This document shows positions 1 through 64,000 of a stretch of 64,000 nucleotides of DNA, one piece after another. The translations under genes and the position numbers were made by a program. Source of the stretch: Haliotis rufescens (Eukaryota). The first letter of the stretch is position 1. Each line of letters begins with the position of its first letter. The stretch covers positions 14,694,001 through 14,758,000 of the forward strand of contig NW_025964001.1 of assembly GCF_023055435.1 (NCBI RefSeq), given 5' to 3'. Under the pieces are notes generated by a model. It saw nothing but the letters and a program-made list of their open reading frames with translations. It had not been told where the DNA came from and ran no database searches.

Positions 1-245
1 TGGAGAATAACCTGGGTCTTCATCATGACGACCACTTGGCTTCCCACTGGCACTACCATACCTTAAATTACTTTTGCTAACATGATTGTATGTAGAAAGG
101 TGCATGACAACCCCATATCCTTTAAAAAAAAAACAGCTTGCATTCCAAATGATATCTATTTCGGATGACTGAGCTCATAACATGAAGCAGTTCGTGTCCT
201 ACTCTGCCACTGTCAGTGTTGTGTGTTGAGAGTCCCTCCATGTAC

Positions 246-497
246 ACCCGTGAAGATACGGGGTAGAATAGGTCTCCTGCAACCCATGCATGCAGTAAAA
301 GGCAACTGCCTGTGGTAAGTGGCGACTAACGGGATTGGGTGCTCAGACTTGCTGACTTGGTTGATGCATGTCATTGTGTCCCAATTGCATGGTTCGGTGC
401 TCATGATTTCAATCACTGGACTGTCTGGTCCTGACTTGATTATTTTCAGATCGCTGGCATTATGCTGAGCGCAGCGTTAAACAAACAAACAAACAAA
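246..497 (+). mobile_element. SINE family 1 (gacccgtgaagatcc head, (aaac/aacc)n tail)
   Basis: Homologous to many copies across the window. Confidence 0.8.
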
Positions 498-510
498 ATC
501 CTCCTTGTAC

Positions 511-666
511 CTGGATGGCTCTGCCGCTAGCTGATATGTAGGCCTCCACAGTTGTAGTGAAGTCTCCACCAGCAAACTTTTCCTTCTCAGTCTTCCTTCC
601 TCGAACTACAGGGATGGCTAGTAAGTCTTCGTACACCCTTGCATATAGCTCCAGGATCTTGTAGAC
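511..666 (-). CDS. EPRS1: EPRS exon 28 (VYKILELY...[24 protein letters not shown]); gene continues beyond window start
   Basis: ProRS EKFAGG motif; donor |gtacaa. Confidence 0.96.
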
Positions 667-1023
667 CTGACACAACAGACATAGGACATATCATAACATA
701 GGACCTTGTACTCCATTACATATAGTTCCAGGATCTTGTGGAGCTGACACAACAGACATAGGACATATCATAACATAGAACCTTGTACTCCATTACATAT
801 AGCTCCAGGATCTTGTGGACCTAACACAACAGACATAGGACATATCATAACATAGAACCTTGTACTCCATTACATATAGCTCCAGGATCTTGTGGACCTA
901 ACACAACAGACATAGGACATATCATAACATAGAACCTTGTACTCCATTACATATAGCTCCAGGATCTTGTAGACCTGACACAACAGACATAGGTCATATC
1001 ATAACATAGAACCTTGTACTCCA
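642..1023. repeat. 77-bp tandem repeat x5 spanning the exon 28 acceptor
   Basis: Units start at 642, 719, 796, 873, 950. Confidence 0.93.
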
Positions 1024-1271
1024 ACTCTAGCAGCCTGTGGAGGTGGATCATCAGCTTCCGTAGGTAACTTTGAGACAAACAATATATCGAGATTACACGG
1101 TTTTCAATCATATCACTACATGTCAGCTTGATGTGGGAGGAAGGCTCACAGTGATGAAGGTCTCAGACATGTACCACTCCAATTACCATGGTGCTGACAA
1201 ACCTTGAAACGTGATCAGGCCAAACTGGAACTCTAACATGTGAGGTTTCTGTAACAGTACAGTAGTGTTCA

Positions 1272-1427
<156 letters not shown>

Positions 1428-1631
1428 TCATAAATATAAAGCTATAATAACCTATTGTTATCTTCCACATTTAACAGTACCAGAGATAAATGTTACTACT
1501 AGGAGATACACCACTGATGATGGTTGATTACACTTTGAATCAACAAATTAAGCAACTCGTCCTGTATAAACATGGAGTAATTTGAATTGTGGTTACCAAT
1601 ATATATGATACTTCAATATAATTTTACTGAC

Positions 1632-1784
1632 CACAACATTACACCACTGGTTGAGCCTGAGTGGGAGATCACGGTGGGACTTGATCCACTTGGCGTAGGA
1701 GGGGTACATCACAGTTTCACTGGTTGGACGAATGGCGATGGGTTCTGCTAGTTCGGATTGGCCAGACTTGGTTACCCAAGCAAC
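1632..1784 (-). CDS. EPRS1: EPRS exon 26 (VAWVTKSG...[11 protein letters not shown]...LNQWCNVV)
   Basis: ProRS RPTSET motif. Confidence 0.97.
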
Positions 1785-2015
1785 CTGACGGAAAAGGACA
1801 GTGCAAATGAATTGAAAACAGTCACACTAACAATTTACAAAGAAGAAAAGACAGTTATCAAATAATAACAAATTTAAGAAAATATTTCAAAATCATGCCC
1901 TACAGAGCCACACAGTCTGCCATGATAACATGGGCTTATTTCATTCAAGTCTCTGCTTTAGTCAGCAATATCATTGTAGCCCGTAAATAAGGCTGGACCA
2001 GACAATCCAATACTG

Positions 2016-2527
2016 GGGAACAAGGGACCTGTACCAACCCTGGACTCCCCATAGGGAACAAGGGACCTGTACAACCCCGGACTCCCAATAGGGAACAAGG
2101 GACCTGTACCACACCGGACTCCCAATAGGGAACAAGGGACCTGTACCAACCAAGACTCCCTATGAGGAACAAGGGACCTGTACCACCCAAGACTCCCTAT
2201 GAGGAACAAGGTACCTGTACCACACCGGACTCCCAATAGGGAACAAGGGACCTGTACCAACCAAGACTCCCTATGAGGAACAAGGGACCTGTACCACCCA
2301 AGACTCCCTATGAGGAACAAGGTACCTGTACCACACCGGACTCCCCATGGGGAACAAGGGACCAGTACTACCCCGGACTCCCCATGGGGAACAAGGGACC
2401 TGTACTTCCTGGACTCCCCATAGGGAACAAGGGACCTCTACAACCCCGGACTCCCCATGGGGAACAAGGGACCTGTACAACCCCGGACTCCCCATAGAGA
2501 ACAAGGGACCAGTACAACCCCGGACTC
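2016..2527. repeat. ~37-38-bp minisatellite (gggaacaagggacctgtaccacaccggactccc…), about 13 copies
   Basis: Direct tandem units in intron 25. Confidence 0.92.
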
Positions 2528-2595
2528 GCCACACTTGAGGACCTCTTACACCTGGATTCCAATCTGGTGACATAACTGATATAACACAAACCCAC

Positions 2596-2857
2596 CTCCG
2601 GGGCGAAGTCTTCTATGTGTGTCTTCTCCTTCTCCAGAGCCTGCTGCGACACAAATATAGGGAAGTAGCAATTTTCCACACCCAGTTTCTTGATCTCTTT
2701 GTCGAAGAAGTCCTTGATCATCTCCCAAATGGAGAAGGCCCAGGGTCGGAGGATGTAACAGCCACTCACATCGTAGTACTCGATCAGCTCCGCCTTGGTG
2801 ATCACCTGGGAGTACCAGTCAGACAGAGCCTCCTCCTTTCGCGCTTCAAGTCCTAAC
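2596..2857 (-). CDS. EPRS1: EPRS exon 25: ProRS start ([20 protein letters not shown]...DFAPE)
   Basis: ProRS motifs [22 protein letters not shown]. Confidence 0.97.
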
Positions 2858-3429
2858 CTGCGGCAGGAGTGAGTTAAGAAACAGTGCTTTGAACAGTTAT
2901 AGCAAGACATGACAACCTTATATTGGAGAAAGCCTAAAGTGACCCAGGACAGAAATGTTTACCAGCTGCTCACAAAACAATCGTAATAAGTCAGAATATT
3001 GGATTCGAACCCATGTTCACCGAATCACAACTCTGCATCGTGTGTCCTGGCACCTAAGATGGTTGCTGTTGATGGTTTGTAGCTGCACTAAGCAATATTC
3101 CAGCTATATGATGGAAGATGTAAATAATCAAATCTGGACCGGTCAAACCAGTGATGGATATTATTTGATCTAACTGATCATTCTTATAAATCTAATTTGA
3201 TGGCCAGACCCAAGAGTTTGGTAGGACGGTAATTTGGCTGTAAACCTTCAAGCGCCTAACATGCAGCTTGGGTTGTATACTCCCCAGGGAGCTGAGAATA
3301 CAAATTGAGTGCACACTGATCCATTAACCAGGGTAAAAATGTAGCGTTTTGAGCATGATTTAGGGCATGGATTAAGCACATTATAAATATGCAGATTATG
3401 ATCATAATTAGTTCTGCCATCTTCTCTAC

Positions 3430-3647
3430 CTTGTGACTTTCTTGGGTCCCCCTGCGGCCCCATCAACAGCTGCCTTTGGCTCGGCCTTCTTCTCTTGTTT
3501 CTTCTCTTGTTTCTTTTCTTGTTTCTTGTCCTGCTTCTTCTCCTTCTTGTCCTGCTTGCGTCCTCCACCAGCCAGGTCCTCCCCAGTCAGGGCCTTGTAC
3601 TGACCTTTCAGGTCTAGCAGGGCCTTTACCTCCACATCTACTGCAGC
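3430..3647 (-). CDS. EPRS1: EPRS exon 24: WHEP5 helix 2 and Lys-rich linker
   Basis: EVKALLDLKGQYKALTGEDL...KKQEKK repeats...GPKKVTR. Confidence 0.95.
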
Positions 3648-4384
3648 CTGTAGGGATACATTCCTTCATTTGATACCCGCTCAGTATTTCTTAAATAAAT
3701 CATCTTTGAACTGTTAATTACTTGAACAGCCAATAGTGAGTTCAACACATGAAATGAATGATTTGGAACCAAGTGATAAAGCTTGACCTCCCAATTTTAA
3801 TGGTCACCTCTACAGACATGGGATCCTATTCTAACCAGGAATCCAAATAAGGCCAGTATATTATGAAGTATAGAGGTACTTCCACTTACAATGCTGATGC
3901 CCAGTGGTCCAGTTTTACAGTTTGGACATGGGCAGGAATTGGACAACAGTTTGTAGAGCCCAGCCTTTTATAAGCACAGCCTTTTATAAACACTGCTGAT
4001 TCTTCATGTTGCAAAAGCATAGATTTATCAAAGATTGAATCCAAAAAGAACATAAGCCATTATCTGTGACTTTATCTAAAGTGAGTGAGTTGGGTTTACA
4101 CCGTTTTTAACAGTATTCCAGTTACATCACAGTGTGTCAGCTTAATGTGGGAGGCAAGCCGGAAGTGATGCAGGTCTCGACTTTGGTGAAACCAATGAGC
4201 ATGGGTATGGCGCTGACAAACCTAGAACATAATCTGGGTGAACCGGGATTCGAACCCACAATCATAGGTTTCTGGCGTGCCGAAGGGATGCATCCCCGCA
4301 CAGTGAATCGCGGCGCCTCAGACGACTGGGTCACCGATGACCCCCTTTTTCTTAAGAGCTAATTGATCAATAATAAAGTTAAAC

Positions 4385-4609
4385 CTTGTCGCCTCCTGAA
4401 GTTTTGAGCAGTCTAACTTTTTCTCCCTGAGCATCAATTTTTGTTTTGAGCGCTGCCGCTTCTGCCGAGTCTGTTGTAGCTGACATCTCGGGTGCTGACT
4501 TCGCTGGCTGGGTGGCTCCCCCTTGTGGCGGCTTCCAGTCGTTGCCAGTCGCTGCCTTATACTCAGCCTTCAAACTCAGCAGTATCTTCACTTCCGCATC
4601 AATGTCACT
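4385..4609 (-). CDS. EPRS1: EPRS exon 23: WHEP4 helix 2 and WHEP5 helix 1
   Basis: EVKILLSLKAEYKAATGNDW...QGEKVRLLKTSGGDK; 225 nt, phase 0/0. Confidence 0.95.
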
Positions 4610-5062
4610 CTGAAAAACACACAATGTTGCTCATACGGAGGCAGTCAAATACAAGTTTCTTTAAAGGGATCTGTGGTCACAGCACCATAAACTAGCTGTA
4701 TCTGCTCGAATGACACTTGTTTTCCTGGCTCACTCTTTGCCCCACTGGCTACTACTAGTCTTACAACGGAAGGGAATAGGAATGTACATGGGAATCTGCT
4801 TTTCACATGTGATGATATACTCCTTGGCAACAGTCAAGGTATTTACTTTTGTATGTGTGTACCATTGAAGATATTATTTGATTGATGTCTGAATGCTCAT
4901 GCTATGCAAAACAATCCAAATAAAATTAACACTGACCAAAGAGTTTTAAATCAGCTGAAGCACACATGTATACACAATTTTTCAGAAGAATTCCATTAAT
5001 ATCACAGCAGGAAACACCAAAATAAGGCTTCACACAATGTACCAGTGAGAATCAAACCCATC

Positions 5063-5465
5063 TTCCCGAGGCAAGGGAGTTATCTGACTATAAAAGTCCA
5101 GTTTCCACCCTTGCCGAACGAGGCTGGAATTATGGAGTGATATTTTGGTTGGACTAACGCGTCTATGAATAGTCCAATCAAAATTATGTAACGAAATCAA
5201 CATCTGGTTTGTAAACCCCAGATTTCGGTCGATTGCAAGCTTTCACAAAAGCATCTTTACCGTAAATTTAGTGTCAACAGATATTTTCCAAATCTTTTCA
5301 TACTTTTAATCAACGTGCTCATGTGATTTGGCCAATAGGAGGGGCAGAGAAGGTAATTAGTAGTAGCCACTGGTGGTGCTATGATCGGACCCAGAAATTC
5401 TGGCCTAGTTCGGCAGAGGTGGTAAATGAACTTTTACAGTCAGTTAACTCTCTTGCCTCAGGAAA
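5063..5465. mobile_element. MITE-like element with ~70-bp imperfect TIRs (partial copy at ~15290-15442)
   Basis: gaggcaagggagttatctgactataaaag vs cttttacagtcagttaactctcttgcctc. Confidence 0.75.
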
Positions 5466-5553
5466 AGGAATCAAACCTTGATATTCAGCATGTTGGTGAA
5501 GCTATATCCACTAGGTTACCCTAATGGTCTGCAGGACTAGGCCCAAACCTAAG

Positions 5554-6430
5554 TCAGGAAAGATGCTGATATGACACTAACGCCTAGCAGTTACAATTTA
5601 CATTTCTGATTTACCTCCACAAGATACAGTGACACACTGTAGAATACACTTAGATCTTCACCAGCTGACACTCACACTGTCACACTAATAGTATCAGGCA
5701 GGAAAGAGGCTGATATGACACTAAAGCCTAGCAGCTACCACTTACAATTCTGATTTACCTCCACAAGATACAGTGACACACTGTAGAATACACTTAGATC
5801 TTCACCAGCTGACACTCACACTGTCACACTAATAGTATCAGGCAGGAAAGAGGCTGATATGACACTAAAGCCTAGCAGCTACCACTTACAATTCTGATCT
5901 ACCTCCACAAGATACAGTGACACACTGTAGAATACACTTAGATCTTCACAAAGTGACACTCACACTGTCACACTAATAGTATCAGGCAGAAAAGAGGCTG
6001 ATATGACACTAAAGCCTAGCAGCTACCACTTACAATTCTGATTTACCTCCACAAGATACAGTGACACACTGTAGAATACACTTAGATCTTCACCAGCTGA
6101 CACTCACACTGTCACACTAATAGTATCAGGCAGGAAAGAGGCTGATATGACACTAAAGCCTAGCAGCTACCACTTACAATTCTGATTTACCTCCACAAGA
6201 TACAGTGACACACTGTAGAATACACTTAGATCTTCACCAGCTGACACTCACACTGTCACACTAATAGTATCAGAAAGGAAAGACGCTGATATGACACTAA
6301 AGCCTAGCAGCTACCACTTACAATTCTGATTTACCTCCACAAGATAATGACATACTGTAGAATACACTGAGATCTTCACCAGCTGACGCATACACTAATA
6401 GCATGAGGAAGAAAAGTGGCTGATATCACA
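5554..6430. repeat. 144-bp tandem repeat, about 6 copies
   Basis: Equivalent positions at 5700, 5844, 5988, 6132. Confidence 0.93.
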
Positions 6431-7462
6431 TCAATGTCATATTAACTTGAGATCAATACCTTAAATACAATTGTAAGAACGTCTATACATTTTCCATTAG
6501 TCGGGAGTTGCAGATGTTTTAGGAGACAATAATTCAGTTTGGTGAAAATAGTGTGGCTCATTATTAACTTAGAATGACAGAAATCAATACTGTGTCAAGT
6601 AATGTATGACCCTGTCAGAAAAGGTTTGGTCGTCCTACATCACTATCTGCTGAGGAGATACTACGTGGAAACATTTACATATATACATGTACATGTATAT
6701 ATATATATTTAGCGCAGATTTTTTAGATCCCTTTCAAACCGGTTTTCTTGTATAAGCATAAGTGGAATATATGAAACCAGAGACCATATACTGATATTGG
6801 TATCTGACGAAACTCATACTGATTTGGCATAAATATTAGTTGACAGTGATCATGTGAAGATGCATGGCACATCATAGTCTCTGTGCTGTTTCTGATTTGT
6901 GTCACATACCGTATTTGCTGAAATAAGGGCTTGGGTACTTCGAAAATTGACAATTGGGGACACTTATAAAAACTAAGAAACAGACAATAGTTACATTTGT
7001 TGTCTGAGATCAAGCAGTAGATAAAAACTTGGTTCAACAGTTTCTATAATAGTTACTAGGTTATCAAAATGCATTTTACACAGCTGTTTTCTGTGACCAA
7101 GTCAGTAGTGAGTGAGTGAGTATGGTTTTTACGCCGCTTTTAGCAATATTCCAGCAATATCACGGCGGGGGACACCAGAAATGGGCTTCACACATTGTAC
7201 CCATGTCGGGAATCGAACTCGGGTCTTCGGCGTGACGAGCAAACGCTTTAACCACTAGGCTATCATGAATGTTGGTATTTGAGAGGTACATATGCCTGGT
7301 GTCCAGTAAACACTTCAGAAAATTTTAAGTATAATTCAAACAACTTAAAGTCTATCAAATCATTAATAACACAATAGATTTCTTGGTTATAAATTTAAAA
7401 AAAATAATAAACCTATAATTTTGATTTCATAGATAGCTAGACTTACCTAACAGTATAAATGC

Positions 7463-7629
7463 AGTGAGTGAGTGTGTTTGGTTTTACGCTGCTTTTAGCA
7501 ATATTCCAGCAATATCACGGCGGGGGACACAAGAAATGGGCTTCACACATTGTACCCATGTTGGGAATCGAACCCGGGTCTTCGGCTTGACGAGCGAACG
7601 CTTTAACCACTAGGCTACCCGACTGCCCG
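7463..7629 (-). mobile_element. SINE family 2, tRNA-derived, (actc)n tail (second copy at 7107-7263)
   Basis: A box TAGCCTAGTGG, B box GGTTCGATTCC; TSD gtataaaygcag. Confidence 0.88.
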
Positions 7630-9665
7630 TATAAACGCAGATATTTCGGTAGCCAGGACTCTTTAAGCAGACAGTGTCATTGACATTCTTTCAAATTAGA
7701 TACAAGTTGTGGTTCGGTCACTTAAATCTTTTGCCAGTGATCTTCAGACAACTACCTTTATAAACTAGATGGTATCTGTTAAATGTAAGATGAAACTAAG
7801 GGGAATGGGAAACCTTACCAGATAAGAAGTGCATCATTATTCTTATCAATTTTCTGGACCATGTTTAGGCTAAAAAAATAATAGTCTTGGTTCTAAGGCA
7901 CCACCCGCATCATCATAAAGTCTGCCACATATTTGTTTTTGTTTCTATTTTTAAAAAATGTAAACATCCTAATCCTTAAACACAATACACAAAAAAATTG
8001 AAAATGGAAACAAAAACAAAACACGCAATGAACTTTAGGATGATGTTGGCAGTGCCTGAGTACCAAGGCTATTATTGTTTTTAGCCTTCCAGAAGAATTA
8101 GACAGTGAACGAATCTGGATCTTTGAAAAAAACATATGAATGCTTGGGTTTTTTATCATGACTGTCCCACCCATCTAAATTGCTAAATTTGTTGGTTACA
8201 AAAATAATGAAAACATTACCAATACTTCAATTATAAAATGCTTATCTACATTTTTGATATGTACCAGTCATTTACAGATGCAAGAATTGGAGATTTTCAA
8301 AAGAGAACACTCAACTTGACTACCGGTAGTATCACTGATTCACCATCAACAGTGACACCTCCTTGAATAGGTCACTCGGTTCACTGGCCTAGAAAGCACA
8401 ACAACCATACTGACAACATATGAACACAAGCAAAGCTTTAATTTGATTATCAAAAAAAAAGGAAAAAGTATTCTGTTTCATTTTCCCCACTCTATACTGT
8501 TATTGGTAATGGCTGTAGATGACCCAGATGTTGACAGATGACGCAACTCTAATGCCATGTGTACACTACAGAATCAGCTATCTGCCTACCACAACACAAC
8601 ACTCATATCAACTGAAGTATCTACCATACCTTGTACCGGGGTTGTAACTCTGAATGCAGCCAACTATTATCTCCCAGTCTCAAAACAATGTGCTCCACGT
8701 GTGCATGTGAACACAACCCCACTAGTGCTAAAAATAGCCCCACACGCAGAGCTAACCTAGTTGTTTAGCCACATATAGCACTAGAGTTAAACACTGAAAG
8801 AAGGCGTTGTGTGATTGCTCCATGCTTCATTGATTCGGCCTGGGGGATGTGTCAAAGATTTCAACTGAACAATGACTTTGTAAATGATGCAATCCCTGAC
8901 AAATGGACGACAGACAACCTTCCTTTGTTGATGTGTCAATAGGATTTGTGAAATCTAATATTGCAACAGAATCAGAAGTGTACTACCTCTGACATTGTCT
9001 TTAATTTACTGACAATAAATCAAGTGAAAAAAAAAAGGAAAAAAAAAGATCCAAGCAGGATCTCTGAACTGAACCAAGATTAACAACAAGGTCTTTTTGT
9101 ATTCCAACCAGCGAGTCAAAAATATACATTTCAACATGTTCACAAATTAATTGCTATTTCTGACCCATTTCCACTGAAGTGCATCCAATTATGAAGTATG
9201 CATGTCAGCTATGTCAATGCTGCTGTCGGATCGAATAAGAAAACATGAACTACTTTTCCATTCCTTAAATTTACAAAAAGAAAAGTGATGAAAACAACTA
9301 CACAATATATGTTGGCAACACAACATACATTAAAGCTGTATACTGTCTTCAACATGCTCCACATGGTCCAACAGAAGGGATACATTCCTCCCTAGGGCAG
9401 TATGAGTGATATACACACCAGTCAACACATGAGATAAGATGCACTGTCACCCTATATCCCACCCCACCCTCCCATCAGCATGACACACAGACAGCGATCA
9501 TAACCCAATCTAATATGTGGACAGTTCAATCAATAACAAAGATTACTGCATGCCGAAAAACATGCCGGAAATATTTGTCAAAGTCAAGCCAAATATCATT
9601 AACTTATTCACTTATTCACACGGGTTCCTTTTTTTGAAAATCTACTTGCCGATGGAAAATGAATA

Positions 9666-9991
9666 CCATATTTGATGTTATAAGCGCCCACGGCGATATT
9701 TGCTAATATATTTGCAAGTGAACAATCCCAATTAGCACCCCTTTCGATTGATCAATGTACACAAGACTTACTTATTTGCATACAATACGCACTGGTGTGT
9801 TATATGCACCCTTAATTATGGGCAATTATATTCTGTAAAAATATATCTATCATACATAAACATTTCAGGCTGTCAGCATAAACCATGAAATTTATCTTTC
9901 AACTCTGTTTTTTTCACCAAAATAATATTCTAATAAGAGCCCCCATTTCTAATTTTGAGAGCGCCCTGGGCGCTTATTATGTCGAATATGC
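9666..9991. mobile_element. Second, CpG-decayed copy of the same MITE
   Basis: Colinear with 42101-42426. Confidence 0.85.
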
Positions 9992-11635
9992 TAAGCTAAA
10001 ACCACTTGCCCTGAATGAATTTCTAGTTGCCCAAAACTTTTCATTGATTGAAGTGAAAACCATTGCAGATCAGATCCACACACAATTTCACTGAATGTAA
10101 TGGAAACAATACTGAATGAAATTCTGAACATAAATTGTTGAAAAACATCAAGCCAGATCGATACACTGAACAGTCTGTATTACCTGATAATGTAAAAACA
10201 GGGCTAAATGTATACTTCAGTACCTCTAAGTTGAAATGATCTCCTTACTCGAGGACAAGTAGTGACGGGTTATTTTGTTTGTCTGAATAAATTAACTTGT
10301 TCCAGGTGTTACGCAATGGGATTTTTGAACCCCTGTGTATACCTTGAAATACTGTGCATAACATGCTCCAGCATTATTATACACCAAACAAAAAGGGCGG
10401 GGGTATGTTATACCAAGGAATTCCATCCGTCCTTCCGAGGATATTTTTGTGTGTAACCTTTAATTTGAAAACTACTGCATAGATTCTATTCAAACTTGCT
10501 GAACATTTTCTATAATAATAGGAGAGGTGCAGTGCAAAGTTTGATTTCAAGATTTGGATATTCAGAAAAAATACAGCTATTTTTTTATTTCTTTACCTAG
10601 AATTCCTAAACAAATTTAAGGATAGGAGAGGTGCAGTGCAAAGTTTGATTTGCAGAAATAATTAAGATTTTTATCATGTTTTGAACTTAGAATTTTTTTT
10701 ACTTCAACATTTGTGTGAGCTATAACTTGAAAACAACTTTATGGATTCTTTTCCAATTGGGGGTACAGTTTCTAAATAGGAGCGGTGCAGTACAAAGTTT
10801 GATTTCGATTAGTGGATTTTCTGAAAAAATATTGCATTGCATTGTTTTAAACTTAGAAATATGTTGGAGTTAAAGTCTGGGTATTAGTGAGCTCTGCTCA
10901 CTTTTTACCGTGCTAATCTATGTATCGATGTCATATTTTCAAACTAGAGATGTTTGCATTTACGTCAAAAAAAAAGAAGCAGCCACACCAATGCCTTTCC
11001 CTCAAAACTCCGAAAACATTACTTCCAGACCTTGACCTTAATTTAAACACCTCAGGATCCAGCAATTCCCCAAGTCTCTGGATTGTACAAGTAAAAGTGT
11101 AACAGTAACTGGCAATAGATAATACAGCCATGTTTCACAATAACCTCAAACATGACTTTGACCTTTGATAGGCATAGCACCAACATTAGATGAGGTAGGA
11201 TTTATAAGGATACTGGCCTGTAGAGGCAACTGCACCTCAGAAGCTGACCAAAATATAACCATGTTTTACAAAAAAGCTGAATGCTGACCTTGACCTTTTG
11301 ACTAATCTTGACCAAAATCTTTTCAAAGCAGGGCCCATTCTACTTGACCAGGTATATACCAAATTTTCTTTAGTTTAATTTCATTAATATGGCTTCAGGG
11401 ATGTGTAACCACAACTCTTTCACGATTGTTTTTAATGTTATTTACTTTGACCTTTTCATGACATGTGTTAAAAGACTTGTCCTTCACCATTTGGAAAAAC
11501 ATCCATAGAAGAATAATGTCTGATGCCAATCTTTGTGTAGTAGTCATGAGAAAAATCGCCAGTGGTGTAACGGGGGGGGGGGGGGGGGGGGGGGGCCTCT
11601 TAGTTACTGATACAAACCTACAATTTTGAAATCTG

Positions 11636-11763
11636 AGATGTCACTACTGTTTTGAACCATCCAATCATAGCATTGACGGAACGGCTTGATTCAGCAGCTT
11701 TGATCTAGCTACCAAAGAATTCCACTGGTTGCCATGATAACAGCAGTTGGAATAAGATAGCAA
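11636..11763 (-). ncRNA. Putative box H/ACA snoRNA, family A copy A1
   Basis: Two hairpins, H box AGATCA, terminal ACA+3 nt, sense to EPRS intron 22. Confidence 0.65.
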
Positions 11764-12036
11764 ACTTATGTCAAATATGACTTGTCAAGAATAAAGGCTG
11801 TATTTCTAGATACAAAGGCATGTTTTCTTGACCTTGCGCTTTGAAAATATGATCACGTTTTTAATTCCTACCAAGCGAACTGCATCTACAGACAATGTCT
11901 CTATGCAGCAGGTATGTGCTTGAAATAAATAATAACACCACCTAACTCTGATAAAATAATGTCAATATATACCGGGGTAATGTCAATAATTTGCACTTTA
12001 AAGAAACAAATTCCAAACCAAGACCACATTTGTTAA

Positions 12037-12321
12037 GTTGGTTGGTTTGGTTGGTTTTGTTGGTTTGTTGTTTAACGCCGCACTCAGTAATATTCCAGCT
12101 ATATGACGTCCGTCTGTAAATAATCGAGTCTGGACCAGACAATCCAGTGATAAATATCATGGGCATCGATCCACGCAATTGGGACCAATGACATGCATCA
12201 ACCAAGTCAGCGAGCCTGACCACCCGATCCCGTTAGTCGCCTTGTACGACAAGCATAGTCACCTTTTACGGCAGGCATGGGTTGCTGAAGACCTATTCTA
12301 CCCCGGAATCTTCATGGGTCC
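12037..12321 (-). mobile_element. SINE family 1, full length
   Basis: TSD catttgttaag. Confidence 0.88.
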
Positions 12322-13666
12322 CATTTGTTAAGTATAAGTGAACGGATAATTCTATAAGCCTTTCTAAAGAACACTAAAATCATAAAATCTAGTGAGTTAG
12401 GTTAATTCTTTTGAAAATTTGTAGATGATTATCATTAGGTGTAACTCATTTGGACGAGAATAAGGTTGACACACCGATGATAAGAACAGAGGTGAAAAGC
12501 AGATAAAAACCTATAACAAGCAGATCCTGGAACAGGTAAGGGATGCAACTCCGCACAGTCTGAAGACCACATGATCTGACATTAAAATGCAGATGAATAA
12601 TGCAGCACTGCAGTAGGCAGCCAGTGTTTGAAATTCAGAATGAAAAGTTGAGGGTAAATAGTTTATTTCCTGTCCACATAGAATGTTTCTACCTTTCTGA
12701 ACTATCCATGTACACCAAGATGGGATAGCATGAATCATGATAGGATATTATCGAGCCATCACACAACGTCACTGGTTGTTATGAAGGCAGCAGTGTGGAA
12801 GATAGCACATCGAGGACAGCGTGAGATTGTGAGCCAGTTGGATATAACATGGCTGTGAAGAGTATTTCAGTTATTACATATCACAGTGCCAGCATAAAGT
12901 GTGAGGAAAACCCAAGATTATTCAGGTCTTTGACATTTATTACTTTGGCGAAAGCTATGAGCACAGCTATGGTGCTGGTTAAAAATTAATAATCTGTGCA
13001 AATTTGGGATTAAAACTCATAATAATTGGATTCAGCACGTCACCATTGACAACTGGGTGACCTGGGTTCCCTAGTCTTGGAAAGAATCAATCAGTTGTTG
13101 ATAATCTGGTATTAAGTATGTGTGGTCTTAAATTTCCAAACTAAAGATCCTTAACATCAATGTGATTAGTGTACAAGTGTCTGAGGTAGGGTATCTATGT
13201 CCAGAACAGGCATGCATACTTCGGCTTTGTAAACTATATTACTCCACATTCGATAGGGATAATTTTATCTTTCCATGACAAACAAAAATTATTCTTAAAA
13301 TATGTCAAATGTATATTTAAATAAAATCCCTATCAAAAGTTGAATTGCATATAAGTTCATTTCAGACCAAGAAACAAACATCTTCATTCTAAGTATGCAT
13401 GTATCATGAGTATTGATGGAGTAGAAACTGTTTGTGGTATGTGTAACACCACACTCGTCAATATTCTCATGACAGGCTGAAGACCAATTCTAACCCAGGT
13501 AGACAGCATGAAGTAAACCTATCAAGTCCTCACCTCATTTCACACTTGAGGTTTATGTAACATAACTACATATTGGGAGGATAGTGAGAGAAAATAACAC
13601 AGCGGGAGAAACTAAGAATGGGCTGCCTCTCACTTCAATGCATGTAGGAAAGAAAACGCAAACTAC

Positions 13667-13882
13667 CTTTGATGCCTTCTTGCTCTTGAGATCTCGAACC
13701 TTGCCGCCCTGGTCTGCTATTTTCTGTTCCAGTTCCTGATTCCCTCCCTTGATGCCGCTGCCACCAGATGGCGCTGCTGCCTTCTTCCCGCCGTCTGCTC
13801 CAGGCTTCCAGTCTTTCCCAGTAGCAGACTTGTAGTCGGCCTTGAGAGCCAGGAGGACCTTCACTGCAGCATCAACTTCCCC
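13667..13882 (-). CDS. EPRS1: EPRS exon 22: WHEP3 helix 2 and WHEP4 helix 1
   Basis: AVKVLLALKADYKSATGKDW...QGGKVRDLKSKKASK; 216 nt, phase 0/0. Confidence 0.95.
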
Positions 13883-15654
13883 CTGCAGACGATCAGCAGA
13901 AATAATTGATTATTGTCAGAAAAACAAAGTTCAGAAAACTTTCCCTAAATCCAGATCATTTCCAGGTTTTGGAGAGGGTAGAGTTTATTTGCTCTAGTTT
14001 GAAGCAAAAAGAGATGAGATGAGTTGAAAATTCCAAGTATCACTTCTGTTGGTAACATGGAGTCAACTCTTGAGACTGAGAAAAATTATATATTTATCTA
14101 CTGTTTTCATTTTAACTGTATCCAACATTATCACATAGTTTTAATTAACACAATTTGCAAGGAAAGTACAGGTATTCTCCCCAAAAGCAGCATGCAGCTA
14201 GCCTTTGCAGATGTGCGTGTTGCTACAAGGGATAATGCCTAACAGCCATGTATATAACTGGCATATGCATTAGTATTTGTGTCACCATGTTCACTTATTA
14301 AATTAGCCACACAGATCCACTGGACCCATTATCATATATAATCCAGTACTGATAGGCTAGGTGATAGCTTTCACGCCAAAGCGACATTCTCGCGAAAAAG
14401 CTCCATCTTACCCAACAATAAGCGGTACTGTCTTGTGAATGTCTTGATAATCTGATCAGTTTTGTGATGACAAACATCACCAGAGTGCCCTTACCCTCCT
14501 TCCCAGTTAAGTGATTAATAAATTGACTACTGAAGCTGGTTTTTAACACAATTCTAATAATATCTGGCTTAAAGGCTAGTGATGATGATGATGATACTAC
14601 ATTTAATAGCAACTTCCCAGCAATATCACAGCAGGACATGGGCCTCACACATTCATTGCTGTTTGTATGTAGTTTAAATTTGCACTCAGCAATATTCCAG
14701 CTATATGACGGCTGTCTGTAAATAGTCAAGTCTGGACCAGACAATCCAGTGATTGACATCATGACAATCGATCTACACAGTTGGGATAAGATGACATGCA
14801 TCAAGTCAGCAAGCCTGATCACCTGATCCCGTTAGTCGCCTCTTATGACAAGCATAGGTGCCTAGTACGGAAAGCAAGGATTGTTGAAGACCTATTCTCC
14901 ACCTGGATCTTCAATGGGTCACACATTCAATGTAACATTTGGGGAATTAAACCAGTCCTTAGGCATAAAAGAAAACACTTTCACTACTGGGCTACCTCAC
15001 AACCTACAACAATGATCCAGAGTGATGCATCATGGCCTGTTTACTCCAGTGATGTCCCTTATGTGTCCCTCCTATTGACCAATCATATTTCTTGCATATA
15101 CTTCAAACAAAATGGCTGTGCCAAGTTAAGGCAGTCTGATCTATATTGTCATAAAACGGGTCTTAACTCGCGAAAGGCATCAACTTAATTGAGCACCCTG
15201 ATTTAAAACATGTAGAGATTTGGAAAATATTCAGTTAATGGTACAAATGCTTTGCAAATCCTGCAACTGTCTGAAATCTGCACAGCAGTTTACAAACTGG
15301 ATGTCGATTTCGTTACACAATTTTGATTGGACTGTGCATAGACTCATAGTCCAGCCAAAACAAAACTCTGATTTTTCAGCCTAGTTCGGCAAGGTTTGGA
15401 AACAGGACTTTTATAGTCAGTTAACTCTGTTGCCTCTGGAAGATGCAGTTACATGTATTAGGACTTAAGAAATAGTCGTCCTTCAGATAGAGGCATGGAG
15501 GATGATCAGTGCAAACAAATATGGACAACCCACACTCTCATGAAGCAGTAAATGAAAGGTCTGTCATACGTTCTTAACTATGCTACAGTGGATACAAGCT
15601 AGAATCATTTATGGCTACAACCTTTCCGTTGTATCACTGACGATTCTGCTCGGT

Positions 15655-15785
15655 GCATGTTGCTGCCGTTTCGATCCACCTAGTCATGGGAGATAACTAA
15701 GATGGCTTTACTCAGAAGCTTTTATGTAGCTACAGATATGCTACACTGGTTGCCATGGCAGCAGACAGTGAAATGATTGTAGCAT
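15655..15785 (-). ncRNA. Putative box H/ACA snoRNA, family B copy B1
   Basis: Two hairpins, H box ACATAA, terminal ACA. Confidence 0.6.
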
Positions 15786-16120
15786 TGAATTGAGGTTATC
15801 AGACACGGTCAACTTTCAAGAAACTATTGAATCATATTTTGACTACACATTTCAGTGCTTGCAAAGAGTCACATTGATAGGCGTCTGAGCTGTACATATC
15901 TCCAAAACATCCCCTCACCAGTAGAGTTTATGTCCCTCAGGTTCTTGTGAACTCAGGACACCATGTGTCAATTAAGGATGCTGTCATATCATTTTTCTGG
16001 ATGCATATTTAAGGTATACAATTTAGGTTTGCAGATGAGTAAGTCTAGACGAAAACAAAATGTTTTAAGCTGGTCCAGAAGATTGTTTGCAGGCTAATCT
16101 TTCCTTAAATTCTACATAAA

Positions 16121-16252
16121 TATTGTTGCTACAGTTTCGATCCATCAGGTCAAGGGACACAACTCAGATGGCTTTACTCAGGAGCTTTTATATAGCTACA
16201 TCTATTATTGTACTGGTTGCAATGGTAGCAGACAGTGACATGATTGTAGCAT
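16121..16252 (-). ncRNA. Putative box H/ACA snoRNA, family B copy B2
   Basis: H box ATATAA, ACA box, conserved pocket AGTAAAG/ATCGAAA. Confidence 0.65.
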
Positions 16253-16848
16253 TGAATTGAAATCACAGACATGGTCAACTTTTAAAGAACTATTGAATCA
16301 TGTTTTGACTACACTTTTCAGCACTTGCAAAGAGTCACAAAGTTAGGAGTGTGTGCTGTACATCCTTCCAAAACATCCCCTTACAGATGGAGTTTGGTCC
16401 ATCTGGTCCATCAGGTCCATCAGGTCCATCAGGTACTCAGGTACTCATGTACTCTGGATACCACCATGTGTCAATTGAGGATGCTGTCGCATAATTTTCT
16501 CTGAATACTTATTGAAGGTACAAAAATTAGGTTTGCAGATGAGACAAAGATTTAAAGGCAAAAAACTCAGTTAAGCAGAAGAATGTTTGTACGCTAATCT
16601 TTCCTAAAATTCTACATAAATATTGTTGCTAAAAAAATGACAAAAAAGAAATATGATTCTTTCACAAATTTTTGATCATATCACAGACTGGCAGTTTCAA
16701 ACAAACCTATAAGACAACCGGTCATTGCCACAGAATAATAGAACATGATTGAGTTGGGGTTTGAAATTAAGAGAACAAAATCAATAAGGTAATTCTAGAG
16801 TCATCTGCACAAATCACAGGTCTGTCTGAATAATCAAACATGGTATTA

Positions 16849-16978
16849 TGATGTTGCTGCAGTTTCGATCCATCAGGTCAAGGGAGACAACTCAGATGGC
16901 TTTACTCAGCAGCTTTTATGTCACTACAATTACATTGTACTTGTTGCCATGATAGCAGACAGTAGGATGATAGTAGCT
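16849..16978 (-). ncRNA. Putative box H/ACA snoRNA, family B copy B3
   Basis: H box ACATAA, ACA box, stem gctgc/gcagc. Confidence 0.62.
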
Positions 16979-17320
16979 TCAAGGCACTGACATAAAGAAG
17001 TCTGAAATGATATCACAGAATGAAGTGTTTGCACTGGACTTTATGCCATGCTAAATACAGATTATTCATAGTGACTTTTACCATGTTTACATTTTTTTCT
17101 ACTTGAGAGTTTAAAAACATGTGTTATCTTGATATCAGAATCTTATTTTTATAATGAACTTTAGTTTATTTGATAAAGCAGAAATTAGCAACTTTCATAA
17201 TGGTGTTTTTTCACAGATGTGGCCTATAAGCCAAGGCCTTATATTTGCATCATATCTTTAACTTATTTTTACCAGCTGATGTTTATAGCACACAAATATA
17301 AAACATTGGGAACACTAAGA

Positions 17321-17592
17321 TGTTTGTTTGTTTGTTTGTTGTTTAACGCTGCACTGAGCAATATTCCAGCTATATTATGGCGGTCTGTAAATAATCGAGT
17401 TTGGACCAGACAATCCAGTGATTGACATCATGACAATCAATCCACGCAATCGAGATACGATGACATGCATCAACCAAGTCAGCGAGTCTGACCACCCGAT
17501 CCCGTTAGTCGCCTCTTACGACAAGCATAGTCACCCTTTTACGACAAGCATGGGTTGCTGAAGACCTATTCCTCCCCGGATCTTCACGGGTC
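17321..17592 (-). mobile_element. SINE family 1, full length
   Basis: TSD gggaacactaaga. Confidence 0.88.
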
Positions 17593-17722
17593 GGGAACAC
17601 TAAGAAGTGAATCTCATTCATTGTACCCATAACAGGATTGATCCTGAACACTTTGACCCCTAGGCTACCACAACACAATATAACAACTTAAAAGTGAAAA
17701 GCTTGCTGATTGTTTGATAAAC

Positions 17723-17850
17723 AACTGTCACTACTGTTTTGAACCATCCAATCACAGCATCGACGGAACGGCTTGATTCAGCAGCTTTGATCTAGCTACA
17801 ATCGTATTCCACTGGTTGCCATGGTAACAGCAGTGGGATGAAAGTAGCAA
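17723..17850 (-). ncRNA. Putative box H/ACA snoRNA, family A copy A2
   Basis: gctac/gtagc and ccactg/cagtgg stems, H box AGATCA, gctgctg/cagtagt stem, ACA box. Confidence 0.72.
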
Positions 17851-18934
17851 AGTTGGGACTAAATGCACACTGTTAAGTCCTTGTCCAAAGATCTGAGCAA
17901 TTGATGCAGGTGACAAAATGTTGACAGTACAGATTGTTGGGTCTTACACATTATGCTTTATGACAGATGTCTGACAGCTGAGAGAATTCTTTCACTTAAA
18001 GACACCATGATGGTGGCAAACTTCAAGCTTTATTTAAATCAAATGGGATGTGTTTAAGTGGGTGTGGCCAAAAATGTGTATGGATATTTTTGCTTTACTG
18101 TCAATCAGTACAATGATGAATTTCCATCCACACCAAGTTGGTGGAAAACGTACATGATCTTGTGTCTTGCAATCTTAATGAAGAATGAGTGACCGACTGA
18201 AGTATTCAGCTCCTCACACAATATTCCTGCAGCATCAGAGTGAGTGAGTGAGTGAGTGAGTGAGTGAGTGAGTGAGTGAGTGAGTGAGTTGGGTTTAACG
18301 CCACTGAAGTGATGCAGGTCTCAGACGTTTACCACTTCCGTGAAACCCATGAGCACAGGTATGGTGCTGACAAACCTAGAAACATAATCGGGGCGAACCA
18401 GGATTCGAACCCACAATCATAGGTTTCTGGCGTGCCCATCCTGCAGCATCTGAGGGGACACCACAAATTCACTTGACACATTATACCCATTTGGGGAATC
18501 GAACCAGGTGCTTTTGTGTGATGAGCAAACGCTTCAAGCAATAGGCTACCCCCCAGTCCCACTTTCTGAACAATGATCTTCCTTTTTTGAGGTCACATCA
18601 TATATCTAACAGCCACTGGGCTCTGCTACACATGGGATTAATGACTGGAAATTATTGTCATAGATAGGAAGCTCTGACTAGAGATGAAAAGTATATACTT
18701 ATTTCTTCTTTGGTCCAGATTTCAGAAATCAGTCCTGATTGGGATCAATTTGTGGAAACACATCCACCCAAAAGACAACTTCAATAAAATACTGTGTGGT
18801 GTCATGTTATACCAAACATATTTTCACTATTTGTTTTGAAATAAGTTATACACATATCACAATACAAAACAATTTGGTAGTCCCAGATTAGTTTGTGTAA
18901 ACAGGGTTAACATTAAATAAATTAACACGATAAA

Positions 18935-19066
18935 TGATGTTGCCACAGTTTCGGTCCACCTGGTCAAGGGAGAGAACTCAGATGGCTTTACTCAGCAGCT
19001 TTTATATAGCTACTGATATATACTGCACTGGTTGCCATGGTAGCAGACAGTGAAATCATTGTAGCA
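18935..19066 (-). ncRNA. Putative box H/ACA snoRNA, family B copy B4
   Basis: H box ATATAA, ACA box, G-U-tolerated stem gctgc/gtggc. Confidence 0.65.
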
Positions 19067-19428
19067 TGGAATTGATGTTGCAAACTTAACAGATTTTGAA
19101 GTTATCACACATTAACATTCAAAGAACGTTCTACTGAATCACGTTTTGACTATACTTTACAGTGCTTGCAAAGAGTCGCATTGATAGGCATCTGAGCTGT
19201 ACATCTCTCCAAAACATCCCCTCACTGGTAGAGTTCATGTCCCCCAGGTACTTGTGAACTCAGGGACACCATGTGTCAATTAAGGATGCTGTCATATCAC
19301 TTTTCTGAATGCATATTTAGGGTATACAATTTAGGTTTGCAGATGAGTAAGTCTGGAGGAAAACAAAATGTTTTAAGCTGGTCCAGAAGATCGTTTGCAT
19401 GCTAATCATTCCAAAAATTCTACATAAA

Positions 19429-19560
19429 TATTGTTGCTACAGTTTCGATCCATCAGGTCAAGGGACACAACTCAGATGGCTTTACTCAGGAGCTTTAATA
19501 TAGCTACATCTATTATTGTACTGGTTGCCATGGTAGCAGACAGTAGGATTATAGTAGCAA
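19429..19560 (-). ncRNA. Putative box H/ACA snoRNA, family B copy B5
   Basis: H box ATATTA (still ANANNA), ACA box. Confidence 0.63.
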
Positions 19561-19913
19561 AGATACACTGAACATAAATCAAGAGACAGAAATATGGGTC
19601 CTTGATTTGTAGTCACGCTGTGCACAAAAGTCATTGAAGTTCTAGGAATATAAAACCTTGTCAATTGCATGAAACAGCACAACCAAAGCAATAATACTGG
19701 TACTAACTGTGTACGTTTCTCAAAGATGGATGACAACAAACCTGAACACTGAAGACCTATTCTACCCCGGATCTTCACAGGTCGGGAACACTAAGAAGTG
19801 AATCTCATTCATTGTACCCGTAACAGGATTGATCCTGAACACTTTGACCCCTAGGCTACCACAACACAGTATAACAACTTAAAAGTGAAAAGCTTGCTGA
19901 CTGTTTGATAAAC

Positions 19914-20043
19914 AACTGTCACTACTGTTTTGAACCATCCAATCACAGCATCGACGGAACGGCTTGATTCAGCAGCCTTGATCTAGCTACATCAGTTACT
20001 GTACTGGTTGCCATGGTAGCAGACAGTAGGATTATAATAGCAA
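19914..20043 (-). ncRNA. Putative chimeric H/ACA snoRNA A3 (family B 5' hairpin, family A 3' hairpin)
   Basis: 5' half matches B5, 3' half matches A2; H box AGATCA and ACA intact. Confidence 0.65.
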
Positions 20044-20496
20044 AGATACACTGAAATGGAGAACTGCTGAACATAAATCAAGAGACAGAAATATGGGTCC
20101 TTGATTTGTAGTCACGCTGTGCACAAAAGTCATTGAAGTTCTAGGAATATAAAACCTTGTCAATTGCATGAATCAGCACAACCAAAGCAATAATACTGGT
20201 ACTAACTGTGTACGTTTCTCAAAGATGGATTACAACAAACCTGAACACTGCACAAGTCATTACCTTTCAGACAGAAGCAACAAACAAATGCCAAATGACA
20301 AAATATAAATTATCCTTTCACAACTTTTGATCATATCACAGACTGGCAGTATCAAACAAACCTTTAAGACAACCGGTCATTGCCACAGAAATAATAGAAC
20401 ATTATTTAGTTTGGGTTTGCAAGTTAGAGAACAAAATCAATAGAATTATTTGCACAAATCACAGGTCTGTCTGTGAAATAATCAAACATGGTATTA

Positions 20497-20623
20497 TGAT
20501 GTTGCTGCAGTTTCGATCCATCAGGTCAAGGGAGACAACTCAGATGGCTTTACTCAACAGCTTTTATGTAGCTACTTAAAAAAACTGGTTGCCATGGTAG
20601 CAGACAGTAAGATGATAGTAGCT
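20497..20623 (-). ncRNA. Putative box H/ACA snoRNA, family B copy B6
   Basis: H box ACATAA, ACA box; 5' hairpin altered. Confidence 0.58.
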
Positions 20624-20729
20624 TCAAGACAATGACAAAAAAGAATTCTGGAATGATATCATAAAATGAAGTGTTATGACTTAATTTCAGACCAAACTTA
20701 ATACAGTTCATTGTCTTTGAATGCACACA

Positions 20730-20856
20730 TATTGTTGCTACAGTCTTGTTTCATCAGGACAAGGGATACAAGTCAAATGGCTTTATTCAGAAGCTTCTAT
20801 GTAGCTGATATTCAGTACTGGTTGCCATGGTAGCAGGCGTGTCGTGATTTTAGTAT
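20730..20856 (-). pseudogene. Degenerate family B H/ACA copy B7
   Basis: Homologous to B copies, but H box is ACATAG and the pocket is mutated. Confidence 0.5.
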
Positions 20857-21748
20857 GGAAATAGAAACTTAGAGAATTCTGTAATGGCTATCAAAAACTC
20901 GAATGCCTTCAATTCAGCCTTGTTGTTCACCTATGTGATTGCAACACAAAGTCTTTCAAATTGAAAGATATAACACAGCAATGACACTGGTATTAACTGT
21001 TTCTTACAGAAGGACTTCAACAAATCTGAAGAAGTCACTATATACATGACATGACAGACAGTAAACTGCAGAGGAACACTTAGATGCCCAGTGGCAAGGT
21101 GTATAGAATTCTTTTCAGATCTTTGATCTCAAAAATTGGTTGAGTCTATACTCTTCAGACAGATTAAACTGATTTCCTCATTAATAACTACTCACGGTGC
21201 TGTGTGTTTAAGAATATTCTATGATACATTTATTTCATTGTAAAGATATGACGTAAAAAATAAAATATTTGGCTCAAGGGCAATAACATACTTTAGTTTT
21301 TAAAATCTTGAATTTTTTTGGGTAAATCTAAATGCAGAAATTTGATACTTTTATATAGCTTTACTGTTTTTGCATAACTGTTTGCATATTTGTCAAGTAT
21401 TTCTGCCAGCTCCAGTTCAAGCAGAACAATAAAACATGCTAGGTTAGCGACTTTAAGTGAGTGAACGAGTATGGTTTTATTCGAGCAATATCACACCGGG
21501 GTACACCAGATATGGACTCCACACATTGTACCCATGTGGGGAATCGAACCCAGGTCTTCGACGTGACGAGGGAATCCTTTAACTACTAGGCTACCACACC
21601 ACCCCTAGTGACTTTAACAACATCACAGCAGTATCACAGCAGAAGGGCAACTCACTGTACTCGTGTCTGGATCCACCCTGAACATGTTTACCTGTAGACT
21701 AACCCAACGCAACTCAAAAGTGAAAAGCTTGCTGAACGCTTGATAAAC

Positions 21749-21876
21749 AACTGTCACTACTGTTTTGAACCATCCAATCACAGCATCAATGGAACGGCTT
21801 GATTCAGCAGTTTTGATCTAGCTACCATCAAATTCCACTGGTTGCCATAGTAACAGCAGTGGGATGAACATAGCAA
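21749..21876 (-). ncRNA. Putative box H/ACA snoRNA, family A copy A4
   Basis: H box AGATCA, ACA box, pocket GAATCAA/TCAAAA. Confidence 0.68.
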
Positions 21877-22844
21877 AGTTGGGACAAAAGAGAAGCATAG
21901 CAAATGCACACTGCTAGGTCCTTGTCCAAAGAGTCAGAGCAGGTTCATGTTATTTTATACAAGAGTAAGAAATATTCCAGCAATATTATGGTGGCCTGCA
22001 AATAATCAAAGCAGGACCTAACTAACCAGGGCTGAGCATGCCCCACACCCTATCCAGTTTGTCACCTCTTGCAACAAGCGTAGGTTGCTGGGGACTTATT
22101 CTACCCTGGAGCCCCCATGATGTCCAATGATTTAATGCTTTAGATGAATAGCACAGCCCTCTAAATAGCAACCATTTTGGTGGCCAAATGCAACTTAAAT
22201 CTACGATTGGCCTAATCTGCTCGCCACTTGGCTCCCTAAAAGTAATCATAACCGGCGATAATATCTGTTCAAGATATATGTTGGCTCCTAAAAACTTAGG
22301 TTTAGCACCTAGGATATTCATGTTTGGAGCCGCATGGAGGGATGGTGGCAACTGATGGAAGAACACTTCAGACACAAACAAATCTCTTGCGCCAACATTC
22401 TTTACTTCAAATGGTGTCCATCACTGGCACCAATGTATAAACAGCGACCGTCAATCGGCTGGCTATGGTCAGGGGCAAGGTCACCCAGTGACATGATGTA
22501 AACTACCTCTAACTGCTCACTAAAGCATCGACAAGCAGAAAAGCGAGTAGATTTTGCACACTAAAACTATTCGCTGGGGAGAGATCGAGTCGAAAATGTT
22601 TTCAGCAGACGACAACATGCAATTCAGCTGCTGCCTACACATCCTGTTCTGGATATATTGTAGACCTGTACTTGTTTTGTGTCTTTGGTATGCCTGAATC
22701 ATAGACTAAAACCCTGCAGGACCTCTCTTAAGTTTGAACACTGGGATTGTCTTGTGGACAGATAAAATACATCCATATGACAATACTTAACACAAACTGT
22801 TCTTTGACCAGATAATATTATATAACACAGTTGAACATGTTTAC

Positions 22845-23057
22845 CTTTGACGCCTTCTTGGACTTGAGATCCCGCACAGTGTTGCCCTGGGCAGCAATCT
22901 TGTTGTTTAGGTCATCCATGTTGCCACTCGACGCCTGGTTTGCAGGGGCACCAGACCCTGTAGGAAGCTTCATGTCAGGCTTCCAGTCTAACCCTGTCGC
23001 TGCCTTGAAGTCTGCTTTCAGACTCAGTAACGACTTCACAGCTGCATCAATCTGGTC
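22845..23057 (-). CDS. EPRS1: EPRS exon 21: WHEP2 helix 2 and WHEP3 helix 1
   Basis: AVKSLLSLKADFKAATGLDW...QGNTVRDLKSKKASK; 213 nt, phase 0/0. Confidence 0.95.
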
Positions 23058-23120
23058 CTACAAGGACAAACACCACAAATGTACCATGTACTTCATAAAA
23101 GATTGAAATTCTTAATTAGG

Positions 23121-23386
23121 ATTGTTTGGTTGCTGTTTAACGCCGCACACGGCAATATTCCAGCTTTATAACGGCGGTCTGTAAATAATCGAGTCTGGAC
23201 CAGACAATCCAGGGATTGATATCATGAGCATCGATCCACGCAATTGGGATACGATAACATGCATCAACCAAGTCAGCGAGTCTGATCACCGGATCCCGTT
23301 AGTTGCCTCTTATGACAAGCATAGTAACCTTTTATGACAGGCATAGGTTGCTGAAGACCTATTCTATCCCGAATCTTCACGGGTCC
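23121..23386 (-). mobile_element. SINE family 1
   Basis: Homology; TSD cttaatta. Confidence 0.85.
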
Positions 23387-23748
23387 TTAATTAAGTATTA
23401 ACATATGATATTACTCATAAGGGTAGAATGATCATGTGCAATACCTTTCCGTTATTTGCACAGGGGCATTTTAGCAATTCTCAATGCTGATTGGTCAGTT
23501 GAAATCATACAATGTCACTGCTTCATCGTTGAGAAAAAAAAGATATGATGTCATCCATTGTTCATGTCACAAATTGATTACAATATGTCATCTGAACAAT
23601 AGGCTGCAAGGGAAGTTTCTCTGTAGGGTTGACAGATTTACAGATTATGTCCCTTGTGAAGGGTTGGGGGGCTAGAACTCAGGACGGACAATATACCCTA
23701 TAGCTTATGGTATTCAAATATTCAATAAAAGGTGACATCATCACAAAC

Positions 23749-23964
23749 CTTTGGTGCCTTCTTGGACTTGAGCTCTCTAACTTGATTGCCTTGAGCTGTG
23801 ACCTTGTTGTTAAGGTCATTGACATTGACATCACCAGCTCCGACCTTCTTGGCAGCTGCAGCTGGTTCTGGCAGTTTGACGTCTGGCTTCCAATCCTTCC
23901 CGGCCGCTGCCTTGAAGTCGGCTTTCAGACTTAGCAGTGTCTTCACAGCCACATCGACCTGGCC
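23749..23964 (-). CDS. EPRS1: EPRS exon 20: WHEP1 helix 2 and WHEP2 helix 1
   Basis: AVKTLLSLKADFKAAAGKDW...QGNQVRELKSKKAPK; 216 nt, phase 0/0. Confidence 0.95.
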
Positions 23965-24231
23965 CTGAAATATCAGAACATTCCTCAATGTTCAGCTGTG
24001 TGCAAGTCATCATTCAACCTAGTTACGTTGGCCATGACTTGACTGCAAGGATGTAGAACACTCCTTGATTCTGATTGGTCAACTCTGATAATTAAATTTC
24101 CGTGAATAAATTGTGTGATGTGTAAAACCACATACATGTTTTTGCATAATGTCTTTTCAACGGGTGATTTAATTCAGATTGGGTCGTGAAAATCTGCTTC
24201 ACCATGGCCCAACAGTACCTTAACTATGCAA

Positions 24232-24399
24232 CAGTGAGTGAGTGAGTATGGTTTTACGCCGCTTTTAGCAATATTCCAGCAATATCACGGCGGGGGACAC
24301 CAGAAATGGGCTTCACACATTGTACCCATGTCGGGAATCGAACCCGGGTCTTCGGCGTGACGACCAAACGCTTTAACCACTAGGCTACCCGACCGCTCC
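24232..24399 (-). mobile_element. SINE family 2
   Basis: A/B boxes; TSD taactatgcaacag. Confidence 0.9.
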
Positions 24400-24564
24400 T
24401 AACTATGCAACAGAAGTTTCAATTTCACACATGGCACAGAGACCGACCACCTGTTACTGGTTGGCTATCAGGACAAGCAGGGAGTCTTAAAACAAGCATG
24501 ACATATAAGAAATAATTTGGAATTGCCACAGTGGTAACTGGCAAGGAAGGTCAGTACTGCTCAC

Positions 24565-24720
24565 CTTGGGAGCTTTTTCTGACTTGAGTTTCCGGACTAG
24601 GTCTCCCTGAGCACGGATGTTGTTGTCGAGGTCGACCTCGCTGACGGAGCTCAGTTCCGAGGGTGGCTGCTCGTCCTGAGGGGATTTCTCTGCAGACTTT
24701 CCCTTCTTGCTCTGAGCCTT
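24565..24720 (-). CDS. EPRS1: EPRS exon 19: linker and first helix of WHEP1 (IRAQGDLVRKLKSEKAPK)
   Basis: WHEP consensus QGxxVRxLK; phase 0/0. Confidence 0.94.
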
Positions 24721-25225
24721 CTGAAAAACAGATAAACAACCCCCAGTGAAACAAATGTTATATTTGGGATAACACTTTCTTAGTAAAGTACAGATTCTCG
24801 TACTTTTTTGGGTTGAGTACCGTCCGGGATTCGAACCCACACTTGCCAGAATGAGGCACCTAATTGCCAGCACACAAAGTCAGCGATCTAACCTACTCAG
24901 CCATCGAGGCTTCCACAGACGTATTTGACTGCAAAGTACTACATATTCTGTGGACTTACTGCAACATTTACAGTTCTACCTTAACACCATCCTTCCAGCA
25001 GTATCCTGTGTCCTTGCATACAGAAACATGTATCTGACTGAAAGTGGGTGAGTGACTGATGGCAGCAATATTCTTGCTGTAACTCCCTGTCATAACAGTC
25101 CGGGACACAATCTTCATTAATCGTCTCTTATGACAAGCATGGATACTGGGGACCTATTCTTCTCAGGATTCACCAAAGGGAGAATGCTCTTATAGATGTA
25201 ATCTTATGATGGCCCTGTGAGTCAC

Positions 25226-25337
25226 CTCCTTGGCACTGGCCTCCTGCTTGTGTTTGGATCCTGTAGTCGGCATGTCCTTCTGATGGCCGTCAGGGATGTT
25301 CAGCAACACACAGGGACTTGCTCTCCCAGAGTACCGG
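25226..25337 (-). CDS. EPRS1: EPRS exon 18 (…PCVLLNIPDGHQKDMPTTGSK…)
   Basis: IPDGH motif at end of GluRS. Confidence 0.95.
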
Positions 25338-25390
25338 CTGCAACACAACATCTTGTATTAAACTAAGGCCTACATAGGCTCAGCTGTCAA

Positions 25391-25797
25391 GAGGTGAGGT
25401 GAGGTGAGGTGAGGTGAGGTGAGGTGAGGTGAGGTGAGGTGAGGTGAGGTGAGGTGACATTGGGTTTAACGTCGCGTCCAAGATTATTGCACTTATATAG
25501 TGACATGCATGCACGTGTATTTTATGTGTGTGGCTGCTTGTACTAGTCCGGACTGATGCCGTTTTATAGTGCTAGCTCACTGAGATACCATGCCGCAGTT
25601 TAACATGAATACCCCTCAGACAATGTATACTGACTCCGAGCCGACCAGTTCTTGTTTTAGCCCCTTAATGCCGAGTGCCAGACAGGGTAACAACAAGTAC
25701 AATCTTAACATCTTTTTGTATGACACGGCCGGGGATCAAACCCCGGACCTTCCGCTCTCCAGGTGGACGCTCTACCACAAGACCAGGGAGGCGGTCT
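25391..25797 (-). mobile_element. SINE family 4, tRNA head, (tcacc)n tail; resembles molluscan MESC/Meta-type SINEs from memory (others at 44555-44902, 36155-36493)
   Basis: A/B boxes, core cagtgagctagcactataaaa, three copies. Confidence 0.8.
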
Positions 25798-26191
25798 CAG
25801 CTGTCAAGAAGGCCTTGCAAATAGACAATCAGTTTTCAGACTAGGGCCCTCTTTCACAAAGTGATCATGGCGCTGGAACTGCTGTAAGACTGTGAAGCGT
25901 CTTGTGCAACAGGACCTATATCGATATAATTTCACCTCAAAACATTAATTCAACACTGGAGTGGTTGGTACACTGGTGATTTAGATAATGCAACAGCTCC
26001 TGAAGACAACTCCACATTCACAAATCCACACCTTGAAGTGGCCACATTCACAAGCTGTTAATGAAGACTGGACAGACTTAGGACGCTACCCAGAAGTTGA
26101 TCTCTTGTTTTACAATGGTACAAGAACCTCTACTGAAATGCTGCATTGAAATAACAAAAGAGCTTGAAATCTGTCAGTCAATACTCTGTAC

Positions 26192-26304
26192 CTGACTGGT
26201 TCATAAGGTTGGTCGCAGATGAAATAACCTCGTCTTTGGAGCTGGATTATCTCCCCTTTCTTCAATGTTGCCAGACAAGGATCACCCAGCATCTCGGTTT
26301 CATT
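26192..26304 (-). CDS. EPRS1: EPRS exon 17 ([30 protein letters not shown])
   Basis: IIQLQRRG motif. Confidence 0.96.
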
Positions 26305-26362
26305 CTGTAGCAATAAAGGCAAGATGTGACTTATTTCTGTGTACAAAAATCATGACCAAATC

Positions 26363-26725
26363 AACAAGAGTTTGCCACTAACGTGGCTATATCCCCCGCC
26401 CCTGTTGCAAAATTTATGACATAATTAAATCTAAACAAACCCTAACCTTTTTTAACTGAGGTGGAACTTGTCATGGAAATTGTAAAAAAAAGAAGAGTTT
26501 GGAACCTAAGTCCATCTTGTTGCCATGGAAACGTAAAAAATACAAATTTCTAAAATTTCTAAATAGCAAAAGGCACCATTCAGCATGTACTTGACAGACC
26601 CGCAAAGTTTGATGAAAAAATATTGAACGGTTTCTGAGTTATGCTCCGGAAACGAAACGTGACGGACGGACGTACGGAGCCCGTTTCTATATCCCCCGCC
26701 AACTTTGTTGGGCGGGGGATAATAA
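26363..26725 (+). mobile_element. Non-autonomous Helentron/HINE-like element (related fragment at ~43404-43810)
   Basis: aacaagag start, (acgg)n microsatellite, 3' hairpin tcccccgcc…ggcggggga. Confidence 0.6.
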
Positions 26726-27203
26726 ATGTTAAGAATATCACATTCCACTATCCTGACAACAAAGCATAGTTAACTGCAAGTTATTACAAAAGGGATCGAA
26801 ATGGATCTTTTTTCAAAGTGTGCCACAAGGCACTTACGTGTAAAGATGTTTAGGTGTGCCCTTTGTGCCAATAAGAATAATACTTTCAATAATCTTCGAA
26901 AGCAGGGAAAGTTTCAAATATGAGCCAGAGAGCAGTTGTCATTTAGATAGTTTGTTGTTTAACGCTGCACTCAGCTATATGACAGCGGTCTGAAAATAAT
27001 CGAGTCTGAACCAGACAATCCAGTGATTGATGTCGTGAGCATCAAACCACGCAATTGGGATCGATGACATGAATCAACCAAGTCAGCGAGCCTGACCATT
27101 AGAAAGTTTACCACCTAGATTTTCATTGAGATTGATGTTCTTTTCAATTCCTGAATTCCAGTATTTCTGTTTTATCAATTTATGGATGTTTGAGTGTGTA
27201 TAC

Positions 27204-27356
27204 CCTGGAGTCCTTGTTGACAAAGTCCTTGAAGTCTTCCTCCTTGCCCAGCACAGGCTTGGTGATGAGGTAGTCCAGCTGTACACACACCGCCGGGATC
27301 AGTGGCGCCTTGTCCGTGACTGTCAGCCACGTGATCTTCTGGGTCTTCTTGTAGTC
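27204..27356 (-). CDS. EPRS1: EPRS exon 16 ([11 protein letters not shown]...DFVNKDSR)
   Basis: DYKKT.KITWL and LITKPVL motifs. Confidence 0.95.
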
Positions 27357-27384
27357 CTGTACAAGGCACCATGTTTTAGTTGAA

Positions 27385-28407
27385 CTTGGCATAACGGACA
27401 ATATACACTTGGCATAACGGACAATATACACTTGGCATAACGGACAATATACACTTGGTATATTGGACTATACACTTGATATAATGGACTATACACTTGG
27501 TATAATAGACTATACACTTGATATAATGGACTATACACTTGGTATATTGGACTATACACTTGGTATAATGGACTATACACTTGGCATAACGGACAATATA
27601 CACTTGGTATAAAAGACTATACACTTGGCATAACTGACTTCTATTATATTAAGTTTTAAGTGAGTGAGTGAGTGAGTATGGTTTTACGCGTCTTTTAGCG
27701 ATATTCCAGCAACATCACGGCGGGGGACACCAGAAATGGGCTTCACACATTGTACCCATGTCTGGAATCGAACCCTAGTCTTCAGCGTGACGAGCGAATG
27801 CTTTAACCACTAGGCTACCCGACCGCCCCATTAAGTTTTAAGAGTGAGTGCATGAATGTAGAAGGCAACATTGTCACTCACATCTGGGGATGTTTCAGTT
27901 GAACAACAGACAGTATATACTTGGGGTAGCGCACAATATACGCTTGGTATAATGGACTATACACTTGGTATAATGGACTATACACTTGGTATAATGGACT
28001 ATACGCTTGGTATAATGGACTATACACTTCGTATTATGGACTTTACACTTGGTATAATGGACTATACACTTGGTATAATGGACTATACGCTTGGTATAAT
28101 TGACTATACACTTGGTATAATTGACTCCTATTATATGAAGTTTTAAGACAGTATATACTTGGGGTAACGGACAATATACGCTTGGTATAATGGACTATAC
28201 ACTTGGTATAATGGACTATACACTTGGTATAATGGACTATACGCTTGGTATAATGGACTATACGCTTGGTATAATGGACTATACACTTGGTATAATGGAC
28301 TTTACACTTGGTATAATGGACTATACACTTGGTATAATGGACTATACGCTTGGTATAATTGACTATACACTTGGTATAATTGACTCCTATTATATGAAGT
28401 TTTAAGA
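27385..28407. repeat. 21-bp minisatellite (acacttggtataatggactat) in three blocks, with a SINE between blocks 1 and 2
   Basis: Direct tandem units; blocks 2 and 3 share flanks agacagtatatacttgggg...ttatatgaagttttaag. Confidence 0.92.
27659..27829 (-). mobile_element. SINE family 2
   Basis: A/B boxes; TSD attaagttttaag. Confidence 0.88.
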
Positions 28408-28896
28408 GTGACTAACTGTTGTTAGACAGCAGTGTTCCCTGTCCTAACCCCGCCAGTTTCCCCCACAGCTTGCTTCATATTCAGTGAGTATGTTAGACAC
28501 CACTTTCAGCCATCTCCTGGCAAGGTGACACCACAAAGGTTATTCACACATTGTACCCACGCATGGAATCTAACCCAGGCCTTTGGTGTGACGAGCCAGT
28601 ACTTTAACCACTAGGCTACTCTGCTGCCTTTTACTGCTCACCGCAAACACTGCTCACAGCTGTGTCAGGCTTTGTTGTGAATTCATGTGGAATATGTTTC
28701 CAAAGACTTCATGCAAATACTTGTGGTAGAAATAACCTCCAATGCTAAACATATTTCTGAATTTCATCAACTATTTTGCTTCATTAGTTGCTAGGGCATT
28801 TGCCATAATTGTGAATAAGTATTGACTGGTGACCCAGTCTCCAGGCTCTACCACAGTTACAACCCTCCATAGAGATGGGATTTCTTCCACACTTAC

Positions 28897-28951
28897 TTTG
28901 TTGTCCAGGTTGAGCTCAGCATCAACGGACACCACTTTGCCTTCACCGTCC
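28897..28951 (-). CDS. EPRS1: EPRS exon 15 (DGEGKVVSVDAELNLDNK)
   Basis: GT-AG, 55 nt restores phase 0. Confidence 0.92.
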
Positions 28952-29806
28952 CTGCCAGAGAAGAACAGAGTGAGTGAGTGAGTTTCAGAGCTAGTTAATT
29001 TTATAGTGAGTCTCATCAGAGAGTTTCATAAGAGTGGATTTCAGAGTGAGTGATTTTCAGGTTATTGGTCAGTAACTATATACATATCCCCAACATATAA
29101 GTAGAGAACTCTCAACTTATATAGACGTGTATATATACTCACTGCCAAAAGAAATGCAAACCATAGAAACAGAGAGATGTATGTATGTTAACAAAAGATG
29201 TTTCCAATGAGTACCACTTTATGACAAAACTAGCAAACAGTCAAGTGTTACCACAGTGTGCCTTTATTCTTATCATGATATGCTTTTACACGCTAATCCT
29301 GCCCCAAGACAAATGGTGCATCTCGAGTCATGGATGTCACATGTGATGTGTTCATGAGTGTCAGTTCACGCAACAGAACATTATGTTCGTTTATGTGTCG
29401 ACAAGTTAGACAATTGTCACCTTCGTTCAATATATCCAATTTTTATATTACATAATTTTGACATATTGATGAGGTTTATTAATTCCATAACTTGTTCTTG
29501 TTCTTTGGCTGAAACAATGTCCATGCAATGTCAAAGTTGAACACACTCACTCAAAATATACTGCTCAAAAGGAGTTAAGGACCACGCAATTCTTTCATAT
29601 TACTAGAGTTTATCTGTCATGCATACCCCCCGTGATATATGCTGTAATATAGCTACAAGCGGTGTAAAAGCATACTCACTCATCGTCATGGCATTACAGA
29701 TTAACTATAGTAATATGAAAGAATCAGGTGTTCCTTAACTTTTCTTGAGTACTATATTTCCAATATACCCTTGTTATGCCATCGAACAACTGTAACTAAG
29801 ACTTAC

Positions 29807-29943
29807 TTCTTGATGGCCTTGATCTTGAGATTTCCCCAGTTGATAAACGTGACAATCTCGCCTTCCTTGATGACCTGAGCATCAGCGCCCTCTATGTACA
29901 ACTTTGGGCCGTACCACACAGTCTTCATGCCAACATCCTTGTT
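29807..29943 (-). CDS. EPRS1: EPRS exon 14 (NKDVGMKTVWYGPK...VTFINWGN)
   Basis: Anticodon-binding domain motif TFINWGN. Confidence 0.95.
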
Positions 29944-30433
29944 CTGAAGATCAAAGGCAACACCAGTTGTAGACTCAAGTGAGTGAGTGAGTGAGTGTGT
30001 GAGTGAGTTGGGTTTAATGTCGCTTTTAACAGTATTCCAGTTATGTCGCGGCGCGTCAGCTTAATGTGGGAGGAAAGCCTGAAGTGACGCAGATCTCAGA
30101 TGTTTACCATTTCGGTGAAACCCACGCGCACGGGTATGGTGCTGACAAACCTTGAAACATAATCAGGGCGAACTGGGATTCAAACCCACAATCATAGGTT
30201 TCTGGCATGCCCAAGGGAGGCAACTCTGCACAGCAAAACGAGGCACCTCAGACGACTGGTCCACCCATACCCCTTGTAGATTCAAGTGAGATAGTGAAAT
30301 TTCTGTGGTTGTGCTCCAGTGTCTCTTCCTCATGAAACTACTAACACAAGTCTCTTGTTAGAAGAGCACAGAGCCTTACTGAATTTAAATGCAGTGATTC
30401 AGACATTTTCATGATTTTAACCAATTTATTTAC

Positions 30434-30604
30434 CTTAGGATGCTTGGCGACTTCCTCGGACAGATCCTTGGCTCCTGCCACAGATACGGGCACGACATCC
30501 CCCTTCTCTAGCGCTGTGAAGCGTGGGACAACTGGGTCAATGACCTTCTTATTGCAGGCCCATATCTTGTCCCACTCCATCATAACAACTGAACGAGAGG
30601 AGCC
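30434..30604 (-). CDS. EPRS1: EPRS exon 13 (GSSRSVVMMEWDKIW...VAKHPK)
   Basis: GluRS sequence; GT-AG. Confidence 0.95.
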
Positions 30605-30720
30605 CTGAAACAGGAACGATGTTTCTTCATTGTCTAACACTATTCCAGCTATATGACTGCAGCCTGTAAACAACAGCATCAGGACCAGACAATCTAGTGA
30701 CTATCATCAGCTTGATAAAC

Positions 30721-30848
30721 AACTGTCACTACTGTTTTGAACCATCCAATCACAGCAACGACGGAACGGCTTGATTCAGCAGCTTTGATCTAGCTACCAT
30801 AGAATACCACTGGTTGCCATGGGAACAGCAGTGGGATAAAAGTAGCAA
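30721..30848 (-). ncRNA. Putative box H/ACA snoRNA, family A solitary copy A5 in EPRS intron 12
   Basis: Intact boxes and stems; lone copy about 117 nt upstream of the exon 13 acceptor. Confidence 0.72.
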
Positions 30849-31664
30849 AGTTGGGACTAAACAGAAACGTAGAAAGTGTCAAAAGGGTCCAAGCAGGTGA
30901 TGCATGCTGACGCCATTTTACAACACGGTAAGCAATATTCCAGCTATATTATGGTGGCCTGGAAATAATCAAATCTGGTCTTGACAAACCAGAAACGAGT
31001 AAGGTCCATGAAATCAACCAAGGTACCGCGATCCATCAGGTTGCCTGAGCCCACTATGATACAATGATGCTAACTCCGAGCCAACCAGCCCTTTTTCCAC
31101 CCTCAGTGCCAAGTACCAGGCAGGGTAAAAACAAGAACCAACTTTAATTGTTTTTCATGATGCAGCCAGGGTATTGAACCACTGACATTCTGCTCTCGGG
31201 GCAAGCACTCCATTTTCTACCCCACAGAGGCAGGAGTGTGACTGAGTGACTTATACAGGTTGTGGGCATTTACCGATGAGGAAACCCACGAGGTTAGGGA
31301 TGAGGTTGAAAGAACAAGGATCATAATCAAGGGTGTCCTAGCTTCGGACACAAGTTGTGGTGCCGACTGGACCATAGGATTCTGCTTTTGAGTGAGTGAA
31401 AGGAGAGTCAGCTCCATCATGAAGGCTTGTCAATAACCTGACACACTGTTGGTTGGTTTGTTGTGTAACGCCGCACTCAGCAATATTCCAGCTATATGAC
31501 GTCTGTAAATAATCGGGTCTGGACCAGACAATCCAGTGATTAATATCATGAGCATCGATCCACACAATTGGGATCGATGACATGCATCAACCAAGTCAGC
31601 GAGTCTGACCACCCGATCCCGTGACACACTGTAACCCATTTCCTCCAACATTCTGTAGACTCAC

Positions 31665-31749
31665 CTGTGAGACAATAAACTGCTTCAAACCTTCAACTGT
31701 CATTCCTCTCCTCAACACGCCTCGCACTGTTGGGAAGCGTGGATCATTC
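31665..31749 (-). CDS. EPRS1: EPRS exon 12 ([28 protein letters not shown])
   Basis: DPRFPTVRG motif. Confidence 0.96.
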
Positions 31750-32039
31750 CTGGGTCAAGGAGAAACGTTCGCTATTTATCTTGTCAGCCTCAGTTACATC
31801 TCACCAGTATCACTCAAATTAATACGACAGCTTCTCAAAGGCCAATTACAGATATCCTAGCATACATGAGTTATGATATAGTAAACAGCAAAAGTATATG
31901 TCTTGATACTTTCTCCCCGCAAGGTCCTAAAAATATTTCATAACACCATTACAGCATACAGGCATGTACCTGTACATGAATCAGTGAACAATGCTCTGTG
32001 TAACAGACAACAACAAAATGGGTTTAAGTCCACCGGGAA

Positions 32040-32041
32040 TC

Positions 32042-32072
<31 letters not shown>

Positions 32073-32470
32073 GAGTCCATTTGTATGGTGCCAAACTCCA
32101 TACCAGCTCGTGTGCTCATGGCGCTTACATTATTACCCCAGTCAATGGATCAGTGAGCACTCGATTTTCATTCTAAGCTCCCTGGGGAGTATACAACCCA
32201 AGCTGCCTGTGAGGCGCTAGAAGGTTACCGTCTCATCCTACTGGGTACCCACTCACTGCTGGGTGAACAGAGGCACATTTCGAACAAAGTCACTTGCCAA
32301 AGCAGACACCACATATGGTACATGTGCTTGTGTGGGGCAGGACCGAAGCCCAAGAAACTCTCAGGAGTCAAGAACGTGGTCATCCATCCATCCACTCTCC
32401 GAGACCGACTTTGCTTAACTTCACCTGATTAGTGATCTGTGCGCTGTGCACAGGACCACGTGCCATCCAT
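32040..32470 (-). mobile_element. SINE with 5S rRNA-like segment and (tat)n tail; 3' fragment also at ~3240-3410 (+)
   Basis: gaagttaagcaaagtcggtctcggagagtggatggatggatgacc resembles the 5S internal control region. Confidence 0.7.
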
Positions 32471-32486
32471 TTCTATAAGTACCTAC

Positions 32487-32595
32487 CAGCCCTCGACGAT
32501 GCCCTCGTTGACAAACCAGGTGAGCTTCCTCTTGGACATGACAATATTCTGCAGGTTCAGTCTGCTATACTCGTAGATGTGTGGCTTCCTCAACC
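32487..32595 (-). CDS. EPRS1: EPRS exon 11 ([28 protein letters not shown])
   Basis: KMSKS-equivalent MSKR motif. Confidence 0.96.
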
Positions 32596-33294
32596 CTGTT
32601 GTAAGACACAGTTGGACAATGGTCAGTATTGGCCCAAACTCATTCAAATCAGATCTAAGTTCTCGCTACTGCGAAAATAAAGAACTGAGCACATCCCATT
32701 ACAGTTCATGTTAGAAGAACCTTTTGCAAAATTTGACCAACCAAAGAAATGACTACCAAGAAGTCGACATTAGTCAATCAGAAAGCAGCTTTCTCCAGCT
32801 AGTTTGAGACTGGTGACTCCATTTCCGACTATGAATCAAAATATAAATTTGAAACCTGAACAAACAAATTCTGGAATGTCTAATAGATGAAAACACTGTT
32901 TGGCAGTACTTCCCACTGGCTATGGAGAGTCTCTTCCATTTCAAATGTTTATACCATCGAAGCGAGAAACAGATAAACATTTTCACAGAATCAGTCACAT
33001 AGCCCATAACTGCTGTTCGGAATACCAAATTACACCGACATATTGTCTCACATGACACATTTTTCAAAGTCTAGATTGGAAATGTGCAGTGCTCCTCTTT
33101 GAAATAATCTTGTCATAAAATGCAAGATGACTTTTATTTTTTCTAGAGTAATACAAACAACAGAATATTGTAATACGCCGGACAGATACTCTCACACTCA
33201 AAAACAGTGGCTTGGGAACTTATCTAATTTTTTCAGCAGATATATTTTTCTGTTTCCACTAAATTCTAAAGCATGACAAGACACTGAAACCTAC

Positions 33295-33419
33295 CGAGCT
33301 GGTCAATGAACCAGAAATACTGGTCGTCTCGGTCATGGTACTCGGTGGTCCTCAAGGCATGGGTCACTCCCTCAACACTGTCCACCACTGGACAAGCGAA
33401 GTCGTAAGTCGGATACACC
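33295..33419 (-). CDS. EPRS1: EPRS exon 10 ([27 protein letters not shown])
   Basis: Conserved GluRS motif. Confidence 0.97.
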
Positions 33420-33823
33420 CTGGAAACAGACATTGTTGGCATACAAACCACATTCATTCAGTGAGCGAGTGAGTGAGGGAGGAGAAAAACGGCTGAAATT
33501 ATACTAGTTTTAAAACGCAGGGGCAGAATAATGTAAGAAGGTTGAATAAAGAAATGTAGGTCGAAACCAAGTACCTGTTTGGTAAAACCAATAAGCATCG
33601 GTATGAAAAACTGACGAAGTGCGGCAATTATATACCCCTTCAGAGCTGCTGTGTTTAAAAAAATCTGTAAAATGCACGTAAAAATATTAACTGTCGTTTA
33701 AATTTTCAGTCTTTTCCGGGCACTTATTATGATTATTTACAGATTAGCCTGGAAGTCGGTCGGGGAGTGCTTATTGGAGCAGGGCCCTTAATACGGGGAA
33801 TACGGTATGCCTGTCACACTTAC

Positions 33824-33995
33824 TTGTATTTAGTCCCTGTCCTGATGTGAGGCTCGTTCTTGCACCGGTAAATGGTTGGGTCCCTCATACACCCGTTGTC
33901 AGATGCCATGCTGATTTTGGCCCGGACGGCACAGCGCTGACCGCTTGGAGTGGCCTGCACCATCTCCTGCCACATGCTGAGGTTCTTGTCAACAC
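33824..33995 (-). CDS. EPRS1: EPRS exon 9 (…[21 protein letters not shown]…)
   Basis: GluRS motif [12 protein letters not shown]. Confidence 0.96.
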
Positions 33996-34075
33996 CTGGC
34001 AAAGGCAGCAACATACCATAAGGCAATTTATAGCTACGATGGATAGAATTATCACTAAACCGACGCATGTTATCA

Positions 34076-34356
34076 GAGTGAGTGAGTGAGTGAGTTGGGT
34101 TTAACGCCGCTTGTATTCAAGTTATATCACGGCGTGTCAGCTTAATGTGGGAGGAAAGCCAGAAGTGATGCAGGTCTCAGACGTTTACCACTTCGGTGAA
34201 ACCCACGAGCACGGGTATGGTGCTGACAAACCTAGAAACATAATCGGGGCGAACTGGGATTCGAACCCACAATCATAGGTTTTGGCATGCCCAAGGGCCC
34301 GCAACTCTGCACAGGGAATTGCTGCGCCTTAGACTGACTGGGCCACCAGCGCCCCC
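34076..34356 (-). mobile_element. SINE family 3, tRNA-Leu/Ser-like head, (actc)n tail (others at 4080-4345, 29978-30273, 38446-38699, 59758-60025)
   Basis: tggcccagtc..tctaaggcgc A-box region, B box GGTTCGAATCC. Confidence 0.85.
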
Positions 34357-35539
34357 ACATGTTATCAGAAATCAGCGGGCCACTGTAACTTGATAATGCC
34401 CTCATATTGCCATTATCACGCCCGTTGTTAGGTGACGTCATAGGATAGGAAGAGGTGACGTCACGTTGAATAGTGACGTCATCTGGTTTGTTCTATGACG
34501 TTTCCCTATTTGTAAAAGTGGGTCAGTGGCATTCGTGTTGATTGCAGTAAATGTTTCAAAACCGATATTGTTGTTTCTTTTTATTTGATAACAAATTCCA
34601 TCCATTTTAGCTATAATAACGGTAACGCTATTTTTCAGGGTATTATCATTTGCAGAAGCCCTCGGTCTTTTCAACTGCCCTCCTTCGTTGGGCCGTTCAT
34701 GGAAGACCTCACGCTTCTGCAAATAATAATGTCCTGAAAAATAGCGTTACCCTTATAATAGTCAGTGGGTCTAACCTGCACTGCACAGTATTTCAGATAT
34801 ATCACCTAATGATGGAGGAAAGGTCCAACTGACACAGGTAACAGAAGTGTATTAGAATACAGTACGTTTATAACGAACACACTTTAACGATCTGACAGAT
34901 ATAACAAACTGATTTTTGGTCCTGTGCATTTGTTGTATATATGTTGTATATCTGCTTATAACGAATTGTGGTTATAACCATAGTTAACTGTACTTTGGAG
35001 ACCCTGATGAGTATGGTGTTGGAAGATCAAGGATTCTATTTTATTATTGGGGTTATTCTAGAATTAGTAATCAAGAAGAGCAAAGAAAACTGGCCAAGCA
35101 GGATATTTACTAGTCCTGCACCATGACCGTGGAATATATTTATTTTATGAATTTATTTTATGAATTTTTAAAAAAATATTTTAGAAACGTATACTAAAGC
35201 AAGTCTAGCCAGCTCTAGCTACCAGTAGCTCTAAATCAGCATAGGGAAACTATTTTTTTTTTTTTTTTTTATTCGAGAAGGGTATTGTGTAATATAAGAT
35301 TTCATAGTCTTAATGTTAGTCTTAACATTAACTGAATCTAACTTAATTCAAACATGGCACTTCCCTATATGAACAACACAAGTCATTGGTGATCTGAAAG
35401 ACATTTTTCAAAAGGCCAAACATTTGAGTCAATCTTACATTTTCCAGTTTATCATGGTTATAGCGTGCATAGTGAGCCAGCTCCCCTCACTGTCCTATCC
35501 AAGCAATGCTAGGATCTTCCCAACCCATTCTGTACTCAC

Positions 35540-35732
35540 TGTTGTTTCTGTTCTTGGATTCCTTCCTCTCTTCCCTCTCCTTCTTCATTGTCTCGGGGTC
35601 GGTGTCGTCCACGTACGCCTTCTTGTCACGGATCAGCTTCTCACAGAGGCCCATCAGACGGTCGAAGTGGTCAGAGGAGTGACTGAAGATGTCGTACTTG
35701 ACCCCCAGCTTAGCCAGGTCCTCCAGAATGAC
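35540..35732 (-). CDS. EPRS1: EPRS exon 8 (VILEDLAKLGVKYD...KAYVDDT)
   Basis: GluRS sequence; cag|...|gtgagt. Confidence 0.95.
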
Positions 35733-35748
35733 CTGACAACAGTGAAAT

Positions 35749-35943
35749 TGGTTGGTTGGTTTGTTGTTTGACCGGACAGCAATATTCCAGCTATATGACG
35801 GCAGTCTGTAAATAATCAAGTCTGGACCAGACAATCCAGTGATTGAAATCATGAGCATCGATCCACGCAATTGGGATTGATGACATGCATTAACCAAGTC
35901 AGCGAGCCTGACCACCCAGTCCTGACAATCACAATCATAGTCG
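35749..35943 (-). mobile_element. SINE family 1, 5'-truncated, inserted at the exon 8 acceptor
   Basis: 17-bp TSD cctgacaacagtgaaat. Confidence 0.85.
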
Positions 35944-36636
35944 CCTGACAACAGTGAAATCACAGATAGTGTCCTCACCTTCATACAAAGAGGATTGGGG
36001 TATCACCATTTTCAACAGTATCGCAGTAGTGGACATGGTACAAAATCAGGTGAGGTGAAATTGGGGTTCACGTCACAATCAAGATTATTCCACTTATATA
36101 ATCGATGTGTGTGTGTGTTCATGAGTGTGTTCGTGAGTGTGAGTGTGAGTGTGAGGTGAGGTGAGGTGTGGAAATGGGGTTTAACACTGCGTCCAAGATT
36201 TTGGCGCTTATATAGCGATGTGCATGCATGTGTCTGTGGCTACTTGTACTAGTCCGAACTGATGCAAGTTTTATAGTGCAAGCCCACTCAAAGGCCATAC
36301 CGCAGTTTAAACATGGACACCCCACTCAGACAGTATACACACTCCAATCCCACCAGCCCTTGATTTATCACCTCAATGCTGACCACCAGCCACAGTAACA
36401 ACAAGTACCATCTGTTTACATCTTTTGGATTGGGATCAAACTACCGATCTCCCACTTTCTGGGCAGATGATCTATCCACAAGACCACAGCGGTCTGGTCC
36501 AGTGTTAGATAACTCAGATAACTTCACATATATTTCAGGGACCCTGTGACTTTGATTTAACCTTCTGTGTATGGCTGTGGTGCATTTGTGTATGTTTGTT
36601 GCCTTTGTAACCATTGGTTATTTTATTTGGTCCTAC

Positions 36637-36763
36637 CTTCTCATACTCCTCGTTCTCCTTGGCTGGGTTTGTGTCGTCAAACCTCATAATGAGTTTACCC
36701 TTGAAGGCCTCTGCGTAGTACTGGTTGAGTAGCGCTGCCTTGGCATGGCCGATATGCAGGTAC
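36637..36763 (-). CDS. EPRS1: EPRS exon 7 ([13 protein letters not shown]...RFDDTNP)
   Basis: Class I HIGH motif. Confidence 0.97.
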
Positions 36764-37137
36764 CTGAAATACAGGGGCATCTCAGTCACGTCAGTATGGG
36801 TAGCATTACAGAGTGAGCGAGCATGGTTTTACGCCGCTTTTAGCAATATCACGACAGGGGAACACCAAAATTGGGCTTCACACATTGTACCCATGTGGGG
36901 AATCGAACCCGGGTCTTCGGCGTGACAATCGAACGCTTTAACCACTAGGCTACTCAACCGCCCCTAGCAGGTACAAGAGATATCCTTTTCAGGTAAAATT
37001 ATTGTCAGGTAACAGCAACATCATTGACAGGTGATAGCAGCATCCCTATCAGATAATAGTAGCATTATTGTCAGGTACAATGCATCTCTGTCAAACAAGA
37101 CTTTACAAAACATTGAATAAGAAGTGCTTCAACGTAC

Positions 37138-37223
37138 CCACTGGCCTCTGGGGGGAATCTGACGACCACTTTCCCCATCTCTGCCCCTGGTAGGTCAACA
37201 TACTTCCCCTCGTCTTTCTTCAC
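37138..37223 (-). CDS. EPRS1: EPRS exon 6 ([24 protein letters not shown])
   Basis: GluRS start motif RFPPEASG. Confidence 0.96.
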
Positions 37224-38226
37224 CTGAAACAAAACCCATACAACAGGTACATCAGTGTTTCTTCCTCACTAAGATCAGGCTGCAAACCAACTTATTTTTT
37301 TCCTACAGTGAAGATACAGAGGACATTTTTCTCTTTCTTTTCTAAAACAAAGACAATTTGATGACAACTAACTATTTCTTGGCAGACATTCGTATCATAT
37401 CATGTTTTGTTTGTTTCTTGGTTAAGGCCGCACTAAGCATTCCAGTATTGTCAGCGGTCTGTAAATAATCGAGTCTGGACCAGACAATTCAGTAATTGAC
37501 ATCACGAGCATCGACCCCTGTATTTGGGATACAATGACATGCATCAAGCAAGTCAGCGAGCATGACCACCCAATCCTGTTAGGTGCCTCTAACGACAAGC
37601 AAAGTCACCTTTTACGGCACGCATGGGTTGCTTAAGACCTATTCAACCCCGGATCTTCATGGGTAGATGTTGATAGCAAACTCATGGAATAAGAAATCAT
37701 TTGACATTTCACTTCTTGACAACATGTCATCCTCCTGCTGAGCATCAACAGAGTATGACACTGCACACATTTTGGCCAAATAGAAAAAAAATCACTGTCA
37801 CAAAATCCCAACATCAACAGAACAAATTTTGAGAAAAAAGATTCCCGAGAAACAAATCATTTTGTTGAGAACAGTATTTCAGTTTATATCACAATGTGTC
37901 AGCTTGTTGTGGGAGGAAAGCCCGAAGTGATGCAGGTCTTCGATGTTTACCACCATACTCATGCTGCTGACTTACCTAGAAACGTAATCAGTGTGATTCT
38001 GGGATTCAGACCCATGATCATGGGATTCTGTCTACTTACAGGATGCAACTCTGCACAGCAAATGAGTAGGCCATTCATACCAAGTCTTTCAGAAATGACA
38101 ATCAATCGAACCTAGGTTTTTAAACATGATAAATGATATAAGAAAAAAGTTTTGAAATGACATCACACAATTATTGGTGATTTTCCTATTTAAAATGGAA
38201 ATACTTATCAATAGTAGTAAACTTAC

Positions 38227-38381
38227 AACACCATCTCCTCGCTTATCTCCCTTGATCTCGACCTTTGGCAGCTTGCTGACCGTGGATGCAAAGATAGCCT
38301 CTGATGACAGGAAGTTGTAGTAACGCTTGACGTGTGGAGGAGCACGCCCCTTCTCTAGCATAGAGTGCCACTGGCCGTTGG
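38227..38381 (-). CDS. EPRS1: EPRS exon 5 (…APPHVKRYYNFLSSE…)
   Basis: GT-AG boundaries, frame continuity, HVKRxxxFL motif. Confidence 0.9.
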
Positions 38382-38810
38382 CTGAATCAAATTAATGTAA
38401 CCCTTAGGACAAATACGTTAATTGTCAAAATAAGAGATGCTGCTTTGAACAGTATTTCAGTTATATCACGGAGTGTCAGCTTAATAAAGGAGGAAAGCCC
38501 AAAGTGATGCAGGTTTCATATGTTTACCCCTTTGGTAAAACCAACGAGCACAAGCATGGTGCTGACAAACCTAGTAACATAATCGGAGAGAACCGGGATT
38601 CGAACCCACGATCATAGGTCTGGCCTGCCCAAGGGATGCAACACTGCAACTCTGCATTGCAAATGGCAGCCCCTGAGATGACTGGGCCACCTGTGCCCCT
38701 GATGAGAGCCCAGAGTGATGCAGTAGATGTTTAGCACTTTCTCATATTGCAGTCAATCCAAAGTGATGTCTTAATTAATATCAACCACGTGCAACACCTC
38801 AAAGGACACT

Positions 38811-39082
38811 AGACCCGTGAAGATTCCGGGGTAGAATAGGTCTTCAGCAACCCATACTTGCCGTAAAAGGTGACTATACTTGTTGTAAAAGGCGACTAAC
38901 GGGATCGGGTGGTCAGGCTCGCTGACTTGGTTGATGCATGTCATCGATCCCAATTGTGTGGATCGATGCTCATGATGTTAATCACTGGATTGTCTGGTCC
39001 AGACTCGATTATTTACAGACCGCCGTCATATAGCTGGAATATTGCTGAGTGCGGCGTTAAACAAGAAACCAACCAACCAAAT
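38811..39082 (+). mobile_element. SINE family 1, full length
   Basis: TSD tcaaaggacact. Confidence 0.88.
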
Positions 39083-39119
39083 CAAAGGACACTGAAGGGC
39101 AGTCAAAACTTGGTCTTAC

Positions 39120-39276
39120 TCTGCAGGGCCTCCCACACGATGAAGTCAGCGATGGTGAAGTTGTGGCCGACCAGGAAGGTGATGGAGCCAAGCACGTTGT
39201 CCAGGTACTGGATGGCATCCGCGAAGTCTGACGCACAGGACAGCTGACCTCCAGCGAACTGGATCCAGTGGTCAAC
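39120..39276 (-). CDS. EPRS1: EPRS exon 4 (VDHWIQF...TFLVGHNFTIADFIVWEAL)
   Basis: GST C-terminal motif FLVGxxxTIAD; ccag|...|gtaag. Confidence 0.93.
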
Positions 39277-39784
39277 CTGGACAAGTCAAATCAGGTCATA
39301 TCTTAACATCTGTAACCATGGTAACAACAATGCACTGAAACTGTTCGTCCAGACGTTGGATTTCCTGCAAACACTGTTCCACACAAGTCCGAGCAGTCAT
39401 CAGGGCCGAGTCATTACAAACTTTCATCATTATTATGTGTAGAGTCGATACAGCCTTGAAACACAAACTGATACAAGGATAGCTGTGTTGTTAGGCTATA
39501 ATAAATTAATTGCTTGAATATCATCCACTTTTGTTCCAAAAGTGGGGAGGGAGGCTTTTTATTTATTATTTGCTAAAATAAAATATTTTTTAAAGTCATC
39601 AAGTTATAGACTGGACACCTTGATATGAGCAAAAGGTGACTGAAATAACAAAGATAACAAATAAACATTGATTTCAACAGTACCAGTCCGATGTATCTGT
39701 GTCAAACCTATTTACGTTTTCACTGAATTTATCCTCAATTGATGATAACTTGTCATGTTCCCAATAAGCAAACTCACAGACTCT

Positions 39785-39969
39785 GAGTGAGTGAGTGAGT
39801 GAGTGAGTGAGAGTGAGTGAGTGAATGTGGTTTTATGCCGCTTTTAGCAATATTCCAGCAATATCACGGCGGGGGACACCAGAAATTGGCTTCACACATG
39901 TCGGGAATCGAACCCGGGTCTTCGGCGTGACGAGCGATCACTTTAACCACTAGGCTACCCGACCGCCCC
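39785..39969 (-). mobile_element. SINE family 2 (others near 21457, 36811, 41400)
   Basis: A/B boxes; TSD ctcacagactc. Confidence 0.88.
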
Positions 39970-40249
39970 TCTCACAGACTCCTCTGGTGTTTTCAAAATA
40001 GTGAGCACCATCTTGACAGCTGACAGCAAGCAGACGACAGGCAGGCACACAACAAGAGTCAGTTGTAGGCCAGTTTAATCCTTGTCATAAACATGAATTA
40101 ATTTGTCAGGGGGTTTAGTCATGAGTCGGGCTGGGATGATAATCTAGCAATTAATTTATTATGCCCTTATGTCAGGTTAATATTCGCATTACATAGGGGA
40201 GTCATGACAACCCTATTATTACAAATGACTATTTCAAATGAAATCCCAC

Positions 40250-40349
40250 CTCAGTTTTCTCCAGAACAGGTCCCCCTTGAAGTCCGGCTGCTGGGAATGC
40301 TCGGGCCAGATAGCGACAAATGGAGGGGCAGAAAGTGAAATTCACATCC
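40250..40349 (-). CDS. EPRS1: EPRS exon 3 (DVNFTFCPSICRYLARAFPAAGLQGGPVLEKTE)
   Basis: SIxRYLAR motif of the EPRS GST-like domain; tacag|...|gtggg. Confidence 0.92.
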
Positions 40350-40909
40350 CTGTAAACAAGAAAACATTTTACATTATTTAACTTCTTGTTTTGCTGTGAC
40401 TCTAAAGTCTCATTTAACGCAAATACTGTTTGCATTTTGTTTAACACTGCCCTCAGCAATATCCCAGCCATATGACAGTATTTAGTAATCGAGTCTGGAC
40501 CAGTCAATCCAGTGATTGACATCATGAGCAATGATTTACACAATTGGGACATGATAATGTGCATCAAGTCAGAGAGACTGAACACCTGATCGTGTTAGTC
40601 GCCTCTTATGAAAATAATGGTTTGCCACAGACAAATTTTAACCTAATTTTCATGAGGACTAATGCAAATAACGATGAGTGAGTGAATGTAGTTTTATGAC
40701 ACCACATTATTCCATCTTAATCATAGTGAATGGAGGACAGTCATGTCCTTGTCAGATGGACCAAACCTGATACCCTAAAAACCAATTGAATCACACATTT
40801 CTTTTAACTTTACAACCAAACAAACTTAAAAAATGTTGAACTTCCTCTAAACATGTTAAATTTTGCTTTTAAGTTTTAATTTAAAACTTACACAGGCAGT
40901 TCTACTTAC

Positions 40910-40997
40910 TTGTTGACTGTGAGGCTGTTGGAGGGACCAAACTCCCAGCTTACGTCCTCACCCTTTGCCTTCAAATACTCAACCGCAACGATTGCAG
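40910..40997 (-). CDS. EPRS1: EPRS exon 2 (GST-like domain; AIVAVEYLKAKGEDVSWEFGPSNSLTVN)
   Basis: ttcag| ... |gtaagt, 88 nt, frame continuity. Confidence 0.85.
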
Positions 40998-41687
40998 CTG
41001 AAATCAAAGTCAACACCATTCATACAAGTTATTCTTTACAAATAATACCACCACAAAAATTATAAACACTGCCTTCAAACAAGGACGTATGAGGTTCCTG
41101 GCTCTGTAGTCTTTGGTTTGGGTTTGTTGTTAAACGCTGCACTCAGCAATATTCCAGCTATATGACGGCGGTCGGTAAATAATCGTGTCTGGACCAGACA
41201 ATCCAGTGATTGACATCATGGGCATTGATCCTTGCAATTGAGATACAATGACATGCATCAACCAAGTCAGTCAGCCTGACCACCTGATCCCGTTAGTCAC
41301 CTCTTACGACAAGCTCTGTAGTCACCTGGTCTTACTGTTTTATAAGACATGGATTTTTTATTTTATGAGTGATTTTGATATTCTAGGAGTGGGTGGGTGG
41401 GTGAGTGAGTGAGGTTTTACGCCACTTTTAGCAATATTTCAGCAATATCACGGCAGGGGACACCGGAAAATGAGCTTCACACATTGTACCCATGTGGGGA
41501 ACCGAACCCGGCTCTTAGGCATGACGAGCCAACGCTTTAACCACTAGGCTACCCTACAGACCCGATAACTGTGTAGAAGCAGAAATTAGGTATAAAATCT
41601 GTTTGAAAACAAACACTTCTCCAAGTGGAGATTATTACTAATACTACAAATGACTACTGTACTATATTATTGTATCTATGTTTTATA

Positions 41688-42437
41688 AATCTCATTAAAA
41701 TCAGATCTTAGTTCCAGATACCGCTAAATAAAGATCTGAAGACGTCCCATTACAGGTTATGTCAAAACACCTTTCATCCAGCAAGATCAGAAAAGTAACT
41801 ATCGGAAAGTGTTTTCTAATCATGCAACCTAAAAAAGGTTAACAGTGTATTCCGAAAGGACAGTTATGGGTTGTACGACTGAATCCGTCAAAATCATCAT
41901 CTCTCTCTAGCCTCAATGGGATAAACATTTGAAACTAAGAGATTTTACATAGCCTGTGGGAAGTTCTGACCGACAATCTAGGCCATCTATTAGACATTAC
42001 AGAATGTTCTTTTGCTCAGTTTTTAACTTTTGAATCGAGACCTGTAATGGGGTGTCCTCAGATCTTTGGTTAGTGTTAGCGAAAACTAAGATCTGATTTA
42101 CCGTATTCGACGTAATAAGCGCCCACAGCGATATTTGCTAATATTGGCTTGTGAACAATCCCAATTAGCACCCCTTCCTATTGATCAATGTACACAAGAC
42201 CTTTTTACTTGTGTATAATACGCACTTGTGTGTAATATGCACCCTCAATTATGGGCAATTAAACTCTGGAAAAATATATATGTTGTATATAAATATTTCA
42301 GGCTGTCAGCATAAACCACAAAATTTATCTTTCAACTCTGTTTTTTTTCACCAAAATAATATTCTTATAAGAGCCCCCTATTTCTAATTTTGAGAGCACT
42401 CTGGGTGCTTATTACGTCGAATACGGTAAATGAGATT
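41688..42437. mobile_element. Outer TIR element interrupted by the 42101 MITE
   Basis: aatctcattaaaatcagatcttagtt…cccattacagg vs cctgtaatggg…aactaagatctgattta[MITE]aatgagatt. Confidence 0.75.
42101..42426. mobile_element. MITE with ~25-bp TIRs and TA TSD (Tc1/mariner-pogo type)
   Basis: ta|ccgtattcgacgtaataagc ... gcttattacgtcgaatacgg|ta. Confidence 0.9.
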
Positions 42438-45400
42438 GATGTTTCAAGGACAAGTTCGTTAATTAATGTAGAGTCCGAGTAACTCTGCATCCCTTAAAAA
42501 TAATGGAGGCCCATTATATCCCAGGATATTCCCTTACTTACTTCCAAACACATCCCTACTTTTACACTTTGACAAAACCGTCTCTTGTGGAAAATATTTC
42601 AAATAAAAAAAGAACTCTTTGTCGCCTGTATTTATACTGTGCAAGCCGCCCATGCGTCGTGCACGAGGAATATGCTCTCTGCTGTTGTTGCACTGCAACA
42701 AGCTCCGTCGCAAGCTGATATTTATAATGCATGGTACACGGCGCTTCTTAATTTCATGGGGTCGAAAACTAGTATTTTATAAATCAGTTGCACATAAATA
42801 CATGCTGACTGGGATAACAGGAATTATAGTGCCCTGAACAAGGATATATATGTTTACCAGATTGCTTTTCTCATCAAAGGTTTATCTAATTACTTAAAAC
42901 ATGTTAAATATGAACATTGTTATACTTATAGGTAACCTGCTGCAATACAACATTACCATGATTATATACTTGTTAGATTTTTTAGCTTTTAAGGATAATG
43001 AATTTTTTTTAAACTATATAAAAGTTAATTCCGAATCCTGTTCCCATGTCGCGATCATAGAGGTCGGCAATGAGACGTCCTCAAATCAAACAATGCAGGT
43101 TTGAATCCCACTGGCAACACATTTTCCGACAAAATTTGAAATCATTCACTTGTCAAAATACAAAAAAATTACTTCTGTCTATTCCAAGTGTAAATTAATT
43201 GAAATGTTGGTTGAAGATATAATTGACAAACAACTCTCCATTCCTGAAAAATAATGGAGCATTTAAACAATAGCATGACGTTACAGATGGGTTTTTAATA
43301 CAAATGAAATCACACTTTAGCTGTCCTTCACAACACAAACTTCTAAACGCCACTCAAGGAATTGTTTCATCAATTTTGAAAGAGCTTCATTCCATACAAC
43401 AATAACAAGAATCATCAGGAGATGACATATCCCCCCTGTCTTGTGCAATTTGGAAATGGACTTAGTCTACTTACACCCCTCTTTTGGTTCATTGCCATTG
43501 CACACCTTCAGTTCAGTGAAGAAAAAATGAATGCTGTATTTTTCAACATCCCAAATTTTCAAAAGGTACTAGTTCACCACAAGACTGATCTGTATCGCAT
43601 GTTTCATCTAGAAATATTTAACTGTTTTGGAGTTCTGCTACGGAAACAAACACAAGTTTCATTTTCAGTTAAGTCCAACTTGTTGTCATGAAACATATTT
43701 TTTGTTTAAAAATACAGCTCTCAAATCATCAAAAGGCACCAGTTCAACACTAGCCTCATCTGTATAGCACGTTTCATCTAAAAGTATTCAACAGTTTTGG
43801 AGTTCTGCTCTGATTGAGCAATACCCTTCATTGGAATACAAATAACATAAAATTGACCTGAGATATTTTTCTAGATTTACACCAGTCAATTACTATTCCA
43901 GTATAATAATAATCATGATAATAATAACAGTGATCATAAAAATAATTGACGAGCGAAACATGTGACAGATGCTGTTAATGACAATATTCTGCCATGTACT
44001 CTTTGATAGACATTTCGATAATTTTCTGCTGTTTCTGCGATACATGTTTTATAACAACCAGCCCTGTAATACATGAATAAACAAGTACCGTAATCTGTAA
44101 ATGAAATCTAATGATAGATAAACCACATGCTGCATAAGGCTCTTCTAATATTACACATATTCTTATTTTCAAAAAGCTTGACTTATATCTGACACACAGA
44201 TGTATTGTCCGTCTGCATATCTAGCCTGGAAGAGGGACGAAAGTCCATTTAGACAAATTTAATATGAATATTAAACCAACTTCAATAAGATAATAGATAC
44301 ATGCTGAATGGGATTATAGGAAGTATAGAGCCCTGAACAAGATATATGTTTACCTGCATCTTTTTCTCGCCAAATGTATATCTAATTACTTTAAAAATGT
44401 TAAATATGAACATTGTTACAGGTAACCCACTGTAACACAACAGTATCTACTTGTTATTTTTCTAGATTATAAGGATTATGTTAATTAACAACAAGCGTTA
44501 AGTTAATTTCGAATCATACTCTTATGGTAATAGATAAGAACTGTTAGAACTCTTAAGGTGAGGGGATGTGAAAATGGGTTTGACGTCGTGTCCAAGATTA
44601 TTGCACTTATATAGCAACGTGCATGCATGTGTGTGTGTGGCTGCTTGTACTAGACCGGACTGATGCCGATTTATAGTGCTAGCCCACTGAGATACCATGC
44701 CGCAGTAATACCCCACTCAGACACAGTACACTGACTCCGAGCCGACCAGTCCTTGTTTTATCCCCATAATGCCGAGCGCCAGACAGGGTAACAACAAGTA
44801 CAATCTTTTAACGTCTTTTGGTATGACACAGCCGGGGATCGAACCACAGACCTTCCGCTCTCCGGTTAGACGCTCTTCGACTAGACCACAGAGGCGGTCG
44901 AGGTTGAGTGAGTGTGAGTGCAAGTTTTATAATGCTTACCCCCTTAAAGGCCACACTGCAGTTTAAACATGGATACCCCACTCAGACAAATGGATTATAT
45001 GAGCAAAATAGTAGCTTTAAGTGTCAATGAAAACAACAATGGGTAATAATACCTGAATTTAGGTAGCTAAGAAAAAGGTAGATAGATTGGATTTACACTG
45101 ACTGTTGATTGGTCTTTGATATCTTAATAGATTTCATGGAGCAACTTTAGAGTACAGTACATAGTAGAATGATTCATAGTTGTAAAATAAATATATATCC
45201 AACTGATAGATTGTTTTTATTTAAGAGCTTTAACTTTCACTTTAGCTTTAATGCTTAATTGAATTGACAATTGGTTGAAGTGAGTAAGTTGGGTTTAACA
45301 CTGCTTTGAACAGTATTCCAGTTATATCATGGCGTGTTAGCTTAATGTGGGAGGAAAGGACAATTACTTGAAATAATTTGTGATGCATTGCAGCTTTTTA

Positions 45401-47111
45401 TTTTGAATGTCTTTCTTTATCATATGTAAGTAACAGCAGTTTTGCTTGTACTTGTAGAAGGGTTGTAGCAGTGAAGGAACCAAGTGGGTTTAGGTCAATG
45501 TAGGCAACGGAAAGTTTCAGAACCCTGACTGCTTCATTGGCTGTATCCTGGGGTACAGTGTGGGATTGCTGCACAGTCCCTTCATCTTCGTTGCCAGTTT
45601 ATTGAGCATGCTCAATCAACTGATCATCAGTATTACTCTCTGTGATGGGGAGGTTGTCATCACATGTCGCCAGACTTGGACTGAAGTTGGATCAACATCA
45701 AGGGCATTTACGCTGGAATAGTCCCAGTACTTGGCAACCGCATTGGTGACATTAGTTTCTATGAACCCCCCGAAGTCATTGAACCTATCGCTTAGTCCTT
45801 TTTTCCCAACAGTTCTCAGTCGTTGTGGTTGTAATTTGTTTCCATGCACAGTTGGTCCTGAATATCTCATCTTTCATGGTCACAGTCTTTTTGTGATTGG
45901 TTTTCTACAACTTCTTGTGAGGACGATCTCAGCCGTAGGTCACACGTCTCAAAAACATTTACAAGATTATTGCACTTAAAAAGCAACATGCTTGCATGTG
46001 TTTGTGCATTTGGGTGGGTGTGTATGTGTGTGTTTTATAATGGTAGCCAACTGAGAGACCATGCTGCAGTTTAACATGGATACTCAGACACAGTTTACTA
46101 ATCCGTGCCAACCATGCCTTGTTTTGTCCCCTTAAATACACGTCCATAGGCATGCGGCACTGGGTCCCACGAGTCATTTTTACACCCAACAACCTAGGCA
46201 AGATGGTAACTCAAAGCTAGCCTTGCTCGCCTTGAAAGTTTGCAGGCTCGCATCTGTAAGTACATGCTGGACATGGATTCCTGAAGCAGGAAAGTGATAT
46301 TCCTATAACACCAGGCCCATATATATTAATAGTCTATTTATATATATGAGTCTGGTGTTTCAGGAATATCACTAGCCTGCTTCAGGGGCCTGTGAGCATT
46401 GTGATGCTGGAGTAAATAAACATTAGCCTATCAGATTTATTTCAATCTGTGTCATAAACATTTAGCCTACAGCTCTATAATCACATGGGTAGCTCTTGCT
46501 GCCTGGTAAATTAGTCACATATCAATGTCTGATTCAAAATTGTCAGTGTAGCAAAGACATTTTCTACTTGATAGTCGGGTTGTTAGGAATAAACACTACC
46601 TATCCTGACTGAAATGTTACCAGTCATGAGGTAGCTGACAGGATGTTATTTCAACCACTGGAAATCTCTGCATTTTATTTATGATAAGACATTTTGTGAC
46701 AACTATAGGCAGTTATAACAACGCAACATATGCATACCATATTTTGCAAATGTTTGCTTTCTCACAAGGTGGCTTGATGGCATAAACCATGGACCCTAAG
46801 TCGTATTAAGTGTCCATGCATAAACAAACATCCTAAATAGAACCGATTTCACATTACAACTTGGAAATGTCTCCAATTAGCTCACTCCTCTTATTTGATC
46901 CGTTTGATTCACTTCCACATTTCATAAAACGAATTGCAGACACAACAGAATGGAAACCTAAGGAGACAAATCTTGTTTTGTGACAGTAGAAAATTGTGAT
47001 CGAAAACCAGACAATAGGTTGAACTAGAAGAACACGTGCCCGTTCCGATGGCATCTAGCCGGTTCATATTAGACTAATCAATAATTAAACACTTTGGCGT
47101 ATATGTGTTAC

Positions 47112-47157
47112 CTGCAGCTGGCTTGTCTTTGCTTATGACCACCTTGAGAGCCATCAT
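47112..47157 (-). CDS. EPRS1: EPRS exon 1 (MMALKVVISKDKPAA)
   Basis: ATG, donor G|gtaac; 46 nt, phase 1 joins exon 2 in frame. Confidence 0.8.
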
Positions 47158-47222
47158 GTATCAATCAGCAGAATTTGTAAGAGCAGTATCTGATGCTACC
47201 TTCTTAAAGCCCTGGACAGGCA

Positions 47223-47238
47223 CCGGAAGTGATGAAAA
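47223..47238. promoter_or_regulatory. EPRS proximal promoter: ETS motif overlapping a C/EBP-ATF-like element
   Basis: CCGGAAGT + TGATGAAAA about 70 bp upstream of the ATG in a CpG-rich patch. Confidence 0.45.
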
Positions 47239-50200
47239 CATTTGCAACGTTCGGGTATTTCCGTAAAAAGCGCTCGCGATGGGCATACAGTTGCATGTGG
47301 CAAAAGATAATGTTGCTGATTGCGCGATCATGTCGTCATCATCTTATGTTTTCCCACGATGTAACAACGTGCAAGCATCGATAGAACAATGCGTGTCCGC
47401 CACTTATAATATATAATGATATGTTGATAAATTTAACATAGGATTAAGACTCCCCGATTATGTTTCTAGGTTTGTCAGCACCATACCCGTACTCGTGGGT
47501 TTCACCGAAGTGGTAAACGTCTGAGACCTGCATCACTTCGGGCTTTCCTCCCAAATTAAGCTGACACGCCGCGATATAACTGGAATACTGTTAAAAAAGC
47601 GGCTTTAAACCCAACTCACTCACTCACTTCAAAAATGGTGAAATCCACTGATTTGGTACTGACAAACCTAGAAATATAAACGGATCGGGATTCGAACCCG
47701 CAATCATACGTTTCTGGCGTGCCCACAGTACTCTTTAACAGCGAATTGCGGTGCCTTAACGTGCCCCCACTGTTTCTAATAGGTCATTGGTATCTAAATA
47801 AGTGGCAGCTTAAATATGATGGCACTAAAAGTACAGTTATAATGTTCGTTAACGGGAACAAACCAGTTGATGCAAGTAATATCCCGTAAGTGGCCTCTTA
47901 CGACAAGCATACATAGTCGCCTTACGCATGGGTTGCTGAAGACCTATTCTACGCCGGATCTTCACCGGATCATTTATTATAAGAGGGGTATGGGTAGGGG
48001 AATATGAGAATTACAACCCCCCCCCCCCCCCCCCCACACACACAATCATTTACATGTAGCATTGTTTTTAAGAGTTATTGAAGACTGCATTGGTTTTATG
48101 TCTGATCAGTCTTTCATTGATAAATGTGCTCTTCTATTCTTTAGTAAACTACTCAGAACATATTTGTTCTTCTTCACAATTATGTTATTATATAAAAAAA
48201 ATCGATAAATGTGTGTATCGAATACCTAGCAAACAATTACGTGGATCGATGCTCATGATATCAATCACTGGATTGTCTGGTCCAGACTCGATTATTTACA
48301 GACCGCCGTCATATAGCTGGAATATTGCTGAGTGCGGCGTTAAGCAACAAACCAACAAACCAACTGGTCAGATATGATGACAGTATTTTATTGTATTGTA
48401 TCGCCAACTTCGGAGGAAATCTATTTGTCTATCTGTCCTTCCATAAAGCCATCCATCTGATTAAAAGTATTCCTCCTGAATATACCTCACTAATTAGGAC
48501 TGTCCTATTCTAGCCATGGGTGCTGTCTTTAGTACCAATGTCTACTCTCCACTGGCTGACAACTGGCTGACAACTGGCTGACAACTGCCCGTCTGACAAA
48601 TGGGAGATAACCGTTACGAACTTATCTGACAGTTTGCTTCTAAATTCCTGTATAATACATAGCAAAGAGCAACAGCTGGGCTCTTGCCTGATGTGTAAAC
48701 ACATTGAACAGATTATTAATCATGTTCCGTAAAACAACCCTATATCATTTCCGACTTGCTACCTTGAAACACGCAAATAAAAACTTTAATACATCATGAA
48801 TAGCATGGGGAAAGACATTTGCATTTAAAACAAAATATTGAAAAAAAACACAAAAACAAACTTGACTGCCTCGGATAGACGCCGGTTCAAAGGACCTTAG
48901 AAATAAACACAACACGACGCTTATCCGATCATTGCTTCTGTAGTTCGCAGGTAAACAAACTGTAACAGGAAACACAGATGCAAGGTATGAACCTGGTGAC
49001 CAAGCGCTCTCTGTAAGCACAACATTAGGACAATTTAGAGAGAGAGGGTGATAAACATATGTTAGTGTCGCACATCACATCGTTTACAAGAAAATGTAAA
49101 ATATAGATGACAGTTGACGATACACCACACGCGCTCACGCGCAGGCACGCACGGTTAAACAACATTTAAGGAAAGTTAACTTCCATTAATAAATTATTAT
49201 TGCTTCATTAATCACTGAAGCGTACATAAAAGTTCTTGCACTACCTGCCGTCACGAAAAGAATTATTCATAATACTGGAATTCAAAGCGTCTTTAACTAT
49301 ACTTGATATTTTGTATAAATAGGCTCCATAAACAGTTCAAGTTTAACGAAACGATAAAAAAAATGCTTTAACAAATTGATAATGCATATATTTCCGATAC
49401 AATTACCCACAATTAAGTCCTATGTATAGTCCAAACTTATCATCGCCAAAGACTCTAGGGGATTAAAAAAGCGAAATAAATACTTAACATTTATTGATAC
49501 GACTGGCGCATTGCATGTTTACTGCAATGTGACATAGCTTTCATTCATAAAATAATGTGTTTATAGTGTACTTAATAACCATATATGTACGACTGAATGG
49601 TAGAACATTAAATACTGTTGAGAATGCACTTTGACTATATACCTGTTTCACTAAATTAAATGTATGAAATAGGTACATTTAAAAATGGAATATTATTTTT
49701 ATGTTGTTGCGTTCATATAAAACATTAAATAATCTCAAATCTGAATACTTTTTGTAATAACAAAACTTGAAAGTATATTTAGCATGCAACTGCACCCAGA
49801 CCATCGTTAAAGATTACTTTCCATTTATAATGAGCAACAGTGATGTGACTAATCCCACGTGCCTCATTCTTTAAACACGCCTATGAGCCCCGTACCCGTT
49901 AAACAGCTTTATTCCAGTCGTGCATCTATAGATTCGGGAACGTGATCTTGTAAGTATAATGAGGCGTGCCAGGTGTTATACTCATGGGTTTTAAGGCGTG
50001 TGTGTACGTGCCAGTCGACACGAACGCTGGTATATGAGCCGGTTTGCAGGTATTCACATATATTGTTTAAACTTGCATGCATGCATTATTGAATAGCACA
50101 AAGAGTGCACATATATTTCCCCCTTTGAGTCAATATTACCGATATCACGCCTCTTAAAACGAGGGTTAATGAACCGGCTGTAAAATCCCCTGTGTAGGAC

Positions 50201-52890
50201 CCTACGGAAAATAAATAGGTTTCTTTGTTTGACTTTTTTCAATCTCATCGACATTTCGAAAAAACGAAAACGTTTCAATAGTAAGGATGTAGACCTGTAC
50301 AAAACCATCTCCCTCCACATCTAACAATTCCACAATATTTAGAAAACGAATATCGTTTGCATGCAAAAGAAAATCGGAGTTTAAAGTTCGGAGGTCTTTT
50401 AATGCTTACATCTTTGACCCTTCAGGACCAAAGCACAATGCATTATTTTAAAGAGCAACCAGCATGTCCAACGAACGATTTAGTTATCTTTTTGTAAAAC
50501 CCGAGGACAAATTATATTTGCCCCCCCCCCCCCCCCCCAACAAAAATTTAATATATTTTTCTTAGAATGGAGAACTTGTCGACCCCTTATAAGTGCAAAA
50601 CAGTCATCACATCGCTATAGTTAGTAAACAACGTAAAGGAAGTCACGTTATGAAGTATGAAAGATAACACCTTGTTTTGGATATGCAATGAACATATGGT
50701 ATTTAAAATACAGCGTTACCTCTTTAGGGGGGTGGCAGTAACTGTTATCAGAAACAAAATCATATTAACCCTTTTTCTGCTGGTACAGAAGTATGTATAG
50801 AAACATTCTTACTTCGTCCCACGTGCATTCGCAAGGACTCGTTATTGGTCAGTAAATTAAAATATATATACCCCCTGTATGTAAATATAGGGGGTATATA
50901 TTTTTATTTACTGACCAATAACGAGTTCCTGTGGGTGCATTCCAACTCAGAAATAGAGTGTAAATGGCGGATCACTAAACATTTGCTGTTTGAAATTGAT
51001 AATTACCTAAAGGAATTGAGAGAACAAGTCTGTTTAAGTGGTTTAAGAGGTAGAATAGGTCTTCAGCAACCCATGCTTACCGTAAAAGGCGACTATGCTT
51101 ATGTAAGAGGTGACTAACGGGATCGGTGGTCAGGCTCGCTGATTAGGTTGATGAATGTCATCGTATCCCATTTGCATGGATCAATGCTCATGACGTCAAT
51201 CACTGGATTGTCTGGTCCAGGCTCGATTATTTGCAGACCGCCGTCATATAGCTGGAATGTTGCCGATGACATGTTGCGTTATACAACAAACATAATTTTA
51301 TCAAGGTAACATAAAAAATATATCGGCTAATACTGTGGTTGACACTCGTGAACCATCAAGGTGACATGACTGCTGCACCCGTTACTGACCTCGATGACGA
51401 AGCATATATGACCTGCACTTTCCCACAGGATCGAACAAATGCGCAGATCTATATGCCAGTTAATAAGACTTACATCCTGGCTCATAAAGTGGATGCCATT
51501 TATTGAAACGAGAGGCATTATATCTTAAAAATGCTTGTCACTACGTACTATATATTCTAACTGCGTTATCATTGTTTGCATTAACCCTTTGGGCGAGGAT
51601 ATACTATAAGTGAGACACCACTGACTTACTACATATATTTACTTAAGTACAAGTCTCCTGTCGCTGGTACAATCTGTCATTGCTGTCTTGTCATGTTTTT
51701 CATTCCACAATCGATTATCCAGTGTTTTATGTCTCAAATTTATCATGATAAATATTCTCGACCCCGATTCGTTTTTAACCCGATTCGCATGTTACAACGC
51801 TAAAAAAATCGCCAAATCAAAGTTCATCCATGAGAGAGAGAGAAAGTCAGATAGAGACAGGGAATGTGGAGATGTGACGTCACGTGTGACGAAGTCATGG
51901 TGGCAGTTGGGTCCAGGGTATTATCACCACCGACTGGAGATACATTACACTCGATTATAGAAGATGCTTTCTACACACAGGTTCACACTATCGGACAGGA
52001 TGCCTCAAATATTCACAGTCTAAACTGGGCCTGGGTCCGCCCTTGGTGTGGTTAGGATAATGTGGAAATATATCATAAGGGGTTTTCAATGAAAACGTGT
52101 AATCAGAGACAGAAATAATATTTGCCAAAAAGACTGGCCCCAGTCTACGTAGAGTTCTGTATTGTGGGGTTGATTCAAACAGGACTTTCAGATAACGGTC
52201 GTTCTTCTCAAGGCATTTCCATCGCCGGTCAGGTACACAGATAGTATGTAACTGATAACGCTGTTTTCCCACTACATTCACTAACACAAGGCTTCATTCA
52301 GCAGGTAGACCCCGACGATGAAGACCTGGGGTGAGTGTGTTTCGTCCACCCCTAAGTATACCCTTCCTCTGTAATGTATTCACGTGCGAGCACTATATAC
52401 ACAGCAAGCTCAATATGAAGCCGCCTTGTATGTATTTTGTAATGCTGGTGTCTTTTTTCTAAACACACACTACGATAACCTGTCACGTGATAAATTCGAA
52501 TTTAACCCGCGGTAGCTAAAACTATAAAAGGACATAGGAATCGTCTACTGCAAACACAGCCTCTACGGAGGGATATGACTACTTTATTCAAATATTTTAT
52601 TTAAGTTGTCTTTTATTAATTAAATAACAGATATCTTTCGGATTGCAAATAAGTGCAGAAGAGTTTCAAATCCAATAAATAAACATTAAAAACAAACATT
52701 AAGCGGATTACTATTATGTTTGGATTAACCGTATTTTTTAATTAATATAAAACTATTCTCCAGGCTAACCTATATAGTTACATCAAAATCTATAATAAGA
52801 TCAATTATGTGACCACTTGTTTCTGTATTAACGACTCAGCAGACTGGGTGTGATGTTACATTAGCTTAACTTAGACCCCAGACCATAGAC

Positions 52891-53100
52891 NNNNNNNNNN
52901 NNNNNNNNNNNNNNNNNNNNNNNNNNNNNNNNNNNNNNNNNNNNNNNNNNNNNNNNNNNNNNNNNNNNNNNNNNNNNNNNNNNNNNNNNNNNNNNNNNNN
53001 NNNNNNNNNNNNNNNNNNNNNNNNNNNNNNNNNNNNNNNNNNNNNNNNNNNNNNNNNNNNNNNNNNNNNNNNNNNNNNNNNNNNNNNNNNNNNNNNNNNN
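52891..53100. other. Assembly gap (210 N)
   Basis: Run of n. Confidence 1.
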
Positions 53101-53435
53101 TCTCCAGGTGTGTTTATGTGTTTTATTTAAAACAAAGTAGATACAATTTCATTATTTAAATGAGAACATATATAGAAAAAGAGGGGCGTTTGAAAGTAAA
53201 GGGCATATAATACATTATTATAATCATAACTTCCTGTGCTAATAAAACCTAGTTTAAACAAGGAGTACAGTACACTCATCTAACTACCTGGTGTAAAGGC
53301 GCGTGTACATCCCAAGGCCAGTGCATACTATTGAAGCACAATGTATTGCATTTGAAATGGCTCTTAGAGTGGCCTTTGTTTTTCCTCGCAGTCAGAAATA
53401 CTACATCAATAACATGGCAGTTCTAGATAAATGTG

Positions 53436-55572
53436 TACGGACCAGACAAACCAGTTGTTGAAGCGTACGGACCAGATTAACCAGTTGTTGAAGCGTATGG
53501 ACCAGACAAACCAGTTGTTGAAGCGTATGGTCCAGATAAACCAGTTGTTGACGCGTATGGACCAGATAAACCAGTTGTTGAAGCATATGGACCAGATAAA
53601 CCAGTTGTTGAAGAGTATGGACCAGATAAACCAGTTGTTGAAGCATATGGACCAGATAAACCAGTTGTTGAAGCGTATGGTCCAGACAAACTAGTTGTTG
53701 ACGCGTATGGACCAGATAAACCAGTTGTTGAAGCATATGGACCAGATAAACTAGTTGTTGAAGCGTATGGTCCAGGTAAACCAGTTGTTAAAGCCTATGG
53801 ACCAGAAAAACTAGTGGTTGATGCGTATGGTCCAAAAAATACTGGTTGTTGATGCGTATGGTTCAGATAAACCAGTTGTTGAAGCGTATGTTCCAGATAA
53901 ACTAGTGGTTGATGCGTTTGGTTCAGATGAACTAGTGGTTGATGCGTATGGTTCAGATAAACTAGTGGCTGATGCGTACAGTCCAGGTAAACCAGTTGTT
54001 GGTGCCTATGGACCAGAAAAACTAGTGGTTGATGCGTATGGTCCAGAAAAAACTAGTGGTTGATGCGTATGGTTCAGATGAACTAGTGGGTGATGCGTAT
54101 GGTTCAGATGAACTAGTGGTTGATGCGTATGGTCCAGGTAAACCAGTTGTTGAAGAGTATGGACCAGATAAACCAGTTGTTGAAGAGTATGGACCAGATA
54201 AACCAGTTGTTGAAGCGTATGGTCCAGATAAACCAGTTGTTGAAGAGTATGGACCAGATAAACCAGTTGTTGAAGCATATGGACCAGATAAACCAGTTGT
54301 TGAAGCCTATGGACCAGAAAAACTAGTGGTTGATACGTATGGTCCAAAAAAAAACTGGTGGTTGATGCGTATGGTTCAGATAAACTAGTGGTTGATGCGT
54401 ATGGTTCAGATGAACTAGTGGTTGATGCGTATGGTTCAGATAAACTAGTGGTTGATGCGTATAGTCCAGGTAAACCAGTTGTTGGTGCCTATGGACCAGA
54501 AAAACTAGTGGTTGATGCGTATGGTCCAGAAAAAAACTAGTGGTTGATGCGTATGGTTCAGATAAACCAGTTGTTGAAGCGTATGGTCCAGATAAACCAG
54601 TTGTTGAAGAGTATGGACCAGATAAACCAGTTGTTGAAGCATATGGACCAGATAAACCAGTTGTTGAAGCCTATGGACCAGAAAAACTAGTGGTTGATAC
54701 GTATGGTCCAGATAAACCAGTTGTTGAAGAGTATGGATCTGATAAACCAGTTGTTGAAGCATATGGACCAGATAAACCAGTTGTTGAAGCCTATGGACCA
54801 GAAAAACTAGTGGTTGATACGTATGGTCCAAAAAAAAACTGGTGGTTGATGCGTATGGTTCAGATAAACTAGTGGTTGATGCGTATGGTTCAGATAAACT
54901 AGTGGTTGATGCGTATAGTCCAGGTAAACCAGTTGTTGGTGCCTATGGACCAGAAAAACTAGTGGTTGAAGCGTATGGTCCAGAAAAAACTAGTGGTTGA
55001 TGCGTATGGTTCAGATAAACCAGTTGTTGAAGCGTATGGTCCAGATAAACTAGTGGTTGATGCGTATGGTTCAGATGAACTAGTGGTTGATGCGTATGGT
55101 CCAGGTAAACCAGTTGTTGAAGCATATGAACCAGAAAAACTAGTAGTTGATGCGTATGGTTCAGATAAACTAGTGGTTGATGCGTATAGTTCAGATAAAC
55201 TAATGGTAGAATCGTATGGTTCAGATAAACTAGTGGTTGAAGCGTATGGTTCAGATAAACCAGTTGTTGAAGCGTATGGTTCAGATAAACTAGTGGCTGA
55301 AGCGTATGGTTCCGATAAACTAGTGGTTGATGCGTATGGTTCAGATAAACTAGTGGTTGAAGCGTATGGTTCAAATAAAACAGTTGTTGAAGCGTATGGT
55401 TCAGATAAACTAGTGGTTGATGCGTATGGTTCAAATAAACCAGTTGTTGAAGCGTATGGTTCAGATAAACTAGTGGCTGAAGCGTATGGTCCAGGTAAAC
55501 CAGTTGTTGAAGAGTATGGACCAGATAAACCAGTTGTTGAAGCGTATGGTTCAGATTAACCAGTTGTTGAAG
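53436..55572 (+). repeat. 30-bp tandem array, about 71 units; one frame reads (YGPDKPVVEA/YGSDKLVVDA)n
   Basis: Unit tatggaccagataaaccagttgttgaagcg with variants and higher-order blocks. Confidence 0.95.
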
Positions 55573-57327
55573 ACATATACAGTAATTGTTCGTCTCCCCC
55601 TGTCACAGAAACACACTGAGAGGTTTGAAAAAATACCCTGTCTCTAACACAAATCCCTGGCCACCTCCAACCCCAACGCGTCCAGGGTTGAATATTGTTT
55701 TGAACGGAATCCGCCCAACGGCCGCTGAGGTATAATAGCTCAATGGATGGTGTGTTCGTCCGTTGTCTACACAGTCCGAGTTCGATATCCACATAAAAAC
55801 ACACTTTGTGTATATAGGCCAAGGGTCCTTTGTATAAAATCTCAGGCACAAGTTGAGATTACATAAGCACGCAATAATTGATTTTACATGTTAGTGAAGT
55901 ATTATTGCTGAGATAACAAATGGATATACAATTATAGAATGTAAATAGAATAACTATAACACATGCATGTATGCCATTGATTTGATTTCTAAAAGGTTGG
56001 TTTAACTATGTGAAGTTTTATAAAAAATAACTATTTATTATTATTTATTTATAAATATAATGGATTACGTGCTGCGTGCAACATAACCCAGGAGTTCAGA
56101 CAGTTACTGGCTCGCTGTGTGGGTGATGCTGGAGACCACCTGCTGAATTTGAAGAAAGCGTGCTTTAATGAATGCATATTTTTAAAAGTAATTCCTCACG
56201 CCTCATGTCTTCTCGGAGCTTGTGTATAACATGTATATTTTTTTAAGTTGGTCTACATGTGCATATACATGTACTTCGAGTCCTCGAGTTATCTTCGATA
56301 TTTCTTTTCTGTTCTTGTGGCTATATCTAAAATACACAAACCTAATTTATTTAACAGAATATAGTTCTGTTGATAATTTTAATTACATCACCGACGTATC
56401 CAACACGTGCTTAGTTTCACCCAGCAGCTAAATTTGAATACCTCTTGAGGTCAAGTACCTTCTTCTGTTGGGATGTTGAAAGAAATTGTGATGAACAAAC
56501 CAAACGAACCAAAAGCCGCGAGGAGTTATCTCCCTTGTGTTACAATCCCTATCGACTATCTCGCGAGGTCTGCAGAACGAGGGCTACACAGGTCACAAGG
56601 TATCGCGTTGATAATCCAGATTGCTGTGAATCGTGATAGTCTCTGCGTCGTCAAAGCCCATACCTTGTGTTCAGCACGTATCATACACCTTGTCATGATA
56701 ATGCGACTGGTTCTAATGTTAATGTATCACTGTAACAATGTTGATCGATAACGTTGACATGGACTGATTGATAACGCCTGATTATCGAGTGGCATTGAAG
56801 CGTAATGTACAGCACGTATTATGATATTGGATCAAAGTTGGCCCGGATGTCATACGTCGGTTAACACGTGTCGTTTTAAAAAAATACAATTTATGACTGA
56901 GTAACGGAGGTATAATATACCATGAAAATGCCTCTATCGGATGCCTCCGTGCAGATGGGTTTCCCAGTGATTTGTCAACCGTCTAAAATGCGAATCGGGT
57001 GTCTGATGCAAAGGTTGGTTGGTTTGTTGTTTAACGCCCCACTCAGCAATATTCCAGCTATATGACGGCGGTCTGTAAATAATCGAGTCTGGACCAGACA
57101 ATCCAGTGATTGACATCATGAGCATCGATCCACGCAATTGGGATCGATGACATGCATCAACCAAGTGAGCGAGCCTGACCCCCCGATCCCGTTAGTCTCC
57201 TATTACGACAAGCATAGTCGCCTCTTACGGCAACGGAAGACAATGATGAGTATGCGTTGTAACACTACGACGTGGGCTGCTGCATGGTCATCGACTCCGT
57301 TAGTACATTTACGCGTATACGAGGGAG

Positions 57328-58000
57328 TAAGATAAGATAAGATAATATTTATTGCAGAAACGTTCCATTACGGGACAGATGCAATTTTAAAAGACAAGAC
57401 ATTATGATTCATATATACATATATACAGACATACATAATTTACATAACTGTAGACACATACAAAAACAAAACAATCAATATAACATATTTGATGATATTT
57501 TTATACATAAAATGTCAACGGTTGATTATGAAGGGGTATTTATTGTTTGAAATTATAGATATGGAAACAAATGCAGTTGATATTGACTGCTTCATTATTT
57601 GACAGGATGTAGTGAAATAATTTATCTTCATGACTGTGGGCATTTACATTTACATTTTGTCTGGATACTTTTTTAAAGAGTATATTTCTTTCTTGAGTGT
57701 GTTTAATACAGTGAAGTAAGTAGTGTTTTTCGTCATCAATGGTTGAACATGTAGAGCATAGCCTCTGATGTAGTGGGGTTGGTGGCTTTGTATGTTTTCC
57801 AAGTTCAATATTTAATTTATGGTTACTTAATCTTAGTTTAGAAAAGTGAACTCGATATTTTTTTACTTTATAGTGACTGAGATAGGGTTCTAATTTTATT
57901 TCATTGTTAACTATCCTATATGTCCTAAGTTTGTTTCCTGTGCCTCTTGTTGTATTCAGGTAGTTAAACTGATATGGTAGACAAATGCTAAGTCTCTGAA
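57328..58000 (-). mobile_element. 3' fragment of a CR1/L2-group LINE
   Basis: KLRTY…LRLSNHKLNIELG…RLCSTC…DEKHYLLHC C-terminal motif; (tatct)n tail. Confidence 0.8.
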
Positions 58001-58749
58001 AATATATAAATTTGATAGAAAAAAACACGTACATTTAAATTGAAAAGGAGCCCCGATGCGGTGGGAGAACCTGGGGATAATCTAGACTTGCATCATTTAG
58101 GTCTATATCATTACAGTAAGGGCTCGTTGGAAGGGAAAATATTATGGTTTGGGGACTGTACGACAGACTACTGATATGGTTATGTAGCCTATAGTGCTTA
58201 GACGTTCTCTCCTTGGGACTTATTAAACCCGAATGTCCATGACCTAAATAACAGTCTACGGAAAAATCTTCGTAATGTTATCACTGGACCAACTCTAGGT
58301 ACACCTTTATCGTCAACTTTATCATATCATTGTATAAGAAGTTTGTAACTATAACCAAGCGCTCTTGAATTTACCCGGGGGTGAGTCAACACAGATGAAC
58401 TTACATTACTTTAAGTAAATAATACGTTAGTCAATTAAATCAATCCTATTTAAGCAATAAGGCTCTACAAACAAGGTGATTTAAATACATTAAATGAAAT
58501 GATCACATTTACATATTGGGAAGAATTATTCACAAATTGTGAGAAAACTGATTATATTTGCGGCCATCTTTCCAAGGCAAGAGCATCCACTAGCCTATTA
58601 TCAAAGTCCACTTCCCAACTCTCCTAAGGTCGGAGACCAGGGCTCGAATTCTTAATACATGAATACAATGAAACCGATTTGATAATACTAAAACCGGCGT
58701 AAAACCATACTTACCAGCTCACTCATGCAATATTTCAGCTATTTGATGT

Positions 58750-59020
58750 TTTTTTGTTTCTTTGTTTGCTGTTTAACGCCGCACTCAGCAATATTCCAGC
58801 TATATGACGGCGGTCTGTAAATAATCAAGTCTGGACCAGACAATCCAGTGATTGACATCTTGAGCATCGATCCATGCAATTGGGATCGATGACATGCATC
58901 AACCAAGTGAGCGAGCCTGACCACCCGATCCCGTTAGTCGCCTATATCGACAAGCATAGTCGCCGTTTACGTCAAGCATGGGTTGTTGAAGACCTATTCT
59001 ACCCCGGATCTTCACGGGTA
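58750..59020 (-). mobile_element. SINE family 1 (further copies near 14660, 26950, 31447, 37405, 40430, 41113, 48233, 51048, 57012)
   Basis: Homology to family consensus. Confidence 0.85.
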
Positions 59021-59239
59021 CGATGGCGACCCGTAAATAATTGTATCTGGACAGGACAAACCAGTGATTGATATTGTGAGCAGTGTTCCACGGTGTTGGG
59101 TGTCCGATGACATACAATCAACCAAGTCACCTAGCCGGACCTCCCGATCCTTGTCTCATCTTACTACAAACATACATGCATTCCAATCCGGATTCCCCAT
59201 GGCGTCTAACATGAAAACTTGTGAAACCAATATACTTAA

Positions 59240-59404
59240 GGGGTCGGTGGGGTAGCATAGTGTTTTGGCGCTCGCTCGTCACGCCAAAGTCCCGGGTTCG
59301 ATTCCCCACATGGATACAATTTCAAGCCCATTTCTGGTGTCCCCGGTCGTGATATTGCTGAAATATTGTTAAACGTGAACTAAAACCATACTAACTCACT
59401 CACT
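59240..59404 (+). mobile_element. SINE family 2, intergenic, + orientation
   Basis: B box gggttcgattccc, (actc)n tail. Confidence 0.85.
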
Positions 59405-61548
59405 ACGCTTAAGTTACCCACCCCGGTAAATAGTGCGAATATCTTGGAAATAGCTATACTCTCACACTCACGAGTCAATGACAGTCACTACGTAGTATAT
59501 TAAAGTTCGAACCAACATACCACATACATGGTTACTTTGACACTATGTGGGAAAATCACAATATGTCATATTCGGTAGACAAAACTAACGGACGTGATAA
59601 GACTATTGGCGCCACTACGCCCTATATATAATTTGTGAAATCTCGCGTGATTAACAGGTGCGCGAAAAAACACTAAACATATTGTGGGTCGATAACAGTG
59701 AGCGTTTCGTACGACTGTCAAAGTCCCTATTTCTGTTATTATGACATATTAAAAGTGGTTGAGTGAGTTGGGTTTAACACCACTTTGAACAATATTCCAG
59801 TCATGTCACGGTGGGGCAGGTTGGTGTGGAAGGAAAGCACGCAGTGATACAGGTCTCAGACGTTTACCACTTTGGTGAAAGCCAGGTATGGTGCTAGCAA
59901 ACCTAGAAACATAATCGGGGCGAACCGGGATTCGAACCCACAATCATAGGTTCCTGGCGTGTTAATGGGACGCAACTCTGCACAGCGTCTTGCAGCGCCG
60001 TAGGCGAATGGGCCACCTGTGACCCCATTTATATTAAGAAACGGTATAGGAAACGAATGGTAATGTTACCTTATTGATTCACCAAAACATAATCTTTGTT
60101 AGTGCCTGCGGAATATCGGCAGTTAATCTAATCAAAACCAGTCCAGATGATAAACATAGACAGGTCTCTCTCGCTGTATTCCGCATAGTTGGAATCTTCC
60201 AACAACCACTTAACTTCAGTATAAAAGAAATTAACCCCCTATTAAAGGACCCACTTAATATAATAAACACATGCAAAAACAGTCCTTTCAAAAGTTGGAT
60301 AAACAATTCCCATTGAGATATATTTTTTTATGATGCCTAGAGATGTGTGTTAGTATGATGTGACGCAAAACATGCGTTATCAGTTTTCAATCTTACATGT
60401 GAAAAGATTGAACACGTCTGTGTAAGGGTGGGCAGACAGACAGACAGACAGATGCAATATGTGGTCTATGCCAAGTATGTTTTTACAGTTATATGTTTTA
60501 CTATTTATACACCTTTTTATGATATTAATTCATTTAACGATATCACAAATTCGATGTTATGATAAAAAATGTATATTATAAAGTACATTTATGGGTACCA
60601 CAAATTTTATTCTAAGATATTAATAAATGTATATACATGTATGTTATAATGCATTTTGTAACATCTTAAAATGTATTTTATAATATGAAAAAACTAGTTT
60701 GTGATGATCTAAATATATATCGAAATTGGGATATCATTTATCAATAAATTGAATTTGTGATATTAATTCCCCTTTTCAAGGTATAATTGCTCCCTTCATT
60801 GTGCTTATTGGTACTGTTGGGATCTGAAATCATCAGCAGAATGTCATGTTTAGCTCAATATTTAGCGCCTAGTATTTTTAATAATTAACCCACAAACAGA
60901 CAACAACAAAAAATCCACAAATTTATATGCATGGTGGACGTGACAATTACGTTGCCAATTAGATCTACTGTGGAAGAATTCTTTTTCATAACAACCTAAA
61001 TTTTATATCTGTAAATACATTTATACAGTGCGTTAATTTGTACTGGTGATTGTTTGGTTACAATGTGTCATCAGCTGACCATGTGTTGACGGCTTGGTCC
61101 GTTGCTCATGCTATCAATCACAGGTTTAAACTGTCCGATTGGTGACGCAACACAGTTAACATACATTCTCTCACTACATATCATTGGAAGATGCAAGGAC
61201 ATTGTATACATCAGCAGCAGAACGTCGAACGTATTCCAAAATATAATTTTGAAAATCCTAGGGAAAGGAATATTTATCCAACATTACGTTTGAGCCTTTA
61301 CGACAAATACCGATAAGGCCTCGCACGGGTAATCAAATTACGCATTTTCTTGGTTATACTTTGGCCTATATAAATAGTGAGTTAAATTCACATCCCTAAA
61401 CTACCCTTCTTCCAACAAATCATCATATATCATATTCGTTTGAGACTTCAACGTGTCATATAGCTAGTAAAACGCATTTTCTTAGTTCGTTGTGTTACCC
61501 CATTTCGAAAAAAATAATATATTTTCATATTTGTTACTCAATCACGAC

Positions 61549-61592
61549 CACGTATTGTTTCACTGCGGACTTAGTGACGGGAAGTGACGTCA
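61549..61592. promoter_or_regulatory. EGLN1 proximal promoter: HRE core and ETS-CRE composite
   Basis: CACGTA (TACGTG on -) at 61549-61554; GGAAGTGACGTCA ending at 61592. Confidence 0.5.
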
Positions 61593-61796
61593 TATTTACT
61601 TTTGTTATTTCTACGACAACCTTTTAGCTATGTTTAAGAAGTTATTTTGCAACTGTCAGCCTCGATTGTTTGCATTTGACCTATGTATTCTCTCACAAGT
61701 GGTCCTGCTTTCTTCAGGTAAATCAAGAGTCTGAACTTCAGCTGTATCGGGAATGATTTGGAATCCAACTTCGTGTGAATGTGTAGCTGAAACATC

Positions 61797-62711
61797 ATGT
61801 CCGACGATACCCACAAGTGTCTACGTGACGATAGGAATGTATGCCAACTGTGTGGTGCACTAGATAATTTATCGCTGTGTACAGGGTGTAGAAAGACTTG
61901 GTATTGTTGTAGAGAACACCAGAAGGCTGATTGGAGGGAACATAAAAGACGATGCGCAAGTAAAAGCAAAAAGAAAGAGTCCAAAAAAACAGTGCATGGG
62001 GAAATAGTCTGTCCCTCGGACCAGTCGACCAGTGGCAGCAGTATTACAATGCCGACTGACATAGCTGTTGGTGACCGGTCATCAGCCCAATGGGGCGAAT
62101 GCAAGAGTGCCGAAACACACGCACGCAGTGTAAACAAAACAGTCAAGGAAGTATACAGTCGTGACAACAAACCTGACGAGTTGTGTTGCGCAGAGGCAGA
62201 TGAAACCAGTCACGCATCAGTACCAGTTCCAGAAGAAGGGAGTTCAGAAGCCTATATATTGCAGACAGCAGCCAGCTCCCTTAGTCAACCTTCTGGTGCT
62301 TCAGCTGACAGTGGAGACACAATGAGAGAACACATCACCAACCCTCTAGATTCATCAGAGACTTATGTCACTGTTCTGAAGTCACGCTTTAAAGAATTAG
62401 CAGAATATGTGACAAATTGTCTCACCAAGTATGGTATTTGTGTGATTGACAAATTTCTTGGTGAATCAAAAGGCGTAGACATTCTCAATGAAGTGAAAGA
62501 GTTATACCGATCGGGTGTTTTCAAGAATGGACAAGTTGTTGACTCTGAAAGTACCAGTAATACCACAAGAATCAGAGGTGATATGATAACCTGGGTAGAT
62601 GGTGCTGAGGATGGATGTCAGGATATTTTGTTTTTGATATCCTGTATGGATGATATTATTCTACAGTGCTCTGGTAAACTGGAACACTATAGGATTAGTG
62701 AGAGAACGAAG
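61797..62711 (+). CDS. EGLN1: Egl nine homolog 1 / HIF prolyl hydroxylase PHD2, first coding exon (305 aa)
   Basis: N-terminal MYND finger CQLC...CTGC...YCCREHQKADWREHKRRC; catalytic start YGICVIDKFLG, GQVV, IRGDMITWVDG, ending RTK|gtaagt. Confidence 0.93.
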
Positions 62712-63539
62712 GTAAGTCATCATCATGAATTTATCATGTTCATGAAATTCAGTTGACATTAATGTTTGGACTAATTATGTTATGAGTTCATGTGTGACCC
62801 ATTTTCTAACATGTCAAAGCCGCCACGTGTTTGTACTTAAAGGGGGTTCCAGTAGAAGATGAGATACAATTGTACACTTTAGCATAAGCATGTTTAGTGT
62901 CACCTTTAAAGTTTATGTATGTCTTGATCATGCATGGCATACACAACTCATCATTCCTTGGTCTATCTGTGTATGCAAGACTGTAATGTATTGATCAGTG
63001 TTCAAATTTCAGCATGAAAGTTACTTGTCATAAACCCTGATGTTCAAATTTAAATATTTAAGTGGTCTCTAGACCCAAACACAATGTCAACAAACCTCAA
63101 GTCTGACAAGAACCACAAGCAGGACCGCTCTTTATTTAGAACACTGTCAACGTTCAACTTGCACATACTTTTCTCAAGTGATCTCTTTAAATTAAGGTCA
63201 TGTACTCAAACTGCTTTGAGCATGCTGAGTGTATGATTGAACACATGGGATAGTTTGGTACTTTATGATTCTCAAAATGTAGTGAATTTTGATTCTCTCT
63301 ACCAACATGACCAAATATCATTATGAACCAACAGTTAGGTCTATTAATTGTACAGATGCATATGACAAGGTGTTGACATGTTTTACAGTTACTGTAACTG
63401 GTCTTGCTCTTGTATCTAATTATTTATAATAATAAATGCTTTAGATTGACATTCAATATGTTCACAATGTTACACATCTGAGATTTGTTCAAATTCTACT
63501 TGTGCTAGGACATTGATCATAGTTGACACTATAAAAGAC

Positions 63540-63960
63540 TTTTTTCAGGTTTGGCATAGTGATTTATCTGAAAGCCCCAAAATTCGCTTATCATGCACAG
63601 TTTATGTGAGAACTATTTAAGTAGTATTACCATGATTACTGTAAATAAATTCAGAACCACATTGACTTGTTTTCAGCTTAGTTTTCACAATTTAGAAATT
63701 GAACGTGGACAACATTATAATATTCCTCGTGAATTTAGAAAATGTAAAGTTTGTAACTTAAACCATATTGAAAATGAATATCACTTTTTGTTAATTTGTC
63801 CAGCTTATCATGCTTATAGCCATCTTAGGCAAAGTTACATAGAATCTAAATTCTACATGTTTCCAAATATTCTGAAGTTTAATACACTAGTCATTGCAAG
63901 ACCCTATTATCATTATGAATACAGCAAAGTACTTGTTTTATGCCAATGCTGTAAGAACAC
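63540..63960 (+). mobile_element. Degenerate LINE C-terminal fragment in EGLN1 intron 1
   Basis: HNLEIERGQHYNIPREFRKCKVCNLNHIENEYHFLLICPAY. Confidence 0.75.
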
Positions 63961-64000
63961 AAACACTCCAACATTTATCATATGCAAGTATGTTGAAACT

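Follow-up and report, generated by a model that had tools for sequence, protein, structure and literature searches.

The window analysed here, a stretch of 64,000 nucleotides from Haliotis rufescens, carries an EPRS-like gene on its minus strand, and ten units of about 130 nt were found within an 8,962-nt intron of this gene. The first-pass annotation had placed ten such units in the intron 13883-22844, sense to EPRS, and its coordinates, intron borders and strand agree with ours (the first unit at 15655-15786, the last at 21750-21877): on the minus strand GT stands at 22844/22843 and AG at 13884/13883, and since the gene and all 13 units of the family recognised in this study lie on the minus strand, the units are correctly described as sense to EPRS. 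When the EPRS exons were searched singly, by reference, both exons bordering this intron matched Pfam WHEP-TRS in the flanking reading frames, as expected from the earlier reading of a WHEP-linker intron; the units, H/ACA-like in architecture, lie in introns of a translation-related gene, the usual setting of H/ACA RNAs. The next intron downstream, spanning about 4611-13666, contains two further units (X11 and X13), and one more (X12) lies in a small intron of the GluRS part. The features are listed below, with the unit motifs (H box, ACA and stems) given on the minus strand, that is, as the reverse complement of the window (CM, covariance-model score; z, folding z-score).

13883-22844, minus strand: 8,962-nt host intron of U1-U10 in the EPRS-like gene, bordered on each side by a WHEP-repeat exon
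13667-13882, minus strand: 216-nt WHEP exon separating the two 9-kb unit-bearing introns; 3' border predicted from reading frame and a GT
15655-15786, minus strand: U1, type A, H box ACATAA, ACA plus 3 nt; CM R1 139 bits; minimum-energy fold is the double hairpin; matches the strict H/ACA descriptor
16121-16253, minus strand: U2, type A, H box ATATAA; CM 141.3 bits; matches the relaxed descriptor
16620-16631, minus strand: truncated remnant, the 3'-terminal 12 nt of a unit, comprising stem end, ACA and 3 nt; repeat family D10, at the edge of a tandem block of about 500 nt
16849-16980, minus strand: U3, type A, H box ACATAA; CM 140.4 bits; folds at minimum energy into the double hairpin, pocket of 9+9 nt
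17725-17851, minus strand: U4, type B, H box AGATCA; CM 132.2 bits; canonical fold, z -2.89
18935-19068, minus strand: U5, type A, H box ATATAA; CM 138.1 bits; matches the relaxed descriptor
19429-19561, minus strand: U6, type A, H box ATATTA; CM 147.7 bits
19915-20044, minus strand: U7, a chimera by alignment, with a type A 5' hairpin (U6-like) and a type B 3' hairpin (U4-like) joined at the hinge
20497-20625, minus strand: U8, type A, H box ACATAA; CM 137.7 bits; matches the strict descriptor; canonical minimum-energy fold, z -1.94
20730-20857, minus strand: U9, degenerate, with broken stems, H box ACATAG; CM 104.6 bits, the array minimum; z 0.03, no double hairpin
21750-21877, minus strand: U10, type B, H box AGATCA; CM 129.5 bits
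11636-11764, minus strand: X11, type B, in the next intron downstream (about 4611-13666); flanks unrelated to those of the other copies; z -3.35
12681-12809, minus strand: X13, a diverged 13th copy with ATAATA as ANANNA; CM 41 bits, E 9e-7 over the window
30721-30849, minus strand: X12, lone type B copy, lying about 116 nt before the 3' splice site of a ~1.06-kb intron in the GluRS part; z -1.82, canonical minimum-energy fold

The consensus structure obtained with RNAalifold consists of a hairpin, a hinge, a second hairpin and a tail, and bears out the order of hairpin, ANANNA, hairpin and ACA that had been read from the sequence. The double hairpin was the minimum-energy fold for six of the eight units folded singly, and 94.8-95.3% of the stem cells pair in the alignment, compared with 14-52% when the partners were slid. 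G·U cells outnumber A·C cells by 47 to 7 in the stems, and therefore pairing reaches 94.8% on the sense strand against 82.4% on the antisense strand; the tolerance of G-U swaps noted earlier was confirmed, GCUGC being paired with GCAGC, GUAGC or GUGGC. ACA is present in all 13 copies, one or two nt past the last stem. ANANNA stands at the aligned place in 11 of them and is displaced by two nt in X13 and the degenerate U9, whose ACATAG is the sole break at the aligned place, in good accord with the H boxes listed previously (AGATCA, ACATAA, ATATAA and ATATTA, with one broken copy). The presence of ANANNA by itself is weak evidence for an H box because the hinge is A-rich. The spacing between pocket and box in canonical H/ACA RNAs is 14-16 nt, and in the 3' hairpin of the units 15 nt separate the upper stem from ACA in 13 of 13 copies, while the 5' hairpin shows 13 to 18 nt from the pocket top to the H box (16 in six copies). 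The diverged X13 retains ACA, the 15-nt spacing and compensated stems, in which both partners have changed and pairing persists. Applied to both strands of the 64-kb window, a strict H/ACA descriptor gave two matches, both of them units; a relaxed one matched 8 of the 13 units versus about 25 matches across the other ~126 kb. The covariation check proposed in the first-pass annotation gave only three or four compensated pairs, a modest covariation that is moreover inflated by shared ancestry because the copies are paralogues.

The claim that the units are better conserved than their spacers was borne out. In 63 of 66 pairs similarity was higher within the unit than in either flank, and within alignable duplicate blocks (the chimeric U4/U7 pair excluded) mismatches amounted to 71/653 in units versus 196/1075 in spacers, and gap columns to 6 versus 162. 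Conservation begins at the first stem and ends at ACA: mean pairwise identity is 0.74-0.88 for stems and boxes and 0.93-1.00 for the 3' pocket strands within a subtype, against 0.47 for the 5' flank and 0.36 for the 3 nt after ACA. X11 and X12 share 0.91 identity in the unit, with unalignable flanks (0.12 and 0.23). Among the most recent duplicate blocks, identity is nearly the same for unit and spacer (0.93 and 0.93 for U2/U6), and some of the copies may simply be young.

A covariance model built from the ten array units recovered three further copies in two other introns of the gene. Twelve copies had been counted before; the two extras were located at 11636-11764 and 30721-30849, and the diverged copy at 12681-12809 makes the thirteenth. 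Together the DNA and covariance-model searches of the 1.33-Gb genome, which score the best candidates only and could miss very weak copies, found 13 copies, every one of them within EPRS and on the coding strand, and none elsewhere. Ten are thus in the intron 13883-22844, two in the next and one in the ~1.06-kb GluRS intron, so that 12 of the 13 sit in the two 9-kb introns bordering the frame-preserving 216-nt WHEP exon. The array is made of nested block duplications that carried spacers and SINE pieces along (families D3-D7). The birth and death of copies that had been proposed from one degenerate unit are visible in U9, in the 12-nt stump and in U7: the remnant noted at about 16621 is indeed the last 12 nt of a unit joined to duplicated spacer (family D10), and the recombinant U7 resembles U6 in its upstream flank (0.85) and U4 in its downstream flank (0.97; repeat families D5 and D7).

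Comparison with Rfam, as recommended earlier, returned no family for the units, neither in a gathering-threshold scan of the whole window nor in a scan of Rfam 15 at E<=10 over 15400-22100, where no H/ACA match was obtained; the units are therefore given no named-family assignment, and their class assignment is unaffected. The chance matches to Rfam in window and array belonged to unrelated families, none of them on the unit strand. Three miRNA-seq libraries (about 57 million reads), of an 18-30-nt fraction ill-suited to a 130-nt RNA and without a positive control, contained zero reads on U2-U10, and on the same reads a miRNA cluster or mirtron was rejected. In one probable RNA run, coverage of the intron by contigs was thin and did not follow the units; such contigs cannot show RNA ends, and no RNA confined to a unit was seen. 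The exact unit pattern had no match in metagenome contigs, nor did the unit model match any of eighty GluRS/EPRS exon loci from metagenomes (taxa not known), both sets being uninformative on close relatives.

Within each subtype the 3' pocket strands do not vary, in contrast to the 5' pocket; judged by this pattern, the 3' hairpin is probably the constrained working part, with the 5' pocket free to vary. Every pocket was compared by bipartite scans with the genome's own 18S, ITS1-5.8S-ITS2 and 28S sequences, using shifted stem borders and shuffled controls. For the conserved 3' pockets the best bipartite matches to 18S, ITS/5.8S and 28S only equalled those to shuffled rRNA (p 0.17 and 0.45), and matches of the 5' pockets were likewise at chance level. 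Three individual rRNA sites were rejected: 18S 1289-1298, to which the 5' strand of the type B 3' pocket is a perfect 10-nt complement, leaves the other pocket arm unpaired; the 28S site GAUAAC-UG-GCUUG offers only 3+5 bp (hand count), below chance level; and a 12-nt complement of the most conserved unit segment to 28S, based on the human sequence, fails in the 28S of this genome, which differs at one base. The conserved 3' pocket being without an rRNA match, the family is a candidate for a non-ribosomal target, and the predicted RNA is called an orphan guide because the scans identified no target for this pocket. In a scan of U1, U2, U4, U5 and U6 snRNA sequences taken from the same genome, the type B 5' pocket paired with U5 U58 (0/500 shuffles as good, unit U10) and the type B 3' pocket with U1 U73 (0/200 shuffles as good), both in off-rule geometry: the pairings need two upper-stem pairs opened, and the U therefore lies 17-18 nt from the box. 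These two matches are leads only. As to a CAB box, which in Cajal-body H/ACA guides (scaRNAs) is a UGAG in an apical loop, the apical loops of type B lack UGAG, and in type A it borders the apical portion of the 3' hairpin on its 5' side.

Taken together, we consider that the units are probably (probability about 0.7, as judged from sequence) an intron-encoded, putatively lineage-specific family of orphan box H/ACA snoRNA genes, with no detectable Rfam relative, whose growth within EPRS we ascribe to local duplication in cis and to unequal crossing-over. The amplification of snoRNA genes proposed at the outset is supported in part, namely in its architecture, sense host, confinement to one gene, unit-limited conservation and birth and death of copies, and less well served by the modest covariation and by the searches for an Rfam family and an rRNA target, which found neither. 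The array could also be mostly relics, a neutral by-product of segmental duplication in which one or a few copies (e.g. X12 or X11) work or once worked and most are unexpressed or decaying. The nested blocks with their spacers and SINE pieces in a large repeat-rich intron, the equal unit and spacer identity of the youngest pairs (U2/U6), the degenerate U9, the stump at 16620 and the lack of small-RNA reads on U2-U10 (miRNA-seq, no positive control) all fit such decay, and a caution in the literature is that pseudogenes account for many snoRNA-like copies (PMC3349704). Against it, the mismatch rate of units is about 60% that of spacers and gap columns are far fewer, both boxes, all stems and the 15-nt spacing are kept in nine of the ten array copies, and the hairpins are intact even in the recombinant U7; we regard decay of most of the array as rather unlikely.

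We judge it quite improbable that the unit acts in cis as a structured intronic element of the EPRS pre-mRNA, for instance by binding a protein and affecting inclusion of the 216-nt WHEP exon, its likeness to H/ACA RNA being incidental. Coincidence would then have to account for the two hairpins, ANANNA, the position of ACA where conservation ends and the invariant 15-nt spacing, and X12 lies at a distance from the WHEP exons in another, small intron, even though the copies are confined to EPRS in sense orientation only, the two introns with 12 of 13 copies border the frame-preserving exon, no trans target emerged from the rRNA scans and miRNA-seq, run without a positive control, gave no small RNA on U2-U10. 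Repeated insertion of a mobile element (SINE, MITE or snoRNA retrocopy) is hardly credible: the introns are full of tRNA-derived SINE copies and three type B units adjoin a SINE fragment, but X11 and X12 have no neighbouring SINE, the unit ends carry no poly-A tail, and 1.33 Gb holds no copy outside the gene or on the other strand. Dispersed copies in both orientations, named in the first-pass annotation as the mark of a transposon, were looked for genome-wide and were absent; with 13 of 13 copies in one gene and on one strand, the transposon reading is refuted at the sensitivity of the genome searches.

For the snoRNA gene family we infer expression, protein binding, processing and guide activity along the following lines. 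The units would be transcribed within the EPRS pre-mRNA, the double hairpin with its H and ACA boxes would recruit dyskerin, Nhp2, Nop10 and Gar1, and the protein-covered core of about 130 nt would outlast the breakdown of the intron. The lone X12 could be released by ordinary splicing and trimming, and release from the ten-unit intron would require cleavage between units, as for the intronic snoRNA clusters of Drosophila and rice. Standard splicing and trimming cannot free ten snoRNAs from one intron, and this counts against the snoRNA reading. If the units are snoRNA genes, and only then, the locus is an intronic snoRNA gene cluster, defined as at least two per intron in sense orientation to the host. 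Such an organisation would not be new, being already known from Drosophila melanogaster and rice (Huang et al. 2005; Liang et al. 2002; both as cited in PMC2780460). Those clusters resemble the present array in having several snoRNA genes, often isoforms, in sense within one intron, unlike the vertebrate rule of one snoRNA per intron (PMC2780460). The EPRS array differs from them in that its ten H/ACA-like units, known here from sequence, form one near-identical family in a 9-kb intron of a protein-coding aminoacyl-tRNA synthetase gene of a mollusc. In vertebrates cis-duplication of snoRNAs within one host gene has been described (PMC2653536), and with such canonical metazoan H/ACA paralogues the units share the length of about 130 nt, the order of hairpin, H, hairpin and ACA, the 14-16-nt spacing, a translation-related host and a spread across introns of one gene (PMC2653536). 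They differ in matching no Rfam H/ACA family, in an rRNA match at chance level and in showing signs of constraint in the 3' pocket alone.

Where at least two snoRNAs share an intron, a long RNA with an snoRNP cap at either end can also arise, as in sno-lncRNAs and the H/ACA-ended SLERT. These RNAs are reviewed in PMC5054931. The ten-unit EPRS intron offers many possible cap pairs of this kind, and the contigs of the RNA run there are too thin to show such a product. It is conceivable, if improbable, that the family acts off rRNA, either as an orphan guide whose type B members serve snRNA sites not known to be modified (U5 U58 through the 5' pocket, U1 U73 through the 3' pocket) or as an uncut intron yielding H/ACA-capped long intronic RNAs; in either case EPRS transcription would be tied to splicing or nuclear RNA regulation.

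Should the RNAs be made, they would represent an H/ACA family not described before, would clearly show that numerous snoRNA genes can share a single intron of a protein-coding gene in an invertebrate other than flies, and would raise the question of how one lariat releases ten snoRNPs. A full-text literature search gave no paper joining snoRNA, EPRS, host gene and intron, and EPRS appears not to have been described before as a snoRNA host. With types A and B, the recombinant joined at the hinge, the decayed U9 and the stump side by side, the array records the birth, recombination and death of putative snoRNA genes together. Outside the two large introns, the placement of X12 is that of the classic layout with one snoRNA per intron.

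Homology searches with the exons taken singly assigned an EPRS-like gene to the minus strand of the window. Its minus-strand reading frames carry three WHEP-TRS repeats and, further down the gene, a piece of the class II synthetase core, while the homologues of an upstream exon (30434-30604) bear GluRS Pfam domains, one of them being named glutamyl/glutaminyl-tRNA synthetase by one source. The unit-bearing intron runs on the minus strand from GT at 22844 to AG at 13883, in agreement with the borders proposed in the first-pass annotation. By repeat finding and alignment, we identified in this intron ten H/ACA snoRNA-like units (U1 to U10) of 127-134 nt each, all ten on the minus strand as is the gene, confirming the array sense to EPRS that had been described. 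The units fall into two subtypes, A and B, which differ mainly in the 3' hairpin.

13556-13909, 4382-4630 and 3429-3665, minus strand: WHEP-TRS repeats (reading frames)
Intron 13883-22844, minus strand: type A units U1, U2, U3, U5, U6, U8 and the decayed U9 (20730-20857) (alignment)
Intron 13883-22844, minus strand: type B units U4 and U10 (alignment)
19915-20044, flanks 19749-20250, minus strand: U7, a recombinant unit (alignment, flank comparison, repeat families D5 and D7)
16620-16631, minus strand: 12-nt stump of a unit 3' end, at the edge of a tandem block of about 500 nt (repeat finding)

The copies were counted genome-wide, a check named in the first-pass annotation. BLAST-type queries with one unit per subtype against the whole 1.33-Gb assembly matched the EPRS gene only and the minus strand only, two of the matches (X11, 11636-11764; X12, 30721-30849) lying in other introns. 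A covariance model trained on these twelve copies detected a 13th, diverged copy (X13, 12681-12809; 41 bits), and its genome-wide search, which scores the best candidates only so that very weak copies could escape, returned the same 13 copies and nothing more. Since the copies are confined to one gene and one strand, none being dispersed and none on the opposite strand, the transposon alternative raised in the first-pass annotation is ruled out at the sensitivity of these searches. Scans of metagenome contigs brought no match to the units and say nothing about close relatives. Twelve of the 13 copies sit in two introns of about 9 kb (4611-13666 and 13883-22844), between which lies a 216-nt frame-preserving WHEP exon (13667-13882).

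The RNAalifold consensus folds into two hairpins joined by a single-stranded hinge that carries ANANNA, the 3' hairpin being followed by ACA plus three bases. In the MAFFT alignment 95.3% of the stem cells are paired, against 14-52% with the partners slid, and double-sided changes occur at three stem pairs; with X13 included, eight double-change cells were counted against 3.0±1.3 in shuffles. Because the alignment with X13 was fitted to the covariance model and the copies are paralogues, the covariation check proposed at the outset lends modest support to the double hairpin. The stems contain 47 G·U cells versus 7 A·C cells, indicating that the structure belongs to the sense strand and not to its complement, and stem pairing is 94.8% on the sense strand versus 82.4% on the complement; such strand-biased pairing would not be expected of a DNA palindrome. 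All 13 copies place the upper stem of the 3' hairpin 15 nt from ACA; in the 5' hairpin, the corresponding interval varies from 13 to 18 nt. Single-sequence folding z-scores were -1.8 to -3.4 for type B, -1.1 to -1.9 for type A and 0 for U9. A strict home-made descriptor, requiring the ACA and ANANNA boxes, two hairpins that fold separately and a pocket at a distance of 13-17 nt from its box, gave two hits in total over the two strands of the window, both of them units, and a relaxed version recovered 8 of the 13 units together with about 25 hits across the remaining ~126 kb.

Identity between copies is 0.74-0.88 in stems and boxes, 0.93-1.00 within a subtype in the 3' pocket strands, and 0.35 in the 3' strand of the 5' pocket; it is low in the 5' flank (0.47) and in the three bases past ACA (0.36), so that the conserved block extends from the first stem to ACA. 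Unit identity exceeded that of both 120-nt flanks in 63 of 66 pairs, and X11 and X12, from different introns, are 91% alike within the unit and unalignable directly outside. In the alignable young blocks, the chimeric pair excluded, mismatches were found in 71 of 653 unit columns versus 196 of 1075 spacer columns, and gap columns numbered 6 versus 162. The earlier claim that the units are better kept than their spacers therefore holds for these comparisons, but not for the youngest pair, U2/U6, in which unit and spacer are equally alike, and thus some copies may simply be recent.

Nested duplications of blocks, repeating at about 0.47-0.5, 2.2 and 3.3-3.6 kb, make up the array. In U7 the 5' hairpin and upstream flank are of U6 type and the 3' hairpin and downstream flank of U4 type, with the junction of the type A and type B halves within the hinge, which points to an origin by non-allelic recombination between units of both subtypes. 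The array probably grew by cis-duplication with unequal crossing-over; cis-duplication is documented for snoRNAs (PMC2653536). The decayed U9 and the 12-nt stump bear out the degenerate copy and 3'-end remnant noted in the first pass. A layout of many snoRNAs per intron, resembling that of the EPRS array, is known in rice and Drosophila (PMC2780460).

For prediction of guide targets, every pocket was scanned against rRNAs of the H. rufescens genome itself under a bipartite rule, in which the 3' pocket strand binds the 5' arm of the target and the 5' pocket strand its 3' arm, U and N being left unpaired. The best pocket scores for 18S, ITS1-5.8S-ITS2 and 28S equalled those in shuffled rRNA, and a SNORA2-type 28S target for the X12 subtype finds no support in these statistics; 18S U116, in approximate human numbering, is counted with the best candidate sites. 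Many pockets were tried against the own-genome U1, U2, U4, U5 and U6 snRNAs. In type B, complementarity to U5 snRNA around U58 stood out for the 5' pocket (0/500 shuffles for unit U10, p about 0.01 for X11 and unit U4, no significance for X12), and complementarity to U1 snRNA around U73 for the 3' pocket (0/200 shuffles). Each match requires two outer upper-stem pairs to be opened, thereby breaking the 14-16-nt rule, and to our knowledge neither position is a known pseudouridine; we regard both as leads. The U2, U5, U6, U4 and U1 snRNA genes form long tandem arrays (contigs C181, C603, C235, C112 and C46; periods about 1.17, 0.63, 1.48, 1.48 and 0.59 kb, respectively), the U4 and U6 genes having one common array region on C112.

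Taken together, we consider it probable (about 0.7) that the units represent a real H/ACA snoRNA family with at least several copies under selection, because of the architecture, boxes, fixed spacing and strand-specific pairing, the end of conservation at the predicted RNA ends, the sense orientation, the confinement to a single housekeeping gene as host, and the location of the lone copy X12 within a 1-kb intron, 116 nt upstream of its 3' splice site. The H/ACA architecture described in the first pass is supported. The Rfam search gave no family matching the units, and the rRNA target search found nothing above chance. The discrete unit RNA that the first pass had predicted was not seen: three miRNA-seq libraries under the same species label, without positive control, gave zero reads on U2-U10. 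Caution is also needed since snoRNA-like copies are frequently pseudogenes (PMC3349704), and most of the remaining probability falls to a reading with a single working copy, or a few, accompanied by neutral relics.

Contigs from one probable RNA run overlie stretches of the intron at a depth of 2-10, ignoring the unit borders, and the few small-RNA reads of the stretch fall on SINEs only. Such tRNA-derived SINEs fill the intron (14640-14900, 17330-17600, 18290-18560, 19750-19900 and 21470-21610) and their contig depth in that run, when summed, is very high; one copy is headed by a perfect (GAGT)13 microsatellite at 18238-18289. Elsewhere in the window, a long minisatellite (53400-55600), adjoining the assembly gap 52891-53100, is free of stops in several frames of either strand, with repeats such as QQLVYLVHTL and PVVEAYGPDK, and a 321-aa open frame at 61791-62753 on the plus strand, opposite to EPRS, has a cysteine/histidine pattern resembling a MYND-type zinc finger.
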